From: a virus | Taxonomy: Duplodnaviria; Heunggongvirae; Uroviricota; Caudoviricetes | Length of the DNA: 19,403 nt | Reading direction: 5' to 3' (one strand) | IMG/VR virus record: IMGVR_UViG_2778261570_000017 | Span: 1-19,403 of that record | In this document: positions 1 to 19,403 of the stretch, one piece after another | Layout: each line of letters opens with the position of its first letter | Position numbering within the stretch: the first letter of the stretch is position 1 | The notes under the pieces: generated by a model | Database searches by the model: none | What the model was told of the DNA's origin: nothing | Seen by the model: only the letters and a program-made list of their open reading frames with translations | Position numbers and translations under genes: made by a program

Positions 1-2
1 TT

Positions 3-65
3 ACAGGTATGGAACGCATTAAGGCAGTACGTGAAATTATTCGTGAACGGGGAAAAGCAAAATGA
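3..65 (+). CDS. 3' end of an upstream CDS (reading frame 3, ...TGMERIKAVREIIRERGKAK*), partial; possibly the primase partner of the downstream Rep
   Basis: Open frame runs in from the window edge and stops at TGA 63-65, overlapping the ATG at 62 (ATGA coupling) of the next gene. Identity not determinable from 21 residues. Confidence 0.4.
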   Translation, partial: TGMERIKAVREIIRERGKAK

Positions 66-1468
66 AACTGGCACCGAACGTAAAACTGTTACCGAAAGAT
101 AAACACACTGAGGCGGTTATTTTTGCGGGTGATAATGCTCACTCCTTTGCAGAACATTACATGATTGCACAGGCCAAAAAAGCAGGCGATCCCATCCCTC
201 CGGTTTACCTGGGCCGTTATCAGTTAAGCGAACTGGACAATTTACAGATTGTTGATGAAGGACGATACAGAGCAAAGGTCATACGCGCCGGAAACCTGGA
301 CGATATGCAGATGCTGACCATTGCCACCAAACTGGCGATCGCAGGTGTCCAGGAAGCACGGTTACTTTCAGAGAATTTCGAACTGCTGGAGGACTGGAGC
401 GAGCAACTACCGCGGCTTAAAGAAACCTGGGAACGCGGGGAAAGTCTGGTCATGAATGGTGGAAAGCGAAAAATCACACTTCCCATCTCATGGGGTTCTG
501 AGGGATTCGACGCGCAGCAAAGCTACGTAATTAAGGGGCTTATTCCGGCTGAGTCATTATGCAGCACCTACGGGGCCAGCGGTTCTTATAAATCGTTCCT
601 GGCTATTTCCTGGTCGTGCCATGTTGTCACAGGTATGGCATGGGGAGGCCGCAGGGTAAGTAAGGGCGCTGTTATCTATATCGCTGGCGAAGGCAGTATG
701 GGCGTAAAACGCCGCGTTAAGGCGTGGGAGATAACCCATGACAAGGTGGTTACGGATTTGTGCATCGTTAACGCGCCTGTTTTCCCTGCATCGCCTGACT
801 ATGTGGAGCAGGTTATCAGGACTGCCGGACTTGTTAAGAGCAGAACGGGCGAAAATGTGCGGCTGATTGTGATCGACACGCTGGCCCGTTGCTTTGGTGG
901 GAATGATGAAAATGATTCCCGTGATATGGGCGCATTTATCCAGGGGTGTGACGCGATAAAGCAGGCCACAGGGGCCACGGTACTGGTGGTTCACCATTCC
1001 GGCAAGGATGAAACAAAGGGGGCGCGAGGTTCCAGCGCATTCCGCGCTGCACTGGATGCAGAGTACCGAATCAGCCGGGAAAATTCAGACGTTACAGCAC
1101 TGGTGGCGGCGTGTACGAAGATGAAGGACGCAGAGGAGCCAAAAGAGAGTGCATACGATCTTAAAAGCGTGGAGGTGTTCACCGATACAGATGGCGAAGA
1201 GATTGTGTCCATGGTGGTGATTGACGTTCCCCGCGCCCCTGCTGAACTGGAGCGCATAGAGGAGGCCGGGAACAAGACGGAAAATCACACGGCTTTATGG
1301 GGTTGTATCCGGTCGCGTATACAGCATGGTGATAAATGTACGATCCCGCTGCTACGTGATGACATGAAAAAGCTGGGATATGACACAAAACACCTTAAAC
1401 GATGGTTAGCCAAACTGGAAAAAGACGGCGTGATTTGCGTCGATGGGGATGATGTTCACCCACTGTAA
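62..1468 (+). CDS. Replication ATPase/helicase, RecA-fold (RepA/AAA_25-like)
   Basis: 468-aa ORF with Walker A-like YGASGSYKS, Walker B-like hydrophobic stretch ending in Asp (RLIVIDTLARCF) and VLVVHHSGKD. Coupled to the upstream ORF and followed immediately by an iteron array. Confidence 0.6.
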   Translation: MKLAPNVKLLPKDKHTEAVIFAGDNAHSFAEHYMIAQAKKAGDPIPPVYLGRYQLSELDNLQIVDEGRYRAKVIRAGNLDDMQMLTIATKLAIAGVQEARLLSENFELLEDWSEQLPRLKETWERGESLVMNGGKRKITLPISWGSEGFDAQQSYVIKGLIPAESLCSTYGASGSYKSFLAISWSCHVVTGMAWGGRRVSKGAVIYIAGEGSMGVKRRVKAWEITHDKVVTDLCIVNAPVFPASPDYVEQVIRTAGLVKSRTGENVRLIVIDTLARCFGGNDENDSRDMGAFIQGCDAIKQATGATVLVVHHSGKDETKGARGSSAFRAALDAEYRISRENSDVTALVAACTKMKDAEEPKESAYDLKSVEVFTDTDGEEIVSMVVIDVPRAPAELERIEEAGNKTENHTALWGCIRSRIQHGDKCTIPLLRDDMKKLGYDTKHLKRWLAKLEKDGVICVDGDDVHPL

Positions 1469-1670
1469 AAAGTGGGCGTTAAAAGTGGGAATAGTGGGTA
1501 ATTTAACTGGAATTTAACAAAATCGCCCACTTTCCCACGTGTATACATCCCAAAAAGTGGGCACTAAAAAAATACTTATGAAACAGTACGATATAAAACC
1601 ACAAAATCCCTGGTGGGACGAAGTGGGAAACCATGAAAAGTGGGCAGAAAAAGTGGGCACAGGTGGGCGC
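1468..1670. repeat. Iteron array, (A)AGTGGG(C/A) repeated about 10 times; candidate replication origin
   Basis: AGTGGG at 1471, 1484, 1493, 1556, 1622, 1639, 1652; GGTGGG at 1612 and 1662; inverted copy CCCACT at 1526-1531. Lies directly 3' of the Rep gene. Confidence 0.6.
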
Positions 1671-1922
1671 ATGACAAGAAAAACCAGAGATAAGACAGCA
1701 CCAAAATATAAAGCGTTAGACATGACAGAGCACGCCTTAAAGGTGGCAATCAGAACGATAGACCGCCACGCCGGAGAAGGATACGCGAAAGCACATCCCG
1801 AACTGATAAGCGCATTCATGACCACGGCGGCGGCAAATTTTGCCACGCTGACAGAGCGGGAGATTGCCGAAGCGGAACAGGTGACAACCATCAACGTTAA
1901 AACCGGAGAACAGACAGCATGA
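1671..1922 (+). CDS. Small hypothetical protein (about 84 aa)
   Basis: The ORF track starts at 1539, but the N-terminal 44 codons are translated iteron repeats. The ATG at 1671 follows GGTGGGCGC. Stop TGA 1920-1922 overlaps the ATG of the next gene at 1919 (ATGA). Confidence 0.45.
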   Translation: MTRKTRDKTAPKYKALDMTEHALKVAIRTIDRHAGEGYAKAHPELISAFMTTAAANFATLTEREIAEAEQVTTINVKTGEQTA

Positions 1923-2341
1923 CAGCACAGATAGCGGCTTACGGGCGGCTGGTGGCTGACCCGCAGTTAAAGACCACCAGCAAGGGGACACAAATGGCGA
2001 TGGCGAGTATGGCGGTTCCCCTGCCGTGCAGCCAGGCAGATGACGGAACGGCGACGATGTGGTTATCCGTCCTGGCGTTTGGCAGACAGGCCGACGCACT
2101 GGCCAGACACCACAAAGGCGAACTGGTGAGCGTGGCGGGTAACATGCAGGTAAGCCAGTGGACAGGCCAGAACGGCGAAACGCGGCAGGGCTGGCAGGTT
2201 ATCGCAGACAGCGTAATCAGTGCGCGAACGGCGCGACCGGGCGGCAAAAAAGGTCAACAGGGCCAGGCTACTGACGCGCTGAACAGGGCAAAACAACAGG
2301 CGGGAAATGATGATCCGTACGGGGATAACATACCGTTTTAA
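1919..2341 (+). CDS. ssb: Single-stranded DNA-binding protein (SSB)
   Basis: 140 aa, OB-fold-like N-terminal region, Gly/Gln-rich linker and acidic C-terminal tail ...DDPYGDNIPF, matching the canonical SSB C-terminus D-D-D-I-P-F. Confidence 0.8.
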   Translation: MTAQIAAYGRLVADPQLKTTSKGTQMAMASMAVPLPCSQADDGTATMWLSVLAFGRQADALARHHKGELVSVAGNMQVSQWTGQNGETRQGWQVIADSVISARTARPGGKKGQQGQATDALNRAKQQAGNDDPYGDNIPF

Positions 2342-2358
2342 GAAACGAGTGACAGAAG

Positions 2359-2380
2359 CCGGGATTTTTCCCGGTTTTTT
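2359..2380 (+). terminator. Rho-independent terminator-like hairpin after ssb
   Basis: CCGGGA (2359-2364) / TCCCGG (2369-2374), 4-nt loop, followed by TTTTTT (2375-2380). Confidence 0.6.
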
Positions 2381-2455
2381 ACGGGTCCTCCCGGTGGAGT
2401 GGCCTTGCCACGGGGCGGGAGCGTCGCGGAAAACGGCTGATTTTTGAATTTTCAT
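2378..2455 (+). other. cos-like site copy 1 (cosQ-like TTTACGGGTCCT, 35-nt spacer, cosN-like 12-mer GGGCGGGAGCGT at 2413-2424)
   Basis: Recalled lambda cos junction is TTTACGGGTCCTTTCCGGTGATCCGACAGGTTACG|GGGCGGCGACCT|CGCGGG. Here the first 12 nt match exactly, the 35-nt distance to the GC-rich 12-mer is the same, and the ACG / CGCGG flanks match. Repeated at 4898-4978. Confidence 0.6.
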
Positions 2456-2609
2456 GGGACACCACCACATCAATTAACATGTTGAAAAATAAAATAAAAA
2501 TTGATTTTCACCTGTCCAATTTTGCTTTTTGTGGGACATCTGACCAGTTTGCAATTAATTGAAATATATAAATAAATCAGTTTTTCACCTGCCTGGTGGA
2601 GTTGCCTGT
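2456..2609. repeat. Two degenerate tandem units of about 77 bp, AT-rich, each with GGGACA..., a CAAT..ATTG-type palindrome and TTTTCACCTG(T/C)C
   Basis: Unit A 2456-2532, unit B 2533-2609. GGGACAcc at 2456 and GGGACAtc at 2533. TTTTCACCTGTCC 2505-2517 and TTTTCACCTGCC 2582-2593. Palindromes CAATTAACATGTTG 2471-2484 and CAATTAATTG 2552-2561. Confidence 0.5.
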
Positions 2610-2641
2610 ATCAAAACGTGTTCAGATGGCGGGATATTTAT

Positions 2642-2664
2642 GCCGGATTTTTTCCGGCTTTTTT
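2642..2664 (+). terminator. Rho-independent terminator-like hairpin
   Basis: GCCGGA (2642-2647) / TCCGGC (2653-2658), followed by TTTTTT (2659-2664). Nearly the same hairpin as at 2359-2380. Confidence 0.55.
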
Positions 2665-2765
2665 GCGTCTGAATCTGATTAATCTATTTTTATGATAGAA
2701 ATATGTTTATCTACCACTTTTATCGATCAATAATGATGCCCGTTAATCAAAACGGAGGCGGATTT

Positions 2766-2960
2766 ATGCCAGAGAACAACACCAGAAAGCCGGGTAAAAG
2801 TGCCACTGTGCACATAGACACCGGAACGATGGAGAAGATCGAACGCTATCAGCAGTTCATCAAAGAGAATCACCCGGGTATGCCAGTACCCACGAAAGGA
2901 CAAATCACACGCAGCGCGGTTGAATACTGGTACAAGGCAACGTTAGGAGCCTGGCTATGA
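2766..2960 (+). CDS. Small protein (about 64 aa), possible ribbon-helix-helix DNA-binding fold
   Basis: GGAGG at 2754-2758 lies 7 nt before the ATG at 2766; the ORF-track start at 2703 has no RBS. Predicted strand-helix-helix pattern (ATVHID / TMEKIERYQQFIKEN / GQITRSAVEYWYKA). Stop TGA 2958-2960 overlaps the ATG at 2957 of the capsid gene. Confidence 0.45.
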   Translation: MPENNTRKPGKSATVHIDTGTMEKIERYQQFIKENHPGMPVPTKGQITRSAVEYWYKATLGAWL

Positions 2961-4873
2961 AAACATGGTTTTCCATTAAGGCGGCGGATGTGCGTGGAAC
3001 GGTGGAAATATCCATCTATGAAGAAATTGGCGGCTTCGGTATTACCGCGAAGCAGTTCTCGGAAGATCTGAAAGCCCTTGGCGATGTTTCACATATCGAC
3101 CTACGGATCCATTCGCCTGGCGGTGACGTGTTTGAAGGCATCGCCATCTATAACCTGCTACGGAATCATCCGGCAGACATTACGGTTTATATCGATGGCG
3201 TGGCGGCTTCAATGGCTTCGGTCGTCGCAATGGCTGGCGATCGCGTTGTTATGCCGGAGAACGCCATGATGATGATCCATAAGCCGTGGGGGATCTCTGG
3301 CGGAAATGCTGGCGATATGCGTGATTATGCTGATTTGCTGGATAAAGTGGAAACCGTGTTAATCCCTGCTTATGCCAGAAAAACAGGCAAATCAGCACAG
3401 GAAATTGCCGCCATGCTGGAAGATGAAACCTGGATGGACGGGAAAGAATGCCTTAAGCACGGTTTTGCTGATGAATTGTTGCCATCTGTCAGAGCAATGG
3501 CGCGAATTGAATCGAAACGCACAGGAGATTTTTTACATATGCCGGAAACCATTAAGGGAATGATTACCCCGCCGAAATCACAGGCAAAAAACACCATTAC
3601 AGGCGACCAGGAGCGCATTAACGGCATTAAAGAAATTTTTAGCGTGTTCGGCAACCAGTACGACGGGATCAAAATGTCGTGCCTTGAAGATGCATCCTGT
3701 ACGCTGGAAATGGCCCGGGAACGTCTGCTTAACGAAATGGGTAAAAACCACACACCAACAAATAAAAATATCCCGTCTCATATTTATGCCGGAAACGGGA
3801 ACATAACAGGCGATGCGATTCGCCAGGGCCTTTATTCCCGTCTTGGGTATGAGCGTCCTGAGCGTGGCAATCCTTACGCGATGATGAGTCTTTTTGAAAT
3901 GGCCCAGGCGTCACTGGTTGATCGTGGTATCAGTGTTGGCGGTTTTTTAAATCGCTCGCAGGTCGTTAATGCAGCTTTTACACACAGCAGCAGTGATTTT
4001 TCTCATATTCTGGCTGGCGGTGCTGAAAAATCAGTGCTGAAAGGCTGGCAGGACAGCGGCGAAACGTTCCAGAAGTGGACGCGTAGCGGATCGCTTTCAA
4101 ACTTTCACGAGGCAAAACGCGTTGGCCTGAATGGTTTTTCAAAACTGGATAAAGTGCCGGAAGGCGCGGAATATAAATACATTACTACCAGTGACAAGGG
4201 CGTACCTATTGCGCTGGCCACATACGGGAATATTTTTTCTGTTACCCGCCAGGCCATTATTAACGATGACCTGACCCAGTTAACTACAATCCCCATGGCG
4301 ATGGGGCGTGCAGCCGCCAGAACAGTAGGTAATCTGGTGTATCTCCTGTTAACCGGCAATGGCAAATTCACGGATGGTAAGGCGCTATTCCATGCCGATC
4401 ATAAAAATCTTATTGCGAAGGATATGGACATGGAGGGGCTTAACGAAGCCCGTAAGCTGATGCGCCTCCAGGAGGACGCTAACGGTGATTCGCTGAATAT
4501 TACCCCCGCATTTGTCCTGGTCCCCGCCGCGCTGGAGTCTGCCGCACATCGCGCCATTCTGTCATCGTCATCACTCTTTCAGGTTGATGGTGAGGGCACT
4601 ATCAATCAGAACCCCGGCATCATTAACGTGGTGAAAGATATGGCTGAGGTTATTGTTGAGCCACGTCTTGATAAGAACAATAACAAGGAGTGGTATGTAG
4701 CCGCAGCGAAAGGGATGGACACGATAGAGGTCGCTTATCTTGATGGTATTGATACGCCATATCTTGAGGAGCAGGAGGGCTTTACTGTTGATGGTGTCGC
4801 CTGGAAGGTGCGCATAGATGCAGGTGTTGCGGCCCTCGATTATCGTGGACTACTGAAATCGAGTGGAGCATGA
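2957..4873 (+). CDS. Prohead protease (ClpP/S14-like) fused to HK97-fold major capsid protein, copy 1
   Basis: 638 aa. N-terminal about 190 aa carries protease motifs (HSPGGDVFEG, DGVAASMAS, MMIHKPWG); the C-terminal region is colinear and homologous along its full length with the second copy at 8636-10696. AGGAG RBS at 2944-2948. Confidence 0.85.
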   Translation: MKTWFSIKAADVRGTVEISIYEEIGGFGITAKQFSEDLKALGDVSHIDLRIHSPGGDVFEGIAIYNLLRNHPADITVYIDGVAASMASVVAMAGDRVVMPENAMMMIHKPWGISGGNAGDMRDYADLLDKVETVLIPAYARKTGKSAQEIAAMLEDETWMDGKECLKHGFADELLPSVRAMARIESKRTGDFLHMPETIKGMITPPKSQAKNTITGDQERINGIKEIFSVFGNQYDGIKMSCLEDASCTLEMARERLLNEMGKNHTPTNKNIPSHIYAGNGNITGDAIRQGLYSRLGYERPERGNPYAMMSLFEMAQASLVDRGISVGGFLNRSQVVNAAFTHSSSDFSHILAGGAEKSVLKGWQDSGETFQKWTRSGSLSNFHEAKRVGLNGFSKLDKVPEGAEYKYITTSDKGVPIALATYGNIFSVTRQAIINDDLTQLTTIPMAMGRAAARTVGNLVYLLLTGNGKFTDGKALFHADHKNLIAKDMDMEGLNEARKLMRLQEDANGDSLNITPAFVLVPAALESAAHRAILSSSSLFQVDGEGTINQNPGIINVVKDMAEVIVEPRLDKNNNKEWYVAAAKGMDTIEVAYLDGIDTPYLEEQEGFTVDGVAWKVRIDAGVAALDYRGLLKSSGA

Positions 4874-4880
4874 CAACAAG

Positions 4881-4903
4881 GGCGGCGATAGCCGCCTTTT
4901 TTT
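4881..4903 (+). terminator. Rho-independent terminator-like hairpin after capsid copy 1
   Basis: GGCGGC (4881-4886), loop GATA, GCCGCC (4891-4896), then TTTTTTT (4897-4903). Confidence 0.6.
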
Positions 4904-4978
4904 ACGGGTCCTCCCGGTGGAGTGGCCTTGCCACGGGGCGGGAGCGGCGCGGAAAAAGGCTAGTTTTTGCATTTTCAT
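4898..4978 (+). other. cos-like site copy 2 (cosQ-like TTTACGGGTCCT at 4901-4912, cosN-like GGGCGGGAGCGG at 4936-4947)
   Basis: Direct repeat of 2378-2455 with about 5 mismatches. Sits where lambda cos sits, roughly 190 bp upstream of the Nu1-like TerS start. Confidence 0.65.
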
Positions 4979-5132
4979 TCATCATCATCATCTTTTCAAT
5001 GCATTGAATTTAAACGAATTTTATTTTTAGTATGTTAATTTTGCGTGTTTTTTGGTCAACATATAACGCACTTTATAACGCTTTTTGAGAAGGTGTTCGC
5101 AAGATGCATGTTTAAAACATTCTGGAGCGGGT
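4979..5132. promoter_or_regulatory. cosB-like AT-rich region between cosN-like site and TerS (candidate TerS/IHF binding sites)
   Basis: Perfect palindrome CAATGCATTG at 4997-5006, about 50 bp after the cosN-like 12-mer (the same family of palindrome sits 47 and 128 bp after the cos copy 1 12-mer). Also tandem ATAACGC and near-palindrome ATGTTTAAAACAT. Confidence 0.4.
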
Positions 5133-5618
5133 ATGGATCGAGAACTGAAAAATCTGATGCTGAACATTAACCAACTGGCGGCGATAGCGGGAATATGTCG
5201 TCAGACTGCGGCGGCAAGGCTGAAAAACATCCAGCCAGCCGGAGGACATGACAAGCTGAAACTCTATCGGGTGACTGACATTCTGACCTGTTTTCTTGAT
5301 CTTCCCGTTCCGGCATCACTGGAAGAAATGGAGCCACATGACCGTAAGGCCTGGTATCAGTCTGAACGTGAGCGCCTCAAGTTCGAACAGGAAACGGCGC
5401 AACTCATACCCGCCGATGATGTGCGAAAAGAGATGGCTATATGGGCGGAAATCGTAAGCGAGGAACTGGCAAAACTCCCCAGTATTCTGGCACGTGATGC
5501 GGGGCTTAAACCGATGGCAGTAAACAGAGTGCAGTCAATTATTGACGATTTGTGTAATCAGATTATCAGCCGGATGGTAAAAAATGACGCAGTGAATGAG
5601 GATGTAAAACAGGCATGA
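5133..5618 (+). CDS. Terminase small subunit (lambda Nu1-like)
   Basis: GGAG 5 nt upstream of the ATG at 5133. N-terminal LNINQLAAIAGICRQTAAARL resembles the Nu1 winged-HTH region (recalled lambda Nu1 MEVNKKQLADIFGASIRTIQNW). Position immediately downstream of cos. Confidence 0.7.
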   Translation: MDRELKNLMLNINQLAAIAGICRQTAAARLKNIQPAGGHDKLKLYRVTDILTCFLDLPVPASLEEMEPHDRKAWYQSERERLKFEQETAQLIPADDVRKEMAIWAEIVSEELAKLPSILARDAGLKPMAVNRVQSIIDDLCNQIISRMVKNDAVNEDVKQA

Positions 5619-5864
5619 TAATGACTGGCGCCGTGATCCCCCGTGCTACCGGAATCAGACTACCAGAAGGCAAACAGAAGACCACGCAGTCGGGCAGCGT
5701 CATCGTGTTAATGCATGGCGGCGTATTCTGCTTTTAATTAATATTGCTACCTTTTTTCTTTTTTTATCGCTTAGGCAGGTACTAAATCTTGGACTATGTG
5801 AATGGGGTTACAACTAAATAGTACCTTATAATCATTTAGTTACCTTTTATTTACTTCTTCCTGG

Positions 5865-6977
5865 ATGGAAGGCCCCGCTGCGGCATATCAGACGCTGTCC
5901 CAGCTGGTCTATAAGTTGCTGACCGCCGAACAGGAATACGAGTCGACCGGAAGCGAAGAAACGCTCAAGACAGTCATCAACACCGACTGGGGATTACCTT
6001 ATCTTCCCCGGGCCAGCATGGAGCAACGAAAAAGCGAACTGCTTGAGCAGCGGGCAGAGCCTGTTCCTCCCCGAAGTGTGCCGGATGGCGTTAATTTCCT
6101 TGCGGCGACAGTGGATGTGCAGGCGGGACGTCATCGCCGTTTTGTGGTTCAGGTAACGGGCTATGGCAGTCGTGGCGAACGCTGGATAGTTGATCGTTAC
6201 AACATCACGCAGTCGCTGCGTTGTGACAATAACGGAGAAAGCCTGCGTATTGACCCTGCCGGTTATCCGGAGGACTGGGATGTTCTGCTGACGGATGTTT
6301 TTCATAAAGGCTGGCCGCTGGCTTCTGATCCTTCTCAACAAATGCGACTGATGGCAATGGCGGTGGACTCCGGCGGTGAAGACGGGGTCACTGATAATGC
6401 CTATAAATTCTGGCGTCGTTGCCGTCGTGATGGCCTTGGTAAACGTATTTACCTGTTTAAGGGCGACAGTATCCGTCGCGCAAAACTGATAACCCGTACA
6501 TTTCCGGATAACACCGGACGAACGGGGCGACGGGCGCAGGCTTCGGGTGATGTTCCACTCTGGCTCCTTCAGACGGATGCCCTGAAAGACCGGGTGAATA
6601 ACGCGTTATGGCGTGACTCGCCAGGTCCCGGCTATGTGCATTTTCCTGACTGGCTGGGGAGCTGGTTTTACGACGAACTGACGTATGAAGAGCGGAGCAG
6701 TGACGGAAAGTGGAGTAAGCCGGGTCGCGGTGCCAACGAAGCCTTTGACCTGATGGTGTATGCCGAGGCGCTGGTTATTCTGCATGGGTACGAGAAAATT
6801 CAGTGGCCGGATGCGCCGGAATGGGCATGCAGGGAAACCTGGCTGGAATACGTCAGTGACAACGCTGAGCAGGCTGTTCTGCCGGAACCAGTCTCTCTGC
6901 CTGCCAGAAAAAAGAAACGAAAAAAAGTGACGCCCGATGAGGATAACCCCTGGGTGACTTCCGGAGGATGGTTATGA
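5865..6977 (+). CDS. Terminase large subunit (lambda gpA-like), C-terminal nuclease domain only; N-terminally truncated, possibly a pseudogene
   Basis: 370 aa, colinear with roughly the C-terminal half of lambda gpA as recalled (ATVDVQAGRHRRFVVQVTGYGSRGERWIVDR vs AGIDSQLDRYEMRVWGWGPGEESWLIDR; ANEAFDLMVYAEAL vs RNEALDCFVYALAA). No Walker A segment, and only 246 bp lie between TerS and this ORF. No clear RBS. Confidence 0.75.
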   Translation: MEGPAAAYQTLSQLVYKLLTAEQEYESTGSEETLKTVINTDWGLPYLPRASMEQRKSELLEQRAEPVPPRSVPDGVNFLAATVDVQAGRHRRFVVQVTGYGSRGERWIVDRYNITQSLRCDNNGESLRIDPAGYPEDWDVLLTDVFHKGWPLASDPSQQMRLMAMAVDSGGEDGVTDNAYKFWRRCRRDGLGKRIYLFKGDSIRRAKLITRTFPDNTGRTGRRAQASGDVPLWLLQTDALKDRVNNALWRDSPGPGYVHFPDWLGSWFYDELTYEERSSDGKWSKPGRGANEAFDLMVYAEALVILHGYEKIQWPDAPEWACRETWLEYVSDNAEQAVLPEPVSLPARKKKRKKVTPDEDNPWVTSGGWL

Positions 6978-7186
6978 ATCAGAATGATATTGAAGCCATG
7001 ATCCAGCGTTATATCGATGCGGAAATGGCAGTGCTGGACGGAAAATCCGTCACCTTTAATGGTCAGCAAATGACCATGGAAAATCTGTCCGAGATCCGCC
7101 GGGGACGTCAGGAGTGGGAGCGGCGTCTTGCTGCCCTGACTGCGCGGCGACGGGGGAACCCGGGATATAAACTGGTGAGGTTCTGA
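6974..7186 (+). CDS. Head-tail joining protein (lambda gpW-like)
   Basis: About 70 aa. ATG 6974 overlaps the TerL stop (ATGA); stop overlaps the portal ATG at 7186 (TGATG). C-terminus ...RRRGNPGYKLVRF resembles lambda W ...RRRGPAGFYV. Confidence 0.6.
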   Translation: MNQNDIEAMIQRYIDAEMAVLDGKSVTFNGQQMTMENLSEIRRGRQEWERRLAALTARRRGNPGYKLVRF

Positions 7187-8691
7187 TGGCAATTCTGGAT
7201 GATGTGATTGGTGTTTTTTCTCCAGGCTGGAAAGCGGCGAGGTTGCGCTCAAGAGCGTTAATCCGCGCTTATGAGGCTGTGAAACCCACACGCACACACA
7301 AAGCCCGACGGGAAAACCGTTCTGCCGACCAGCTCAGTAAGTACGGGGCGGTTTCCCTGCGGGAGCAGGCCCGTTTTCTGGATATCAATCATGACCTCGT
7401 AATCGGCGTTTTCGACAAGCTTGAGGAGCGGGTGATTGGTGCAAAGGGGATCATTGTTGAACCCCAGCCATTACTGAAAAACGGTGGTGTGGCTACAGAG
7501 CTGGCAATGATTATCCGTCGTTTGTGGGCGGAATGGTCTGTCAGTCCGGATGTGACCGGGCAGCATACGCGCCCCATGCTCGAACGTCTGCTGTTGCGTA
7601 CCTGGTTACGTGATGGAGAAGTGTTTGCCCAGATGGTCAGAGGCGCAGGTGCCGGGCTGGCACGGACTGCCGGTGTGCCTTTCTGGCTTGAGGCAATGGA
7701 GCCTGATTTTGTGCCCATGCTCAGTGATGAGTCTGCGGGAATGAATCAGGGAGTTTTTCTGGATAAATGGGGCAGGCCGAAAAAATACCTGGTTTATAAA
7801 AATTATCCGGTTCCCGGGCGACAGAGCGAAACCAAAGAGATCGCCGCTGAAAATATGGTGCATCTGAAGTTTACCCGCCGGCTGCACCAGACGCGTGGTA
7901 CATCCATGTTGTCGGGTGTGCTGATACGGATCAGTGCACTTAAGGAGTACGAGGATTCTGAGTTGGTTGCAGCGCGTGTTGCTGCGGCTCTGGGGTTATA
8001 TATTCGTAAAGGAGATGGACAGGATTATGAGGAACCTGTGACAAATAAAGATAATGATCGGGAACTGCATATCACTCCCGGCATTATTTATGACGATCTG
8101 CGTAAGGGGGAAGATATTGGCATGGTCAAATCTGATCGGCCTAACCCTAATCTGGAAACTTTTCGTAATGGTCAGTTGCGGGCTATGGCGGCGGGCACTC
8201 GTCTGAGCTTTTCCAGTGCAGCACGTAACTATAACGGTACCTACAGTTCCCAGCGACAGGAGCTGGTTGAGTCCACCGATGGCTATCTGATCCTGCAGGA
8301 CTGTTTTATTGGTGCTGTAACCCGTCCGGTGTACCGGGCATGGCTGAATATGGTGATTGCCGCGGGGTTGCTGAAAATTCCGTCGGATGTGGATATGAAA
8401 ACGTTATATAACGCAACATATTCTGGCCCTGTGATGCCGTGGATCGACCCAGTCAAGGAGGCTGAAGCCTGGAAAATTCAGATCCGGGGTGGTGCGGCGA
8501 CAGAATCAGACTGGGTGCGCGCCAGTGGTCGTAATCCGGATGACGTCAAACGTCGGCGCAAAGCTGAGATTGATGAAAACCGCAGGCTGGAACTGGTATT
8601 TGATACCGATCCGGCAAGTGATAAAGGAGGTGGTAATGCTGAAACAGAACGCGTGGTTCCGCGGCGAACCGAAGGCCAGCCTGAAGAATAA
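7186..8691 (+). CDS. Portal protein
   Basis: 501 aa, in the canonical position between W and the protease-capsid gene and translationally coupled to W. Confidence 0.7.
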   Translation: MAILDDVIGVFSPGWKAARLRSRALIRAYEAVKPTRTHKARRENRSADQLSKYGAVSLREQARFLDINHDLVIGVFDKLEERVIGAKGIIVEPQPLLKNGGVATELAMIIRRLWAEWSVSPDVTGQHTRPMLERLLLRTWLRDGEVFAQMVRGAGAGLARTAGVPFWLEAMEPDFVPMLSDESAGMNQGVFLDKWGRPKKYLVYKNYPVPGRQSETKEIAAENMVHLKFTRRLHQTRGTSMLSGVLIRISALKEYEDSELVAARVAAALGLYIRKGDGQDYEEPVTNKDNDRELHITPGIIYDDLRKGEDIGMVKSDRPNPNLETFRNGQLRAMAAGTRLSFSSAARNYNGTYSSQRQELVESTDGYLILQDCFIGAVTRPVYRAWLNMVIAAGLLKIPSDVDMKTLYNATYSGPVMPWIDPVKEAEAWKIQIRGGAATESDWVRASGRNPDDVKRRRKAEIDENRRLELVFDTDPASDKGGGNAETERVVPRRTEGQPEE

Positions 8692-10696
8692 TTCCTGGTT
8701 CAGAATGAAGGCGGGTCATAAAAGTGATGCGGATATTTATATCTATGACGAGATTGGTTTTTGGGGTGTTACGGCGAAACAGTTTGTCAGTGATCTGAAT
8801 GCGCTGGGCAATATTACCCACATTAATCTCCATATCAATTCACCGGGTGGCGATGTCTTTGAAGGCATCGCCATTTTTAATGCGCTGAAAAATCACGGAG
8901 CGTCCATCACTGTTTATGTGGATGGCGTTGCCGCATCCATGGCATCGGTCATTGCAATGGTGGGGGATCCCGTCATCATGCCGGAAAATGCATTCATGAT
9001 GATACATAAACCATGGGGAGTGAGTGGTGGCGATGCGGATGATATGCGCGATTATGCTGACCTGCTTGATAAAGTTGAGGCGGTCCTGTTGCCTGCTTAT
9101 GCGCAAAAAACCGGAAAAACGACAGATGAAATTGCTGCCATGCTGAAAGATGAAACCTGGATGTCCGGAGCTGAATGTCTGGCACACGGATTTGCTGACC
9201 AGGTGACACCGAAAGTTAAGGCAATGGCATGCATTCAGTCAAAACGAACAGAGGAATTTAAAAAAATGCCAGAATCCATCCGAAATATGATTATTCCGCC
9301 ACGCAACAGTGCAACGCGTGAACCTGAAAACAAAAATACTGCATCTCAGACACAGGAGCAGACTACGGCTCAGGTTGTCACAACCGCGACCATTGCGAAT
9401 GCGTCTTCCGCAGATGAAAGCAGTATCCGTGCACAGGTGCTGGCTGAGCAAAAAGCACGCGTGAGTGGTATTAATGACCTGTTTGGTATGTTTGGCGGGC
9501 GTTATCAGACATTGCAGGCCAGTTGCCTTTCCGATCCGGAGTGCTCGCTTGAGCAGGCCCGTGAGAAATTACTTAACGAAATGGGTAAGGAATTTTCACC
9601 ATCAAATAAAAACACCCCGTCCCATATTTATGCCGGCAACGGTAATTTTGTGGGAGACGGGATCCGACAGGCGCTGATGGCGCGCGCCGGATTTGCTGAG
9701 CGTGAGCAGGATAACGTCTATAACGGGATGACCCTGCGTGAATATGCCCGAATGTCACTGACAGAGCGTGGTATTGGGGTTTCCGGGTATAACCCGATGC
9801 AGATGGTGGGGGCAGCGTTCACCCACAGCACGTCTGACTTCGGTAATATTCTGTTAGATGTTGCGAACAAAGCCATTCTGCAGGGCTGGGAAGAAGCGCC
9901 TGAAACCTACGAACAGTGGACCCGAAAAGGTCAGCTGTCTGATTTTAAAATCGCTCATCGTGTGGGTATGGGGGGCTTCAGTTCTCTGCGTCAGGTGCGT
10001 GAGGGGGCGGAATATAAGTACGTCACCACCGGAGATAAACAGGCCACGATTGCACTGGCGACCTATGGCGAACTGTTCAGCATCACCCGCCAGGCCATTA
10101 TCAACGATGATCTGAATATGCTGACCGATGTTCCGATGAAACTGGGGCGTGCGGCGAAATCCACGATTGCCGATCTGGTTTATGCCATTCTGACATCTAA
10201 CCCGAAAATCTCCACGGATAATGTGAGCCTGTTCGATAAAGCGAAACATGCAAACGTACTGGAGAGCGCAGCAATGGACGTGGCATCGCTGGATAAAGCC
10301 CGCCAGTTGATGCGCGTTCAGAAAGAAGGTGAGCGTCATCTGAATATTCGCCCTGCGTTCGTACTGGTACCGACGGCGATGGAGTCTGTTGCTAACCAGG
10401 TTATTCGCTCCTCAAGTGTCAAGGGGGCTGACATTAACGCCGGTATTATTAACCCGGTGAAAGATTTTGCGACCGTTATTGCAGAGCCGCGCCTTGATGA
10501 TAACAGCCAGACCACCTTTTATCTGGCTGCGGCGAAAGGTACGGATACCATCGAAGTGGCTTATCTCAATGGGGTGGATACGCCATATATTGATCAGATG
10601 GAGGGCTTCAGCGTGGACGGCGTGACAACGAAAGTGCGTATTGACGCCGGTGTTGCACCAGTTGATCACCGCGGTCTGGTGAAATGTACGGCGTAA
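8636..10696 (+). CDS. Prohead protease (ClpP/S14-like) fused to HK97-fold major capsid protein, copy 2 (canonical head position)
   Basis: Strong RBS AAGGAGGTGG at 8624-8633 before the ATG at 8636; the ORF-track start at 8489 lies inside the portal gene. Same architecture as copy 1, plus a T/Q/A-rich low-complexity insertion of about 45 aa. Confidence 0.85.
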   Translation: MLKQNAWFRGEPKASLKNNSWFRMKAGHKSDADIYIYDEIGFWGVTAKQFVSDLNALGNITHINLHINSPGGDVFEGIAIFNALKNHGASITVYVDGVAASMASVIAMVGDPVIMPENAFMMIHKPWGVSGGDADDMRDYADLLDKVEAVLLPAYAQKTGKTTDEIAAMLKDETWMSGAECLAHGFADQVTPKVKAMACIQSKRTEEFKKMPESIRNMIIPPRNSATREPENKNTASQTQEQTTAQVVTTATIANASSADESSIRAQVLAEQKARVSGINDLFGMFGGRYQTLQASCLSDPECSLEQAREKLLNEMGKEFSPSNKNTPSHIYAGNGNFVGDGIRQALMARAGFAEREQDNVYNGMTLREYARMSLTERGIGVSGYNPMQMVGAAFTHSTSDFGNILLDVANKAILQGWEEAPETYEQWTRKGQLSDFKIAHRVGMGGFSSLRQVREGAEYKYVTTGDKQATIALATYGELFSITRQAIINDDLNMLTDVPMKLGRAAKSTIADLVYAILTSNPKISTDNVSLFDKAKHANVLESAAMDVASLDKARQLMRVQKEGERHLNIRPAFVLVPTAMESVANQVIRSSSVKGADINAGIINPVKDFATVIAEPRLDDNSQTTFYLAAAKGTDTIEVAYLNGVDTPYIDQMEGFSVDGVTTKVRIDAGVAPVDHRGLVKCTA

Positions 10697-10719
10697 ACGT
10701 CGCAGACAACAACGCTGAT

Positions 10720-10772
10720 GGCCCGTAAGGGCTTTTTTTGTACCTGAAATCAGCCCCGTTCAGGGGGCTTTG
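10720..10772 (+). terminator. Two consecutive hairpins after capsid copy 2 (attenuator/terminator-like)
   Basis: GCCC-GTAA-GGGC followed by TTTTTTT (10720-10739), then AGCCCC / GGGGCT hairpin (10752-10769). Confidence 0.45.
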
Positions 10773-10783
10773 CGGAGGCAGTT

Positions 10784-11107
10784 ATGGCAAAGAATTTTGT
10801 GGAAGACGGGAAAACGGTGGAGATTGTCGCTGGCGCAAATATCAGTAGCGGAGAGCTGGTACAGGTGGGCGATATTTTTGCTGTGGCACTGACCGATATT
10901 GCAAAAGGCGAAATTGGGGACGGCATGACTGAAGGTGTATTTATGCTGCCGAAACTGAAAACGGATGATATGAAAACCGGTAAGAAGGTTTATCTGAAGT
11001 CCGGAAAAGTTCAGCTGACTAACAGCGGCTCTGATCCGCTGGTCGGGGTTGTCTGGGCAGATGCCGGAACCAGTGCAGAAGAAGTGCCGGTAAAACTCAA
11101 TGTCTGA
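10784..11107 (+). CDS. Small head protein, DUF2190-like (possible decoration or head-completion protein)
   Basis: 107 aa, GGAGG at 10774-10778, located directly after the major capsid gene. Family assignment is from recollection. Confidence 0.45.
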   Translation: MAKNFVEDGKTVEIVAGANISSGELVQVGDIFAVALTDIAKGEIGDGMTEGVFMLPKLKTDDMKTGKKVYLKSGKVQLTNSGSDPLVGVVWADAGTSAEEVPVKLNV

Positions 11108-11375
11108 TCCCTTTTCCCGGCTGGCAGCGCGTATGGATGCTATCACGGTCAGAAAGATGGGAAAGACAGCCTCGATTAATGATGTCGATATGACCGTGAT
11201 CCCGGGAGAAACACTGGCAGAGCTGAATGCTCTGTCCGGACCTGCGGTCTCTCTGGTTGTGTTTTCTTCGGGATACCGCCCACGGCGCGGGGATCGCGTT
11301 GTTTATGACGGACAACAATGGACGGTCACACGGCATGAACGCTTTAACGGTAAGCCAATGATCTTTATTGAGTAA
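11100..11375 (+). CDS. Head-tail connector / head completion protein (lambda gpFII-like)
   Basis: 91 aa. ATG overlaps the preceding stop. C-terminal RRGDRVVYDGQQWTVTRHE resembles lambda FII RRGDTLTIGEENFWVDRVS. Confidence 0.5.
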   Translation: MSDPFSRLAARMDAITVRKMGKTASINDVDMTVIPGETLAELNALSGPAVSLVVFSSGYRPRRGDRVVYDGQQWTVTRHERFNGKPMIFIE

Positions 11376-11386
11376 AGAGGTGTGGG

Positions 11387-11965
11387 ATGAAGGGGCTTGA
11401 GAATGCCATCCGCAATCTGAACAGCCTTGATACCCGTATGGTGCCACAGGCCAGCGCATGGGCGATAAACCGTGTGGCACAGAAAGCGGTCTCGGTTGCC
11501 ACCCGGCAGGTTGCCGGGAATACCGTTGCGGGAGATAACCAGGTGAAAGGGATCCCCCTGAAACTGGTACGTCAGCGTGTCCGGGTGTTTAAAGCCAGTC
11601 CGTCAGGAAAAATGACGGCCAGGATCCGCGTTAACCGGGGCAATCTGCCCGCCATTAAGCTGGGAACAGCCCGGGTCAGACTGGCCCGGCGTGGTGGAAA
11701 ACTGCAGTACCGTGGCAGTGTGCTGAAGGTGGGTAAATATCTTTTCCGGGATGCGTTTATTCAGCAACTGGCGAATGGTCGCTGGCATGTGATGCGGCGT
11801 ATTGATGGCAAAAATCGTTACCCCATTGATGTGGTGAAAATCCCGCTGTCCGGACCGCTGACACAGGCATTTGAAGATGCCCGCGACCGCATCATTGCTG
11901 CGGAAATGCCGAAACAGCTGGGGTATGCACTGAAACAACAACTGAGGTTATGGCTGACCCGATGA
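11387..11965 (+). CDS. Tail completion protein (lambda gpZ-like)
   Basis: 192 aa, the same length as lambda Z; position between FII-like and U; RBS AGAGGTG upstream. Confidence 0.6.
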   Translation: MKGLENAIRNLNSLDTRMVPQASAWAINRVAQKAVSVATRQVAGNTVAGDNQVKGIPLKLVRQRVRVFKASPSGKMTARIRVNRGNLPAIKLGTARVRLARRGGKLQYRGSVLKVGKYLFRDAFIQQLANGRWHVMRRIDGKNRYPIDVVKIPLSGPLTQAFEDARDRIIAAEMPKQLGYALKQQLRLWLTR

Positions 11966-12363
11966 ACCGACATACACAAATCCGCCAGGCCGTACTGGCA
12001 CGCCTTCGGGAACAGTGTGGAGACAGCGCCACGTTTTTTGACGGGCTTCCGGCATTTATTGATGCGCAGGAACTGCCTGCCGTGGCGGTGTGGCTGAGTG
12101 ATGCTCAGTACACCGGAAAAATGACGGATGAAGATGACTGGCAGGCTGTTCTGCATATTGCCGTCTTCATCCGGGCACAGGCACCGGATTCAGAGCTGGA
12201 TATGTGGATGGAGAGCACCATTTTTCCTGCCCTGAATGATATACCGGCACTTTCCGGACTCATCGACACCCTGATCCCACTCGGTTTTAACTATCAACGT
12301 GATAATGAGATGGCCACCTGGGCGATGGCGGAAATCACGTACCAGATCACGTACACGAATTAA
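11962..12363 (+). CDS. Tail terminator protein (lambda gpU-like)
   Basis: Strong similarity to recalled lambda U (TFFDGLPAFIDAQELPAVAVWLSDAQYTGKMTDEDDWQAVLHIAVF vs TFFDGRPAVFDEADFPAVAVYLTGAEYTGEELDSDTWQAELHIEVF). ATG 11962 overlaps the Z stop (ATGA); the alternative ATG at 11950 is less likely. Confidence 0.85.
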   Translation: MNRHTQIRQAVLARLREQCGDSATFFDGLPAFIDAQELPAVAVWLSDAQYTGKMTDEDDWQAVLHIAVFIRAQAPDSELDMWMESTIFPALNDIPALSGLIDTLIPLGFNYQRDNEMATWAMAEITYQITYTN

Positions 12364-12373
12364 GGAGGTGGCA

Positions 12374-13117
12374 ATGACCACACCAAATCCACTGGCAAAG
12401 ACGAAAGGTGCGGGGACGACGTTCTGGATGTATACCGGCAACGGCGATGCGTTTGCGAACCCTTTGTCGGACACTGACTGGCTGCGTCTTGCGATGGTGA
12501 AGGATCTGCAGCCTGGCGAAATGACCGCTGATGCAGAAGATGACACTTATCTCGATGATGAAGATGCAGACTGGAAAACGACAACCCAGGGGCAGAAATC
12601 CGTCGGTGATACTTCGGCGACGCTGGCCTGGCGTCCGGGTGACAGCGGGCAGAAAAAACTGGTTCAGTTGTTCGACTCCGGTGAAGTCTGCGCGTTTCGT
12701 ATCAAATATCCCAACGGCACTGTTGATGTTTTCCGCGGCTGGCTGAGCTCACTGGGTAAAACCATTGCCTCAAAAGACGTGATGACCCGCACTGTGAAAA
12801 TCAGCGGTGTGGGGCGTCCGTATCTGGCAGAGGAAGGCACTGAAACCGTGAGCGTTACCGGGCTGACGGTGGCACCGGCATCTGCCAGTGTAAAAGTGGG
12901 AGCAACCACCACGCTGACCTTTACAGTAAAACCTGACGGAGCCAGTGACAAAGCGATCAGTGTGCATTCGACAGATCCACAGACTGCCACGGTGACCCTG
13001 AACGGGCTTGTGGCCACGGTGAAAGGCGTGAAGCAGGGCAGTGTCAGCATTGTGGGCATGACTTCTGACGGCGATTTTGTGGCCGTGGCTGCGGTGGCTG
13101 TCAGCGCCGCAGGTTAA
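12374..13117 (+). CDS. Major tail protein (lambda gpV-like) with C-terminal Ig-like domain
   Basis: RBS AAGGAGGTG before the ATG at 12374. N-terminus MTTPNPLAKTKGAGTTFWMYTGNGDAFANPLSD matches lambda V [33 protein letters not shown]. The ORF-track start at 12299 lies inside U. Confidence 0.9.
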   Translation: MTTPNPLAKTKGAGTTFWMYTGNGDAFANPLSDTDWLRLAMVKDLQPGEMTADAEDDTYLDDEDADWKTTTQGQKSVGDTSATLAWRPGDSGQKKLVQLFDSGEVCAFRIKYPNGTVDVFRGWLSSLGKTIASKDVMTRTVKISGVGRPYLAEEGTETVSVTGLTVAPASASVKVGATTTLTFTVKPDGASDKAISVHSTDPQTATVTLNGLVATVKGVKQGSVSIVGMTSDGDFVAVAAVAVSAAG

Positions 13118-13137
13118 CAGGACGATACTCATCATTT

Positions 13138-13161
13138 GCCCCGGTTATCCGGGGCTTTTTT
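13138..13161 (+). terminator. Strong hairpin plus T-run between V and G (terminator/attenuator)
   Basis: GCCCCGG (13138-13144), loop TTAT, CCGGGGC (13149-13155), then TTTTTT (13156-13161). Confidence 0.65.
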
Positions 13162-13177
13162 GCAAGTGGAGAACATG

Positions 13178-13564
13178 ATGTTTCTGAAACAGGGCACGTT
13201 TAATTATGAAAAGCAGTCCGTGGTGCTCAGTGAGCTGTCCGGGCTGCAGAGAATTGAATATCTGGCGTTTGTTCAGCAGCGAACGGCAAAGTTTGATGCC
13301 GGGGAGGGAGAACTGCCGGAGGCTGAACGACAGATTGCTTTTCTGCGGATGGGGATGGATATCAATGCCTGGCTGGTTTCCCGCTCACTGTGGAATGCGG
13401 ATCAGTCTAAGGATGTAGAGACGCTTTGCGCATCCGTTATTACAACATGGTCGTATGATGCCCTGGGTGCGGGGGCGGAGATGGTTCTGTCGCTGAGCGG
13501 TATGGGGGCCATTGATAATGCCGGGGATGATGAGCATGAGGTGCTGACGCCGGAAAAGTCCTGA
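13178..13564 (+). CDS. Tail assembly chaperone (lambda gpG-like)
   Basis: MFLKQGTFNYEKQSVVLSELSGLQRIEYLAF resembles lambda G MFLKTESFEHNGVTVTLSELSALQRIEHLAL. GGAG 6 nt before the ATG at 13178. The ORF-track start at 13136 runs through the terminator hairpin. Confidence 0.85.
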   Translation: MFLKQGTFNYEKQSVVLSELSGLQRIEYLAFVQQRTAKFDAGEGELPEAERQIAFLRMGMDINAWLVSRSLWNADQSKDVETLCASVITTWSYDALGAGAEMVLSLSGMGAIDNAGDDEHEVLTPEKS

Positions 13565-13902
13565 CGCGGGAAATGCAGTTTGTCATGCGGCTTGCCCGGG
13601 AGTTCCGGCGGGCAGACTGGCGGCGGATGCTGTCGGAAATGTCAGCCACTGAGCTTGGTGAGTGGGGCGATTATTTCCGGATGCAGAGCTTCAGTGATGT
13701 GTGGATGGATGCGCAGTTTGCCTCGCTGAAGGCATTGATCGTGAGAATGGTGTCCGGCAGCAGTGATGCTGCGGTGGCTGATTTCAGCCTTTTACCGGAA
13801 GAGAACGGGATACCGGAGCGAACGGACGAAGAACTGATGCATCTTGGGGAAGGTATTTCCGGAGGTGTGCGTTATGGACCAGATAGCCAACCTGGTCATT
13901 GA
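13540..13902 (+). CDS. gpT-like segment, expressed as the G-T fusion by -1 frameshift (-1 frame relative to G)
   Basis: Open frame in the -1 frame relative to G overlapping the G 3' end, typical of the conserved G/G-T tail chaperone pair. Confidence 0.6.
   Translation, partial: GADAGKVLTREMQFVMRLAREFRRADWRRMLSEMSATELGEWGDYFRMQSFSDVWMDAQFASLKALIVRMVSGSSDAAVADFSLLPEENGIPERTDEELMHLGEGISGGVRYGPDSQPGH
13552..13558 (+). promoter_or_regulatory. Candidate -1 programmed frameshift site GGAAAAG producing the G-T fusion
   Basis: The -1 frame is open only from 13540 and G stops at 13562-13564, so the shift must occur in 13540-13561. The only slippery candidate there is G-GAA-AAG (lambda uses G-GGA-AAG). 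Confidence 0.5.
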
Positions 13903-16900
13903 TTTGGGGATTGATGCGGCAGAGTTTAAAAATGAAATTCCCCGTATCAAAAACCTTCTGAATGGTGCAGCCAGCGATGCAGAACGCTCTTCTGCCCGTA
14001 TGCAGCGTTTTATGGAGCGTCAGACTCAGGCCGCCCGGCAGACAACGCAGGCGGCTTCTTCGGCTGCAACAGCCGCATCCGTCCATGCGCAGACGGTGGA
14101 GAAGAACGCACAGGTTCATGAACGCATGGCCCGCGAGGTGGAGAAAACCCGCCAGCGCATGGAGGCACTGAGCCAGAAAATGCACGAGGAACAGGCGCAG
14201 GCCATGGCTCTGGCGGAGGCTCAGGATAAAGCGGCTGCTGCGTTTTATCGTCAGATTGACAGTGTGAAACAGGCCAGTGCGGGGCTGCAGGAATTACAGC
14301 GTATTCAGCAGCAGATCCGACAGGCCAGAAACAGTGGCGGGATTGGTCAGCAGGATTATCTGGCGCTGATTTCTGATGTTACGGCGAAAACCCGTGTTCT
14401 TACACAGGCTGAGGAAGAGGCAACCCGACAGAAAGTGGCGTTTATCCGTCAGCTTAAAGAGCAGGCAACCCGCCAGAATCTTTCATCTTCTGAGTTGCTT
14501 CGTGCTAAGGCTGCCCAGCTGGGGGTAAGCAGTGCTGCAGAAGTGTATATCCGCAAAATGGAGCAGGCAGGAAAAGCCACGCATTCGCTGGGTCTGAAAA
14601 GTGCAGCGGCCCGCCAGGAGATAGGCGTTCTGATAGGTGAACTGGCCCGCGGCAATTTAGGGGCGCTGAGGGGATCCGGGATAACGCTGGCTAACCGTGC
14701 CGGATGGATAGACACACTGATGTCACCGAAAGGCATGATGCTGGGCGGGGTTATTGGCGGTATTGCCGCGGCTGTCTATGGTCTGGGTAAAGCCTGGTAT
14801 GACGGTCAGAAGGAGGGGGAAGAATTTAACCGCCAGCTGTCGCTGACGGGGCATTATGCCGGAGTCACTGCCGGGCAGCTGTGGACGCTCAGTCGTGCTA
14901 TTTCCGGGAATGGTATCACGCAACATGCTGCAGCCGGTGCGCTGGCTCAGGTGGTGGGGAGTGGTGCATTTCGTGGAAACGATATCGGTATGGTGGCGAG
15001 AGCTGCCGCACAGATGGAGCGATCGGTTGGCCAGTCGGTCAGCGATACCATAAGTCAGTTTAAGCGGCTGAAGGATGATCCTGTAAATGCCGCGAAGGCT
15101 CTGGACAATGAGCTGCATTTTCTTACTGCCACTCAGCTTGAGCAGATACGCGTCCTTGGGGAACAGGGGCGGTCCAGTGATGCGGCACGGATAGCCATGT
15201 CTGCACTGGCAGAGGAAACCGGTCGGCGTACTGCGGATATTGATAATAACCTCAATGCGCTGGGTAGTACGCTGCAAACCTTGTCTGACTGGTGGAAGCA
15301 GTTCTGGGATGCGGCCATGAATATTGGTCGTGAAGATTCGCTGGATGCGCAGATTGCCACTTTGCAGGAGAAAGTATCGCGGGCGAAAAGACTCCCCTGG
15401 ACGGCATCATCTTCTCAGGTTGAATACGATCAGCAGCGTCTTAACGAGCTTCAGGAGAAAAAACGCCAGAAGGATTTGCAGGATGCAAAAGAGCAGGCAG
15501 AGCGGAATTATCAGGAGCAACAGAAACGCCGTAATGCTGAAAATGCTGCACTGAACCGGATGAATGAAACGGAAGCAGCACGACATCAGCGTGAAATTGC
15601 GCGTATTAATGCCATGCAGTACGCCGATCAGGCTGTCAGGGATGCGGCGATACAACGTGAAAATGAACGTTACGAGAAAGCCCTGGCATCCGGTAAGAAA
15701 AAAACACGCGAAACCCGTAATGATGAGGCCACCCGGTTATTGCTGCAGTACAGTCAGCAACAGGCACAGGTGGAAGGACAGATTGCTGCTGCCAGACAGT
15801 CAGCAGGCATTGCCACGGAAAGGATGACAGAAGCGCATAAACAGCTTCTGGCTCTGCAGCAGCGCATCAGTGACCTGGACGGGAAAAAACTGACGGCAGA
15901 TGAAAAGAGTGTACTGGCCCGTAAAGATGAACTGATTCAGGCACTGACGCTGCTGGATGTAAAACAGCAGGAGCTTCAGAAACAGACGGCACTCAACGAG
16001 CTGAAGAAAAAAACAATTCAGCTGACCAGTCAACTGGCTGAAGAAGAGCGCGCTCAGCGTCAGCAACATGACCTGGATATCGCCACGGTGGGTATGGGTG
16101 ATCAGCAGAGGCAGCGATATCAGGTACAACTGAGTCTTCGCCAGAAATACCAGCAACAGCTGGAGCAGTTGAGGCGGGATAGTGAGCAGAAAGGGACATA
16201 TAACACGGATGACTACAGAAAGGCCGAGCAGGCGCTGACGGAGAGCCTGAACCGACAACTGAATGAGAATCGCCGTTACTGGCAACAGCTTGAAGTTGTG
16301 CAGGGTAACTGGAAAAACGGAGTCCTGCGTGCATTTCAGGATTTTACCGTGGATGCAGATAATACGGCAGGAACAGCAGAACAGGTGTTCTCGTCAGCCT
16401 TCAGCAACATGGGAAATGGCCTGGCAACTTTTGTCACTACCGGCAAACTCAATTTCAAATCCTTCACCTCTTCTGTGCTGTCAGATATGGCGAAAATCCT
16501 GGCGCAGGCAACCATGATGAAATCGATAAAAGGGATTGGCAGTGTACTGGGATTTGATCTCAGCAGCCTTTCCCTGAATGCCAATGGGGGGATTTATCAG
16601 TCTGCTGATTTGAGTCGTTACAGTGGCACGGTGGTTAACCGTCCGACGTTTTTTGCTTTTGCAAAAGGCGCGGGTGTGATGGGAGAAGCGGGGCCTGAAG
16701 CCATTCTGCCACTGCGTCGTGGTGCTGATGGCAAGCTGGGTGTTGTGGCGGATATTGGTGGTTCAGGTATGGTGATGTTTGCCCCGCAGTACAACATCGA
16801 GATCAATAACGATGGTACGAACGGGCAGATAGGTCCGGCTGCCCTGAAGGTGGTTTATGACCTCGGGAAAAAAGCAGCAGCGGACTTTATGCAACAGCAG

Positions 16901-16939
16901 TCCCGTGATGGTGGTCAGTTAAGCGGAGCGTATCGGTAA
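13874..16939 (+). CDS. Tail tape measure protein (lambda gpH-like)
   Basis: About 1021 aa, coiled-coil-rich. N-terminus MDQIANLVIDLGIDAAEF vs lambda H ...VGDLVVDLSLDAARF; C-terminus INNDGTNGQIGPAALKVVYD...RDGG matches lambda H. GGAGGTG RBS at 13861-13867. Confidence 0.9.
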   Translation: MDQIANLVIDLGIDAAEFKNEIPRIKNLLNGAASDAERSSARMQRFMERQTQAARQTTQAASSAATAASVHAQTVEKNAQVHERMAREVEKTRQRMEALSQKMHEEQAQAMALAEAQDKAAAAFYRQIDSVKQASAGLQELQRIQQQIRQARNSGGIGQQDYLALISDVTAKTRVLTQAEEEATRQKVAFIRQLKEQATRQNLSSSELLRAKAAQLGVSSAAEVYIRKMEQAGKATHSLGLKSAAARQEIGVLIGELARGNLGALRGSGITLANRAGWIDTLMSPKGMMLGGVIGGIAAAVYGLGKAWYDGQKEGEEFNRQLSLTGHYAGVTAGQLWTLSRAISGNGITQHAAAGALAQVVGSGAFRGNDIGMVARAAAQMERSVGQSVSDTISQFKRLKDDPVNAAKALDNELHFLTATQLEQIRVLGEQGRSSDAARIAMSALAEETGRRTADIDNNLNALGSTLQTLSDWWKQFWDAAMNIGREDSLDAQIATLQEKVSRAKRLPWTASSSQVEYDQQRLNELQEKKRQKDLQDAKEQAERNYQEQQKRRNAENAALNRMNETEAARHQREIARINAMQYADQAVRDAAIQRENERYEKALASGKKKTRETRNDEATRLLLQYSQQQAQVEGQIAAARQSAGIATERMTEAHKQLLALQQRISDLDGKKLTADEKSVLARKDELIQALTLLDVKQQELQKQTALNELKKKTIQLTSQLAEEERAQRQQHDLDIATVGMGDQQRQRYQVQLSLRQKYQQQLEQLRRDSEQKGTYNTDDYRKAEQALTESLNRQLNENRRYWQQLEVVQGNWKNGVLRAFQDFTVDADNTAGTAEQVFSSAFSNMGNGLATFVTTGKLNFKSFTSSVLSDMAKILAQATMMKSIKGIGSVLGFDLSSLSLNANGGIYQSADLSRYSGTVVNRPTFFAFAKGAGVMGEAGPEAILPLRRGADGKLGVVADIGGSGMVMFAPQYNIEINNDGTNGQIGPAALKVVYDLGKKAAADFMQQQSRDGGQLSGAYR

Positions 16940-17268
16940 TGGAAACTTTTCACTGGAAAATTCGCCCTGATATGACTGTGGCATCGGAACCGAAGGTGGT
17001 GACAGTGAAGCTGGGCGATGGTTATGAACAGCGTCGTGCGGCGGGACTGAATAACCAGTTGTCGACTTACAGCGTGACGATACGTGTTCGTAAATGTGAA
17101 CACCCATCTTTAAAAGCCTTTCTGGAACGGCACGGTGGCGTCCGCGCATTTCAGTGGACGCCACCTTATGACTGGAAGCCGATCAGGGTGGTTTGTCGTA
17201 AATGGTCGGCAAGCGTGGGGGCGTTGTGGGTAACCATAACGGCAGATTTTGAACAGGTCGTGGCATAG
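16939..17268 (+). CDS. Minor tail protein (lambda gpM-like)
   Basis: METFHWKIRPDMTVASEPKVVTVKLGDGYEQR vs lambda M MKTFRWKVKPGMDVASVPSVRKVRFGDGYSQR. ATG overlaps the H stop (TAATG). Confidence 0.9.
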   Translation: METFHWKIRPDMTVASEPKVVTVKLGDGYEQRRAAGLNNQLSTYSVTIRVRKCEHPSLKAFLERHGGVRAFQWTPPYDWKPIRVVCRKWSASVGALWVTITADFEQVVA

Positions 17269-17277
17269 GAGGCTCTG

Positions 17278-17976
17278 ATGCAGGATATTCCACAGGAAAC
17301 ACATCATGAGACGACACGCCTCACTCAGTCAGCCCAGGTGGTGCTCTGGGAAATCGATCTGACAGAGGTCGGCGGAGATCGTTATTTCTTCTGTAATGAG
17401 CAGAACGAAAAAGGTGAGCCGGTTACCTGGCAGGGGCGGCAGTATCAGGCATATCCCATTCAGGGGACGGGATTTGAACTGAACGGCAAGGGCAGTGCTG
17501 CCCGTCCGACACTGACGGTTTCTAACCTGCACGGCATGGTCACCGGGATGGCGGAAGACCTGCAGAGTCTGGTCGGCGGAACGGTGGTCCGGCGTAAGGT
17601 TTACGCCCGTTTTCTGGATGCGGTGAACTTCGTCAACGGAAACAGCGACGCCGATCCGGAGCAGGAGGTGATCAGCCACTGGCGCATCGAGCAGTGCAGC
17701 GAACTGAGCGCGGTCAGTGCCTCCTTTGTACTGGCCACGCCGACGGAAACGGACGGCGCTGTTTTTCCGGGACGTATCATGCTGGCCAACACCTGCACCT
17801 GGACCTATCGCGGCGATGAGTGCGGTTATCACGGTCCGGCGGTCGCGGATGAATATGACCAGCCAACGTCCGATATCACGAAGGATAAATGCAGCAAATG
17901 CCTGAGCGGATGTAAGTTCCGCAATAACGTCGGCAACTTTGGCGGCTTCCTTTCCATTAACAAACTTTCGCAGTAA
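17278..17976 (+). CDS. Minor tail protein (lambda gpL-like)
   Basis: 232 aa, near-identical to recalled lambda L across its length (e.g. VVLWEIDLTEVGG...YFFCNEQNEKGEPVTWQGRQYQ). Confidence 0.9.
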   Translation: MQDIPQETHHETTRLTQSAQVVLWEIDLTEVGGDRYFFCNEQNEKGEPVTWQGRQYQAYPIQGTGFELNGKGSAARPTLTVSNLHGMVTGMAEDLQSLVGGTVVRRKVYARFLDAVNFVNGNSDADPEQEVISHWRIEQCSELSAVSASFVLATPTETDGAVFPGRIMLANTCTWTYRGDECGYHGPAVADEYDQPTSDITKDKCSKCLSGCKFRNNVGNFGGFLSINKLSQ

Positions 17977-17980
17977 ACCC

Positions 17981-18724
17981 ATGACAGAGACAGAATCAGC
18001 GATTCTGGCGCACGCCCGGCGATGTGCGCCAGCGGAGTCGTGCGGCTTCGTGGTGAGAACGCCGGAAGGGGAAAGATATTTTCCCTGTGTGAATATCTCC
18101 GGTAAGCCGGAGGCGTATTTCAGGCTGTCGCCGGAGGACTGGCTGCAGGCAGAAATGCAGGGTGAGATTGTGGCGCTGGTCCACAGCCACCCCGGTGGTC
18201 TGCCCTGGCTGAGTGAGGCCGACCGGCGGCTGCAGGTGCAGAGTGATTTGCCGTGGTGGCTGGTCTGTCGGGGGACGATTCATAAGTTCCGCTGTGTGCC
18301 GCATCTCACCGGGCGGCGCTTTGAGCACGGGGTGACGGATTGTTACACGCTGTTCCGGGATGCTTATCATCTGGCGGGGATTGAGATGCCGGATTTTCAT
18401 CGCGGGGATGACTGGTGGCGTAACGGTCAGAATCTCTATCTGGATAATCTGGAGGCCACGGGGCTGTATCAGGTGCCGTTGTCATCAGCACAACCGGGCG
18501 ATGTGCTGTTGTGCTGTTTTGGTTCATCGGTGCCGAATCATGCCGCTATTTACTGTGGTGACGGCGAGCTGCTGCACCATATTCCTGAACAACTGAGCAA
18601 ACGAGAGAGGTATACCGACAAATGGCAGCGACGCACACACTCCCTCTGGCGTCACCGGGCATGGCACGCATCTGCCTTTACGGGGATTTACAACGATTTG
18701 GCCGCCGCATCGACCTTCGTGTGA
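17981..18724 (+). CDS. Tail assembly protein (lambda gpK-like; JAB/MPN plus NlpC/P60 domains)
   Basis: Start MTETESAILAHARRCAPAESCGFVV as in lambda K. The ORF-track start at 17939 overlaps L; the ATG at 17981 lies 4 nt after the L stop. Confidence 0.9.
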   Translation: MTETESAILAHARRCAPAESCGFVVRTPEGERYFPCVNISGKPEAYFRLSPEDWLQAEMQGEIVALVHSHPGGLPWLSEADRRLQVQSDLPWWLVCRGTIHKFRCVPHLTGRRFEHGVTDCYTLFRDAYHLAGIEMPDFHRGDDWWRNGQNLYLDNLEATGLYQVPLSSAQPGDVLLCCFGSSVPNHAAIYCGDGELLHHIPEQLSKRERYTDKWQRRTHSLWRHRAWHASAFTGIYNDLAAASTFV

Positions 18725-19263
18725 AAACGGGGGCCGAAGCCATCCGGGCGCTGGCCACGCAGATCCCGGCGTTTCGTCAGAAACTGAGCGACGGCTGGTA
18801 TCAGGTACGCATTGCCGGGCGTGATGCAGGTGAAACGGAATTATCAGCCCGTCTTAATGAACCGCTGGCAAATGGTGCTGTGATCCATATCGTGCCGCGT
18901 CTGGCAGGAGCCAAAAGTGGCGGTGTGTTTCAGGCTGTGCTGGGGGCGGCTGTTATGGCGGTTGCTATATGGATGCCGGGGGTAGGAATTATGGCGAGTA
19001 ATCTGCTGTTTTCTCTCGGTGCCAGTATGACGCTTGGCGGTGTTGCACAGATGCTGGCCCCTAAACCCAAAACCCCCCGCACACAGACAACGGATAACGG
19101 CAAACAGAACACCTATTTTTCTTCACTGGATAATATGGTTGCCCAGGGCAATGTCCTGCCCGTTCTGTACGGTGAAATGCGTGTGGGGTCGCGGGTGGTA
19201 TCTCAGGAGATCAGCACAGCAGATGAAGGTGATGGTGGTCAGGTTGTGGTGATTGGTCGCTGA
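18622..19263 (+). CDS. Tail assembly protein (lambda gpI-like)
   Basis: MAATHTLPLASPGMARICLYGDLQRFGRRIDLRVKTGAEAIRALATQ... as in lambda I; overlaps the 3' end of K as in lambda. Confidence 0.9.
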   Translation: MAATHTLPLASPGMARICLYGDLQRFGRRIDLRVKTGAEAIRALATQIPAFRQKLSDGWYQVRIAGRDAGETELSARLNEPLANGAVIHIVPRLAGAKSGGVFQAVLGAAVMAVAIWMPGVGIMASNLLFSLGASMTLGGVAQMLAPKPKTPRTQTTDNGKQNTYFSSLDNMVAQGNVLPVLYGEMRVGSRVVSQEISTADEGDGGQVVVIGR

Positions 19264-19282
19264 TGAAAAATGTTTTATGTGA

Positions 19283-19302
19283 AACCGCCTGCGGGCGGTT
19301 TT
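19283..19302 (+). terminator. Hairpin between I and J (terminator/attenuator-like)
   Basis: AACCGCC (19283-19289), loop TGCG, GGCGGTT (19294-19300), followed by TT. Confidence 0.4.
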
Positions 19303-19324
19303 GTCGTTTATGGAGCGTGAGGAA

Positions 19325-19403
19325 TGGGTAAAGGCAGCAGTAAGGGGCATACCCCGCGCGAAGCGAAGGACAACCTGAAGTCCACGCAGTTGCTGAGTGT
19401 GAT
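19325..19403 (+). CDS. Tail tip/host-specificity protein (lambda gpJ-like), N-terminal fragment, runs off the window
   Basis: MGKGSSKGHTPREAKDNLKSTQLLSV matches the recalled N-terminus of lambda J; follows I as in lambda. Confidence 0.85.

Follow-up and report, generated by a model that had tools for sequence, protein, structure and literature searches.

Introduction

Satellites embedded in their own helper prophage have been known since 2023, when Tommasini, Mageeney and Williams described HE-PICIs such as 11capE (Eco567.11capE) of E. coli NRG857c and reported that many HE-PICI helpers appear truncated (PMC10111431). EcCICFT073 and the other cos-type Gram-negative PICIs form a second group for comparison (Fillol-Salom et al. 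2018, PMC6092414; 2019, PMC6739421; Feiss review, PMC9026076), and the combination of two cos sites with a capsid gene is already known in EcCICFT073. The cf-PICIs are defined by TerL, portal and head-tail adaptor/connector genes of their own (PMC10085698). In SaPIbov5, a homologue of the helper capsid protein redirects capsid size and makes small heads (PMC8569155).

Here we analysed a 19,403-nt stretch of viral DNA (the window). Because its replication genes abut cos without Q, lysis or nin genes between them, the initial annotation had suggested that the element may derive from a phage by deletion, may be a phage of different gene order, or may be a satellite-like composite with a borrowed lambda-like structural arm. 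With a probability of about 0.88, we read positions 1–5860 as the right-hand 5.9 kb of a ~10.7-kb Gram-negative PICI-type satellite, inserted in the terL gene (GpA family) of a cdtI/mEp460-like lambdoid prophage, and positions 5861–19403 as the rest of that prophage. This insertion site is not in the list of the 2023 paper: it lies outside the 14 (or 15) late-gene sites catalogued there, Figure 3 aside.

A probable satellite inside the helper terL gene

The features that define the two ends of the satellite part and the helper part of the window are as follows.

1–65, plus strand: 3' end of the satellite DUF4222 gene (CDS annotated in the relative L001 at 19751–20065), so that the window starts within the satellite.
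5735–5860, no strand: right arm of the satellite attachment site, with repeats ATATTGCTACCTTTT and ATTTAGTTACCTTTT.
5861–5867, no strand: attR crossover core CTGGATG, 7 bp; identity to the uninterrupted TUM1881 terL starts at 5861.
5861–6977, plus strand: 3' half of the interrupted helper terL, with a Pfam match to GpA_nuclease only; aligns to cdtI terL nt 981–2100.
6974–19403, plus strand: helper structural arm (head-tail adaptor 6974–7186; portal 7186–8691; protease/capsid fusion 8636–10696; head and tail genes; G/T chaperones; tape measure 13873–16938; tail tip M, L, K and I).

The left half of the satellite (integrase, regulator and attL) and the helper terL 5' half, cos, TerS, Q and lysis genes lie outside the window; for the present copy we infer them from relatives that are 90–99% identical. 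Window positions 1–5703 align with L001 20001–25715, and the best match of the satellite part among complete E. coli genomes is 97% identical. The satellite lies in the same direction as its target gene, and each of its genes is on the terL strand.

The ORF that follows TerS (5865–6977) encodes the nuclease half of terL only, a point that the initial annotation had not made. In the intact 700-aa TerL, GpA_ATPase covers residues 41–304 and GpA_nuclease residues 326–644, and the crossover core sits at the boundary of the two domains. In EC42405, cdtI terL nt 1–990 and 981–2100 map to two blocks 10.7 kb apart, and attL has a TAG stop directly 3' of the core. attL and attR of EC42405 share CTGGATG with attB, the target site found uninterrupted in a near-identical prophage. 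Taking out the 10.7 kb between the two cores gives back a complete terL. HE-PICIs split a late gene of the helper, and here the split gene is terL, cut at CTGGATG. The right arm is ~90% identical in the otherwise different O157:H7 and O121 satellites. Separate expression of the terL 3' ORF from the ATG at 5865 is not proposed, as no Shine-Dalgarno-like sequence precedes it.

From the core onward, 5861–18400 is 99.49% identical to and collinear with a prophage of E. coli TUM1881 over 12.5 kb, and its ORFs are full length. This uninterrupted relative is a lambdoid prophage of standard order with an intact terL. The portal has its own Pfam match, and the remaining gene names of the arm were taken from the TUM1881 annotation. 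The structural arm is not borrowed; it continues a normal lambdoid prophage whose terL is interrupted by the satellite. Of the composite first proposed, the satellite stands in kind and the borrowed arm does not.

The full nest is present in three complete genomes, EC42405, O157:H7 3-5-1 and O121 RM8352, always in the order helper Q/lysis, cos, TerS and terL 5' half, then the satellite with int first, then terL 3' half, portal and tails. The satellite itself reads int, HTH protein, Bro-N, Icd, DUF4222, Rep or primase, SSB and capsid gene, followed by TerS or a 93-aa protein; it is 10.7 kb long in the relatives, and tail, lysis, portal and terL genes are absent from it. Q and lysis genes thus lie upstream of the satellite, adjoining the helper's own cos, TerS and terL 5' half, and the lambdoid order (Q and lysis directly 5' of cos and terminase) is seen in the helper, not the satellite, of these three genomes and in TUM1881. 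We therefore assign to the satellite, and not to the helper, the replication module of the window together with its two cos sites, capsid cassette and TerS, which explains the lack of Q, lysis or nin genes before cos. The idea of a non-standard lambda order holds for the satellite segment, but the helper prophage is conventional.

It is extremely unlikely that the window is a single element, namely a deletion derivative or re-ordered lambdoid prophage that lost Q, nin and lysis genes. None of these genes was found between the replication genes and cos in the window, as such a history would predict. However, removal of the 10.7 kb between the cores restores terL, which neither a deletion nor a re-ordering accounts for, and the order in TUM1881 is standard. 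In the relatives an integrase gene lies directly at the left junction, and Q and lysis genes are in their usual place 5' of the helper cos. In addition, a 97%-identical satellite, including the replication–cos–capsid–TerS block, was found at tRNA-Pro without surrounding prophage genes, which we count as evidence of mobility.

An assembly chimera, in which a satellite contig was joined to a prophage contig, has a negligible probability. Nothing speaks for it specifically, except that 97% is the highest identity the satellite part reaches in a complete E. coli genome. The identical, base-exact junction occurs in many independently finished genomes, with a matching attL partner and the 7-bp core. 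The CTGGATG junction was found in at least 34–35 of 5426 complete E. coli genomes, and ~100 are estimated from ranked matches; this corresponds to ~1–2% of complete E. coli genomes and includes O157:H7, O121, O111 and O22 strains.

Gram-negative PICIs have a tyrosine integrase at one end and next to it an AlpA-type regulator or excisionase, in a single orientation. The integrase of EC42405, whose satellite shares the right half at ~92% identity, has Phage_integrase and Arm-DNA-bind_3 domains. The 67-aa HTH protein after it matches phrog_66, "excisionase and transcriptional regulator" (E 9e-7), reaches Pfam HTH_17 only at a score under the cutoff and weakly resembles the AlpA of 11capE. A scan of species-representative genomes with the integrase gave only integrases of 31–49% identity, in genera such as Vibrio and Colwellia, and is uninformative on terL tropism outside E. 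coli. In the literature searched, a GpA-type terL is not described as a satellite site.

The possibility that a phage with this gene order is already known was rejected, because a DNA search of the phage database gave only cos and TerS pieces of 76–89% identity. The 16-kb record vB_EcoS-606R10, considered as a packaged satellite, turned out to be a partial ordinary phage genome. An Rfam scan of the whole window matched no RNA family. Some PICIs are reported to have immunity RNAs of the C4/isrK type; these would fall in the Bro zone outside the window.

Replication module

Traits of Gram-negative PICIs were taken from Fillol-Salom 2018 and the core components of de Sousa 2023. One of them is a replicase of their own with an adjacent origin, and the window has the following features of this kind.

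62–1468, plus strand: replication protein, RepA-family helicase (Pfam AAA_25, E 2e-42; phrog_2850 over its full length, E 3e-185).
1470–1659, no strand: putative satellite replication origin, an iteron cluster with seven AAGTGGGMR sites and repeat families D2 and D7.
1671–1922, plus strand: small conserved satellite ORF, 83 aa, no assigned function (phrog_1231, E 7e-51).
1919–2341, plus strand: satellite SSB (Pfam SSB, E 9e-16).

The Rep homologue is annotated as "helicase RepA family protein" in relatives. Seven AAGTGGGMR sites fall in the putative origin, while 0.77 are expected in the entire window, and none of 200 shuffles reached 8. The 83-aa ORF is found as a hypothetical gene at the same place in L001, L002, L005, L009 and L010. 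The SSB shows 79% identity to its counterpart in 11capE, a published HE-PICI. The satellite has a RepA-family helicase, a predicted origin with seven iterons and an SSB.

Two cos sites and three terminators

2354–2379, plus strand: intrinsic terminator hairpin after SSB (−16.3 kcal/mol, z −4.85), followed by a T run.
2375–2615, plus strand: cos copy 1, with the cosQ/cosN block at 2375–2455, candidate cosN at 2413–2424, and a cdtI-type cosB with two TTTTCACCTG elements extending to 2615.
2642–2658, plus strand: intrinsic terminator hairpin after cos copy 1, from the terminator scan (−11.5 kcal/mol, z −3.4).
4878–4899, plus strand: intrinsic terminator hairpin after the capsid gene (−16.2 kcal/mol, z −5.66), directly 5' of cos copy 2.
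4898–5132, plus strand: cos copy 2, with the conserved block at 4898–4978, candidate cosN at 4936–4947, and an mEp460/TUM1881-type cosB up to the terS start.

The two cos copies are 94% identical over 81 nt (2375–2455 and 4898–4978, repeat D1). The candidate cosN of copy 1 is GGGCGGGAGCGT, equal to bases 1–12 of the phage cdtI record, and the copy 1 region is 76–78% identical to the cos of phages cdtI and phi458 and to the EC42405 helper cos; no terS follows it. Copy 2 matches the mEp460 cos region, and its positions 4947–5096 are 98–100% identical to the TUM1881 helper cosB. The alignments thus showed a common cosQ/cosN block and two cosB types, one per helper type. In the O157/O121 satellite lineage the two cos sites also differ in cosN. 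The ORF at 4863–5030, overlapping cos copy 2 and without a match to any family, was taken as spurious.

All three hairpins fold far below their shuffled controls. The initial annotation had pointed to two of them, at 2359–2380 and 2642–2664, and to a need for antitermination, or for a promoter that it could not identify convincingly, in late expression; antitermination would fit Q-dependent read-through from the helper late operon. Its other observations on positions 1–5132 were borne out as well. Rep, ori, the small ORF and SSB were located upstream of cos by Pfam, PHROG and the iteron count, at or near where it had placed them; the two cos copies do flank the capsid cassette, with TerS next; and the ORFs of this segment include no homologue of Q, lysis or nin genes.

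Capsid gene, TerS and neighbouring small genes

2766–2960, plus strand: small satellite ORF orf64, 64 aa, 5' of the capsid gene, no assigned function (phrog_4934, E 9e-40).
2957–4873, plus strand: satellite fusion of ClpP-like prohead protease, scaffold and major capsid protein, 638 aa (Pfam CLP_protease and Phage_capsid_4; NCBIfam NF045540, 905 bits).
5133–5618, plus strand: satellite small terminase TerS (Pfam DUF1441, E 6e-36; phrog_141, "terminase small subunit").
5621–5737, plus strand: remnant, 38 codons, of a conserved satellite gene of 93–94 aa (phrog_1561), intact in L001, L009 and L010; the L001 match ends at 5703.

A capsid gene and/or TerS or cos, without tail or lysis genes, in an element of ~10–15 kb is a further PICI trait that was found here. 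The satellite capsid fusion is ~60% identical to the helper's own fusion and at most 57% identical to any phage copy; its linker is shortened by a satellite-specific deletion, which is kept in both satellite capsid lineages. orf64 is kept at the same position in L001, L002, L009 and L010. By domain-wise identities, TerS is a mosaic whose N-terminal half is helper-like and whose C-terminal half is satellite-specific. Since it shares the DNA-binding half of the helper protein, the satellite TerS might not redirect specificity in the manner of SaPI TerS or Rpp. The segment 5621–5737 had also been considered as a captured 5' end of terL, but it corresponds to the remnant of the small satellite gene.

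The protease/major capsid fusion and the small terminase would also suit a cf-PICI or a small autonomous phage, with heads and packaging motor of its own and nothing but tails from a helper. We consider this very unlikely, because the element is ~10.7 kb long and the satellites of the complete relatives contain no portal, large terminase or head-tail adaptor/connector gene; neither they nor the satellite part of the window have this set by which cf-PICIs are defined.

Another explanation accepts the satellite but regards the present copy as a dead insertion, which cannot excise, has inactivated the prophage terminase and forms a fossil pair with it. The 93–94-aa gene is cut down to its 38-codon remnant, the integrase lies beyond the window, and many HE-PICI helpers look truncated (PMC10111431). 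The O121 RM8352 nest points in the same direction, as its helper capsid gene has an internal stop and the cos of its resident helper is unlike both satellite cos sites; some nested pairs are probably not productive. Nevertheless, the Rep, SSB, capsid fusion and TerS ORFs of the window are intact, as are the attR core and arm. Over 12.5 kb the helper arm shares 99.5% identity with an uninterrupted prophage and keeps its ORFs at full length, and the 98–100% identity of cos copy 2 to a helper-type cosB suggests recent exchange. We thus regard a dead copy as unlikely.

Discussion

For a satellite nested in terL, a course of events can be proposed by analogy with 11capE and EcCICFT073. On induction, the Q-antiterminated late transcript of the helper would continue past terS and the 5' half of terL into the satellite, ignoring the three terminators. 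The satellite integrase and its AlpA-like partner would excise the element, and only this excision would restore terL. The satellite would replicate from the iteron origin with its RepA helicase and SSB, and helper TerL would cut the satellite concatemers at cos. The two cosB types may match the two TerS specificities of the phage group, so that either kind of helper could start packaging; equally, two cos sites as close as 2.5 kb could harm packaging. The satellite TerS, with a helper-like DNA-binding half and its own tail, and the short-linker capsid paralogue would probably tilt packaging and head assembly in favour of the satellite, while portal, TerL and tails would be supplied by the helper.

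A more tentative proposal, to which we give a little less than even weight, is that helper-embedding arose here a second time, through an integrase lineage unrelated to the HE-PICI clade that cuts a GpA-type terL at its domain boundary, and that the dual cos sites and mosaic TerS may hedge between helpers. The split would then be a clean one, the satellite giving a stop right after the core and the ATG of the core opening the nuclease ORF. The DNA-binding half of TerS may have been swapped repeatedly with helper alleles, with the satellite-specific tail retained. If this is true, the site and lineage are undescribed, and the nest offers a natural setting in which to study terminase specificity and the regulated integrity of terL.

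With the nested reading, helper-embedded satellites gain a GpA terL site and an integrase lineage unrelated to the published one, which suggests that late-gene targeting evolved more than once. In strains with the junction, the insertion must affect whether the host prophage still packages DNA. Prophage finders will take the two elements of such a nest for a single odd phage, and pipelines label the terL 3' half "terminase gpA endonuclease subunit"; recognizing the nest avoids reporting a false novel architecture. Together, the dual cos sites and mosaic TerS also give testable clues to how satellites follow the packaging specificities of their helpers.

Comparison with known satellites

Like Ccm of SaPIbov5 (PMC8569155), the satellite capsid protein is a diverged paralogue of the helper major capsid protein. 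Unlike Ccm, it is a protease–scaffold–capsid fusion, and the one size-related feature seen here is the conserved linker deletion. An HK97-type capsid protein with a protease, plus TerS, is shared with cf-PICIs such as EcCIEDL933; in contrast to these, the satellite has no TerL, portal or head-tail connector genes, so its heads and packaging motor must depend on the helper.

The resemblance to 11capE extends to the four-zone order of integration, Bro, replication and late genes (PMC10111431), to the YlcI, Icd-like, DUF4222 and SSB genes, and to a late zone with a helper-type capsid gene and cos. The target differs: here terL is of the GpA family, whereas the terminase sites of the paper (132, 245 and 246) are all Terminase_1, and the string "GpA" does not occur in its text and supplements, Figure 3 aside. 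The integrase matches that of 11capE with 84.7 bits and 25% identity, below the 400-bit cutoff of that survey, which places it outside the clade (PMC10111431). In HE-PICIs a doubled motif, TGTATTGC, stands at fixed distances from the attP centre; it has no match anywhere in the window. The attP right arm at 5735–5860 has different repeats instead, and the left arm was covered in L002 by a general search for repeats. A RepA-type helicase takes the place of the primase, and TerS is present, while 11capE has no terS (PMC10111431).

EcCICFT073 resembles the satellite in its replicase with origin and its capsid homologue and, as far as the relatives show, in its integrase and AlpA-like regulator. 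It also has two functional-looking cos sites whose cosQ/cosN resemble those of the helper, and a small winged-helix packaging gene directly after cos, the position of terS in phages. EcCICFT073 is chromosomal, whereas the satellite described here is helper-embedded, and its helpers are lambda or phi80 rather than phages of the cdtI/mEp460-like family. The packaging proteins differ in kind: Rpp of EcCICFT073 pairs with phage TerS and recognizes a cosB unlike that of the phage, whereas here the protein is a true DUF1441 TerS homologue, the TerS DNA-binding half and cosB are nearly identical to a helper type, and only the C-terminal half is satellite-specific.

Gene content of the satellite portion

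The initial annotation had described the stretch 1-5132 as a Rep, ori, small ORF and SSB block with cos sites and a capsid cassette ahead of TerS, lacking Q, lysis and nin genes, and this description was confirmed throughout: no Q, lysis or nin homologue was found among the features of window 1-5132, and both terminator hairpins that it cited (the first two hairpins listed) are real and strong.

Satellite genes and hairpins in window 1-5700
62-1468, + strand: RepA-family helicase (Pfam AAA_25, E 2e-42; phrog_2850, full length)
1470-1659: iteron cluster, seven AAGTGGGMR (0.77 expected in the whole window)
1671-1922, + strand: 83-aa ORF (phrog_1231)
1919-2341, + strand: SSB
2354-2379: hairpin, -16.3 kcal/mol
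2642-2658: hairpin, -11.5 kcal/mol
2766-2960, + strand: 64-aa ORF (phrog_4934)
2957-4873, + strand: ClpP-protease/major-capsid fusion, 638 aa (Pfam CLP_protease and Phage_capsid_4; NCBIfam NF045540, 905 bits)
4878-4899: third hairpin, directly before cos copy 2, -16.2 kcal/mol
5133-5618, + strand: small terminase (TerS), DUF1441

Each of the three hairpins outfolded all of its shuffled controls (0/200 shuffles as stable). A 55-aa ORF with a GTG start at 4863-5030 overlaps cos copy 2; it had no family match and is probably not a gene. Downstream of terS, only 38 codons (5621-5737) are left of a conserved satellite gene of 93-94 aa (phrog_1561), which is intact in E. coli RM8082, O157:H7 3-5-1 and O121 RM8352, where it follows the capsid or the TerS gene.

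The satellite splits the helper terL at a domain boundary

The ORF that follows TerS, at 5865-6977 (370 aa), matched GpA-type large terminases over the nuclease domain only, a point overlooked in the initial annotation. In this group an uninterrupted TerL is 700 aa long and carries GpA_ATPase (41-304) as well as GpA_nuclease (326-644); because the ORF is the nuclease domain alone, the window holds just the 3' half of terL. Annotation pipelines label this ORF 'terminase gpA endonuclease subunit'. When aligned to E. coli EC42405, cdtI phage terL fell into two blocks 10.7 kb apart, nt 1-990 (99.5%) and nt 981-2100 (98.4%).

A 7-bp core, CTGGATG, is common to attB, attL and attR and lies at 5861-5867 in the window. 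At attL (14631-14640 of L002, the EC42405 record), a TAG stop supplied by the satellite follows directly after the core, and for the copy in the window terL at attL would be expected to read ...TTCTGGATG and then TAG; at attR, the ATG within the core (5865) opens the 370-aa nuclease ORF. terL is therefore split exactly at the boundary between ATPase and nuclease. No Shine-Dalgarno or other ribosome-binding sequence was seen in the sequence read upstream of ATG 5865, and for this reason we make no claim of expression for the 3' half. The right arm of the att site also carries direct repeats, ATATTGCTACCTTTT (5741-5755) and ATTTAGTTACCTTTT (5834-5848), 93 bp apart and unlike the published motif of helper-embedded PICIs (HE-PICIs), which are possible integrase arm-binding sites.

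Nests in relatives and mobility of the satellite

The helper portion is an ordinary prophage. Window 5861-18400 was collinear with, and 99.49% identical to, an E. coli TUM1881 prophage in which terL is uninterrupted and the lysis genes are followed, in the conventional order, by cos, TerS, TerL and portal. In EC42405, a helper DUF1441 TerS, a lysis cassette (essD, rrrQ, rzpQ) and a Q-type antiterminator lie 5' of the terL 5' half. The earlier interpretation was borne out in part: a satellite is involved, but the structural arm is that of a normal prophage, and in relatives Q and the lysis genes sit in their conventional place.

Between the two terL blocks, the EC42405 element encodes, in order, a tyrosine integrase, a small HTH protein, a Bro-N protein, YlcI, an Icd-like protein and DUF4222, and continues with a RepA helicase, a small ORF, SSB, another small ORF, the protease/capsid fusion and DUF1441. 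The same nest was present in O157:H7 3-5-1 and O121 RM8352, with a primase in place of RepA and a 93-aa protein in place of TerS. For the copy in the window, the satellite left half and the helper early, lysis and terS regions lie outside the window and are taken from these relatives. Among 5426 complete E. coli genomes, the attR junction was fully covered in at least 34 and attL in at least 35; when partial matches spanning the junction are counted, we estimate the nest junction to be present in about 100 of the 5426.

E. coli RM8082 has, at tRNA-Pro between yejM and yejO (16044-25905 of record L001), a satellite that matches window 1-5703 at 97% identity; its integrase is different and frameshifted, its att arm is different and no prophage adjoins it. 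This copy shows that the block from replication to TerS is mobile by itself. It also indicates that integration modules are swapped between otherwise near-identical satellites.

Two cos sites of different helper types

The cos copies at 2375-2455 and 4898-4978 show 94% identity across 81 nt, and both contain a block of ~75 nt that recurs in phages cdtI and mEp460 as well as in the helper prophages. The cdtI record begins with GGGCGGGAGCGT, which is window 2413-2424, and these positions are therefore the likely 12-nt cohesive end. Copy 1 has a cdtI-type cosB with two TTTTCACCTG elements, like the EC42405 helper, and ends at a would-be terS start, the start codon of which is mutated. Copy 2 has an mEp460/TUM1881-type cosB followed by the satellite terS, and window 4947-5096 shares 98-100% identity with cosB of the TUM1881 helper.

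The primase-type satellites of O157:H7 3-5-1 (L009) and O121 RM8352 (L010) also have two cos sites that flank the capsid cassette, at 12700-12760 and 15245-15310 in both records. Their cosN sequences differ (GGGCGGAGGGGC and GGGCGGGCGG) and one matches the cos of the O157 helper; in O121 RM8352, neither satellite cos matches the cdtI-type cos of the resident helper. The helper capsid gene of O121 RM8352 contains an internal stop. Two functional cos sites with unequal effects on lambda and phi80 transfer are documented in EcCICFT073 (PMC6092414), so the dual cos is a known PICI trait. It may give compatibility with two helper terminase specificities.

A mosaic TerS and a distinct capsid fusion

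The first half of the satellite TerS tracks helper alleles (98.6% identity there between the RM8082 satellite and the TUM1881 helper), whereas the second half is 94% conserved among satellites and only ~64% identical to phage TerS. The cos copy 2/terS region (4947-5618) is mosaic, with identity dropping to 45-60% in the terS 3' half. The two phage TerS types, in contrast, share a C-terminal motif and have unrelated N-terminal halves. Lambda-type TerS binds cosB through its N-terminal half and TerL through its C-terminal part (PMC9026076). Given its helper-like N half and satellite-specific C half, the satellite TerS, by analogy, probably binds the cosB of one helper type and engages TerL differently.

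The satellite protease/capsid fusion is ~60% identical to that of the helper (8636-10696) and at most 57% to any phage copy. In two satellite lineages, that of the window and the O157/O121 type, which are 65% identical to each other, 29-40 aa are deleted from the linker between protease and capsid; the deletion was in no phage or helper copy compared. The deletion suggests a specialised role for the satellite fusion, possibly in head size, as with Ccm of SaPIbov5. For window 8489-8691, the start of the helper fusion is uncertain: a mechanical ORF runs from GTG 8489, inside the portal gene, relatives annotate ATG 8636, and phage records place it later still.

Proposed life cycle

For 11capE, the founder HE-PICI, composite excision, composite replication and later satellite excision have all been measured (PMC10111431), and that element is the model for the steps proposed here. 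Q-modified late transcription of the helper would pass through terS and the 5' half of terL, enter the satellite and continue past its three intrinsic terminators. The satellite would then excise, the sole way to a restored terL, which both partners need. Replication would start at the satellite's own putative origin, and the helper TerL would package the satellite from cos into heads that use the helper portal and tails. At 10.7 kb, the satellite has roughly one quarter the length of the helper genomes (44.5-47 kb). Multimers in full-size heads were proposed for EcCICFT073 (PMC6092414), and here they are as possible as small heads.

The copy in the window could instead be a fossil. One of its small genes is truncated, its left half is unseen, and some nests look non-productive, for which reasons we put the chance of this at about one in five.

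Relation to known satellites

Gram-negative PICIs are defined by an integrase, an AlpA-like regulator, a replicase with an origin, a capsid gene and TerS or cos, without tail or lysis genes (PMC6092414; PMC10085698). Read with its left half from complete relatives, in which the small HTH protein is a putative AlpA-like regulator, the satellite matches this definition in gene order and content. It is not a cf-PICI, because portal, TerL and connector genes are missing. Its nested position matches the HE-PICIs of Tommasini, Mageeney and Williams 2023 (PMC10111431), and it shares with 11capE the order YlcI, Icd, DUF4222, replicase, small ORF, SSB and capsid, the two SSBs being 79% identical. The integrases of 11capE and the EC42405 element, however, aligned with 84.7 bits and 25% identity, and the HE-PICI survey used an integrase cutoff of 400 bits; the doubled HE-PICI attP motif TGTATTGC was absent from the window in a motif search of the window only. 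The HE-PICI terminase sites are all of the Terminase_1 family (PMC10111431), and no GpA site appears in the text or supplements of that paper. The satellite falls outside the integrase clade published for HE-PICIs. As the nesting matches and the additional HE-PICI characters do not, we class it as a PICI with a helper-embedded configuration, an unlisted site and an unrelated integrase lineage. With a site and an integrase unlisted in PMC10111431, this nest adds one more case to the configuration published in 2023.

Follow-up and report, generated by a model that had tools for sequence, protein, structure and literature searches.

The origins of Gram-negative PICIs lie downstream of pri/rep, where two sets of iterons flank an AT-rich region, and the rep-ori segment of EcCICFT073 supports plasmid maintenance (Fillol-Salom et al. 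2018, PMC6092414). The initiator of EcCICFT073, 584 aa long, belongs to the P4-family primase/SF3 helicases (TIGR01613), and the iterons of that island read GGTAGAYA. In the SaPIs of Gram-positive hosts, 6-12 penta- or hexanucleotide iterons stand immediately 3' of rep with an AT-rich centre (Ubeda et al., as summarized in PMC9371898), and the same account has a C-terminal winged helix of Rep reading the iterons with a specificity that varies between islands. The initiator of these islands (SaPI1, SaPIbov1, SaPI5) is itself the helicase, and we adopt this mechanistic model for the Rep protein encoded in the window, by which we mean the whole 19,403-nucleotide stretch of viral DNA that was analysed. 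Satellite P4 has a protein, alpha, which combines a primase, an SF3 helicase and a C-terminal origin-binding domain for short repeated motifs; neither P4 ori nor crr directly follows the alpha gene. The RepA helicase of RSF1010 has no origin-binding domain, and a separate initiator, RepC, reads the plasmid iterons.

The window corresponds to the right-hand portion of a ~10 kb satellite, a Gram-negative PICI that lies inside the terL gene of a lambdoid prophage. The island carries int, an AlpA-type HTH gene, an Icd-like gene, DUF4222, a RepA helicase gene, an 83-aa gene, SSB, a capsid-protease fusion and a TerS-like DUF1441 gene, without tail or lysis genes of its own. The window starts in DUF4222; the integrase and AlpA-type left end, and with it the unidirectional gene order, is seen in the near-identical islands L001, L002 and L083 (int and HTH in L001, Phage_integrase and Phage_AlpA in L083), of which L001 and L002 measure ~9.9 kb. 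The 5' fragment of terL lies ahead of int in L002, the frames rejoining at ..SFWM/EGPAAA.., so that the two terL halves flank an island co-oriented with the host gene. This helper-embedded (HE-PICI) configuration has already been described (PMC10111431), in a paper that holds no analysis of an origin sequence or a RepA-type initiator ('RepA' and 'AAA_25' occur 0 times in it). Related islands occupy a tRNA-Pro site in strain RM8082 and a prophage terL in SCU-125. When a 3 kb segment was compared with phage records, the match was confined to a cos-like stretch at ~2376-2615, which corresponds to the opening 200 nt of cos-phage genomes, immediately 5' of terS; the origin region described below had no match in those records. 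Plasmid records gave partial matches that include relatives of rep and SSB (H32-H36, labelled helicase RepA family or AAA family ATPase, and SSB) at ≤72% coverage and 77-96% identity, and none at full length.

The rep product comprises an N-terminal domain of ~130 aa, an AAA_25 ATPase at residues 146-317 (Pfam E=2e-42; RecA fold, RepA-like) and a predicted C-terminal winged helix at ~407-468. The nearest solved relative of the ATPase domain is RSF1010 RepA (PDB 1G8Y; sequence E=1.7e-4, fold probability 1.0, 24% identity), the motor lies nearest to RSF1010 RepA, T7 gp4, KaiC and Rad51, and RefSeq labels the relatives 'helicase RepA family protein'. It is not an SF3 motor of the SaPI or P4 type (D5/P4 primase C-terminal type), and TIGR01613, which EcCICFT073 Pri-Rep matches, finds no match on Rep. 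The preliminary description had spoken of an upstream primase; this was not borne out, as the gene 5' of rep is DUF4222 and domain-profile searches detected no primase domain in Rep. Because none is recognized, only the 'replicase/helicase' half of the PICI primase-replicase module is seen here. An AlphaFold model of the C-terminal domain (pLDDT 86) has the order H-H-H-beta-beta, and its best fold matches are all winged-helix (DtxR/IdeR-DNA complexes, LexA, MCM8 WH), at a TM of ~0.6 and E≥0.03, which is weak and generic for a small domain. The full-length model is poor (pLDDT 61), insufficient for assigning the N-terminal domain. Unlike RSF1010 RepA, Rep has a predicted winged helix fused to the helicase. 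It resembles P4 alpha as a satellite initiator that joins a helicase to a C-terminal domain, here with a predicted role in origin binding, whereas the island differs from P4 in its PICI gene content, with no sid, delta or psu. The SaPI Reps, in contrast, are AAA+ proteins (SF3/MCM-like, 3'-5') with no sequence relation to the Rep of the window, for which the 5'-3' polarity of RSF1010 RepA would be expected.

Directly behind rep stands a dense array of short repeats, which begins 2 nt past the stop codon (1466-1468). The preliminary description had reported about ten copies of (A)AGTGGG(C/A) in about 200 bp, mostly direct, and the count is 11 in the 202-bp gap between rep and the next gene, nine direct and two inverted (Table 1). 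The clustering is far from random: 9 of the 13 AGTGGG hexamers on both strands of the 19.4 kb window fall within 1459-1657, and 12 of its 40 GTGGG/CCCAC pentamers within 1459-1667 (216 bp; binomial p ~1.5e-14), while the highest pentamer count in any 216-bp window of 500 shuffled controls was 6. A twelfth copy, inverted, in the last codons of rep (CAC CCA CTG) was not counted with the array, since it does not co-vary with the iterons; its equivalent stays ..CCCACTGTAA or ..CCGCTGTAA in relatives with GTGAGG or GTGGGGA iterons, and it is probably coincidental.

Table 1. Features of the island segment and its putative origin (window coordinates)
Feature	Position	Strand	Remarks
rep	62..1468	+	468-aa initiator-helicase (assigned by domain and fold matches)
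Winged-helix coding part of rep	1247..1465	+	recognition helix H3 = residues 445-454, predicted
K443-H444 and H3	1388-1423	+	K443-H444 directly before H3
AGTGGG in last rep codons	1459-1464	-	twelfth copy, inverted
Left iteron cluster	1470..1499	+	3 direct copies; start-to-start 13 and 9 nt
Direct iterons, left	1470-1477; 1483-1490; 1492-1499	+	AAGTGGGC; AAGTGGGA; TAGTGGGT
First AT-rich spacer	1500..1523	.	GC 0.17; short direct repeat AATTTAAC x2
Central element	1524..1562	.	inverted iteron(s), GTGTATACAT core, direct iteron 1555-1562
Inverted iterons	1525-1532; 1533-1540		(AAGTGGGC); (ACGTGGGA)
Direct iteron, central	1555-1562	+	AAGTGGGC
Main AT-rich region	1563..1611	.	GC 0.27; presumed DNA-unwinding region
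Right iteron cluster	1611..1668	+	5 direct copies
Direct iterons, right	1611-1618; 1621-1628; 1638-1645; 1651-1658; 1661-1668	+	TGGTGGGA; AAGTGGGA; AAGTGGGC; AAGTGGGC; AGGTGGGC
83-aa protein gene	1671..1922	+	function unassigned; phrog_1231; true gene extent
SSB	1919..2341	+	Pfam SSB E=9e-16; annotation in relatives; part of island replication zone
Capsid-protease fusion	2957-4873		
DUF1441/TerS	5085-5618		
terL 3' fragment (GpA_nuclease)	starts 5865		directly after island

The region opens on the left with three direct copies and an AT-rich spacer; next come an inverted pair with a TGTATAC core at its centre, 49 bp of AT-rich DNA and finally five direct copies. The GC content of the flanks is 0.51 against the far lower values of the two AT-rich stretches. 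The positions of the left cluster are conserved in an alignment of 17 origin sequences. The outer arms of the central element, GCCCACTTT and AAAGTGGGC, are perfect inverted repeats of each other over 9 bp, at a distance of 20 nt, and the (C)TGTATA(T/C)A core between them is nearly invariant among lineages whose iterons differ. The array contains a single hairpin, on the minus strand at 1619-1606, which is built from iteron sequence; no known RNA family was found in the whole window at gathering thresholds. A consensus search allowing ≤1 mismatch found no DnaA boxes or IHF sites within 1460-1670, which fits a self-contained initiator.

The iteron architecture recurs 3' of the rep stop codon in 82 of 91 loci with Rep relatives, in Escherichia, Salmonella, Xenorhabdus, Pantoea, Pectobacterium, Morganella, Kosakonia and other genera of Enterobacterales. 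Across these loci, Rep residues 444-446 track the iteron sequence, and residue 444 pairs with the fourth iteron base with zero exceptions in the 82 loci; the residue/base pairs are S/C (9 loci), N/A (30), H/G (15), K/G (27) and G/C (1). We note that the 82 loci are phylogenetically related and cannot be counted as separate events; taking the switches inside E. coli together with the different genera, there are perhaps ~6-8 independent changes. The last 50 Rep residues of L092 and L093 differ at three positions, among them N/H444, and every iteron copy differs with them, as GTGAGGA in L092 against GTGGGGA in L093. All three co-variation predictions that had been fixed in advance were correct (3/3). 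Within E. coli, islands of different iteron classes share up to 98-99% identity in DUF4222, in the N-terminal and ATPase domains of Rep and in the 83-aa protein, and none of these modules predicts the class. Since they do not partition with it, we rejected DUF4222 and the 83-aa protein as other island proteins that might read the iterons, as well as the remaining parts of Rep. At the level of sequence, the co-variation ties the C-terminal domain of Rep to the repeats, whether the outcome of binding is initiation or regulation.

Comparison with EcCICFT073 places the array in a known slot. The two islands share the order int, AlpA-type HTH, Icd-like, DUF4222, rep, iterons, 83-85-aa gene, SSB and capsid, as well as iteron sets with an AT-rich stretch in the gap after rep; the N-terminal 130 aa of Rep are 46% identical and the small downstream protein 84%. 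They differ in what lies between, where the window has the RecA-fold AAA_25 motor, AAGTGGG iterons and a C-terminal domain of another kind. The differences in these three elements look as if the elements had been swapped together as one cassette; the island of IHE3034 carries the P4-type primase-helicase gene, as CFT073 does. Relative to the SaPIs, the direction of the iterons also differs, as those of SaPIs reverse their orientation across the AT-rich region, whereas here the outer clusters are co-directional and only the central pair is divergent. The EcCICFT073 origin has been tested experimentally, while the putative origin of the window is described from its sequence, and the searchable literature yielded no experimental work on this island or on PICI origins of the RepA type. 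Likewise, no paper was found that joins AAA_25 with iterons or DUF4222 with PICIs, and the AGTGGG-type iteron is absent from the supplements of PMC6092414.

A clustered motif in a non-coding stretch, adjoining AT-rich DNA and an initiator with a matching predicted DNA-binding domain are what characterizes an iteron origin, and all are present here. We therefore consider 1469-1670 very probably the ori of a Gram-negative PICI. The shared slot with the tested EcCICFT073 ori, the conserved architecture and the Rep-iteron co-variation lend computational support to the preliminary description, which had named the array a probable origin; its remark that rep followed by ori is the standard organization of PICIs and SaPIs agrees with PMC6092414 and PMC9371898. 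The locus does not call for a new category, since PICIs and SaPIs are already known to place the origin after rep, to combine iterons with AT-rich DNA and to read them by a winged helix; its initiator has a RepA-type (RecA-fold) motor in place of the SF3 motor of the characterized PICI/SaPI initiators. In the mechanism that we propose, Rep would be a self-loading initiator-helicase whose C-terminal winged helix recognizes (A)AGTGGG(C/A). H444, which caps the recognition helix at its N-terminus, would read the fourth base of GTG-G-G, and residues 445-446 (L-K) would go with the C/A that follows GTGGG. Rep occupying both outer direct clusters, as well as the divergent copies at the TGTATAC core, may then form one or more RecA-fold (RepA/T7 gp4-like) ATPase rings, with DNA opening at the AT-rich 1500-1523 and 1563-1611, after which the island SSB and the host replisome would take over. 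We infer that replication from this site would depend on Rep. A rep-p83-ssb transcript would read through the origin, and the 83-aa gene would use the last iteron for ribosome binding.

That the repeats are instead a by-product of coding, ORF 1539-1922 being real and specifying a repetitive N-terminal peptide (KVG..., EVG..., KWAEKVG...), seems to us scarcely credible. The frame is open from a GTG start at 1539, inside the TGTATAC core, and upstream of 1671 it is open in L001 and L002 too. In six related loci, however, a stop 3-51 nt before the ATG closes the in-frame extension, and the start that RefSeq and independent gene calls assign in seven related loci is always the ATG equivalent to 1671, for a length of 83 aa. 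The phrog_1231 profile has 83 positions and is matched end to end, and the EcCICFT073 homologue is 84% identical from residue 14 onward, with unrelated sequence upstream. Moreover, a start at 1539 would leave half of the repeats 5' of the frame, and two copies have the opposite orientation; the repeats vary in step with Rep, not with the 83-aa protein, which is missing from L091 and L092 while the array is kept there. Judged by these comparisons, the 44-residue extension is false and the gene starts at 1671, as the preliminary description had argued in calling the ORF inflated by the repeats; mechanical ORF calling appears to have misread a 202-bp non-coding origin as an N-terminal extension.

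It is also very unlikely that the repeats serve packaging (cos/pac) or a partition-type function, with the Rep winged helix or a terminase-like protein as their binder. Satellites need a packaging signal and this island encodes a TerS-like DUF1441 protein, but the separate cos-like stretch is the likelier packaging site, and it is Rep that the iterons follow in their variation, whereas the late/packaging genes are shuffled independently. More has to be said about a chiefly transcriptional role, in which Rep or another island protein would bind an operator and autoregulate rep, or the read-through into p83, ssb and capsid, without firing replication. Plasmid iteron-binding initiators commonly autoregulate, the array lies within a co-directional operon with no plus-strand terminator between rep and the 83-aa gene, and the conserved TGTATATAC core has a -10-like flavour. 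The last iteron (AGGTGG, 1661-1666) is also the Shine-Dalgarno sequence of the 83-aa gene, so that Rep bound there could affect expression. Against this, no sigma-70-type promoter match was found in 1300-1700, 11 sites spread over 200 bp around AT-rich stretches look like an origin and not like an operator, and the homologous slot of EcCICFT073 is a functional origin (PMC6092414). As an account of the array we regard an operator as improbable; because regulation and initiation are not exclusive, such a role would be an addition to the origin more than a replacement for it.

Starting from the origin reading, we put forward a wider proposal in four parts, which is possible, though we lean slightly toward doubting that all four hold together. 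RepA-type (RecA-fold, SF4-like) proteins with a C-terminal winged helix would be a distinct and widespread class of self-loading satellite initiators in Enterobacterales; residue 444 would follow a near one-residue-to-one-base code (H/K for G, N for A, S/G for C); motor, C-terminal domain and iterons would be exchanged between PICIs as a cassette; and all specificities would share one loading/melting site, the invariant TGTATATAC core flanked by divergent iterons. The natural Rep variants with their matching iterons offer a ready, testable specificity code for a winged-helix origin-binding domain. If the code is true, an H444N swap should turn a GTGGG preference into GTGAG, and on AAGTGGGC, AAGTGGGGA and AAGTGAGGA sites the wild type should favour GTGGGC/A and an L445F/K446R variant GTGGGGA. 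If cassette exchange is true, co-resident islands should replicate without cross-talk. PICIs use at least two unrelated helicase motors in one genomic slot, and the system could be of use in designing orthogonal replicons and in forecasting which satellites coexist. Positions 1-2400, which span rep, the array, the 83-aa gene and SSB, match 1774 of 5426 complete E. coli genomes at some level, so that a 'helicase RepA family protein' found in about one-third of these genomes can be identified as a putative satellite initiator.

(A)AGTGGG(C/A) copies crowd the interval that runs from the stop codon of rep (1466-1468) to an ATG at 1671. The preliminary description had placed a dense AAGTGGG iteron array directly 3' of rep, and the clustering of the motif bears this out: 9 of the 13 AGTGGG hexamers in the 19.4 kb window fall in 1459-1657, and 12 of its 40 GTGGG/CCCAC pentamers lie within 216 bp (binomial p ~1.5e-14), while the highest pentamer count reached by any 216-bp window in 500 shuffles was 6. 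An inverted twelfth copy within the final rep codons (1459-1464) was left out of the array because it stays constant in relatives whatever their iteron type. No DnaA-box or IHF consensus was found within the array.

Organization of the iteron array 3' of rep
Feature	Position	GC fraction
Left iterons, three direct copies	1470-1499	
AT-rich spacer	1500-1523	0.17
Two inverted iterons, leading into GTGTATACAT core	1525-1540	
Single direct iteron	1555-1562	
AT-rich stretch, 49 bp	1563-1611	0.27
Right iterons, five direct copies	1611-1668	

Rep relatives were scanned with one genome per species, which gave 80 Enterobacterales loci, and additional E. coli and Salmonella variants were added through exact protein look-up. 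The layout 3' of the rep stop is near-constant: three direct repeats and a spacer come first, an inverted and a direct copy then enclose a (C)TGTATATA(C) core, and a central stretch leads on to four or five direct repeats. The repeats themselves take lineage-specific forms (AAGTGGGC/A, AAGTGGGGA, AAGTGAGGA, AAGTGGGGGA, GTGGGGGC, AAGTGCGGCA, and AAGTGCGCG). Among 5426 complete E. coli genomes, 24 carry the exact origin type of the window, each time beside a "helicase RepA family protein", and 1774 contain relatives of the 2.4 kb segment 1-2400. The few loci without a detectable array (L025, L079, L080, L065, L072, and L054 among the Rep relatives) mostly either carry a truncated or disrupted rep, with ORFs of 127-349 aa, or come from very AT-rich genomes (Gilliamella), which suggests that rep and ori decay jointly in dead islands.

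Rep (62-1468) contains a Pfam AAA_25 domain, and its closest solved structure, both by sequence and by fold, is the RSF1010 RepA helicase. The P-loop (residues 171-178, window 572-595) reads GASGSYKS, with Tyr replacing the usual Walker A Gly before the Lys, and is unchanged in 16/16 aligned Rep variants. The last ~60 residues are a predicted winged helix. This C-terminal region has a pLDDT of 72-83 in the full-length model and of 86 when modelled alone, in the order H-H-H-beta-beta, and every one of its best fold matches is a winged-helix DNA-binding domain; the E-values are weak, as is common at a length of 70 residues. Helix 3 covers residues 445-454, with an invariant K443 ahead of it.

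Residue 444 of Rep follows the fourth base of the GTG-N-G iteron core without exception in the 82 loci with an array (S/C, n = 9; N/A, n = 30; H/G, n = 15; K/G, n = 27; G/C, n = 1), although, because the loci are related, the independent residue/base switches are far fewer than 82 and we estimate them at 6-8. Residues 445-446 go with the following bases, L-K with GGG(C/A) and F-R, F-S, or F-T with GGGG or GAGG. Iteron predictions recorded before the loci were fetched, GTGAGG for the Rep variants P0038 and P0091 (K-N) and GTGGGG for P0097 (K-H), were correct in all three cases. In one pair of relatives (L092 and L093), the Rep proteins have three differences in the last 50 residues, including N/H444, and the iterons all differ, GTGAGGA versus GTGGGGA. 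Between E. coli iteron classes, DUF4222, the Rep N-terminal domain, the ATPase, and the 83-aa protein encoded from 1671 reach 98-99% identity and therefore predict no iteron class; within the species, these modules have been shuffled by recombination. We take these observations as strong indirect evidence that the repeats are bound by the Rep C-terminal domain.

According to Fillol-Salom et al. 2018 (PMC6092414), origins of E. coli phage-inducible chromosomal islands (PICIs) have, after pri/rep, an AT-rich region between two iteron sets, and a rep-ori segment of one of them, EcCICFT073, maintains a plasmid, maintenance being impaired by deletion of rep or of ori. In the CFT073 genome we found this island (L086) with the order DUF4222, rep, 288-bp gap, 85-aa gene, and SSB, which is that of the window around rep. 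The gap carries its own iterons, GGTAGAYA. From residue 14 on, the 85-aa protein is 84% identical to the small downstream protein of the window, whereas the EcCICFT073 Rep, a P4-family primase/SF3 helicase, has only the first ~130 residues in common with the window Rep (46% identity; window 62-460, L086 8242-8640). ATPase, C-terminal domain, and iterons thus change jointly between conserved flanks, as would be expected of one functional unit. The IHE3034 island, a second one from PMC6092414, likewise has a P4-type gene. The N-terminal part shared by the otherwise unrelated window and EcCICFT073 Reps is confidently predicted to be a compact alpha/beta domain (pLDDT 80-90) that matched no Pfam or NCBIfam family; it may be a contact part for DUF4222 or host replication proteins. 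A CATTACTGG-like element, often with GCCGCGC or CCCTCG before it, recurs centrally in many related origins (L003; L077, about 5185-5215; L094, about 3005-3030) and also in the tested EcCICFT073 origin (about 10185-10205), whose initiator type differs. It is absent from the window origin, whose central stretch is plain AT-rich, and may be a host-factor or priming site.

The array is very probably a replication origin, as its architecture and its homologous position indicate. By analogy with the SaPI-type scheme, in which the initiator is itself the helicase (PMC9371898), Rep would serve as both: its winged helix would dock onto the iterons, Rep rings would form at the central divergent pair with its core, and beside the AT-rich stretches, and the DNA would melt, leaving the island SSB and the host replisome in charge. 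Neither Rep nor its upstream-neighbour protein showed a primase domain, so priming is probably by host DnaG. The motor of the window Rep is of RecA fold (RepA/T7 gp4-like), whereas that of SaPI Reps, P4 alpha, and the EcCICFT073 Pri-Rep is AAA+ SF3, so polarity and loading geometry may depart from those of SF3 initiators. Origins with iterons placed after rep are already an established kind in PICIs, to which the residue-to-base code and the invariant core add modestly; in the literature covered, with Figure 2a of PMC6092414 lying outside it, we found no published description of the RepA-type cassette or its iterons.

The repeats could also be read as coding sequence, as in the computed ORF 1539-1922, whose start is a GTG within the TGTATAC core. 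The preliminary description had considered this ORF inflated and set the gene start at 1671, and the related loci agree. RefSeq annotation and independent gene calls there start at the equivalent ATG, 200-203 nt past the rep stop, and give 83 aa; the phrog_1231 profile has 83 positions, matched from 1 to 82; the in-frame upstream extension is stopped 3-51 nt before the ATG in six loci; and L091 and L092 keep the array and are missing the gene. On these grounds the coding reading was rejected. The last iteron, AGGTGG (1661-1666), lies 4 nt before the ATG as a plausible Shine-Dalgarno sequence, and because of this overlap with the ribosome-binding site the array may also act as an operator, as an added function; no promoter consensus was found at the array, however, and architecture and homologous position favour an origin. 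That the array is a packaging site is unlikely, given that a cos-like stretch lies elsewhere, at about 2376-2615. This non-coding stretch between the SSB and capsid genes has 76-89% identity with the opening ~200 nt in records of cos-phage genomes (cdtI 1-204, Tritos 1-204) and with related E. coli phages; in the phages this sequence immediately precedes terS. The island probably carries the stretch as a helper-type cos site that serves packaging. Terminator-like hairpins lie on both sides of it (2353-2375, by eye, and 2642-2658).

In the window, the candidate origin is followed by the 83-aa gene, SSB, a ClpP-protease/capsid fusion, and a DUF1441 TerS-like gene. The counterpart of this segment in E. 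coli RM8082 (98.5% identical) lies inside a ~10 kb island at tRNA-Pro with int, HTH, Icd-like, DUF4222, RepA helicase, a hypothetical gene, SSB, the capsid fusion, and DUF1441, a content that corresponds to the core set of Gram-negative PICI components. In the window and in SCU-125 (L002), the island is housed in the terL of a lambdoid prophage. This is the published configuration of helper-embedded PICIs, which are placed in prophage late genes, with a terminase-A site (A:Terminase_1) among the published sites (PMC10111431). The island is co-oriented with the host terL (window 5620-6977, junction about 5855-5870), and ORF 5865-6977 holds only the C-terminal GpA-nuclease part; in SCU-125 the terL pieces lie at 2844-3836 and 13992-15113, the N-terminal part upstream of the island integrase. 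The window carries two ClpP-like prohead protease/major capsid fusion genes (2957-4873 and 8489-10696), one of the satellite and one of the surrounding prophage.

Follow-up and report, generated by a model that had tools for sequence, protein, structure and literature searches.

Results

Features of the locus

We analyzed a stretch of 19,403 nucleotides (positions 1 to 19,403 of IMG/VR record IMGVR_UViG_2778261570_000017, Caudoviricetes), hereafter called the window. The features that concern us are listed below; the labels cos, satellite and helper anticipate the comparisons described in the following sections.

62..1468, plus strand: replication helicase of the RepA/AAA_25 type, satellite (Pfam AAA_25, E = 2e-42)
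1919..2341, plus strand: SSB protein, final gene of the satellite replication zone (Pfam SSB, E = 9e-16; gene order as in relatives)
2349..2380, plus strand: terminator hairpin of the ssb operon, T-run extending into cos1 (folding −17.7 kcal/mol, z = −3.35)
2375..2455, plus strand: predicted cos1 core, with cosQ-like GGGTCCT at 2383-2389, the cosN overhang 12-mer at 2413-2424 and the shared spacer to +43
2456..2641, plus strand: cosB-like flank of cos1, cdtI/HannyBb class (76-77% identity to cdtI 1-204 and HannyBb)
2642..2666, plus strand: second terminator-like hairpin, closing the cos1 module
2703..2960, plus strand: small ORF, phrog_4934, function not assigned (PHROG match, E = 1e-48)
2957..4873, plus strand: satellite ClpP-protease/major-capsid fusion (Pfam CLP_protease and Phage_capsid_4)
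4878..4904, plus strand: terminator hairpin of the capsid gene, T-run extending into cos2 (folding −16.2 kcal/mol, z = −4.06)
4898..4978, plus strand: predicted cos2 core, with cosQ-like GGGTCCT at 4906-4912 and the overhang 12-mer at 4936-4947
4979..5132, plus strand: cosB flank of cos2, class A (96% identity to the cosB of intact prophage PSS-15)
5133..5618, plus strand: satellite terS, DUF1441 (Pfam DUF1441, E = 6e-36)
5615..5740, plus strand: truncated 41-codon copy of a conserved 94-aa satellite gene, phrog_1561, function not assigned
5741..5872, plus strand: satellite right arm and attR, with the att core CTGGATGGAAGG at 5861-5872
5862..6977, plus strand: 3′ part of the helper prophage terL, from codon ~330 (Pfam GpA_nuclease only)
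7186..10696, plus strand: helper prophage portal gene and its own ClpP/capsid fusion gene (Pfam)

The satellites of RM8082 and SCU-125 have the helicase gene in the corresponding place, annotated as 'helicase RepA family protein'. The small ORF at 2703..2960, whose true start is probably internal, is translationally coupled to the capsid gene; its product is 36% identical to that of L006, yet 92-94% identical to those of the more distant satellites termed the 63% tier below. The satellite ClpP-capsid fusion shows 93-99.7% identity among satellites and ~56% to all phage fusions, which are ~88% identical to one another. On these comparisons, it represents a satellite-specific lineage. The helper and satellite fusion genes in the window are thus paralogues (56% amino-acid identity), and they account for the repeat families D1, D2 and D4. 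The ORF at 5615..5740 was considered as a terL fragment and rejected, being the truncated phrog_1561 gene.

Anatomy of the two cos sites

A direct repeat of ~80 bp with about five mismatches had been noticed in a sequence-only reading of this DNA. In ungapped register, the two copies (2375-2455 and 4898-4978) span 81 nt with 76 matches (94%; BLAST E = 4e-30). We compared both with lambda (NC_001416), and the lambda-like features claimed in that reading were all confirmed. The motif TTTACGGGTCCT of the lambda cosQ region is present without differences in both copies (2378-2389 and 4901-4912), and at 35 nt from its start lies a 12-mer, GGGCGGGAGCGT at 2413-2424 in cos1 and GGGCGGGAGCGG at 4936-4947 in cos2. 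The 12-mers are flanked by ACG and CGCGG, as is GGGCGGCGACCT in lambda. Both copies follow the cosN pattern ACG/GGGCGG..../CGCGG, and variation is limited to positions 7-12, as in natural lambdoid phages. The terminator hairpin reported before each copy was likewise recovered by folding, as listed above.

The sole difference between the two 12-mers is at base 12, from which non-identical cohesive ends had been predicted. The difference itself is real; however, base 12 varies freely between copies across the family, and lambda stays viable when its cohesive ends are mismatched at positions 9 and 12 (PMC4669245), so that it should be no real obstacle.

The repeat is 86-91% identical to the cos regions of mEp460, phi458, HannyBb and other lambdoid phages. 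Furthermore, the genome records of cdtI and Tritos start at the base aligned with window position 2413, the cdtI record opening with GGGCGGGAGCGTCGCGG. Near-identity of the two copies holds to +43, just short of the position of lambda R3 (bp 50-65), and is then lost where TerS recognition should start, cosB of lambda-type sites extending from about +48. For cos2, the distance from cosN to the start of terS is 197 nt, close to the ~190 bp given earlier, and its flank shares 96% identity with cosB from an intact prophage; the terS, however, belongs to the satellite and not to a phage. As also stated earlier, cos1 directly follows a replication module, the ssb gene being its immediate neighbor, but this module too is that of the satellite. 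The cos1 flank is a complete homologue of the cdtI-type cosB whose adjoining terS has been lost. Judged by sequence, both repeats are real lambda-type cos sites.

The satellite and its insertion site

The comparative data indicate that a ~10-kb PICI-type satellite lies inside the terL of a lambdoid prophage, its right-hand ~5.8 kb making up window bases 1 to ~5860, and that both cos copies, the capsid cassette, the replication genes and terS are the DNA of this one satellite, separate from the prophage. The satellite interrupts the helper terL at codon ~329. The prophage gene restarts at 5862, where it is 99.93% identical to nt 988 onward of the intact terL of L005; the part in the window encodes the nuclease domain alone, and its counterpart in SCU-125 is annotated 'missing N-terminus'. 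In complete composites, the missing first ~329 codons were found upstream of the satellite integrase. Comparison of attL, attR and the intact site defined the att core as CTGGATG (full form CTGGATG(G/T)AGGG); L005 and cdtI both retain the intact site.

The gene order of the satellite is int, HTH, icd, DUF4222, helicase/primase, ssb, cos1, small ORF, ClpP-MCP, cos2, terS and small ORF, and complete relatives have a total length of ~10.2 kb. In RM8082, the same gene block is a free-standing ~10-kb island at tRNA-Pro, and in SCU-125 and a dog strain it sits between the two halves of a prophage terL. The layout is the unidirectional one of Gram-negative PICIs, which have an integrase, an alpA-type regulator and a primase/helicase replicon within ~10-20 kb, with helicase, ssb and the late zone in the window and int, HTH, icd, DUF4222 and helicase/primase in the complete relatives. 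Its virion-type genes form an incomplete set, consisting of the ClpP-capsid fusion and terS only; a Pfam search and the annotated relatives revealed no portal, terL, adaptor or tail gene within the satellite. The interrupted terL and the att core place the element among helper-embedded PICIs (HE-PICIs), an assignment made by insertion site, with the integrase lying outside the window. Insertion of a PICI in a helper prophage gene is a published configuration under that name (PMC10111431), and gene A (terL) sites are among the 14 HE-PICI sites reported there. A nested arrangement was also seen in L120, where a satellite is inserted in the ClpP domain of another satellite's capsid gene.

Two related element types were considered and rejected. 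The sequence-only reading had pointed to cos-type satellites, which agrees with a PICI, but its suggestion of a capsid-forming PICI does not hold, since portal, adaptor and an own terL are all absent. An Rpp-type cos PICI of the EcCICFT073 group was rejected because tblastn of the window, L001 and L006 detected no Rpp homologue, a DUF1441 terS is present, and both cosB flanks have phage counterparts.

cosB flanks and helper classes

The cos1 flank aligned with the cosB of cdtI/HannyBb all the way to a dead terS start. It carries two conserved TTTTCACCTG repeats and this remnant, falls in class B on clustering of cosB flanks and in family D15 of the repeat analysis, and diverges from cdtI at ~+44 to +100, the segment equivalent to R3. 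For the cos2 flank, the match is the cosB of PSS-15-type prophages, at 96-100% identity. These two phage classes have the att core and cosQ/cosN in common and are similar in TerL (84%) and the capsid fusion (88%), but the N-terminal regions of their TerS are unrelated. The cdtI-type cosB and terS were present in 737 of 5,426 E. coli genomes. By alignment, the N-terminal DNA-binding half of the satellite TerS is nearly identical to that of the PSS-15-type phage TerS, whereas its C-terminal half is satellite-specific and unlike every phage TerS compared.

In the 63% tier, cos2 resembles Stx2a/VT1-Sakai-type phages (85-89%) and cos1 resembles CP-1639/1720a-02 (91.5%). A cosB class that one lineage has at cos1 was found at cos2 in a different lineage. 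The module 3′ of cos2 also differs between satellites, being a DUF1441 terS, a Nu1-type terS, no terS, or Rpp. Sequence matching of the flanks thus indicates that each cos site imitates the packaging signal of another helper-phage group.

Conservation of the cos bracket

Two cos sites bracketing the capsid gene were present in 20 of 26 testable loci of the tier with at least 91% identity and in all 17 loci of the 63% tier. The locus survey found no such bracket around any phage-type capsid gene. The two bracket-bearing lineages, whose capsid proteins are only 63% identical, occur in ~157 and ~143 E. coli genomes, together ~300 of 5,426. The distance from cos1 to cos2 is 2.5-2.54 kb (2,505-2,540 bp) everywhere but in L111 (3.35 kb), and it is tightly kept even across lineages differing in gene and upstream-spacer length. 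All 38 typed brackets were heterotypic, combining two different cosB classes; as many loci are closely related, these represent about four independent class combinations and not 38 events. Heterotypy need not mean selection for two specificities, because a longer, homotypic repeat would recombine away.

A cos site lies directly 3′ of the capsid gene in all satellite-tier loci checked except L067, where none was detected at this place. cos2 stands alone in six of the 26 close relatives and throughout the 71-79% tiers, and in the relative L110 exactly 2363-2652 is missing. Hence, cos1 is dispensable in nature. Searching related genomes, as the sequence-only reading had proposed, yielded both further copies of the repeat and elements with a single cos. 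Core identity was 91% within an element, compared with 85-86% between elements for cos1-cos1 and cos1-cos2 and 89% for cos2-cos2.

Cassette-less derivatives

Two genomes, in independent contexts, contain satellites that lack the cassette and retain ssb, one cos and terS. In a third genome, both cos sites are kept but little of the capsid gene is left. The two cassette-less satellites have a left arm and overhang of the cos1 type and a right flank of the cos2 type, the crossover lying inside 9 or 14 bp directly right of the overhang. In L171, a 51-bp tract of perfect identity was available, but the crossover did not use it. By a rough estimate, homologous recombination would produce such junctions with a chance of a few percent across the two events. 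The position of the crossovers suggests that terminase cuts both cos sites. L171 and L172 are 99.25-99.3% identical in their left flanks and 99.96% in their right flanks and are not strictly parent and offspring. Cassette-less forms are rare (2-3 genomes vs roughly 300).

Discussion

Interpretation of the cos pair

We propose, with a probability of about 60%, that the satellite carries two functional cos sites in direct orientation that give it access to two helper classes. The parts that TerL would read (cosQ, the cosN nicking site and the spacer to +43) are common to both sites, whereas the cosB that TerS would read is entirely different. cos2 is the site of almost every relative and is paired here with a satellite terS of matching DNA-binding half; cos1 appears to be a copy of the cos of a second abundant helper class (cdtI/HannyBb), whose TerS DNA-binding region is unrelated. 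At cos2, packaging of a concatemer could then be started by helper TerL acting with the TerS of either the satellite or a PSS-15-type helper, and at cos1 by way of a cdtI-type helper TerS, so that two start sites would widen the range of usable helpers. The sequences themselves show what the sites are and how they are built, that they lie in a satellite, that the bracket is conserved and heterotypic, and that deletion products exist; nicking at the two sites, the pairing of each TerS with its site and any benefit to fitness are what we infer.

In lambda, termination is cosB-independent (PMC4669245), so a run begun at one cos may finish at the other. Packaging that began at cos2 and stopped at the following cos1 would give a molecule without the capsid cassette, which would account for the rare natural cassette-less derivatives. 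Both cos sites of the PICI EcCICFT073 work when cloned; however, removing one of them raised transfer (PMC6092414), indicating that a second cos is not necessarily an advantage.

A possible but unlikely account is that cos1 is a functionless leftover. The sequence-only reading had offered, as one alternative, that it is a relic of acquiring a foreign cos-linked capsid module. In the present account, a phage left arm running from cos to the capsid gene would have been captured, terS to portal later lost, and cos1 would persist by hitch-hiking while gene conversion keeps it similar to cos2. The dead terS start 3′ of the cos1 cosB fits this account, as do the absence of cos1 from some close relatives and the 71-79% tiers, the documented capture and loss of late genes by these satellites (PMC10111431), and the higher core identity within elements, which gene conversion would produce. 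However, cosQ and cosN of cos1 are intact and its cosB is a full phage-type one, the capsid gene diverged anciently from phage genes (56%), the bracket was kept in two lineages with different phage-matched cosB classes in each, and the deletion junctions suggest cutting at cos1.

We consider it quite unlikely that the cos-bracketed 2.5-kb capsid unit is a terminase-mobilized module, excised and inserted through double cutting and cohesive-end joining. Compatible with this are the deletion junctions at the nick position, the presence of one cosB class at cos1 in one lineage and at cos2 in another, the variable module after cos2, and the small ORF that is 92-94% identical where the capsid genes are 63% identical. 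If it were true, cos sites would be exchange points shuffling capsid and terS/cosB modules between satellites and helpers, and every burst would give satellite progeny with and without the capsid gene.

It is improbable that, instead of offering two entry points, the pair acts as a start/stop device in which packaging begins at one site and ends at the other. It would then serve to match concatemer length (nL, nL ± 2.5 kb) to the capsid, or to yield, by design, progeny with and without the capsid gene. The tightly kept spacing, cosB-independent termination (PMC4669245) and the existence of deletion derivatives would suit such a device. Nevertheless, the 63% tier, L094 and L172 have unlike overhangs within one element, even in length (10-11 vs 11-12 nt), so that ends from different sites would pair poorly; cassette-less forms are rare; and with L of ~10.2 kb, four copies would already fit a lambda-size head without an extra site, as can be inferred with PMC6092414.

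The sequence-only reading had treated the region as one lambdoid phage genome with an extra cos, its 2.5-kb cassette being excluded or packaged separately. Local gene order alone (replication genes, cos, capsid, cos, terS, 'terL', portal) would allow this, but the first ~329 codons are missing from the terL that follows the satellite and lie upstream of the satellite integrase in complete composites, and the same block exists as a free island at tRNA-Pro. Terminal cos cleavage in lambda requires a nearly full head, so the 2.5-kb unit would not be packaged by itself, and separate packaging of the cassette found no support. Terminase has also been inferred to pass over closely spaced cos sites (PMC6092414). 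The comparative data already refute the single-phage reading. A generic chromosomal intergenic repeat with no packaging role can be dismissed, since all copies found lie in phage or satellite contexts, at a cos position beside terS or a satellite capsid gene, the repeat has no Rfam match, and no evidence for such a role-free repeat was found.

Implications

The double cos extends a known satellite strategy and does not define a new kind of element; the advance is incremental. cos-type PICIs occur commonly in E. coli, Shiga-toxin producers among them, and influence both gene transfer and the spread of phages. A second cos was first noted in EcCICFT073 and has had no clear role since; the comparative pattern offers a testable answer, namely that one satellite may hold the packaging signals of two helper classes together. 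The pattern, a shared TerL-level core with two phage-matched cosB, was seen in two lineages and ~5% of complete E. coli genomes. It predicts terminase-mediated loss of the capsid cassette as a by-product, and such loss is visible in natural genomes. For annotation, such prophage/satellite regions should not be handled as one phage, and cos-based prediction of packaging ends should expect several sites per composite.

Comparison with known systems

Two cos sites in a PICI are already known from EcCICFT073, but they are inverted and not placed around the capsid gene. EcCICFT073, the model cos-type PICI of Gram-negative bacteria (Fillol-Salom 2018, PMC6092414; 2019, PMC6739421), resembles our satellite in carrying int, an alpA-type HTH, icd, DUF4222, primase/helicase, ssb, a small ORF, a capsid gene and cos, and its two cos sites also have phage-like cosQ/cosN and two different cosB regions (PMC6092414). 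Its sites are ~0.7 kb apart, downstream of the capsid and decoration genes, and flank one gene, probably rpp, whereas those of our satellite stand in direct orientation on either side of the capsid gene, 2.5 kb apart. Moreover, EcCICFT073 relies on Rpp and a PICI-specific cosB and lacks terS, whereas the satellite here has a DUF1441 terS of its own and two cosB flanks that copy phage classes. The capsid gene of EcCICFT073 is of the lambda E type with a decoration gene and not a ClpP-capsid fusion.

HE-PICIs (Tommasini, Mageeney and Williams 2023, PMC10111431) share the zone organization and the captured capsid gene; the model HE-PICI of that study has one shared cos-like segment, and no direct cos pair around the capsid gene is described there. 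Capsid-forming PICIs are likewise cos-type Gram-negative elements with their own HK97-fold capsid protein and protease, but they are reported (Alqurainy et al., bioRxiv 10.1101/2022.09.08.507074) to encode every protein required for making and filling their own capsids and to borrow only helper tails; their capsid and packaging set comprises portal, protease, capsid, adaptors and terminase, whereas the satellite here has the protease/capsid fusion and terS only.

The lambda cos agrees in its cosQ motif, in the spacing of 35 nt, in a 12-base overhang flanked by CG and in where the TerS-binding region lies. Lambda TerS is Nu1, whereas a DUF1441 protein is found here, and the lambda R and IHF sites have no counterparts defined for the cosB classes here. 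Older two-cos lambda work belongs to the same comparison of tandem cos sites. Constructs of this kind from the Feiss laboratory (PMC4669245, PMC9026076) match the behavior predicted for the satellite, with cosB-specific initiation, cosB-independent termination, tolerance of overhang mismatch and loss of the inter-cos segment. The double cos of lambda was a laboratory duplication, however, whereas that of the satellite is natural and conserved. Finally, SaPIbov5 and SaPIbov4, although of an unrelated staphylococcal lineage with unrelated sequences, are also cos-type and carry the cos of their helper; SaPIbov5 has the capsid-protein homologue Ccm, and two putative cos sites were reported for SaPIbov4 (PMC6092414).

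The direct repeat as two lambda-type cos sites

An 81-nt direct repeat occupies 2375-2455 (cos1) and 4898-4978 (cos2), and 76 of the 81 positions are equal in an ungapped register. Comparison with the lambda sequence showed that TTTACGGGTCCT, which is contained in both copies, is identical to the lambda cosQ region. In each copy, 35 nt lie between the start of this motif and that of a G-rich 12-mer, namely GGGCGGGAGCGT at 2413 in cos1 and GGGCGGGAGCGG at 4936 in cos2, and both 12-mers are flanked by ACG and CGCGG exactly as GGGCGGCGACCT is in lambda. A stable terminator hairpin precedes each copy, and its T-run merges into the repeat. The sequence-only reading, which had proposed the alignment to lambda, was accurate on the repeat's length, motif, spacing and flanks, as well as on the two hairpins. 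The repeat also showed 86-91% identity to the cos region of mEp460, phi458, HannyBb and other lambdoid phages, and the first base of the cdtI and Tritos genome records aligns with window position 2413. Rfam gave no matches in 2200-5900, and the promoter scan was no higher than the shuffled expectation.

Location of both sites in a satellite within the prophage terL

The protein features assigned by Pfam around the two sites are as follows.

62-1468, RepA/AAA_25 helicase
1919-2341, SSB
2957-4873, ClpP-protease/major-capsid fusion
5133-5618, DUF1441 small terminase (terS)
5865-6977, lambda-type large terminase, nuclease domain only
downstream of this terL part, lambda-type portal and a second ClpP/capsid fusion

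An additional ORF 5' of ssb (1539-1922) matches phrog_1231, to which no function is assigned; relatives annotate a shorter gene of 246-252 nt.

The layout was resolved by comparison with complete E. coli genomes. Strain RM8082 carries a ~10-kb island at tRNA-Pro whose first genes encode an integrase and a small HTH regulator and include icd-like ones. The stretch from the helicase to a point shortly beyond terS forms its right-hand portion, and the island ends at the chromosomal yejO. SCU-125 (NZ_CP051700.1) and a dog isolate carry this island within a prophage terL, whose 5' and 3' parts on either side of it are annotated 'missing C-terminus' and 'missing N-terminus', respectively. The window's prophage terL resumes at 5862 and is 99.93% identical to an intact terL from nt 988 of the latter onward; the att core CTGGATGGAAGG lies at 5861-5872. 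These comparisons show that the window contains a PICI-type (phage-inducible) satellite inside the terL of a lambdoid prophage, and both cos copies, the capsid cassette and terS are satellite DNA. The ~747 nt 'missing' relative to intact prophages correspond to the terL 5' part left of the satellite. The prophage has a cos and a terS of its own, which complete composites show upstream of the satellite integrase, a gene outside the window here. [quoted passage not shown] Of the two satellite types that the sequence-only reading had named, PICI and capsid-forming PICI, the element is not the latter, because portal, adaptors and terL are absent from it.

Different cosB flanks of the two sites

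The two copies are near-identical up to +43 from the first overhang base, beyond which all similarity is lost. In lambda, the critical TerS-binding element R3 is located at bp 50-65, and its spacing to cosN is strictly constrained (PMC9026076). Therefore, the part read by TerL is common to both sites, and the part read by TerS different. In the relatives L001, L002 and L006, the cos1 flank aligns with the complete cosB of cdtI and HannyBb as far as a mutated remnant of the phage terS start codon. Compared with cdtI and other flanks of this class (class B), the window's cos1 flank has a divergent patch from +44 to +100 (2456-2515). This patch is the R3-equivalent segment, the same variant is carried by strain Z1323CEC0009, and no counterpart was found in the phage collection. 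The cos2 flank is 96-100% identical to intact PSS-15-type prophage cosB and is followed by a live terS. The satellite TerS is a mosaic of a DNA-binding N-terminal half, with residues 1 to ~95 nearly identical to those of PSS-15-type phage TerS, and a C-terminal half that is specific to satellites and conserved across the four that were compared. The latter half is the one that contacts TerL in lambda.

The cdtI-type and PSS-15-type phages have in common TerL (84%), the capsid fusion (88%), the terL att core and cosQ/cosN; the N-terminal regions of their TerS proteins are unrelated. The cdtI-type cosB and terS are common, being present in 737 of 5,426 E. coli genomes; few intact prophages have exactly the PSS-15 type. 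On this evidence, the paired sites would most likely give the satellite access to two helper packaging specificities. Two direct repeats in the cos1 flank (2482-2514 and 2559-2591, 77 nt apart) each end in TTTTCACCTG and are conserved in cdtI and HannyBb. They are candidates for R-like elements that bind TerS in the DUF1441 class, where, to our knowledge, no such elements have been defined so far.

Distribution of the cos bracket

The direct cos pair around the capsid gene (the bracket) is real and more than a curiosity of one genome. Approximately 160 loci encoding relatives of the satellite capsid were each checked for a bracketing direct repeat, and all cos-like sites were mapped.

Brackets by capsid-protein identity (tier; loci with enough flank; loci with bracket; remarks)
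>=91%; 26; 20; the other six have the downstream site only
70-79%; 26; 0; downstream site only
63%; 17; 17; also E. coli, largely STEC
<=58% (phage type); ~90; 0; no bracket at any phage-type capsid gene

Spacing within the bracket was 2,505-2,540 bp in the >=91% tier, except for one locus (L111) at 3.35 kb, and 2,536-2,540 bp in the 63% tier, whose cos sequence is different. What L110 lacks is precisely the cos1 module, which lies between two similar hairpins. In L067, of the 70-79% tier, the mapping detected no cos site. Among 5,426 complete E. coli genomes, 157 and 143 contained a match with a cassette-query coverage of 80% or more for the two satellite lineages that carry the bracket.

Clustering of the +44 to +183 flanks of 38 brackets revealed four class combinations and no homotypic bracket. 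In the 63% tier, the flanks match two different real phage groups: cos2 shows 85-89% identity to Stx2a-converting and VT1-Sakai-type phages, and cos1 91.5% to CP-1639 and 1720a-02. Many surveyed loci are close relatives, and the independent evidence comes to about four combinations in two deep lineages. Mean core identity was 91% within one element, 89% for cos2-cos2 pairs of different elements, and 85-86% for cos1-cos1 or cos1-cos2 pairs between elements. In several elements, the two overhangs are unlike in sequence and even in length, which argues for independent sites and against an obligatory start/stop pair.

Natural derivatives lacking the cassette

A synthetic junction, in which cos1 sequence towards ssb is fused to cos2 sequence towards terS, was used as a query against the 5,426 genomes. 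A contiguous match was obtained in two of them, and a third carried a partial deletion. The satellite of Z1323CEC0001, at tRNA-Pro, agrees with that of the sister strain Z1323CEC0009 in Int, SSB, TerS and the downstream protein, and what it lacks is exactly the capsid gene and the small ORF upstream of it. The Z1323CEC0009 overhangs are GGGCGGGAGCGG at cos1 and GGGCGGGCGT at cos2, with a different flank. At the Z1323CEC0001 junction, the left arm and the overhang are those of cos1, and the change to cos2 sequence falls in the 9 bp that follow. Strain 2017.18.02CC is an independent case, at a different chromosomal site, in which all diagnostic bases are of cos1 type through overhang base 12 and of cos2 type from +26. 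In L173 (ETEC1716, 3325-4068), both cos sites are kept 634 bp apart, and the equivalent of window 2736-4721, most of the cassette, is lost.

Packaging from cos2 to the next cos1, with closure of the molecule by its cohesive ends, would give the observed junctions. [quoted passage not shown] Cassette loss could also have occurred by homologous recombination in a short tract, and the two Z1323 strains do not stand in a strict parent-offspring relation; the switch at the Z1323CEC0001 junction did not use the 51-bp stretch of perfect identity to its left. The natural deletion products are suggestive of terminase action at cos1 as well as at cos2. The sequence-only reading had considered that the 2.5-kb cassette might be packaged separately. 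This idea, of which packaging into a tiny capsid would be one form, found no support and runs contrary to lambda, where terminal cos cleavage requires head filling.

Comparison with known double cos sites

The finding fits the known frame of cos-type PICIs, helper-embedded PICIs and the double cos of EcCICFT073. In the last element, two cos sites were reported, and cloned copies of both function. Transfer needs one of them, which the Rpp-TerS complex recognises by way of a PICI-specific cosB, and rises when the other is deleted (PMC6092414, PMC6739421). We located this pair in the CFT073 genome. Its two sites are in inverted orientation with ~0.7 kb between them, beyond the 3' side of the capsid and decoration genes, and the single gene that they flank, presumably rpp, encodes a weak TerS-like HTH. 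In contrast, the window's sites are direct, 2.5 kb apart and placed around the capsid gene. Furthermore, the window's element has its own DUF1441 terS and no Rpp, and both of its cosB flanks copy phage cosB classes. Two loci (L094 and L099, 6402-9892) carry three cos sites, namely cos1, cos2 with a lambda Nu1-type terS, and an inverted third cos; their cos2 overhang differs (GGGCGGCAGACG). They are a hybrid of the window and EcCICFT073 layouts, linking both designs. What seems new is a direct bracket that is conserved and whose two cosB classes both match phages, as well as the natural deletion products. Double sites are not a topic of the Murialdo and Feiss review of PICI cos sites, and the literature searched contained no description of a direct, heterotypic cos bracket at a PICI capsid gene, though one may exist outside it.

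Capsid gene and mosaicism near the cos sites

The two ClpP-protease/capsid fusion genes (2957-4873 and 8687-10696) are paralogous and 5.7 kb apart. The satellite capsid is ~56% identical to every phage copy examined; phage copies are mutually ~88% identical, and satellite copies 93-99.7%. The satellite capsid is an old satellite-specific lineage, and acquisition of the cassette from a cdtI-type phage along with the cos1 flank is unsupported, with ~56% identity to all phage fusions examined. In EcCICFT073, the capsid gene is dispensable for both transfer and interference.

The small ORF (phrog_4934; 2703-2960 in the window, 6747-7001 in L143, a 63%-tier satellite) is 92-94% identical between satellites whose capsids are 63% identical, and only 36% identical in L006, whose capsid is 98% identical. 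This pattern is mosaic, and its breakpoints lie near the cos sites. After terS, satellites encode a conserved 94-aa protein (phrog_1561, function not assigned; L001 23322-23606, L143 9148-9426), whose gene is cut to 41 codons in the window (5615-5740). Satellites of the 63% tier have no terS, and there the phrog_1561 gene directly follows cos2 at the terS-start distance; its product is a candidate packaging-specificity factor. A terL 5' stub or TerS decoy was ruled out for this ORF, which matches phrog_1561 and has no TerL similarity.

A satellite inside a satellite was observed in L120 (IMG/VR 2534681659_000014, 1-13587), where a 93%-type capsid gene is split at the ClpP domain by a satellite with a 78%-type capsid gene. 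The published HE-PICI site C:CLP_protease:110 fits this arrangement.

Follow-up and report, generated by a model that had tools for sequence, protein, structure and literature searches.

A phage-type cosB region without its small terminase gene at the first of two cos sites in a satellite embedded in a prophage terL gene

What is the role of an AT-rich, repetitive stretch of DNA lying immediately behind a cos site, in an element that carries a second cos site further on? The window studied here, a 19,403-nt stretch of a caudoviricete virus record (IMGVR_UViG_2778261570_000017, positions 1 to 19,403), raises this question at positions 2456-2640. Working from the letters alone, an initial annotation described two degenerate tandem units with palindromes at this place, proposed that the two cos copies have related cosB-like regions recognized by the same or a modified small terminase subunit (TerS), and left room for a second origin or an operator array.

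The surroundings of the locus tell in which kind of element it lies. Window positions 1 to ~5703 are the right part of a ~10-kb satellite of the PICI type. A related element adjoins tRNA-Pro in E. coli RM8082, EC-107 and Z1323CEC0009, in the order integrase, HTH regulator, Icd-like gene, DUF4222, RepA-type helicase/primase and SSB, followed by a late module of cos1, a small ORF, a ClpP-protease/major-capsid fusion, cos2 and a DUF1441 small terminase. In the window, and likewise in SCU-125, EC42405, strain 20 and the IMG/VR contig L009, the satellite sits inside terL of a lambdoid prophage: the integrase of the satellite has the ATPase half of the gene before it in the latter four, and the nuclease half (window 5865-6977) comes after the satellite TerS and continues into portal, capsid and tail genes. 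With terL split in this way, the helper would be without TerL production until the satellite excises. The window holds the RepA-type helicase, iterons, SSB, capsid gene, two cos sites and TerS of the island, to which full-length relatives add integrase, HTH regulator, BRO-N and Icd-like genes. This set of genes is in keeping with the hallmarks of a PICI (a small island with integrase, AlpA-type regulator, replication module with origin, late zone and cos), and the lack of tail, portal or TerL genes in the island suggests dependence on a helper. The window is a helper-embedded PICI configuration, as in PMC10111431. The features of this part outside the cos sites are:

2766-2960, plus strand: 64-aa ORF (phrog_4934), between the two cos sites
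2957-4873, plus strand: satellite ClpP-protease/major-capsid fusion, between the two cos sites
5703-5864, no strand: right junction between satellite and interrupted terL, AT-rich, presumed attR; the match to the tRNA-Pro satellite runs up to 5703, and that to cdtI terL starts again at 5858

Behind this AT-rich junction lies a 370-aa ORF with a GpA nuclease domain only. The 64-aa ORF has, by eye, the look of a ribbon-helix-helix protein, for which Pfam gave no support.

The repeat at 2456-2609 is a genuine though degenerate duplication. Compared without gaps, the units 2456-2532 and 2533-2609 are identical at 43 of 77 positions, against 21 ± 3.7 in shuffles (z = 5.8), which bears out the two degenerate units first described; between random pairs of equally AT-rich 77-mers, 43 matches occur with a frequency of 3e-5. 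An offset of 77 is the top self-offset within the cosB region of cos1, and the same self-similarity is seen in cdtI (37/77), in phage L016 (38/77) and in other class-A phages. Tandem Repeats Finder did not call a 77-bp array, its sole row being the stem of a terminator, so that "degenerate" is an apt word. The AT-richness is there as well (GC 0.32-0.36 over 2476-2775), as are GGGACA at the unit starts (2456-2461 and 2533-2538) and the unit-end motif TTTTCACCTG(T/C)C, which occurs as TTTTCACCTGTC (2505-2516) and TTTTCACCTGCC (2582-2593), 77 nt apart. Two of the palindromes are perfect over 10 bp, CAATTAATTG at 2552-2561 and CAATGCATTG at 4997-5006, and the distances of 47, 128 and 50 nt that had been given between palindromes and the 12-mers GGGCGGGAGCGT (2413-2424) and GGGCGGGAGCGG (4936-4947) are correct. 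One palindrome had to be amended: CAATTAACATGTTG (2471-2484) is not palindromic as a whole, only AACATGTT (2476-2483) is.

These palindromes are the cores of IHF-like sites that lie mid-unit. A relaxed IHF pattern, YAANNNNTTGAWW, has just three sites in the 19.4-kb window, all within its two cosBs, and by sequence those at 2475-2487 and 2552-2564 each have one mismatch (TTGAA) against the consensus WATCAANNNNTTR. Each of the two modules, offset by 76-77 bp, consists of three parts: the half-site GGGACA, an IHF-like site that runs into an A/T tract, and a second half-site, inverted, within TTCACCTG(T/C)C; the half-sites are putative, assigned by conservation and symmetry. In cos coordinates, GGACA is at bp 45-49, the IHF-like site at bp 63-75 and CACCTGTCC at bp 97-105 in the first module, and GGACA at bp 122-126, the IHF-like site at bp 140-152 and CACCTGCC at bp 174-181 in the second. 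The parts of cos1 are:

2382-2412, plus strand: cosQ-like segment of cos1, ACGGGTCCTCCCGGTGGAGTGGCCTTGCCACG, the upstream part of an 81-nt direct repeat, kept upstream of cosN in phages and satellites
2413-2424, plus strand: cosN, cohesive-end 12-mer of cos1, GGGCGGGAGCGT, placed by the starts of the cdtI and Tritos records
2425-2455, plus strand: bp 13-43, CGCGGAAAACGGCTGATTTTTGAATTTTCAT, conserved and shared by every cosB type, with which the 81-nt repeat ends; diversity among satellites 0.053
2456-2532, plus strand: cosB module 1, of a rare subtype (A2), its element positions matching those of cross-genus relatives; GGGACA at 2456-2461, IHF-like TAACATGTTGAAA at 2475-2487 with an A/T tract to ~2502, putative half-site CACCTGTCC at 2509-2517
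2533-2596, plus strand: cosB module 2, canonical cdtI type A from ~2545 on, near-invariant in 34 phage and satellite type-A sequences and conserved across genera; GGGACA at 2533-2538, IHF-like palindrome CAATTAATTGAAA at 2552-2564, putative half-site TTCACCTGCC at 2584-2593

The identity of cos1 comes from phage genome ends. Window 2413-2615 aligns at 76% to bp 1-204 of the phages cdtI and Tritos, whose GenBank records have as their first base the one aligned to window 2413. From this it follows that GGGCGGGAGCGT is the cohesive-end sequence and that the DNA between the cohesive end and terS is cosB, and in both phages the homologous stretch is the cosB region in this very place. As in a lambda-like cos, virion DNA would start here, to judge from the aligned record starts, and the window aligns over the entire interval in which cosB lies, at a fixed distance, between cosN and terS. 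In 28 IMG/VR loci an intact terS comes after this cosB. A cognate terS directly downstream is found at cos2 (TerS, 5133-5618); at cos1 there is a stub. The duplication of cos consists of an 81-nt direct repeat, 2375-2455 against 4898-4978, 94% identical, and its cosQ-like segment at 2382-2412 is one that we take to resemble the right end of lambda. We had considered these repeats as att sites of a 2.5-kb insertion and dropped the idea, given that the two-cos layout is found both at tRNA-Pro and in terL, and with differing cos2 types.

The layout is conserved well beyond E. coli. Relatives of the class-A TerS come from Scandinavium, Buttiauxella, Edwardsiella, Yersinia, Providencia, Proteus, Rouxiella, Rahnella and Xenorhabdus, and 12 cos regions, taken from nine genera and accompanied by TerS proteins as little as 55% identical, need only 2-3 gap columns over ~200 bp to align. 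In nearly all the aligned phage relatives of cos1 (nine genera) the terS ATG falls at bp 196-197, and at cos2 at bp 198. The conserved blocks are bp 13-44, TGTCA (bp 46-50), CAGGTG (bp 55-60), the half-site blocks GAGGTGACA (bp 98-106), its inverted partner TGTCACCTC (bp 122-130) and TCACCTGACA (bp 174-182), and the RBS with the ATG; they coincide with the proposed elements, that is, half-sites at bp 46, 98-106, 122-130 and 174-182 and the IHF site at bp 64-76. In eight of the aligned sequences the match to WATCAANNNNTTR at bp 64-76 is perfect (E. coli type A, Scandinavium, Providencia, Proteus, Xenorhabdus), and a second IHF-like site at bp 140-152 is present in E. coli, Scandinavium and Yersinia. 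In GenBank, cdtI terS (MELLMSNV..., L001 185-196) probably begins four codons ahead of its true start; both the PGAP annotation of EC42405 and the alignment across genera put that start at MSNVSG (bp 197), so that cosB reaches bp 196. Both the motifs and their spacing thus recur in homologous cos regions from eight genera or more, a point on which the initial annotation had staked its own reading, and together with the homology to the cdtI and Tritos genome ends this supports taking 2456-2640 as the cosB half of cos1.

No TerS to match cos1 is encoded by the satellite. Phage homology of the window ends at ~2615, and in all 22 satellites with this cosB it stops two codons into terS. In these 22 the ATG is replaced, phage TTATGTCAAAT having become CTGTATCAAAA or CTGTGTCAAAA, and a hairpin terminator comes next. 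Downstream of the modules we find:

2597-2641, plus strand: vestige of a type-A terS, with the Shine-Dalgarno region and the first two codons kept and the ATG destroyed (phage TTATGTCAAAT, window CTGTATCAAAA)
2642-2668, plus strand: intrinsic terminator, GCCGGATTTTTTCCGGC with a T run, closing the cosB/terS stub; stem conserved and loop variable among satellites
2669-2765, plus strand: non-coding and conserved (to ~2740 in 17 satellites), ahead of the 64-aa ORF and the capsid operon; putative regulatory or promoter region

The length of the T run varies among satellites, which would shift the frame of a 28-aa stub ORF, and no ORF of at least 20 aa in 2400-2770 is conserved among them. A search of 2200-5300 against Rfam (E <= 1) gave nothing relevant, so that a known sRNA ending at the 2642-2668 terminator is without support. 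The segment 2669-2740 (GTCTGAATCTGATTAATCTATTTTTATGATAGAAATATGTTTATCTACCACTTTTATCGATCAATAATG) is near-invariant in 17 satellites, against a highly variable 64-aa ORF behind it, and is likely a regulatory site for the capsid operon; a sigma-70 scan returned only weak 9/12 matches, no more than in shuffles, and none strong in 2669-2765.

If the satellite does not encode the TerS for cos1, it does encode one for cos2, and the two sites differ in specificity class. A scan of IMG/VR for the shared cosN gave 120 loci, where the sequence that follows one and the same cosQ/cosN falls into no fewer than five unrelated classes (A, B, C, D and E). At the 106 IMG/VR cos sites with a recoverable terS, the class of cosB and the TerS N-terminus (HTH) correspond one to one for classes A, B, C and D. 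Window cos1 is of class A, the cdtI class, with its subtypes A and A2, and cos2 is of class D with a class-D TerS:

4905-5132, plus strand: cos2, comprising a cosQ-like segment, cosN GGGCGGGAGCGG (4936-4947) and cosB type D; within the cosB, IHF-like CAATGCATTGAAT at 4997-5009 and the inverted repeat TATGTTAA/TCAACATA at 5031-5038 / 5056-5063
5133-5618, plus strand: satellite small terminase (DUF1441, phrog_141), cognate to cosB type D

The region behind cos1 had been described as shared with that behind cos2. This stands for the IHF-like site (bp 63-75 against bp 62-74) and for the overall length, but past the 81-nt repeat the two cannot be aligned. The idea of related cosBs read by the same or a modified TerS is right only in a weak sense, the classes being A/A2 and D and the two types of TerS having different N-termini and ~30% identity; by class, the two cosBs of the window would belong to different TerS specificities. 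Aligned by hhalign with lambda Nu1, the DUF1441 TerS gave a probability of 12-17%, weak though correctly placed; a PDB sequence search with the class-A TerS found nothing, and a single-sequence AlphaFold model of the window TerS (pLDDT 49.5) was unusable. The only apparent break in the pairing is cos2 of the EC-107 satellite (L003 19879-20085), where a class-E cosB goes with a class-D TerS N-terminus, which suggests recombination inside cosB or terS. The cohesive ends of the window also differ at base 12, T in cos1 (2424) and G in cos2 (4947), and a molecule opened at one site and finished at the other would have its ends mismatched at one base; elsewhere among the satellites the two 12-mers are identical, or the combination is reversed.

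The cosB of cos1 is not of one piece either. From 2456 to ~2545 (module 1 and the start of module 2) it departs from canonical class A, to which the distal part conforms. This variant of module 1 is present in 6 of 5426 complete E. coli genomes, all six from chickens, and it matches a natural subtype, A2, carried by the IMG/VR phage L179 and by Buttiauxella L140, in which the putative recognition helix of TerS reads DRKVVKKRL or DRKAVKRLL, against HRDTVKKRL in canonical A. One complete E. coli genome, likewise from a chicken, has a full A2 terS, and both the A2 phage and the A2/A hybrid satellites were found only in poultry-associated E. coli. By its sequence, the window cosB is an A2/A chimera with the spacing unchanged, and it might be impaired rather than adapted. 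The nuclease half of the window terL does not discriminate the cosB type of the helper, its best match being L179 (A2) at 90.6% against 88-90% for others. The E. coli Z1323CEC0009 satellite (L125) shares the rare A2/A cosB of the window; it has a 2-bp deletion in the cosN of cos2 (GGGCGGGCGTCGCGG, 17214-17230) and an intact cos1.

From the homology, architecture, conservation and cosB-TerS pairing observed, we infer protein binding, bending and use in packaging along the following lines. Helper TerS and host IHF would assemble on 2456-2640, TerL would nick cosN 44 bp upstream (2413-2424), and packaging would proceed rightward. By analogy with the R3-I1-R2 arrangement of lambda, the model for such a bend (PMC9026076), the IHF bend of each module could join two inverted half-sites for a dimer of TerS helix-turn-helix domains. 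Since the satellite has no matching terS, only a cdtI-type (A/A2) helper could supply, in trans, the TerS that reads cos1, and for cos2 the satellite would use its own TerS, which would recruit the helper TerL; module 1 would have been swapped to the rare A2 subtype with the spacing kept. Our preferred reading, which we hold to be probable without being confident of it, is therefore that the cosB of cos1 is an orphan TerS docking site in a terL-embedded satellite, read in trans by the TerS of an A or A2 helper. We count in favor of docking in trans that in the EC42405 composite the surrounding helper prophage is itself of type A. However, the resident prophage is of class B or C in the other three of the four resolved composites (SCU-125, strain 20 and L009), helpers that cos1 would be unable to serve, and this keeps alive the readings in which cos1 is a relic, or a signal for termination or a decoy. 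A wider view, which we put forward only tentatively, is that PICIs collect orphan cosB cassettes without terS beside a private cos and TerS, for several helper specificities, and exchange them module by module to track local helpers.

Alternatively, cos1 could be idle. A block of cos, terS and capsid genes would have been captured from a type-A phage, with terS through portal then deleted and only cos2 used. The terS stub abutting cosB directly, with homology ending two codons into the gene, is what such a history would leave; PICI late zones do capture helper late genes (PMC10111431), and resident helpers of type B or C are frequent. Against a relic speaks how well the stretch has been kept. 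Among 17 distinct satellites, the non-coding diversity of cos1 and its cosB is 0.03-0.13, against 0.17-0.38 at third codon positions of the SSB, small ORF and capsid genes (unit 1, 0.06 without the A2 variants; module 2, 0.046; the 22 nt of unit 2 and the stub that were fixed by the search pattern are excluded from these figures). It is almost free of indels although terS is dead in all 17, and this in satellites with a capsid gene that has diverged from those of helpers to 63-70% identity. The low diversity could also result from recent spread or from gene conversion with phage cos, rather than from selection. Furthermore, cosN is intact in 22 of 22 cos1 copies, whereas cos2 varies (class D or E in most satellites, lambda-like in L100 and L130) and is damaged in L125; module 1 has been exchanged for another natural subtype with the spacing preserved; and a second PICI family (GF60, L178) also has an orphan A2-type cosB, in inverted orientation. 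We thus regard an idle relic as unlikely, if a serious contender.

Two further readings leave cos1 a use without the initiation of packaging, or take it out of packaging altogether. It would be rather improbable, in our opinion, that cos1 is a termination signal (cosQ and cosN) for packaging started at cos2, or that its cosB is a decoy soaking up the class-A TerS of the helper. Termination in lambda needs cosQ and cosN and not cosB (PMC9026076), cos1 is the first site met, ~7.4 kb past cos2, on a concatemer of a ~10-kb element, and for the decoy it can be said that PICIs typically interfere with helper packaging (PMC6739421). But termination at cos1 would lose the capsid module from each transduced copy, and yet the double cos is stable, with a second site ~2.35 kb downstream of cos1 in 18 of the 19 satellites with enough sequence; the two cos sites of L100 and L130 have different cohesive ends, unable to pair; and conservation of the cosB modules downstream of cosN would be left unexplained. 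Operators for a satellite regulator (for instance the product of the 64-aa ORF) that controls the capsid operon, or iterons of a second origin, along the lines of the operator array or origin contemplated by the initial annotation, find little in their favor, and we give them hardly any credence. The region is indeed AT-rich, with repeated motifs just upstream of the 64-aa ORF and the capsid operon, and has weak promoter-like matches at 2474-2501 (plus strand) and 2518-2491 (minus strand). However, the same sequence stands at the genome end of phages without this ORF, replicon or downstream operon; a conserved terminator (2642-2668) separates the repeats from the operon; and neither an Rfam match nor a conserved small ORF was found here. 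As for an origin, the satellite probably has it elsewhere, at 1452-1671, where at least 10 copies of the iteron AAGTGGGC/AAGTGGGA lie in both orientations in an AT-richer gap directly after the RepA-type helicase gene, against two motif copies here.

Of the systems close to the present one, lambda cos has in common with it a cosQ-like segment, a 12-nt GGGCGG... cohesive end, ~185-195 bp from cosN to terS and a further site near the start of terS, and the IHF site that lambda has between inverted TerS half-sites would have its counterpart in the IHF-like site and putative half-sites here; the first half-site lies at ~bp 45-60 here, and R3 of lambda at bp 50-65. Unlike lambda, TerS here is of the DUF1441 and not the Phage_Nu1 family, and the motifs bear no relation to the lambda R sequences. 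Two modules make for four putative half-sites plus another IHF-like site in E. coli, Yersinia and Scandinavium, and the terS adjoining cos1 in the window is dead. Phages N15 and 21 share with the present case a common cosN with a class-specific cosB and TerS DNA-binding domain, modular and exchangeable; in N15, however, cosB is a single R3, and one cosN here goes with six classes or more (A, A2, B, C, D and E) within DUF1441 TerS.

Among satellites, the PICI EcCICFT073 carries two cos sites, both functional and each with a cosB of its own, cos1 being recognized by Rpp-TerS (PMC6092414, PMC6739421), and one of the two is dispensable (PMC6739421). It resembles the present element in two cos sites that share cosQ/cosN with helpers and differ in cosB, in a late-zone capsid gene, and in one cos adjoining a satellite gene for a DNA-binding packaging protein. 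It differs in that Rpp heterodimerizes with helper TerS, where we find a full-length TerS homologue; its cosBs match no phage cosB, where the one at cos1 here is an intact phage-type cosB; and our satellite is embedded in the helper terL. The HE-PICI 11capE, in prophage 50icd (PMC10111431), also has its own capsid gene and a cos region in common with the helper; here the target is terL, at the boundary of its ATPase and nuclease halves, and there are two cos sites and a satellite terS, which 11capE lacks, and cosB lay outside the analysis of PMC10111431. According to what PMC6092414 cites of them, SaPIbov5 and SaPIbov4 are islands with a helper-phage cos, packaged by the helper terminase, SaPIbov4 with two putative cos sites and SaPIbov5 with a capsid homologue. 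They belong to a Gram-positive host and an HNH-dependent cos, without relation to ours in sequence or TerS family.

Two-cos PICIs and HE-PICIs being already known (PMC6092414, PMC6739421, PMC10111431), this is a well-formed but fairly ordinary example, and it leaves the established picture of cos packaging and PICI biology unchanged. What it would add, as read from the sequences, is the cosB layout of DUF1441 phages, a satellite cos with an intact phage-type cosB minus terS, and a modular exchange from A to A2; a limited literature search found no description of the cosB layout of DUF1441 TerS phages, of an orphan intact cosB or of the A-to-A2 exchange. A large, uncharacterized group of lambdoid phages with DUF1441 TerS, including the cdt-toxin phage cdtI, thereby receives a sequence-level map of its proposed packaging recognition site, with an IHF-like site, four putative half-sites and a fixed spacing. 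A widespread family of E. coli satellites, some of them in a helper terL, appears to carry two packaging signals of different specificity, one wholly reliant on helper TerS. If cos1 is functional, the type of its cosB would predict which prophages mobilize which islands.

Some variations on this plan deserve mention. At ~2.36 kb past cos1, the place of cos2 is taken in L100 and L130 by a lambda-like cos, GGGCGGCAGACGCGCGGGTTTTCGCTATTTATGA, with a Nu1-like small terminase behind it, so that the two cos sites of one satellite have incompatible cohesive ends. Members of the second PICI family (L178, reverse strand, ~9100-9480; L180 7001-7260, from E. coli GF60) have a lambda E-like capsid, a decoration protein and TerS, and their second cos lies ~230 bp away, inverted. 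The window contains two ClpP-protease/major-capsid fusions, of 638 aa in the satellite (2957-4873) and 735 aa in the prophage (8489-10696), with 63-70% DNA identity, and the satellite copy may redirect capsid assembly, as Ccm in SaPIbov5. Finally, the replication module is interchangeable, Z1323CEC0009 and strain 20 having a protein of the primase family where the window and RM8082 have a RepA-type helicase, and the late module SSB-cos1-capsid-cos2 is retained with either of them.

Follow-up and report, generated by a model that had tools for sequence, protein, structure and literature searches.

The window (the whole stretch of viral DNA analysed, 19,403 nt) contains two genes for a ClpP-like prohead protease fused to a major capsid protein, referred to here as copy 1 and copy 2 (Table 1). 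BLASTP aligns the two products colinearly from end to end (752 bits, E = 0, 56% identity over 677 columns), and Pfam detects both CLP_protease (E 3e-35 in copy 1, 3e-36 in copy 2) and Phage_capsid_4 (E 3e-53 and 1e-54, respectively), which confirms the two protease–capsid ORFs recognized in the first-pass annotation. The T/Q/A-rich linker insert, which that annotation assigned to copy 2 exclusively, corresponds to the single large gap in the alignment, and copy 2 does occupy the canonical head position between the portal and head-decoration genes. Copy 1 matches ClpP structures at E 3e-17, and the ClpP-type active-site motifs containing Ser (ASMAS) and His (MIHKPWG) are kept in all 14 of the 14 aligned proteins. 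An AlphaFold2 model of copy 1 (built from a 19-sequence alignment; mean pLDDT 53, and <50 for residues 453–638) supports only an N-terminal domain resembling ClpP and, in the middle, a helical region, and is unreliable for the capsid domain.

Table 1. Features of the satellite and of the adjoining helper prophage genes in the window.
Feature	Position	Strand	Basis or remark
RepA-family helicase, satellite replication protein	62..1468	+	Pfam AAA_25 E 2e-42; phrog_2850, primase/helicase PHROGs
Iterons, AAAAGTGGGC-type repeats 83–85 nt apart	1467..1662	.	direct-repeat families D2, D5
Small satellite ORF, 83 aa	1671..1922	+	phrog_1231; annotated at equivalent place in L001
Satellite single-stranded DNA-binding protein (SSB)	1919..2341	+	Pfam SSB E 9e-16
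Terminator-like hairpin and T-run after ssb	2358..2380	+	abuts cos1; read from sequence, absent from consensus scan
cos1	2375..2610	+	cosQ-like GGGTCCT 2383–2389; cosN-like 12-mer GGGCGGGAGCGT 2413–2424; cosB side 'class A'
Terminator-like hairpin between cos1 and 64-aa ORF	2642..2664	+	consensus scan
Conserved 64-aa ORF	2766..2960	+	phrog_4934 E 7e-39; stop overlaps copy 1 start (ATGA)
Copy 1, fusion of ClpP-like prohead protease, helical linker and HK97-type major capsid protein, 638 aa	2957..4873	+	
Hairpin GGCGGCGATAGCCGCC and T-run after copy 1	4881..4903	+	abuts cos2; + strand T-run read from sequence
cos2	4898..5132	+	cosQ-like 4906–4912; cosN-like GGGCGGGAGCGG 4936–4947; cosB side 'class B'
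Satellite small terminase homologue	5133..5618	+	Pfam DUF1441 E 4e-36; phrog_141 'terminase small subunit' E 9e-58
Satellite right attachment arm	5735..5867	+	attR core CTGGATG at 5861–5867; attL/attR comparison, L003 and L004
Helper terL C-terminal (nuclease) fragment	5865..6977	+	Pfam GpA_nuclease only; ORF begins at ATG inside att core
Helper small head gene, 72 aa	6968..7186	+	position between terL and portal; weak DUF6148 match below Pfam cut-off
Helper portal, lambda family	7186..8691	+	Pfam Phage_portal_2 E 1e-80
Copy 2, helper fusion of ClpP-like protease and major capsid protein, 686 aa	8636..10696	+	
Helper head decoration protein	10784..11107	+	DUF2190 / phrog_122

Positions 1–5867 are the right part of a PICI-type satellite of ~10.7 kb, which is very probably integrated inside the gpA-type large-terminase gene (terL) of a lambdoid helper prophage, co-oriented with terL. 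From 5868 onward, the window continues on one strand with the nuclease half of this terL, followed by the portal gene, copy 2 and the tail genes of the prophage. The ATPase part of terL is absent throughout the window, and in two related loci (L003 and L004) the C-terminal fragment is annotated as 'missing N-terminus'. When the terL N-terminal fragment of L003 is joined in silico to the C-terminal fragment of the window, a single ORF of 699 aa results, and the peptide spanning the junction is uninterrupted in the intact phages HannyBb, Tritos, cdtI and mEp460. The att core CTGGATG is present at both element ends in L003 and L004, giving satellites of 10,703 and 10,828 bp, in which the terL N-terminal fragment is followed by int, HTH, BRO-N, Icd-like, DUF4222, RepA or primase, SSB, small ORF, ClpP–MCP and DUF1441 genes, and then by the terL C-terminal fragment, portal, ClpP–MCP and tail genes. 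The attR/terL junction of the window is also found in 84 complete E. coli genomes. In addition, the same island (97–99% identical) occurs free-standing at tRNA-Pro or cspD/clpS in E. coli without a surrounding phage; for the tRNA-Pro islands, the tRNA 3′-end repeat gave no island boundary. Copy 1, which had been described as a paralogue lying outside the head operon of a single phage, is instead part of a separate integrative element within the helper terL.

The left end of the satellite (attL, integrase and AlpA) lies outside the window and is deduced from the relatives. A tblastn search of the window with the L003 integrase gave no match; an integrase is present in every related island examined, and that of this element would be upstream of the window. 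In most related islands examined, int is followed by an HTH or Phage_AlpA gene; the records of the Klebsiella fis islands L008 and L009 show no HTH/AlpA family. The terL N-terminal fragment at the left side of the satellite is expected to end with ...TTCTGGATG. Besides the capsid gene and terS, no structural or lysis genes are present in 1–5860, and the head decoration gene of the helper has no counterpart in the satellite. An Rfam scan of the whole window gave no family at gathering score, and no C4/isrK-type immunity RNA was found in this part. The PICI core set comprises int, alpA, pri-rep, capsid morphogenesis and terS (PMC10085698), and the replication module, capsid gene and small terminase used by SatelliteFinder (PMC10085698) are all found here, with the ~10 kb size seen in the measured relatives, as is the layout of a helper-embedded PICI (PMC10111431), in which the attR core is followed by a nuclease-only terL and then by helper genes on the same strand.

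The replication gene at the start of the window has homologues in islands 97% identical, where it is annotated as 'helicase RepA family protein'. The iterons just 3′ of this gene form a putative satellite origin, in the same position as the PICI origin described in PMC6092414. The small gene that the first-pass annotation placed upstream of copy 1 is present, but its start is most likely at 2766 and not at 2703, with GGAGG 7 nt upstream and a product of 64 aa, the annotated length in relatives. Homologues at the equivalent position in PICIs of Klebsiella, Serratia and Pectobacterium are 58–62% identical, and a copy-1-type capsid gene is invariably paired with this ORF. The sequence pattern suggests a ribbon-helix-helix-like fold for its product. 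A promoter scan revealed no convincing sigma-70 site upstream of the 64-aa ORF.

Copy 1 and the 64-aa ORF are flanked by a direct repeat of 81 nt (2375–2455 and 4898–4978, 94% identical), which aligns with the cosQ/cosN region of phage lambda (joined lambda ends) and, in related helper prophages, with the cos region that lies upstream of terS. By sequence, both are lambda-type cos sites, with cosQ and cosN in the right order and cos2 directly upstream of the satellite terS. The cosB side of cos1 matches the L003-type helper cos at 128 of 170 positions and that of cos2 matches the L004-type helper cos at 131 of 170, compared with 112–116 of 170 between the classes. The proposed cos-flanked cassette is therefore upheld, and the terminators said to flank it correspond to three terminator-like hairpins, of which the one after copy 1 is listed by the consensus terminator scan as a palindromic stem on the minus strand (Table 1). 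Copy 1 had also been described as having neither portal nor terminase of its own; a portal and a large terminase are indeed missing, but the DUF1441 terS belongs to the same element and lies within the island in the free-standing copies too. Its product shares 65% identity with the L004 helper TerS and 32% with the L003 helper TerS. A search of this protein against PDB sequences gave no significant match, which indicates that it is unrelated in sequence to Rpp and lambda Nu1, whose structures are solved; it was not classed as Rpp.

Taken together, the data identify copy 1, with a probability of roughly three in four, as the gene for capsid morphogenesis in a Gram-negative helper-embedded PICI, and copy 2 as the capsid gene that belongs to the helper. 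Copy-1-type genes are found in 202 of 5,426 complete E. coli genomes; about 4% of complete genomes carry the satellite capsid gene and 1.5% the terL-embedded form, including O157:H7, O121 and O103 strains. Homologues in Klebsiella, Serratia and Pectobacterium are 71–78% identical and all lie in int...primase...small ORF...ClpP–MCP islands, which places the lineage in PICIs of at least four genera. Satellite capsids are 71–100% identical among themselves and 56–61% identical to helper capsids. The closest match to copy 1 among 50,697 phage records is only 57% identical; copy 2 shares ~90% identity with the phages mEp460, Ayreon, Tritos and cdtI. By domain, copy 1 is 59% (capsid) and 70% (protease) identical to the helper protein. 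Within the capsid domain, 70% of positions are invariant among 11 satellites, and this domain contains 72 of the 99 fixed satellite-versus-helper differences. The dN/dS ratio is 0.07–0.13 in the satellite capsid lineage and 0.10 for the helper capsid gene. As far as these sequences indicate, the copy 1 lineage is found only in PICI-like islands, is satellite-specific and is under purifying selection.

Under this reading, induction of the helper would be accompanied by transcription of the satellite, and late read-through from the helper is possible because satellite and helper genes are co-oriented. The satellite would excise at CTGGATG, restoring the 699-aa terL, and would replicate from its own origin; excision is expected to come after replication of the helper, which is the order shown for 11capE. 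The satellite TerS homologue and helper TerL would recognize the satellite cos, and the protease–scaffold–capsid polyprotein would assemble on the portal of the helper, either by itself or in a mixture with the helper capsid protein, to give shells that would be finished with helper head-completion and tail proteins. Copy 1 may make or redirect capsids so that they suit the satellite, probably by being smaller, a role that we rate at somewhat below even odds. Helper phages are 42–47 kb in size, so that a helper-sized head would be filled by four copies of the satellite (~43 kb), and the arithmetic does not call for small capsids.

It is conceivable, though unlikely, that copy 1 is mainly an interference factor, which would co-assemble or compete with the helper capsid protein and protease and lower helper yield without being a building block of the satellite. 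Classical PICIs do hamper helper reproduction (PMC6092414, PMC6739421), mixed assembly is conceivable because of the identity that copy 1 retains with the helper protein in both domains, and a poison subunit would also be compatible with the large number of fixed differences found in the capsid domain. However, deletion of the capsid homologue of EcCICFT073 left interference in place (PMC6092414), and a pure decoy would need neither an intact protease site nor a full-length linker maintained at dN/dS ~0.1 across genera. It is quite improbable that copy 1 derives from a late gene captured from a helper and now serves as a redundant or dispensable back-up, with the satellite packaged as multimers in helper heads. 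The packaging of EcCICFT073 in phage-sized heads (PMC6092414) and the closeness of 4 × 10.7 kb to the helper genome size are compatible with this, whereas the age and satellite specificity of the lineage (71–78% identity across genera, ≤57% to phages), a strength of purifying selection matching that on the helper's essential capsid gene, and the constant pairing with the same small ORF all argue against it. That the two genes are paralogues in one phage genome, produced by ancient duplication or mosaic exchange, or that the cassette is an assembly artefact, is suggested only by the raw look of two co-oriented genes 3.7 kb apart and is scarcely credible, being refuted by the precise att boundary and split terL, the independence of the island at other loci without a phage, and the 84 complete genomes with the same junction. 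The same junction, together with the strong purifying selection, excludes the mosaic relic that had earlier been considered. Tandem duplication is rejected as the origin of the two capsid genes, whose products are 56–60% identical; the first-pass annotation had already argued against a recent one.

The nested arrangement implies that a seeming gene duplication in a prophage late region can be the sign of a parasite nested there and not of paralogy within the phage, which bears on prophage annotation and on predicting which prophages still produce particles; this satellite class is common in E. coli. EcCICFT073 is the one E. coli PICI in which the role of the capsid homologue has been tested (PMC6092414), and the copy 1 lineage could help to address that role: as it is strongly conserved, distinct from the phages searched and ~40% unlike the helper protein, it offers a tractable test of building, reshaping and poisoning roles.

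Published work already covers helper-embedded PICIs, the capsid genes of PICIs and the presence of two cos sites, and the arrangement as such is known. The element resembles HE-PICIs (PMC10111431) in disrupting its target gene without replacement sequence, in carrying a capsid gene of its own and sharing a cos with the helper, and in the order of a BRO-N/Icd-like zone, a zone for replication and a late one among its relatives. It differs in its target, a gpA-family terL with the core CTGGATG at the ATPase/nuclease boundary. In the available parts of that source, which gives 14 published sites, the HE-PICI sites in gene A lie in Terminase_1-family genes, and neither a GpA-named site nor the att strings of this element appear in the supplementary att lists; the gpA-terL site thus seems to be unlisted there. 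A literature search for work on HE-PICIs or terL-embedded satellites later than PMC10111431 found none.

Classical Gram-negative PICIs such as EcCICFT073 share with this element int, an AlpA-type regulator, a primase/replicase with a downstream origin, a capsid homologue, a packaging gene, two cos sites and a size of ~10 kb (PMC6092414, PMC6739421). EcCICFT073, however, has a lambda E-type capsid gene with a D-type decoration gene, and Rpp rather than a TerS homologue (PMC6092414), whereas the element described here has a ClpP–MCP fusion, no decoration gene and a DUF1441 TerS homologue for packaging. When the EcCICFT073 capsid homologue was deleted, interference with the phage persisted, and the packaged DNA was all of phage size (PMC6092414). 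In SaPIbov5, the capsid homologue redirects capsid size, and PmCI172 makes small capsids, according to the available text of PMC6092414 and 10.1101/2022.09.08.507074. SaPIbov5 Ccm is likewise a satellite homologue of a helper HK97-type capsid protein in a cos-packaged island, but the same text does not report it as a protease–capsid fusion, whereas copy 1 has a complete protease and a helical linker. Lambdoid ClpP–MCP fusions (mEp460, Ayreon, Tritos, cdtI and Stx phages) have the same domain order and family as copy 1 at 56–57% identity, and copy 2 belongs among them; copy 1 is without their 17-residue N-terminal extension and T/Q/A-rich insert, and has 7–14 extra residues near position 540–552.

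Like this element, cf-PICIs (EcCIEDL933) encode a capsid protein, a maturation protease and a small terminase, but they also encode a portal, head-tail connectors, HNH and terL, such that the helper gives only tails (10.1101/2022.09.08.507074). None of these additional genes is present in 1–5860 or in the free-standing relatives, and the satellite must therefore use the helper portal, TerL and head-completion proteins. The earlier suggestion of a satellite-type capsid gene beside cos accordingly holds for a PICI-like satellite, but not for a capsid-forming satellite (cf-PICI) as defined. As a tentative and rather doubtful proposal, the element could stand for a third way of packaging, intermediate between that of classical PICIs and that of cf-PICIs, combining satellite shells (probably smaller), a TerS/cos system of two terminase specificities and a terL block. 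If so, the polyprotein and the coupled small DNA-binding protein would build satellite-specific shells on the helper portal, the satellite's TerS and its two cos sites, which differ in cosB class, would make helpers of two terminase specificities usable, and the insertion in terL would block all helper packaging until the satellite excises.

Megablast of the left 8.7 kb of the window against 5,426 complete E. coli genomes resolves the window into two units, a satellite of the PICI type and a lambdoid helper prophage. RM8082, EC-107, and Z1323CEC0009 carry a solitary island of 97-99% identity between tRNA-Pro/yejM and yejO, with no phage genes around it and with the order int, HTH, Icd-like, DUF4222, RepA or primase, SSB, small ORF, ClpP-MCP (the protease-major capsid fusion), and DUF1441 (a small-terminase homologue). 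A related island lies between cspD and clpS in ECONIH2. An island of this kind is located within terL, the large terminase gene, of a lambdoid prophage in EC42405 and B1-56: the prophage's terS and the N-terminal part of its terL ("missing C-terminus") come first, then int ... ClpP-MCP ... DUF1441, and then the C-terminal part of terL ("missing N-terminus") with portal, another ClpP-MCP, and the tail genes. The element in the window is thus a satellite with defined boundaries that splits terL and carries a conserved, satellite-specific capsid gene.

Both island junctions share a CTGGATG core, delimiting islands of 10,703 bp (EC42405) and 10,828 bp (B1-56). In the window, the ATG of the attR core is the start of the terL-C ORF, which encodes the nuclease domain only of a gpA-type large terminase; the ATPase part is absent from the whole window. 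In-silico joining of the EC42405 terL N-fragment, the core, and the window C-fragment yields a single uninterrupted 699-aa ORF, and phages HannyBb, Tritos, cdtI, and mEp460, whose terL is intact, encode the junction peptide without a break (86-94% identity). As judged by sequence comparison, the integration site is the CTGGATG core, which lies where the ATPase and nuclease parts of gpA-family terL meet. Assembly artefact, which the first-pass annotation had allowed for, is excluded because the attR/terL junction occurs in 84 of the 5,426 complete genomes, O157:H7, O121, and O103:H2 strains among them.

The terL-C ORF spans the entire nuclease domain. No Shine-Dalgarno-like sequence lies ahead of this ORF, so it is probably untranslated, although production of free nuclease domain in the unexcised state is conceivable. 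After terS, most related islands carry a 94-aa gene (phrog_1561); in that place the window and EC42405 have a short sequence unrelated to it that contains a 40-codon ORF. Two versions of the right island end therefore exist.

Features of the window and of the loci compared with it
Feature	Locus	Position	Remark
RepA-family helicase gene	window	62-1468	468 aa; left of copy 1
Iterons	window	1467-1662	left of copy 1
Small ORF	window	1671-1922	left of copy 1
SSB gene	window	1919-2341	left of copy 1
81-nt direct repeat	window	2375-2455 and 4898-4978	
cos1	window	2375-2610	
64-aa ORF, phrog_4934	window	2766-2960	directly before copy 1, stop overlapping copy 1 start
Copy 1 (satellite capsid fusion)	window	2957-4873	638 aa
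cos2	window	4898-5132	
DUF1441 protein	window	5133-5618	right of copy 1; small terminase by PHROGs classification
Stretch with 40-codon ORF	window	5619-5740	
attR core CTGGATG	window	5861-5867	
terL-C ORF	window	5865-6977	370 aa
Copy 2 (helper capsid fusion)	window	8636-10696	686 aa
CTGGATG cores	L003 (EC42405)	14631-14637 and 25334-25340	
phrog_1561 gene	L001 (related E. coli island)	17621-17905	
Replication zone	L004 (B1-56)	17836-19653	
Replication zone	L005 (related E. coli island)	7629-9434	
Replication zone	L007 (related E. coli island)	7636-9390	
810-aa gene	L008 and L009 (Klebsiella-type)	11186-13618	

Directly 3' of the RepA-family gene are three to four AAAAGTGGGC-type iterons about 84 nt apart, a likely satellite replication origin. 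The replication zone of related islands holds either this helicase or a D5-type primase (~600 aa) beside nearly identical late regions, indicating module exchange. The 64-aa ORF keeps its position before the capsid gene in PICIs of Escherichia, Klebsiella, Serratia, and Pectobacterium, and its sequence pattern suggests a ribbon-helix-helix protein. In EC42405, it is swapped for a 27%-identical variant, yet the capsid gene is 98% identical. Terminator-like hairpins lie ahead of each cos and upstream of the 64-aa ORF.

The direct repeats, which are 94% identical, flank the 64-aa ORF and copy 1. The joined ends of phage lambda align to both, with a cosQ-like GGGTCCT followed by a cosN-like 12-mer in the expected order, and both repeats can likewise be aligned with the sequence ahead of terS in related helper prophages; the previously proposed cos-flanked cassette is thus confirmed. 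Common to both satellite cos sites is cosQ/cosN, and they differ on the cosB side. On that side, cos1 matches EC42405-type helper cos at 128-161 of 170 positions and cos2 matches B1-56-type helper cos at 131-153 of 170, whereas only 107-117 of 170 match between classes. Every satellite checked carries both classes. The satellite TerS homologue shares 65% identity with the B1-56 helper TerS but only 32% with that of EC42405; EC42405-type helpers, with cos like cos1, have a divergent 175-aa TerS, and B1-56-type helpers, with cos like cos2, the TerS closer to the satellite's. Two cos sites of different cosB class suggest the use of two terminase specificities, which bears on a question raised in the literature, namely why certain PICIs carry a pair of cos sites.

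Copy 1 and copy 2 are co-oriented long ORFs whose products can be aligned over their full length (56% identity, 752 bits, E = 0). Each combines a ClpP-type protease domain with a Phage_capsid_4 (HK97-type) domain, and the N-terminal part matches solved ClpP structures (E 3e-17, structure sequence search). The single large alignment gap is a T/Q/A-rich insert of copy 2. In gene order, copy 2 comes after a portal gene of the lambda family and before a gene for head decoration and genes for a lambda-like tail. The first-pass description of two colinear fusion genes, with a low-complexity insert in copy 2 alone and copy 2 in the head-gene position after portal, is thereby confirmed.

Genes of the copy 1 type occur in 202 of the 5,426 complete E. 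coli genomes. Homologues of 635-646 aa (71-99% identity) were retrieved from 5.8 billion proteins, with sources including Escherichia, Shigella, Klebsiella, Pectobacterium, Dickeya, Serratia, Citrobacter, Enterobacter, and Yersinia. The Klebsiella, Serratia, and Pectobacterium contexts are each a 10-11 kb island ordered int, primase, small ORF, ClpP-MCP, several of them adjoining fis. Two Klebsiella-type islands beside fis share the small ORF/ClpP-MCP pair and have, in the terS place of the E. coli islands, an 810-aa gene with TMP_2 and Tape_meas_lam_C tape-measure domains.

Identity of the capsid fusions is 71-100% among satellites, 91-100% among helpers, and 56-61% between the two. Among 50,697 phage records, the best match of copy 1 is 57%; copy 2 is ~90% identical to isolated phages mEp460, Ayreon, Tritos, and cdtI. 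The satellite lineage differs from helper proteins in having neither the 17-residue N-terminal extension nor the 28-39-residue low-complexity linker insert, and in having 7-14 additional residues near position 540-552. The protease domain is the part closest to the helper (70%). Among satellites, constraint is strongest in the capsid domain (70% invariant in 11 satellites), where 72 of the 99 differences fixed between satellites and helpers also fall. The protease Ser and His motifs are kept in all copies, and dN/dS is 0.07-0.13 within the satellite lineage versus 0.10 for the helper gene. By these sequence measures, copy 1 belongs to a specialised, functional protein lineage; the conservation and divergence pattern rules out recent capture as well as the mosaic relic that had been suggested.

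Excision of the satellite would restore terL; satellite TerS with helper TerL would then act on the satellite cos, and copy 1 would assemble on the helper portal into shells for satellite use. These shells may be smaller than those of the helper: capsid homologues redirect size in SaPIbov5, PmCI172, which bears a capsid homologue, makes small heads (PMC6092414), and the many fixed shell-domain differences and shorter linker of copy 1 are compatible with small shells. However, the heads in which EcCICFT073 is packaged are phage-sized, and the capsid homologue of this PICI is dispensable for interference (PMC6092414), and four satellite genomes (~43 kb) would match the helper genome size. The capsid domain of an AlphaFold model of copy 1 was too poor to inform shell size.

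PICI-like satellites integrated within lambdoid prophage late genes have been described (Tommasini, Mageeney, Williams; PMC10111431, preprint 10.1101/2022.07.18.500453). The 491 helper-embedded PICIs of that study are distributed over 14 sites, which lie in counterparts of the lambda genes A, B, C, E, V, T, H, L, and J; they break the target gene and bring no replacement sequence; for one capsid-gene element, experiments showed that the composite excises and replicates and that the satellite excises afterwards. Capsid is the commonest late gene of Gram-negative PICIs (21 of 29 reference elements), and PICI capsid genes are not needed for transfer (PMC10111431). The SatelliteFinder PICI model has five core components (integrase, regulator, primase-replicase, capsid morphogenesis, and small terminase), and it is mostly in E. 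coli that all five occur together (PMC10085698). The E. coli PICI EcCICFT073 has two cos sites (PMC6092414, PMC6739421). Element kind, embedding, capsid gene, and double cos are thus all already known, and a helper-embedded PICI with its own capsid gene is a known class. The earlier reading of copy 1 as a satellite-type capsid gene by cos largely holds in this form. Its capsid-forming variant is rejected, because the gene set of cf-PICIs extends to portal, connectors, HNH, and terL (10.1101/2022.09.08.507074). No GpA-named site and none of this element's att strings were found among the site names and attL/attR files of PMC10111431, and later literature on terL-embedded satellites held nothing further on such a site. 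The gene A sites of that study lie in Terminase_1-family genes, whereas this satellite occupies a gpA-type terL, which is therefore probably an uncatalogued helper-embedded insertion site.

Follow-up and report, generated by a model that had tools for sequence, protein, structure and literature searches.

The gene considered here lies at positions 2766..2960 of the window, by which we mean the whole 19,403-nt stretch of viral DNA that was analysed. It is on the plus strand, as are all of the other features for which coordinates are given below. The gene runs from an ATG at 2766-2768 to a TGA at 2958-2960, encodes a protein of 64 amino acids and is preceded, 7 nt before the start codon, by a GGAGG Shine-Dalgarno (SD) sequence (2754..2758) that can be read directly from the DNA. 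The stop codon overlaps the ATG of the next gene (2957-2959) in an ATGA. That gene (2957..4873) encodes a 638-residue fusion of a ClpP-type prohead protease and an HK97-like major capsid protein, with Pfam matches to CLP_protease and Phage_capsid_4. A first-pass annotation of this DNA had described an ORF of about 64 codons with a good ribosome-binding site and a stop that overlaps the capsid start, and these points are correct. It had also stated that nothing equivalent precedes the second capsid gene further along, and indeed the window contains neither a second copy of the small gene nor a comparable ORF at that place.

The capsid gene has an SD of its own (AGGAG, 2945-2949), which is provided by the last codons of the small gene, TTA GGA GCC TGG CTA. 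The codons for the C-terminal residues LGAW(L/V) or GGE in the family (TTAGGAGCC, GGGGGTGAG) can be read directly as the capsid-gene SD, and it is this embedded signal that explains why the C-terminal residues are conserved. The idea that LGAWL is a functional motif of the protein was therefore rejected.

Positions 1 to ~5850 of the window are the right half of a helper-embedded PICI that resides inside the terL gene of its helper prophage. Only the replication and late zones of the satellite are contained in the window. In complete E. coli genomes, the same DNA forms the right half of an island of ~10 kb that encodes, in order, an integrase, an AlpA-like HTH protein, an Icd-like protein, DUF4222, RepA or a primase, a small ORF and an SSB, followed by a late zone made up of cos, the small gene, the protease/capsid fusion, cos and a DUF1441 TerS. 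This unidirectional succession of integrase, AlpA/HTH, replication and late zones in ~10 kb, with the relatives having att sites of their own, matches the organisation of Gram-negative PICI satellites (PMC6092414). Complete relatives are found at tRNA-Pro between yejM and yejO (two loci), in the abgR-smrA interval, adjoining fis and within terL. In the last case, strain SCU-125, the TerL of a lambdoid prophage is split by the island, with residues 1-333 on its left and residues 326-700 on its right. The same configuration is seen in the window, where the right junction of the satellite (attR) is followed by helper terL, which resumes at about residue 326 at position 5850 and continues to 6977 (5850..6977). 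Only the nuclease domain is present here, and GpA_nuclease is the sole Pfam match over 5865-6977.

A satellite of this type, embedded in terL, is already known from the description of the helper-embedded PICI (HE-PICI) class by Tommasini, Mageeney and Williams in 2023 (PMC10111431). As in HE-PICIs, the carrying element has an integrase, AlpA/HTH and Bro, replication and late zones, is co-oriented with the lambda-A-type terminase gene and splits that gene without supplying a replacement sequence. Capsid genes are treated in that paper only as captured late genes, and no discussion of a small gene preceding the capsid was found in it (PMC10111431).

This setting changes how several neighbouring features are to be read. 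Since the satellite sits inside the helper's terL, the small terminase gene (TerS, DUF1441; 5133..5618) belongs to the PICI late zone and not to the helper, and both copies of cos are likewise the satellite's. The first cos core (2375..2455) is an upstream copy not seen outside the E. coli lineage, and the cosB-like region after it (2456-2640) resembles those of cdtI/Tritos-type phages. The second core (4898..4978) is 94% identical to the first and is followed by a cosB-like region (4979-5132) of the kind seen in mEp460/phi458-type phages; almost all members of the family have a core at this place, directly behind the capsid gene. The region had been interpreted previously as a duplicated capsid cassette inside a phage, with the small gene as its only member other than the capsid gene. 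The split terL and the complete-island relatives led us to reject that interpretation in favour of a helper-embedded PICI, and the late zone also holds the TerS gene and both cos copies. Nor is the first capsid gene a recent duplicate of the second, as had been proposed: the PICI fusion is 56% identical to the helper copy, has a protease-capsid linker that is ~40 residues shorter, and is an orthologue of a PICI lineage.

An ORF of 64 codons has no significance by length alone, since the window contains 151 ORFs of at least 40 codons. That the small gene is real follows from a full-length match to the phrog_4934 profile (residues 1-64, E=9.4e-40), from homologues that make up 96 clusters at 90% identity, from the repeated ATGA overlap, and from dN/dS ratios of 0.05-0.17 between genera (pN 0.10-0.26, with saturated synonymous sites), which reveal purifying selection. 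An ORF on the minus strand at 2727-2903, like one that is annotated in NZ_CP085069, was rejected as a coding frame because the selection acts on the plus frame.

The phrog_4934 profile also matches the type B allele (see below) and members from other genera (E 1.8e-30 to 5e-22). All 96 clusters are unnamed and all come from Enterobacterales, and a 50% clustering of 1.84 billion proteins contains just seven representative clusters of the family. A tblastn search of 50,697 GenBank phage genomes with the small protein gave no match. The family is thus satellite-specific, although phages carry homologous capsid genes. No link to any named family emerged from Pfam, PHROGs, NCBIfam or the PDB, and an Rfam scan of window positions 1-6500 at E<=1 returned no RNA family. 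An identity with RgdR, a regulator that every E. coli PICI is said to have, was rejected, since RgdR (C1493) is another protein, of 99 aa and pI 10 (PMC3378721). In the literature searched, no description of a small gene preceding the capsid gene was found, and as far as these searches show, the gene is undescribed. It is often missed by genome annotation, and the type B allele is unannotated in RefSeq.

The small protein comes in at least three old sequence types. Type A, which includes the protein of the window, is basic (pI ~9.2) and has a Lys-rich N-terminal arm. In types B and C, which are near neutral, the N-terminus has a conserved acidic motif, NDLNxGE. Type B is only 28-36% identical to type A, but clearly homologous to it (BLASTP E=1e-10; phrog_4934 E=2e-30), and occupies the same slot in E. 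coli islands with flanks that are 90-98% identical to the window. Each type is present in several genera, and the N-terminal arms are conserved within each type. A 59-residue subtype accounts for 13 of the 80 IMG/VR loci. Residues V15, H16, D18, T21, Y28, P37, P40, P42, Q46, R49, V52 and W55 are conserved in all types and K11 nearly so, so that at least ten residues are invariant or nearly so across alleles that share 28-36% identity. The functional core corresponds to residues ~11-58, and the most conserved segment is a strand-like motif near the N-terminus.

The association with the capsid gene was followed in loci from Kluyvera, Trabulsiella, Rahnella, Yersinia, Buttiauxella, Phytobacter, Edwardsiella, Enterobacter and Klebsiella and in 80 IMG/VR contigs. 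A ClpP/capsid fusion lies directly 3' of the small gene in ~100 loci from at least ten enterobacterial genera. This is the case in all 80 IMG/VR loci, 79 of which have the ATGA overlap, and the genome and metagenome loci that were inspected by ORF context or gene calls show the same ATGA arrangement. Frameshifted variants of the small gene are rare (1/80 IMG/VR loci). Beyond the pair, the late zone is variable. Some loci have an intact TerS, others only fragments of it (36-85 residues) or none at all, and tape-measure or tail fragments may come next. In Edwardsiella, the late zone consists of the small gene and the capsid fusion alone. TerS is therefore dispensable for the retention of the pair.

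The sequences of the two paired proteins do not vary together. Small proteins that are 91-94% identical to that of the window are paired with capsid fusions that are only 65% identical, whereas small proteins with only 28-31% identity are paired with fusions that are 93-98% identical. This decoupling of the two identities DISCRIMINATES hypotheses, and it argues against an allele-specific protein-protein partnership. A function tied to a DNA block that the loci share fits better with the lack of co-variation.

Such a block is indeed found immediately before the gene. Positions 2680..2735 form a promoter-like block and candidate operator region whose nucleotide sequence is conserved between genera. 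Its parts are an AT-rich, UP-like tract (2684-2702), a putative -35 element, TTTATC (2706-2711; TTTAC(T) or TTTATC across lineages), a 17-nt spacer, TACCACTTTTATCGATC, a GATC (2725-2728) and a putative -10 element, AATAAT (2729-2734; AATnAT across lineages). The spacer, which lies between the putative -35 and -10 elements and is also written TACCACTTTTAnnGATC in the alignment of upstream regions, is itself conserved in sequence. Since this exceeds the needs of RNA polymerase, a bound factor is suggested. Most of the 66 unique upstream regions, from ~10 genera, contain the ~55-nt block, which takes a variant form in the 59-residue subtype, and all 66 have the GATC, 41-47 nt before the start codon. 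The block is kept at the nucleotide level while synonymous sites in the coding sequence saturate over the same distances. The full motif occurs once in the window, with no further copy there, including in the helper part.

A simple sigma-70 scan of 2660-2765 did not call a promoter, and no clean conserved palindrome, iteron or symmetric operator could be defined in the block across genera. YGATARAAAT-like motifs, ATCAA motifs and pseudo-palindromes are present, all AT-rich and with a symmetry that is inconsistent between genera, which is why we name a region rather than a site. A reading of GATCAATnAT as an IHF site was rejected on comparison by eye with WATCAANNNNTTR. Between the putative -10 element and the start codon is an allele-specific leader (2736..2765), in which a hairpin, CCGTT-AATCAA-AACGG (2740-2755), overlaps the SD and a second ATCAA motif follows ~19 nt after the one at the -10 element.

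Hairpins that resemble intrinsic terminators lie on both sides of the gene pair. The first, GCCGGA...TCCGGC followed by a T run (2642..2665), is a predicted terminator that would insulate the small-gene/capsid operon from upstream transcription, and most lineages have such a GC hairpin and T run ahead of the block. The second, GGCGGCGATAGCCGCC followed by a T run (4881..4903), closes the two-gene operon; the hairpin was scored on the minus strand, and the T run is on the plus strand. With terminators before the block and after the capsid gene, the small gene and the capsid gene appear to form a transcription unit that is insulated and has a promoter-like element of its own. The ClpP/capsid-fusion type of capsid gene always comes in PICIs as a fixed two-gene unit, apparently insulated by terminators and equipped with a conserved promoter block and a satellite-specific small protein.

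The first-pass annotation had recognised a strand-helix-helix pattern in the small protein, compatible with a ribbon-helix-helix (RHH) fold, and had suggested structure prediction, a fold search and Pfam as a check. Both without an alignment and with one of 6 rows, AlphaFold2 gave the same low-confidence monomer (pLDDT 67 and 61), with two predicted helices (residues 19-35 and 49-62) and with residues 1-18 unstructured, so that the N-terminal strand is absent from the monomer model. Fold searches found nothing, and searches of Pfam, NCBIfam and PDB sequences, using single sequences as well as 6- and 35-member profiles, gave no significant match to RHH or any other family.

The sequence pattern does fit an RHH protein. 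The protein appears to consist of a Lys/Gly-rich arm, an (S/T)-V-H-(I/L)-D stretch, the first helix, a Pro-rich loop and the second helix. The stretch is part of a conserved strand-like pattern, (S/T)-V-H-(I/L)-D-A-x-T, in which polar and hydrophobic residues alternate, and the segment Q-I-V-R-x-A-V-x-x-W of the second helix resembles ParD, NikR and CopG. When the family profile was aligned by hhalign to a profile of ten RHH domains, each confirmed against its own Pfam family, strand fell on strand and helix A on helix A with a score of 13.3 (P=0.02). A null made by shuffling columns scored 7.7 +/- 1.7, and 1 of 200 shuffles reached the observed score. The 45-position Pfam profile DUF7557 gave sub-threshold matches (E ~0.2) to the same segment in 12 of 35 family members, and RHH_1 matched one of the 35 at E=0.14. 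At accepted thresholds, neither sequence nor profile similarity places the protein in the RHH family. An RHH fold is thus plausible, with a consistent register and marginal statistics (P ~0.01-0.02), while membership is not established. The positions at which RHH proteins contact DNA are known from CopG, Arc and ParD, and the invariant polar residues H16, Q46 and R49 and the near-invariant K11 would be placed at such positions.

There is also a resemblance to RHH autoregulators, such as CopG of the pMV158 copG-repB operon, Arc and Mnt of P22, omega of pSM19035 and ParD of RK2, that goes beyond the proposed fold. A small first gene that overlaps the next is the classic layout for such proteins (copG-repB, parD-parE), and here, too, a small first gene overlaps the next directly behind a promoter, or at least a promoter-like block. 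The proteins are similar in size and have two helices, an arm that leads into an alternating strand motif (TVHID here; RLTIDM in ParD and RVTITL in NikR) and, in helix B's first turn, a basic residue that is conserved. However, the small protein has no significant match to them in either sequence or structure, its 10-12-residue, Pro-rich inter-helix loop (HPxxPxPxxxQ) is far longer than in canonical RHH proteins, and the acidic N-terminal arms of types B and C are unusual in DNA binders.

A positional analogue exists in another Gram-negative PICI, EcCICFT073. There, a 68-residue ORF (WP_000796960.1, phrog_3255) precedes the capsid gene c1499 and has a stop codon that overlaps the capsid start. 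Like the small gene, it opens the capsid unit of a PICI late zone, and its product has a KKGG arm, a V-S-V-Y-I-S strand motif, a helix, a long Pro-containing loop, a helix with Q-V-R in it and a GGE tail whose codons supply the capsid SD. The two proteins belong to different PHROGs and have no similarity by BLASTP, and hhalign between the family and this ORF gives a marginal match in the same register (P=0.0036). The capsid protein that follows is of the unrelated lambda-E type and not a ClpP/HK97-type fusion, and the upstream DNA differs as well, having a sigma-70-like promoter, TTGCTC-N16-TATAAT, and then a perfect inverted repeat. Since the analogue precedes an unrelated capsid, what the slot goes with seems to be a satellite capsid gene as such and not a particular capsid fold. 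Deletion of the EcCICFT073 capsid gene affected neither transfer nor interference, and the island does not make small capsids (PMC6092414). Of the genes located after the EcCICFT073 ori, expressed one at a time, c1503 was alone in inhibiting lambda, in a study that does not say if the small ORF was among those cloned (PMC6739421).

Our tentative reading, to which we give somewhat less than an even chance, is that the small protein is a dimeric DNA-binding regulator of the capsid operon that binds the conserved block and the adjacent leader and controls transcription of its own gene and of the capsid fusion. It is the best supported of the readings considered, because the gene is always accompanied by the promoter-like block and its product shows no co-variation with the capsid protein. 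The RHH-like autoregulator proposed in the first-pass annotation survives in so far as it is still the best available account of capsid-operon control; the RHH fold on which it was built is unconfirmed. The fold, the dimerisation, the binding to DNA, the operator and the direction of regulation are what we infer. As the first gene product of a self-contained two-gene capsid operon in the PICI late zone, the protein would form a dimer with a strand-helix-helix, RHH-like core. The dimer would bind the promoter block at ~2680-2735 just ahead of its gene, perhaps extending into the leader, and thereby control transcription of both the small gene and the protease/capsid fusion. Autorepression that keeps the operon low in a quiescent island would be the likeliest mode. 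Expression might then rise when the island replicates, or through terminator-resistant read-through that depends on AlpA or on helper Q. A pure autorepressor by itself leaves the switching-on of the operon at induction unexplained. Alternatively, the block might be bound by something else, for instance AlpA or a host protein.

An extension of this reading, which we consider improbable, is that the protein is a helper-sensing switch for the late zone. Its DNA-reading core would hold the capsid operon off until helper late proteins bind to allele-specific surfaces, namely the basic arm of type A, the acidic NDLNxGE arm of types B and C, and the divergent helix A. If true, each allele would license capsid expression only in the presence of a compatible helper, which would explain the ancient shuffling of alleles between near-identical islands and provide a Gram-negative, late-gene counterpart to the Stl/anti-repressor logic of SaPIs. 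A helper-responsive switch would be a new layer of control in the conflict between satellites and helpers; a plain autoregulator would be an ordinary addition to the RHH proteins. Capsid genes are the commonest late genes in Gram-negative PICIs, yet the sole case tested, the c1499 deletion in EcCICFT073, had no phenotype. One small gene and one 55-nt DNA element offer an experimental handle on the regulation of satellite capsids.

The regulator reading has to be weighed against others in which the protein acts on capsids or on the helper. It is rather unlikely that the protein is a capsid-assembly factor, that is, a chaperone, scaffold-like or size-determining protein that binds the PICI protease/capsid fusion or the head proteins of the helper, in order to build satellite-sized heads or to keep satellite and helper capsid proteins apart. 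Such a role would fit the synteny and ATGA coupling with the capsid gene in ~100 loci in spite of a variable late zone, the absence of the family from 50,697 genomes of phages that carry homologous capsid genes, and the shortening of the PICI linker by ~40 residues relative to that of the helper. The model for this would be CpmB (gp6) of SaPI1, a small helical dimer of helix-loop-helix shape that acts as an internal scaffold and sets the size of the capsid. The predicted shape of the present protein is also CpmB-like, and both proteins are satellite-specific, ~70 residues long and encoded beside morphogenesis genes. CpmB, however, acts on the capsid protein of the helper, whereas the present satellite brings its own, and we know of no small-capsid phenotype for the PICI type that carries the small gene. 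The decoupling of the two proteins (91-94% with 65%; 28-31% with 93-98%) also speaks against an assembly factor, as does the EcCICFT073 analogue, which precedes a different capsid family and a capsid gene whose deletion left transfer and interference unaffected in an island that makes no small capsids (PMC6092414). Equal stoichiometry is not enforced, since the capsid gene is preceded by a strong SD of its own (AGGAG, 2945-2949). Conservation is highest in the strand-like N-terminal motif, and there is no obvious scaffold C-terminus, the conservation at that end being accounted for by the embedded SD. A clearly unlikely possibility is that the protein works in trans as a regulator or helper sensor that acts on targets in the helper or host, or is itself bound by a helper protein. 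It might repress helper genes, as PLE CapR does, or be relieved by a helper late protein, as SaPI Stl is, and the basic and acidic NDLNxGE arms would then match different helpers. Ancient alleles of 28-36% identity, each type found in several genera, have been exchanged between islands that are otherwise 90-98% identical, a pattern typical of specificity determinants. The arms, too, are allele-specific and conserved within type, and no phage-encoded inducer of a Gram-negative PICI has so far been identified (PMC6092414). On the other side, the conserved block has no additional copy in the window, the helper part included, and c1503 was the only gene among those after the EcCICFT073 ori to inhibit lambda when expressed singly, in a study that leaves the inclusion of the small ORF unstated (PMC6739421).

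Two further readings are less likely still. The first-pass annotation had suggested, more speculatively, a protein that binds cosB or interacts with TerS and redirects packaging to the first cos copy, and we regard such a redirector, acting on the cosB of cos copy 1 or on the small terminase in the manner of RppA or SaPI Ppi, as very improbable. RppA (c1503) of EcCICFT073 and Ppi are small satellite proteins that bind the helper TerS and redirect or block packaging, and the present protein is likewise small and encoded in the late zone of a cos-packaged PICI. In the window, its gene lies ~310 nt downstream of a cos core and a repeat-rich, cosB-like region, and with two different cosB-type regions in the satellite, some problem of packaging specificity is plausible. 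The upstream cos core is restricted to the E. coli lineage, however, so the nearness of the gene to it is incidental: Kluyvera, Yersinia and most of the 80 IMG/VR loci have their sole cos core after the capsid gene, and in ~76 of the 80 a core lies ~1.9 kb downstream of the small gene. The family is no more closely tied to TerS. The gene pair is intact where the satellite TerS is reduced to 36-85-residue fragments or absent, an identical small protein is found with TerS proteins that are 88% or 96% identical, and a 36%-identical allele is found with a TerS that is 97% identical. A predicted terminator separates cosB1 from the small gene, and the redirector of EcCICFT073 is a different gene in a different position, c1503/RppA (PMC6739421). 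It is scarcely credible, finally, that the ORF has no protein function and is merely an upstream frame that delivers ribosomes to the capsid start. The near-universal ATGA overlap (79/80 IMG/VR loci) and the C-terminal codons that double as the capsid SD are what such a frame would have. The selection analysis effectively refutes it, with dN/dS at 0.05-0.17 against saturated synonymous sites, and the at least ten invariant or near-invariant residues across alleles of 28-36% identity and the rarity of frameshifted variants (1/80) point the same way.

The small gene (2766–2960, + strand; 64 aa, phrog_4934) has a stop codon that overlaps the ATG of the satellite protease/capsid fusion. Its conserved C-terminal LGAWL codons (window 2945–2960) are at the same time the capsid gene's Shine-Dalgarno sequence, and in the divergent type B and C alleles and in EcCICFT073, the capsid Shine-Dalgarno likewise encodes the counterpart of LGAWL, GGE. 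Because these residues are encoded by the capsid Shine-Dalgarno, the conservation of the C-terminus is a constraint at the DNA level and not at the protein level. Upstream, a GATC (Dam) site at 2725–2728 lies immediately next to the putative -10 in the promoter of the capsid operon. GATC is found 41–47 nt 5' of the start codon in all 66 unique upstream sequences from the comparison loci (L001–L105), and it is kept even in lineages in which the rest of the conserved promoter-like block differs. This conservation of GATC suggests that the putative promoter would be methylation-sensitive or have replication-coupled activity.

In EcCICFT073 of E. coli CFT073, an ORF with the same layout (L010:463–669; 68 aa, phrog_3255) overlaps the beginning of c1499, a capsid gene of the lambda E type. 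Upstream of this ORF lie TTGCTC-N16-TATAAT and a perfect inverted repeat, ATAACTGGATG-AA-CATCCAGTTAT. A unit consisting of a small leader gene and a capsid gene may be general in Gram-negative PICIs. Genome annotation often misses the phrog_4934 gene: RefSeq has no entry for the type B gene in NZ_CP085069.1 (L003:9417–9626; 69 aa, starting with GTG) and lists an ORF of 57 aa on the other strand in its place, and the small gene is likewise unannotated in several further records.

The leftmost 5.85 kb of the window (1–5850) belongs to a PICI satellite that is inserted in the large-terminase gene (terL) of the helper prophage. TerL picks up again at residue ~326 (window 5850–6977), and the nuclease domain is the only part of it within the window. 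In strain SCU-125 (L009:10408–22677), the island is flanked by both halves of terL, which overlap by 8 codons. Helper-embedded PICIs are an already published class (PMC10111431), with which the window satellite and the SCU-125 island agree, both being located within terL. An ORF of 40 codons (5615–5737) overlaps the TerS stop (ATGA), where terL starts in a phage; it may be a leftover of a captured terL 5' end. In the tRNA-Pro relatives, TerS is followed instead by a 94-aa gene of unknown function (phrog_1561).

The two cos cores of the satellite are 94% identical to each other, but the cosB-like regions that follow them differ, resembling those of cdtI/Tritos/HannyBb-type phages in the first copy (core and cosB-like region, 2375–2640) and those of mEp460/phi458-type phages in the second (4898–5132). 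Only the copy 3' of the capsid gene is widespread among relatives. Carrying two cos types could broaden the helper range, or it could lead to mis-cuts of 2.5 kb or 7.5 kb.

The satellite (2957–4873) and helper (8636–10696) protease/capsid fusions share 56% identity. Compared with the helper, the satellite fusion is shorter by about 40 residues in the Thr/Gln/Ala-rich linker that joins protease to capsid domain. This linker region would serve as scaffold, and its shortening might bear on capsid size.

The Rahnella victoriana locus (L006) has three protease/capsid-related segments in 14 kb: a portal gene and the start of a capsid gene (1–1138), the PICI small gene and capsid gene (8001–10102), and an N-terminally truncated capsid gene (12294–13955). 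This may be a further helper-embedded arrangement, in which the host gene is a capsid gene. In the type C islands of Phytobacter (L011/L012), the small gene and capsid gene are followed by a gene for a 779-aa tape-measure-like protein (8512–10851; TMP_2, Tape_meas_lam_C), an unusual late-zone cargo in a satellite of 12 kb.

Follow-up and report, generated by a model that had tools for sequence, protein, structure and literature searches.

Site-specific elements that split a gene and rebuild it by precise excision when it is needed are known from Bacillus subtilis, where skin interrupts sigK, and from Listeria, where phi10403S interrupts comK. Satellites that reside within the late genes of lambdoid helper phages, and are co-oriented with them, were described as helper-embedded satellites (HE-PICIs; Tommasini, Mageeney & Williams 2023, NAR Genom Bioinform, PMC10111431). 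For the founding member, Eco567.11capE (11capE) of E. coli NRG857c, it was shown experimentally that excision of the satellite follows the composite's excision and replication, and the authors proposed that embedding delays the expression of the interrupted late gene (PMC10111431). The genes of these satellites are arranged in the order of four zones, Integration (int plus AlpA/HTH_17), Bro, Replication and Late, and their attP contains a doubled TGTATTGC at about -81 and +132 (PMC10111431). The survey kept integrases scoring at least 400 bits against the 11capE integrase, that is, a single integrase clade; 14 late-gene sites were published, those in terL being A:Terminase_1:132 and :245/246 (PMC10111431).

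Here, we analysed a window of 19,403 nucleotides, which represents the whole contig NLMT01000085.1 (assembly GCA_002228995.1). We are confident that positions 5619-6977 comprise the right junction (attR) of a PICI-type satellite, which was inserted site-specifically by a tyrosine integrase into the terL gene of a lambdoid prophage, where the ATPase domain meets the nuclease domain. All genes, cos-like blocks and att features given below are located on the plus strand.

The interrupted terL gene

The open reading frame at 5865-6977 (370 amino acids) yields a single Pfam match, GpA_nuclease (residues 1-314, profile positions 6-294 of 294, E 2e-81), and the Pfam search indicated no ATPase domain in it. 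An intact relative comprises 700 amino acids, with GpA_ATPase at residues 41-304 and GpA_nuclease at 326-644, and alignment with the TerL of the uninterrupted prophage of E. coli strain PSS-15 assigns the frame at 5865 to the C-terminal residues 331-700. The ATG at 5865 is the native codon for Met331. It is not preceded by a Shine-Dalgarno sequence, and a scan of the plus strand between 4800 and 6100 revealed no promoter-like sites. A previous sequence-only reading of this DNA had correctly described the frame as the nuclease half of TerL, noted the poor ribosome-binding site and pointed out that the 246-bp gap between the end of the small terminase gene terS at 5618 and position 5865 is too small for an ATPase domain. 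The stand-alone nuclease fragment that it considered finds no support, since the ATG is an internal codon of terL without a ribosome-binding site. Downstream, at 6974-8691, the late genes of the prophage continue with a small gene of 70 codons followed by the portal gene (Phage_portal_2), in the same order as in the uninterrupted prophage.

The left half of the composite cannot be seen in the assembly of the window because the contig ends inside the satellite; its start point lies within the DUF4222 gene of the island. We therefore read this half from contig L005 of a second isolate, positions 6220-17687 of which correspond to window 1-11468 with 99.97% identity. L005 reaches 6.2 kb further to the left and comprises, in this order, the prophage terS, an open reading frame of 331 codons, 160 bp of non-coding DNA, and the int, HTH, Bro-N, DUF4222 and helicase genes, and thereby includes attL and the N-terminal half of TerL. 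This upstream half, located 10.3 kb upstream of the nuclease half and directly before the integrase gene, contains a complete GpA_ATPase domain with the Walker A motif GPARTGKT and terminates with ...RIASFWM followed by TAG. The P' arm of the satellite provides a TAG stop codon right after the att core, which explains why the upstream half ends with ...SFWM. The sequence-only reading suggested looking for an intact TerL elsewhere in the genome; the ATPase half is located across an integrase-bearing island both in L005 and in 64 complete E. coli genomes.

When joined, the two halves form an open reading frame of 700 codons without a stop codon, which differs from the PSS-15 terL by four nucleotides and three residues. 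The PSS-15 prophage, which serves as the empty-site reference, is 99.95% identical to window 5862-13300, and the DNA to the left of attL is 99.66% identical to the same prophage. Since the two halves rebuild an intact TerL, the ATPase domain was never deleted and merely lies on the other side of an island that measures 10,334 bp from core to core. The insertion, its exact boundaries and, at the level of the sequence, the reversibility of the interruption are established; precise excision would rebuild the intact 700-amino-acid protein. In the PGAP annotation, both halves of terL are labelled as pseudogenes.

Comparison of attL, attR and the empty site revealed the att core, the 7-bp sequence CTGGATG at 5861-5867, whose last three bases represent the codon for Met331. 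The attL sequence reads cattCTGGATGtagg (longer form gcgtcattCTGGATGtagggtac; also gcgtcattCTGGATGtagggtacattt), attR at window 5861-5867 reads cttcCTGGATGgaag (longer form tttacttcttcCTGGATGgaaggcc), and the empty site in the uninterrupted terL of PSS-15 reads cattTTGGATGgaag (longer form gcgtcattTTGGATGgaaggcc). The composite of an O157 strain contains TTGGATG at both attL and attR, indicating that YTGGATG acts as the 7-bp crossover region.

The P arm and the genes of the satellite

The 246-bp gap between terS and the nuclease half is occupied by satellite DNA. As noted in the sequence-only reading, the segment 5738-5864 is AT-rich: its GC content is 30.7% compared to 52.4% for the window, placing it among the lowest 0.6% of 127-bp windows. 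The 135 bp at 5735-5869 share 90% identity with the satellites' right ends in strains KSC64 and O157:H7 3-5-1, with different DNA next to them. Owing to this conservation between copies and to the presence of doubled arm motifs at matching positions, we assign the supposed AT-rich scar (5735-5860, GC 30.7%) to the P arm of the satellite attP. The sequence-only reading thus rightly recognized a junction with foreign DNA, whereas the deletion or replacement that it proposed is an insertion, the ATPase half being present upstream in L005. Correspondingly, alignment of the gap to related elements, which had been suggested for defining the end points of a deletion, instead delimits the conserved P arm and the att core (5735-5869).

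The doubled motif GGTACTA-N6-GGACTA at 5778-5796 is a candidate site for the arm-binding domain of the integrase. In the reconstructed attP, this GG(T)ACTA pair is positioned at -86/-73 and a co-oriented pair at +133/+145 relative to the centre of the core; in addition, TTATCGCTT is found at -100 and +109. A doubled GGACTA motif beside int is kept in every member of the integrase family examined (41-100% identity), suggesting that the GG(T)ACTA motifs are arm-type sites to which the integrase may bind.

The stretch between terS and the P arm varies. It comprises 110 bp in the window and in strain SCU-125 and approximately 520 bp in KSC64 and O157, where it contains a gene of 93 codons (phrog_1561) that starts at the same ATGA overlap. 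In the window, this stretch holds a 38-codon open reading frame (5621-5737, also given as 5615/5621-5737), which overlaps the terS stop codon as had been noticed before. It was considered a possible remnant of the 5'-end of terL, an interpretation that we rejected: alignment indicates no similarity to the TerL N-terminus, neither Pfam nor PHROG yields a match, and the frame is located in variable satellite DNA. It is probably not a gene. Likewise, the P arm contains an 8-bp inverted repeat, AACTAAAT...ATTTAGTT, at 5812-5841, with arms at 5812-5819 and 5834-5841, which is one base to the right of the position given in the sequence-only reading. As 8-bp inverted repeats occur in 6.5% of shuffles of the segment and the left arm reads AACTCAAT in related elements, we do not regard it as a meaningful structure in itself.

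Based on identity to L005, window 1-5860 represents the right-hand 5.86 kb of the satellite island, with the prophage as its presumed helper. The satellite-like behaviour envisaged by the sequence-only reading therefore holds in so far as a satellite is involved; the prophage itself is not that satellite. The complete island comprises, in order, the genes for the integrase, the HTH protein, Bro-N, DUF4222, a RepA-like helicase, SSB and a protease-capsid fusion, followed by cos and terS, and its orientation is that of the late operon, int, HTH, helicase, capsid and terS all being encoded on the terL strand. The integrase read from L005 (412 amino acids) is of the tyrosine type with Arm-DNA-bind_3 and Phage_integrase domains, and the small HTH protein (67 amino acids) matches HTH_17 below the Pfam threshold only. 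In the window, the replication zone contains the RepA-like helicase gene at 62-1468 (Pfam AAA_25, E 2e-42), which is annotated as 'helicase RepA family protein' in SCU-125, and the SSB gene at 1919-2341 (Pfam SSB, E 9e-16).

The late genes between attL and attR are restricted to the protease-capsid fusion and terS. The former (2957-4873) encodes a ClpP-like prohead protease fused to a major capsid protein (638 amino acids; Pfam CLP_protease and Phage_capsid_4), which shares 56% amino-acid identity with the helper copy encoded at 8636-10696. The latter is located at 5133-5618, the longest open reading frame starting from a TTG at 5085 (Pfam DUF1441, E 6e-36; PHROG 141, E 2e-58), and its product is 75% identical to the helper TerS, with a near-identical N-terminus of 45 residues and a divergent C-terminal tail. 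Alignment further reveals two cos-like blocks. Copy A (2375-2455) contains approximately 75 bp that are near-identical to copy B as well as to the block located upstream of the helper terS, and the phage records cdtI and Tritos start at the equivalent of window 2413 within it. Copy B (4898-4978) precedes the satellite terS; window 4900-5563 shares 83% identity with the corresponding cos-terS region in the uninterrupted prophage, and the record mEp460_4F5 starts at the equivalent of window 4931. The presence of two cos copies 2.5 kb apart does not readily fit simple cos-to-cos packaging. At gathering thresholds, an Rfam search covering the whole composite yielded no match at all, and hence no P4-type immunity RNA (CI/C4-type).

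Recurrence, integrase relatives and rival explanations

Of 5426 complete E. coli genomes, 64 contain the attL junction, among them O157:H7, O111 and O121 strains; the junction was also found in 20 IMG/VR contigs. The complete genomes of SCU-125, KSC64 and O157:H7 3-5-1 show the same layout, in prophages that differ from one another and occupy different positions on the chromosome. In Salmonella, an element whose integrase is 75% identical uses the same core, with the junction ...agtttCTGGATGtagggtac in a diverged TerL, and in Klebsiella an element whose integrase is 55% identical splits a lambda-type GpA a few codons from this position, at ...HIWSAY|. The occurrence of the junction in diverged prophages, in several serotypes and in Salmonella indicates repeated site-specific integration and not a single accident. 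A string representing the attP junction of the excised form had no matches in the viral contig and metagenome contig collections, and none of the phage records contains the satellite, the matches being limited to the cos/terS portions. Moreover, a scan of species-representative genomes for the integrase revealed only relatives of at most 41% identity, without TerL, TerS, capsid or helicase matches nearby, a result that does not bear on the terL site, and a literature search on O157 SpLE elements or interrupted terminases returned nothing relevant.

We sampled ten relatives of the integrase, so that a phage or chromosomal context is known for eleven lineages including this element. Nine of the ten (41-96% identity) are co-oriented with and immediately downstream of phage late genes; together with this element, 10 of 11 lineages reside in phage late operons of E. 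coli, Salmonella, Klebsiella and Pantoea. The gene directly upstream encodes a GpA-type TerL in E. coli O157:H7 3-5-1 (P0001; approximately 96% integrase identity) and in Salmonella (P0004; 75%), in both cases at the same site, and in Klebsiella (P0020; 55%). In the remaining late-gene lineages, it is a gene for a 484-amino-acid protease-like protein preceded by the portal gene (Salmonella P0009; 63%), a truncated phrog_1072 gene after a tail-completion gene (E. coli P0014; 59%), or a gene for a DUF2213 protease (E. coli P0042; 50%), a Terminase_2 TerS (E. coli P0035; 49%), a Phage_portal_3 protein (Pantoea P0060; 45%) or a DUF6651 protein (E. coli P0117; 41%). The tenth relative, from Pectobacterium (P0085; 41%), occupies a chromosomal site and contains the same doubled GGACTA motif. 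In a rough neighbour-joining tree, the embedded members group together, the chromosomal one belongs to another clade, and 11capE forms a distant outgroup. It is thus likely that late-gene targeting arose independently in this integrase family; it is not proven, as the tree has no support values and the context is known for eleven lineages only.

These data bear on other explanations of the locus. The sequence-only reading interpreted it as the scar of a deletion or replacement, in a prophage that had lost the 5'-half of terL and would be defective or need an ATPase in trans. The window taken alone, with an AT-rich junction and no ATPase-coding sequence, is compatible with such a loss, which nevertheless is highly improbable: the intact missing half is present 10.3 kb upstream in L005 and in all composites examined, the junction is a 7-bp att core, a copy of which is found at either end of an integrase-bearing island, and the two halves together make up the intact gene exactly. 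Even less probable is an assembly artefact, or a capture of the island by homologous recombination through the duplicated terS/cos region in place of site-specific integration. Although the short-read contig that forms the window ends within the island and the satellite cos-terS region is 83% identical to that of the helper, the identical junction is present in several closed genomes, and the crossover took place at the 7-bp terL core without flanking homology, 1 kb from the helper terS.

A site-specific insertion could likewise be a dead end, with an island that no longer excises productively or never did, a permanently crippled prophage and a composite that is inherited only vertically. The missing attP junction in public contigs and the lack of a free phage or satellite record are in line with this scenario, as is the fact that particles could not be recovered in the 11capE study (PMC10111431). 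We nonetheless consider it unlikely. Int, the HTH protein, both att sites and both TerL halves are intact and show no decay, only four nucleotides distinguishing the rejoined terL from the empty-site allele; versions of the prophage that carry or lack the island share more than 99.6% identity; and the recurrence of the junction in diverged prophages, serotypes and Salmonella points to repeated integration. Taken together, the evidence favours a site-specific insertion of a satellite, reversible at the level of the sequence, into the terL gene of its presumed helper.

Late genes that are split or 'truncated' in prophages of enterobacteria, among them O157:H7 and other Shiga-toxin-producing E. 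coli (STEC), can therefore be reversible satellite insertions and not signs of decay, which changes the view of which prophages deserve the label 'defective'. The main value of the finding lies in prophage annotation and satellite biology. In addition, as TerL is the packaging motor, the terL site provides a clean system for studying whether a satellite is able to gate DNA packaging by its helper.

Proposed course of induction and comparison with known systems

By analogy with the experimentally induced 11capE, the following course can be envisaged for the insertion. As long as the satellite is integrated, the helper would lack a complete terminase. Upon induction, replication of the helper and late transcription would run into the satellite, which would then be excised by the integrase together with the small HTH protein, restoring terL. 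The satellite would be replicated by its own helicase and SSB. The helper TerL would package it by way of the satellite cos and TerS, with the protease-capsid protein coming from the satellite and the portal and tail from the helper. Excision on induction, restoration of TerL and packaging with helper parts are all modelled on that precedent.

The insertion may do more than delay TerL. Before excision, a clean 331-amino-acid, ATPase-only TerL, translationally coupled to the helper TerS, would be made; this fragment could titrate the helper TerS or poison the helper terminase. In turn, the satellite TerS, with its near-identical DNA-binding N-terminus and divergent tail, could steer the restored TerL to the satellite cos. 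That the fragment and the satellite TerS jointly effect an active takeover of packaging beyond a timing switch is a speculative and unlikely idea. If true, it would, together with an independently evolved clade of late-gene integrases, make helper embedding a convergent strategy of packaging takeover.

When compared to described systems, the locus most closely resembles the HE-PICIs. The island splits a late gene of the helper at a 7-bp core with an empty site in PSS-15, the att identity block is short, and key satellite genes are co-oriented with the interrupted gene. The four-zone order is found here with int, HTH (HTH_17 below threshold), Bro-N, DUF4222, AAA_25 helicase, SSB, protease-capsid fusion and TerS, which closely matches the arrangement of int, small HTH, Bro, Icd-like, DUF4222, replication protein, SSB and captured late genes in 11capE. 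The doubled arm motifs are likewise at similar positions, about -81/+132 in HE-PICIs and -86/+133 here. In contrast, the integrase is only 25% identical to that of 11capE and scores 85.5 bits against it, with all tested relatives at or below 90 bits, far from the survey cutoff of 400. Where 11capE contains TGTATTGC, which has no match in L005, the family of the island contains GGACTA. Moreover, the island targets a GpA-type TerL, where the ATPase domain adjoins the nuclease domain, whereas the published terL sites are in Terminase_1 proteins; among the attL/attR entries listed from the published supplement, neither 'GpA' nor the junction strings of the island occur. The replication protein differs as well, being in this copy a RepA-like helicase and not a primase, and the late zone consists of the protease-capsid fusion, TerS and cos.

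Chromosomal Gram-negative PICIs and P4, whose P4-family integrases act at tRNA genes, fis or hpt, share with the island an integrase with Arm-DNA-bind_3 and Phage_integrase domains, Bro-N, Icd-like and DUF4222 genes and a replication module. In contrast to these elements, the island resides in a prophage late gene and not in a chromosomal gene, and unlike P4 its composite contains no CI/C4-type RNA at Rfam gathering thresholds. Similar to cf-PICIs, it has genes of its own for an HK97-type capsid protein, a prohead protease and a small terminase; unlike them, it does not carry the complete packaging set, as genes for TerL, portal and head-tail connectors are missing, and it must therefore borrow these components, plus the tail, from the helper. 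In contrast to skin and phi10403S, the gene split here is that of another mobile element, the helper phage, of which the interrupting element is a parasite.

Taken together, by its gene content and att sites the element is a helper-embedded satellite, a kind known since 2023, here with another integrase lineage, another arm motif and a terL site that is unreported in the published site entries covered. Helper embedding thus extends beyond the surveyed 11capE clade, to a distantly related integrase family with its own arm-site motif.

Contig boundary and annotation of the split terL

The contig starts inside the DUF4222 gene of the satellite (1-102), and therefore the attL side is not visible in the window. 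This assembly break was probably caused by similarity to a PICI sequence at another site of the genome. In RefSeq/PGAP annotation, the terL halves are listed as two separate pseudogenes in E. coli SCU-125 (L001/L003) and at the satellite loci L089 and L090, labeled 'missing C-terminus' and 'terminase gpA endonuclease subunit, missing N-terminus', respectively, with no link between them across the island.

Capsid, small terminase and cos-like blocks

Satellite and helper each encode a fusion of a ClpP protease with the major capsid protein, comprising 638 aa in the satellite (2957-4873) and 686 aa in the helper (8636-10696), and the two fusions share 56% identity. Thus equipped with a capsid gene, the satellite may assemble capsids of its own, and these possibly differ in size from those of the helper. 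The small terminases of satellite (5133-5618) and helper (269-760 of the sister contig L005) are 75% identical, being almost identical over residues 1-45 and diverging in the C-terminal tail. In lambda Nu1, the C-terminal region contacts TerL.

In addition, the satellite capsid gene is flanked by two copies of a cos-like block of ~75 bp (2375-2455 and 4898-4978), which lie in the same orientation, are nearly identical to a block upstream of the helper TerS and resemble the lambda cosN region. Directly after each copy, the sequence enters a stretch that ranks among the most AT-rich of the window. The phage genome records of cdtI and Tritos begin within the block at the equivalent of position 2413, and that of mEp460_4F5 at the equivalent of position 4931. 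Simple cos-to-cos packaging does not easily account for a pair of cos sites with a spacing of 2.5 kb, and the paired blocks may rather be a trace of the way in which the satellite acquired its capsid module.

Cargo of satellite copies

Satellite copies with the same integrase and att sites differ in cargo. In the KSC64 copy, a partial tail gene and a gene for tail assembly separate the capsid gene from TerS (L090, 23489-24189), and in the O157 copy a DUF1441 TerS is missing from the annotation. The replication zones (L089, L090) contain a primase in the O157 and KSC64 copies and a RepA-like helicase in the window.

The integrase family

Integrases with 41-63% identity to that of the satellite were placed within other phage late operons of E. 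coli, Salmonella and Pantoea (L092, L095, L098, L101, L103, L105), as judged by the gene preceding int. This gene encodes Phage_portal_3, a DUF2213 protease, a Terminase_2 TerS or DUF6651; in other cases, int follows a truncated phrog_1072 gene or a protease-like gene that itself comes after Phage_portal_2.

Throughout this family, the start codon of int is preceded at a distance of 20-60 bp by a doubled GGACTA-N6-GGACTA motif (L005, 1882-1899; just upstream of int in L091, L098, L100, L103, L105 and L107), including a chromosomal member in Pectobacterium. A doubled motif also lies at ~650-700 of L008. In contrast, the founding HE-PICI 11capE carries a doubled TGTATTGC at the corresponding place.

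What the first reader, a model, noticed from the sequence alone, without database searches (positions are those of the whole stretch)
13540..13575. G-T frameshift window contains GGAAAAG rather than the lambda GGGAAAG slippery heptamer
G (13178-13564) and the T frame (-1 relative to G, open from 13540) overlap by only 22 nt, so the conserved -1 programmed frameshift must occur within 13540-13561. The only slippery-like sequence there is G-GAA-AAG (13552-13558). It keeps the A-site AAG-to-AAA slip but needs a P-site Glu-tRNA to re-pair on GGA with a G:U at the middle position, a departure from the canonical X-XXY-YYZ rule. This predicts either lower frameshift efficiency or a tolerated variant.
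Basis: partly seen in the sequence, partly recalled or inferred. Interest (0 to 1): 0.4.

Follow-up and report, generated by a model that had tools for sequence, protein, structure and literature searches.

The report
Phage tail chaperone G-T frameshift site
This is the ribosomal slip site that lets a lambda-like E. coli prophage make a fused G-T tail-assembly chaperone; its GGAAAAG sequence differs by one base from lambda's GGGAAAG, but the same variant is already annotated in phages N15 and phi80 and is the commonest form in this gene family, so the finding is correct and ordinary.

Summary
G (13178-13564, Pfam lambda-G chaperone) and the -1 frame carrying a Phage_tail_T domain (open 13540-13902) overlap by 22 nt. 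The only slip-prone sequence there is G_GAA_AAG at 13552-13558.

Homologues support this as the real shift site:
- The slip lysine lies exactly 12 residues before the conserved LAREF motif, as in lambda.
- The -1 frame protein is conserved from the residue right after that lysine in 41 lineages.
- The database-annotated T start codon (ATG 13573) occurs in only 3 of those 41 lineages.
- In some relatives the permitted shift window shrinks to 16 nt and still contains GGAAAAG.

The variant is not rare. In a scan that did not constrain the heptamer, 20 of 27 lineages carry GGAAAAG and 2 carry lambda's GGGAAAG. GenBank records for N15 and phi80 already label GGAAAAG as the -1 slippery sequence.

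No downstream RNA structure was found. A Shine-Dalgarno-like GAGGTG lies about 10 nt upstream. Its enrichment across relatives is explained by amino-acid composition, because synonymous recoding gives P = 0.22, so a stimulatory role is unproven.

Frameshift efficiency was not measured. This is a new, unannotated member of a known kind, and interest is low.

The parts
13178..13564 (+). Gene G, the tail assembly chaperone (128 aa, 14.1 kDa). This is the product of standard translation. An alternative in-frame ATG lies at 13175.
   Evidence: Pfam PF06894 Phage_TAC_2 (lambda G), E 2e-39. Annotated 'phage tail assembly chaperone G' in RefSeq at 100% identity. Size.
13552..13558 (+). Slip heptamer G_GAA_AAG. 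P-site GAA (Glu) moves to GGA and A-site AAG (Lys) moves to AAA.
   Evidence: In phase, and the only candidate in the 22-nt overlap. At the position homologous to lambda's G_GGA_AAG, 12 residues before LARE. Conserved at synonymous sites. The same heptamer is annotated as the slippery sequence in N15 and phi80.
13558..13902 (+). The -1 frame T segment, read after the shift (re-reading G13558). GT is 13178-13558 joined to 13558-13899, giving 241 aa and 27.0 kDa.
   Evidence: Pfam PF06223 Phage_tail_T, E 5e-15. Fusion translation. Residues +1 to +11 after the slip Lys are conserved in 41 lineages.
13537..13539 (+). TGA in the -1 frame that sets the 5' limit of the region where the shift can occur.
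13562..13564 (+). G stop codon (TGA, followed by C), one codon after the heptamer. It sets the 3' limit of the shift region.
   Evidence: The 'one codon then stop' layout is shared by 20 lineages.
13538..13543 (+). Shine-Dalgarno-like GAGGTG, a possible 5' stimulator whose function is unproven. The GAGG core ends 10 nt before the heptamer.
   Evidence: Predicted duplex with the 16S 3' tail is -9.2 kcal/mol, in the top 3.3% of window positions. The spacing falls in the 9-14 nt range reported for -1 frameshifting (PMC5009743). Synonymous recoding shows no excess.
13573..13575 (+). ATG used as the start of 'T' in several database records. It is probably not a real start.
   Evidence: Used in the mEp460, cdtI, Tritos and RefSeq TUM1881 records; Ayreon and PhiR40_1 annotate other starts. 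Met at this position occurs in only 3 of 41 lineages. Only GGG two nucleotides upstream could act as a ribosome-binding site.
12374..13117 (+). Major tail tube protein V. By analogy with lambda, this is the binding partner of the T domain.
   Evidence: Pfam PF16461 Phage_TTP_12 plus Big_2.
13874..16939 (+). Tape measure protein H. By analogy with lambda, this is the binding partner of the G domain. Its start overlaps the end of T by 29 nt.
   Evidence: Pfam TMP_2, TMP_4 and Tape_meas_lam_C. Start taken from the homologous RefSeq annotation.

Best explanation
The site is the programmed -1 ribosomal frameshift site of a lambda-type G/GT tail assembly chaperone gene pair, in an mEp460/cdtI-like prophage of E. 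coli.

Proposed sequence of events:
- Most ribosomes read G to its stop at 13562 and make the 14-kDa gpG.
- A minority slip back one base when GAA (tRNA-Glu) is in the P site and AAG (tRNA-Lys) is in the A site.
- tRNA-Lys re-pairs perfectly, and better, on AAA. tRNA-Glu re-pairs on GGA with G:C, G:U and A:U.
- Translation continues with GUC in the -1 frame to 13899, giving the 27-kDa gpGT (...TPEK-VLTREMQFVMRLAREF...).
- By analogy with lambda, the shared G part binds the tape measure protein and the T part recruits the tail tube protein. The low G:GT ratio is set by slip efficiency.

Shown here: gene identities, frames, the position of the site, its positional homology to lambda's site, nucleotide-level conservation, and protein-level conservation of the -1 frame starting right at the site.

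Inferred: that slippage occurs, that both tRNAs move together, and its frequency. The frequency is probably of the same order as lambda's few percent. No RNA structure stimulator is evident.
For: Gene identity and context:
- Pfam identifies G, T, V, H, U, Z, M and L in lambda order.

The shift window:
- The overlap is 22 nt and holds a single slip-prone heptamer in phase.
- In relatives L302, L107 and L275 the overlap is only 16 nt and still contains the heptamer.

Positional homology:
- The slip Lys is 12 residues before LAREF/M in the window and in lambda.
- At that fixed offset, 112 of 113 T-motif-anchored IMG/VR loci with an upstream G-like ORF carry NNNAAAR: GGAAAAG 59, GGGAAAG 44, AAAAAAG 6, and one each of three others.
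- Close homologues L094-L096 and L275 have canonical G_GGA_AAG followed by one codon and a stop, at the same place.

Conservation:
- After the Lys, the -1 frame is conserved as protein: E at +5 in 37 of 41 lineages and F at +8 in 41 of 41. The annotated ATG is present in 3 of 41.
- Synonymous choices are fixed as NNG-GAA-AAG, against backgrounds of 36%, 57% and 26%.
- The base before GAA is G whether the preceding residue is Pro, Ala, Leu or Val (most of the contributing junction sets were selected with G fixed at that base, so the heptamer-agnostic counts are the fair test).

Prior annotation and measurements:
- The N15 and phi80 GenBank records annotate GGAAAAG as the -1 slippery sequence, and phi80 carries a joined gpG-T CDS.
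- In the dnaX context in vivo, A_GAA_AAG still gave 20%, against 57% for G_GGA_AAG and 81% for A_AAA_AAG (Tsuchihashi and Brown values tabulated in PMC6787027, Suppl. Table 3). G_GAA_AAG adds a first-position G:C pair to that variant.
Against: - There is no direct evidence of a GT product or of frameshifting for this sequence or any GGAAAAG homologue in the material I could read.
- G_GAA_AAG itself is absent from the measured heptamer sets.
- No paper in the searchable library mentions GGAAAAG as a slip site.
- No downstream stimulatory structure was found: fold z-scores are -0.44 and +0.92, and there is no Rfam hit. Sharma 2014 found motifs barely shifty without stimulators.
- The prophage in this window looks defective, with a truncated terminase. 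The site may therefore not be in use in this particular genome.
Confidence: 0.87

Rival explanations
1. The site and product are the same, but only tRNA-Lys slips, on the tetramer A_AAG, in the A site or after translocation to the P site. Re-pairing of tRNA-Glu on GGA would then be irrelevant and the upstream GG incidental.
For: - A_AAG is by far the best tetramer in E. coli (PMC4066793).
- The common denominator of all family variants is A_AAR.
- Lineages with C_GCA_AAG (L585), G_GCA_AAA followed by a stop (L109, L112) and A_GAA_AAG (L546) have poor P-site re-pairing yet sit at the same position.
- dnaX variants with disrupted P-site pairing keep 5-29% activity.
Against: - In the heptamer-agnostic scan, 104 of 113 loci have GG at heptamer positions 1-2, and six more are the fully canonical A_AAA_AAG.
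- Position 1 is G across Pro, Ala, Leu and Val codons (though partly by selection of the sets).
- Tetramers alone were at background without a strong pseudoknot, and no such structure is present here.
Confidence: 0.25
2. The slip at G_GAA_AAG is boosted, as in dnaX, by pairing of the 16S rRNA tail with the Shine-Dalgarno-like GAGGTG at 13538-13543 about 10 nt upstream. This would compensate for a weaker heptamer and the lack of a downstream structure.
For: - The predicted duplex is -9.2 kcal/mol, in the top 3.3% of window positions. That is stronger than my from-memory dnaX element at -7.4.
- The spacing lies within the 9-14 nt reported for -1 frameshifting (PMC5009743).
- 22 GGAAAAG lineages with a nearby stop have a median of -5.9, against -3.3 for background (P = 1e-4), -3.1 for GGAAAAG lineages with a distant stop, and about -2 for GGGAAAG lineages. 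There is a positional peak at 7-10 nt.
Against: - Synonymous recoding that keeps the amino acids gives nearly the same SD-likeness: observed -5.72, null -5.31, P = 0.22. For the window itself, 18% of recodings are as good. The signal is therefore explained by the acidic, Gly-rich tail of G.
- Several lineages, including L274, L401, the N15 type and the phi80 type, have no such element.
- The commonest allele in E. coli has the weaker GAGGCG at -5.6.
Confidence: 0.2
3. There is no frameshift. T is made on its own from ATG 13573, the start given in several database records (mEp460, cdtI, Tritos, RefSeq).
For: - No record of this lineage that I inspected annotates slippage; each lists T as a separate CDS, although Ayreon and PhiR40_1 start it elsewhere than 13573.
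- An ATG exists at 13573.
Against: - Met at that position occurs in only 3 of 41 lineages, while the five -1 frame codons before it are conserved as protein.
- There is no usable ribosome-binding site.
- In lambda the T segment is expressed only as GT (review PMC5009743, and my knowledge of Levin et al. 1993).
- Homologues in N15, phi80 and Gifsy-2 are annotated as frameshift products.
Confidence: 0.04
4. Slippage is by RNA polymerase on the A run rather than by the ribosome.
For: The heptamer contains a run of four A.
Against: Productive transcriptional slippage in bacteria is described for runs of about 9 A or T (PMC5009743). Four A is far too short. Lineages keep AAAAG, not longer runs.
Confidence: 0.01

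Closest known systems
Bacteriophage lambda G / G-T programmed -1 frameshift (G_GGA_AAG)
   Same: - Homologous G and T domains and the same gene order, V-G-T-H.
- The slip Lys is at the same distance (12 residues) from the LARE motif.
- The A-site AAG-to-AAA slip is the same.
- No evident RNA structure stimulator.
   Different: - The P-site codon is GAA (Glu) rather than GGA (Gly). The re-paired G:U is therefore at the middle anticodon position instead of the wobble position.
- The G stop lies one codon after the heptamer instead of five.
- GT proteins are only 34% identical.
Phage N15 genes 14/15 and phage phi80 gpG-T (GenBank AF064539, FN582354)
   Same: The same heptamer, GGAAAAG, at the same homologous position is explicitly annotated as 'slippery sequence for -1 translational frameshift'.
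   Different: - These are lambda-like 'distant stop' versions, AEK followed by five more codons.
- They are about 36% identical to the window's GT.
- They lack the upstream GAGG.
Salmonella phage Gifsy-2 STM1039 / STM1041.1n
   Same: The same clade and the same CCG GAA AAG TCC TGA ending. The product is described as part of a G frameshift hybrid protein.
   Different: 55% identity. The record gives no joined CDS and no marked slip site.
E. coli dnaX -1 frameshift (A_AAA_AAG with a 5' Shine-Dalgarno-like element and a 3' stem-loop)
   Same: The A-site tRNA-Lys slip from AAG to AAA, and a Shine-Dalgarno-like sequence about 10 nt upstream.
   Different: - No 3' stem-loop.
- A non-identical P-site triplet.
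- The Shine-Dalgarno-like element is not supported by the synonymous-site test.
- Expected efficiency is a few percent, not 50%.
G_GAN_NNN and G_GUN_NNN shift sites of RNA viruses and T7 gene 10 (Atkins et al. 2016, PMC5009743)
   Same: The same kind of relaxed X_XX triplet, G_GA or G_GU, where the P-site tRNA re-pairs imperfectly at the middle position.
   Different: Most of these are eukaryotic ribosome systems with strong 3' structures or protein stimulators, and their A-site codons differ.

Membership tests
Lambda-type G/GT tail assembly chaperone with programmed -1 frameshift | The upstream ORF is a gpG-family chaperone. | tested here: met
   PF06894, E 2e-39, covering residues 1-120 of 128.
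Lambda-type G/GT tail assembly chaperone with programmed -1 frameshift | The -1 frame extension carries a gpT domain and overlaps the 3' end of G. | tested here: met
   PF06223, E 5e-15. The -1 frame is open 13540-13902 with a 22-nt overlap.
Lambda-type G/GT tail assembly chaperone with programmed -1 frameshift | Located between the major tail protein gene and the tape measure gene. | tested here: met
   V is at 12374-13117 and H at 13874-16939.
Lambda-type G/GT tail assembly chaperone with programmed -1 frameshift | The slip site lies at the position homologous to lambda's experimentally defined site. | tested here: met
   The Lys is 12 residues before LARE in both. The heptamer-agnostic scan places NNNAAAR at this offset in 112 of 113 loci.
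Lambda-type G/GT tail assembly chaperone with programmed -1 frameshift | Canonical X_XXY_YYZ heptamer. | tested here: not met
   The heptamer is G_GAA_AAG, so XXX is GGA. This feature is not strictly defining. The same heptamer is annotated in N15 and phi80, and relaxed G_GA triplets are documented.
Lambda-type G/GT tail assembly chaperone with programmed -1 frameshift | The T frame has no conserved start of its own, and protein conservation starts at the slip site. | tested here: met
   Met at +6 in 3 of 41 lineages. Positions +1, +2, +5 and +8 are conserved.
Lambda-type G/GT tail assembly chaperone with programmed -1 frameshift | A GT fusion protein is actually produced at a low ratio to G. 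| not testable with these tools
   This needs a reporter assay, a western blot or mass spectrometry.
dnaX-type stimulated -1 frameshift | A Shine-Dalgarno-like sequence 9-14 nt 5' of the heptamer, under selection. | tested here: inconclusive
   It is present in the window at -9.2 kcal/mol with a 10-nt spacer. It is enriched against background but not against synonymous recodings, P = 0.22.
dnaX-type stimulated -1 frameshift | A stable stem-loop or pseudoknot 5-9 nt 3' of the heptamer. | tested here: not met
   Folds of 13559-13610 and 13559-13650 are no better than shuffles, with z of +0.92 and -0.44. No Rfam match.
Tetramer (Z_ZZN) single-tRNA -1 slippage | A_AAG in phase, with P-site re-pairing dispensable. 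| tested here: inconclusive
   A_AAG is present. Conservation of GG at heptamer positions 1-2 in 104 of 113 loci argues that the P site matters. Rare lineages with GCA or A_GAA argue that it is not absolute.

The most novel reading that the evidence does not exclude
In the clade to which this window belongs, where the heptamer is followed by one codon and then the stop, the weaker G_GAA_AAG heptamer is assisted by rRNA pairing to an internal Shine-Dalgarno-like GAGG about 10 nt upstream. That would be a dnaX-style 5' stimulator not so far described for phage tail chaperone frameshifts, tuning the G:GT ratio. More broadly, the family offers a natural series of P-site triplets at one fixed position (GGA, GAA, AAA, GCA). 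The dominance of GAA would then mean that a middle-position G:U in the P site costs little or nothing in bacteria.
Probability: 0.2. Interest if true: 0.4.

Novelty: new member of a known kind. Interest (0 to 1): 0.18.

Why it matters
The value is mainly practical.

- **Annotation gap.** This G/T allele is present in 1848 of 5426 complete E. coli genomes. In every record of this lineage I inspected, T is annotated as a separate ORF (in several from ATG 13573, which is not conserved) and the GT fusion is missing.
- **Prediction tools.** Frameshift finders that require X_XXY_YYZ will miss what is the most common slip heptamer of the lambda G/T family by lineage, 20 of 27.
- **A natural experiment.** The set of P-site variants at a fixed position could be used to calibrate rules for P-site re-pairing in bacterial -1 frameshifting.

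It does not change the understanding of the mechanism.

Tried and rejected
- **Downstream stimulatory structure.** Two folds were no better than shuffles, and there was no Rfam hit.
- **Shine-Dalgarno-like stimulator.** It looked promising against genomic background and by position. It failed the control that recodes synonymous sites while keeping the protein, so I keep it only as a low-probability add-on.
- **Independent initiation of T at ATG 13573.** Rejected on conservation.
- **Transcriptional slippage.** Rejected because the A run is only four bases.
- **Naturally fused G-T proteins P0026 and P0045.** These turned out to be in-frame deletions. P0001 is an internal duplication. None of them is a frameshift product.
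- **The genome-contig scan.** It used narrow patterns and returned only 11 loci, so diversity came from IMG/VR and one metagenome scan instead.
- **The metagenome pattern.** It fixed GG at heptamer positions 1-2, so it cannot speak to conservation of those bases. For that I used the heptamer-agnostic IMG/VR scan.
- **Literature.** Xu, Hendrix and Duda 2004 and 2013 could not be retrieved. No paper in the library pairs GGAAAAG with slippery or frameshifting in a relevant sense.

Full report
**What is in the sequence.**
The G reading frame ends ...ACG CCG GAA AAG TCC TGA, with the stop at 13562-13564. The -1 frame is closed by TGA at 13537-13539 and then stays open to 13900-13902. The two frames therefore overlap over 13540-13561, 22 nt. 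GGAAAAG lies at 13552-13558 in the phase G_GAA_AAG. Joining the frames at this heptamer gives a 241-residue protein...DDEHEVLTPEK-VLTREMQFVMRLAREF....

**What the genes are.**
The upstream ORF is a lambda gpG-family chaperone (PF06894, E 2e-39). The -1 frame carries a Phage_tail_T domain (PF06223, E 5e-15). The neighbours are Z, U, V, H, M, L and I in lambda order.

The region is 98-99% identical to phages Tritos, mEp460, cdtI and Ayreon. It occurs in 1848 of 5426 complete E. coli genomes. None of the inspected records of this lineage annotates ribosomal slippage. They list T as a separate CDS, in several records starting at ATG 13573.

**Is this the real shift site?**
I collected G/T junctions from four sources:
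- IMG/VR, searched with protein queries.
- GTDB genomes.
- One metagenome scan.
- A scan of IMG/VR anchored only on the T motif LARE[FM]xRxDWR, which places no constraint on the heptamer.

Four results agree.

- *Positional homology.* The slip lysine is 12 residues before LARE in the window and in lambda, so the sites are positionally homologous.
- *Heptamers at the fixed offset.* 113 T-anchored loci with an upstream G-like ORF carry the following heptamers there. One further locus had no G-like ORF upstream and is left out.

| Heptamer | Loci |
|---|---|
| GGAAAAG | 59 |
| GGGAAAG | 44 |
| AAAAAAG | 6 |
| AGAAAAG | 1 |
| GGCAAAA | 1 |
| CGCAAAG | 1 |

- *A narrower window in relatives.* In some relatives the permitted window is only 16 nt and still contains the heptamer. 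Homologues at about 40% identity (L094-L096, L275) have canonical G_GGA_AAG plus one codon plus a stop at the same place.
- *Protein conservation in the -1 frame.* Across 41 lineages clustered at 80% GT identity, the -1 frame is conserved as protein from the first residue after the lysine: [VA]-L-x-x-E-x-x-F. E occurs at +5 in 37 of 41 and F at +8 in 41 of 41. The Met used as the annotated T start is present in only 3 of 41.

Codon choice at the site is fixed as NNG-GAA-AAG in all 12 representative lineages tested. Elsewhere in those genes Lys is AAG 26% of the time, Glu is GAA 57%, and third-position G is 36%.

**How unusual is GGAAAAG?**
It is not unusual within this family.
- By lineage it is the dominant form: 31 of 41 lineages overall, and 20 of 27 in the heptamer-agnostic scan, against 2 for GGGAAAG.
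- On a GT protein tree it occupies several deep branches, interleaved with GGGAAAG and GGCAAAA lineages.
- It is also already recorded. The GenBank entries for N15 (AF064539) and phi80 (FN582354) mark GGAAAAG as 'slippery sequence for -1 translational frameshift', and phi80 has a joined gpG-T CDS. Gifsy-2, from the window's own clade, describes its T as part of a frameshift hybrid protein.
- The Atkins et al. 2016 review lists G_GA and G_GU triplets as known intermediates between hexamer and heptamer sites (PMC5009743).
- PRFect lists an XXYYYY 'twofour' motif among those recurring in annotated frameshift overlaps that lack the canonical XXXYYY motif (PMC10885494).

**Mechanism.**
The A-site event is the classic E. 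coli one, in which the single tRNA-Lys pairs better with AAA than with AAG (PMC5009743). For the P site, tRNA-Glu moved from GAA to GGA keeps G:C and A:U and gains a middle G:U. This follows from the known anticodon and is not tested here.

The nearest measured variant is A_GAA_AAG in the dnaX context. It gave 20%, against 57% for G_GGA_AAG and 81% for A_AAA_AAG (Tsuchihashi and Brown values in PMC6787027, Suppl. Table 3). G_GAA_AAG restores the first-position pair, so I infer an efficiency between about one third of GGGAAAG and equal to it. That is an inference, not a measurement.

Conservation of G at heptamer positions 1 and 2 favours two-tRNA slippage over a lysine-only slip. In the heptamer-agnostic scan 104 of 113 loci have GG there. 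The preceding residue may be Pro, Ala, Leu or Val, although most of the sets behind that count were selected with G fixed at position 1. Rare lineages with GCA or A_GAA show that the P-site requirement is not absolute.

No downstream structure is detectable. This fits lambda, for which I recall none being required.

**The upstream Shine-Dalgarno-like element.**
GAGGTG at 13538-13543 pairs with the 16S tail at a predicted -9.2 kcal/mol. Its GAGG core ends 10 nt before the heptamer, inside the 9-14 nt range known for -1 stimulation.

Across 22 GGAAAAG lineages with a nearby stop, such sequences are enriched relative to background. The median is -5.9 against -3.3 (P = 1e-4), and there is a peak at 7-10 nt.

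When I recoded the upstream codons synonymously while keeping the protein, the expected SD-likeness was almost the same: null -5.31 against observed -5.72, P = 0.22. For the window alone, 18% of recodings are as good. The acidic, glycine-rich tail of G therefore explains the signal, and I rate a stimulatory role at about 0.2.

One oddity remains. The nine 'distant stop' GGAAAAG lineages are less SD-like than 99% of their recodings. This may simply reflect general avoidance of internal SD-like sequences.

**Verdict.**
This is the G-GT programmed -1 frameshift site of a lambda-like prophage. It uses a heptamer variant that is common in the family and already annotated in homologues, but overlooked in this lineage's database records. 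The prophage in this window also looks defective, which does not affect the reading of the site. Interest is low. The residual value lies in correcting annotation and in the natural series of P-site variants.

Noticed in passing
window 13138-13155 (+): A strong intrinsic-terminator-like hairpin, GCCCCGG-TTAT-CCGGGGC followed by T6, sits between the major tail gene V and G. The equivalent is annotated as a rho-independent terminator in mEp460 and N15, and as a terminator in Ayreon. It could lower transcription of G, T and H relative to V.
   Followed up: partly
window 2957-4873 and 8489-10696 (+); 5865-6977 (+): There are two ClpP-protease/major-capsid fusion ORFs in one window. The large terminase ORF holds only the GpA nuclease domain. 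Only window 5861-13387 aligns to mEp460 1505-9000, so the first ~1.5 kb of the packaging module is replaced. The window looks like a composite or defective prophage.
   Followed up: partly
window 13573 (+): The ATG used as the start of 'phage tail assembly protein T' in RefSeq and several phage records is present in only 3 of 41 lineages and has no usable ribosome-binding site. This is a systematic mis-annotation that affects thousands of E. coli genomes.
   Followed up: yes
window 11159-11165 (+) and 6908-6914 (+): Two canonical in-phase slippery heptamers occur elsewhere. G_GGA_AAG lies in ORF 11100-11375, where the -1 frame stops after 4 codons. A_AAA_AAG lies 20 codons before the end of the terminase ORF, where the -1 frame stops after 8 codons. 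Both are probably incidental.
   Followed up: no
L109 and L112 (about 1600-1615); L310, L319, L576: Some G/T lineages place the stop codon directly after the slip site. Examples are G_GCA_AAA TAG, with poor P-site re-pairing, and G_GAA_AAG TAG. A stop in the A-site-adjacent position may matter there.
   Followed up: no
L507 and L580 (A_AAA_AAG); L546 (A_GAA_AAG); L585 (C_GCA_AAG): Further heptamer variants occur at exactly the same offset from the T motif. Together they form a natural series of P-site triplets.
   Followed up: partly
proteins P0026, P0045, P0001: Public protein sets contain in-frame deletion fusions of G and T (215 and 212 aa) and a G with an internal duplication (182 aa). These are probably decaying prophages or assembly errors, not frameshift products.
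   Followed up: yes
nine 'distant stop' GGAAAAG lineages, e.g. L461 (N15 type) and L376 (phi80 type): The 22 nt upstream of the heptamer are less Shine-Dalgarno-like than 99% of synonymous recodings: observed -3.06 against null -4.65. I did not determine whether this is general avoidance of internal SD sequences or something specific to the site.
   Followed up: no
window 13874-13902 (+): The tape measure gene start (ATG 13874, as annotated in homologues) overlaps the end of the T frame by 29 nt, so GT termination and H initiation overlap.
   Followed up: no
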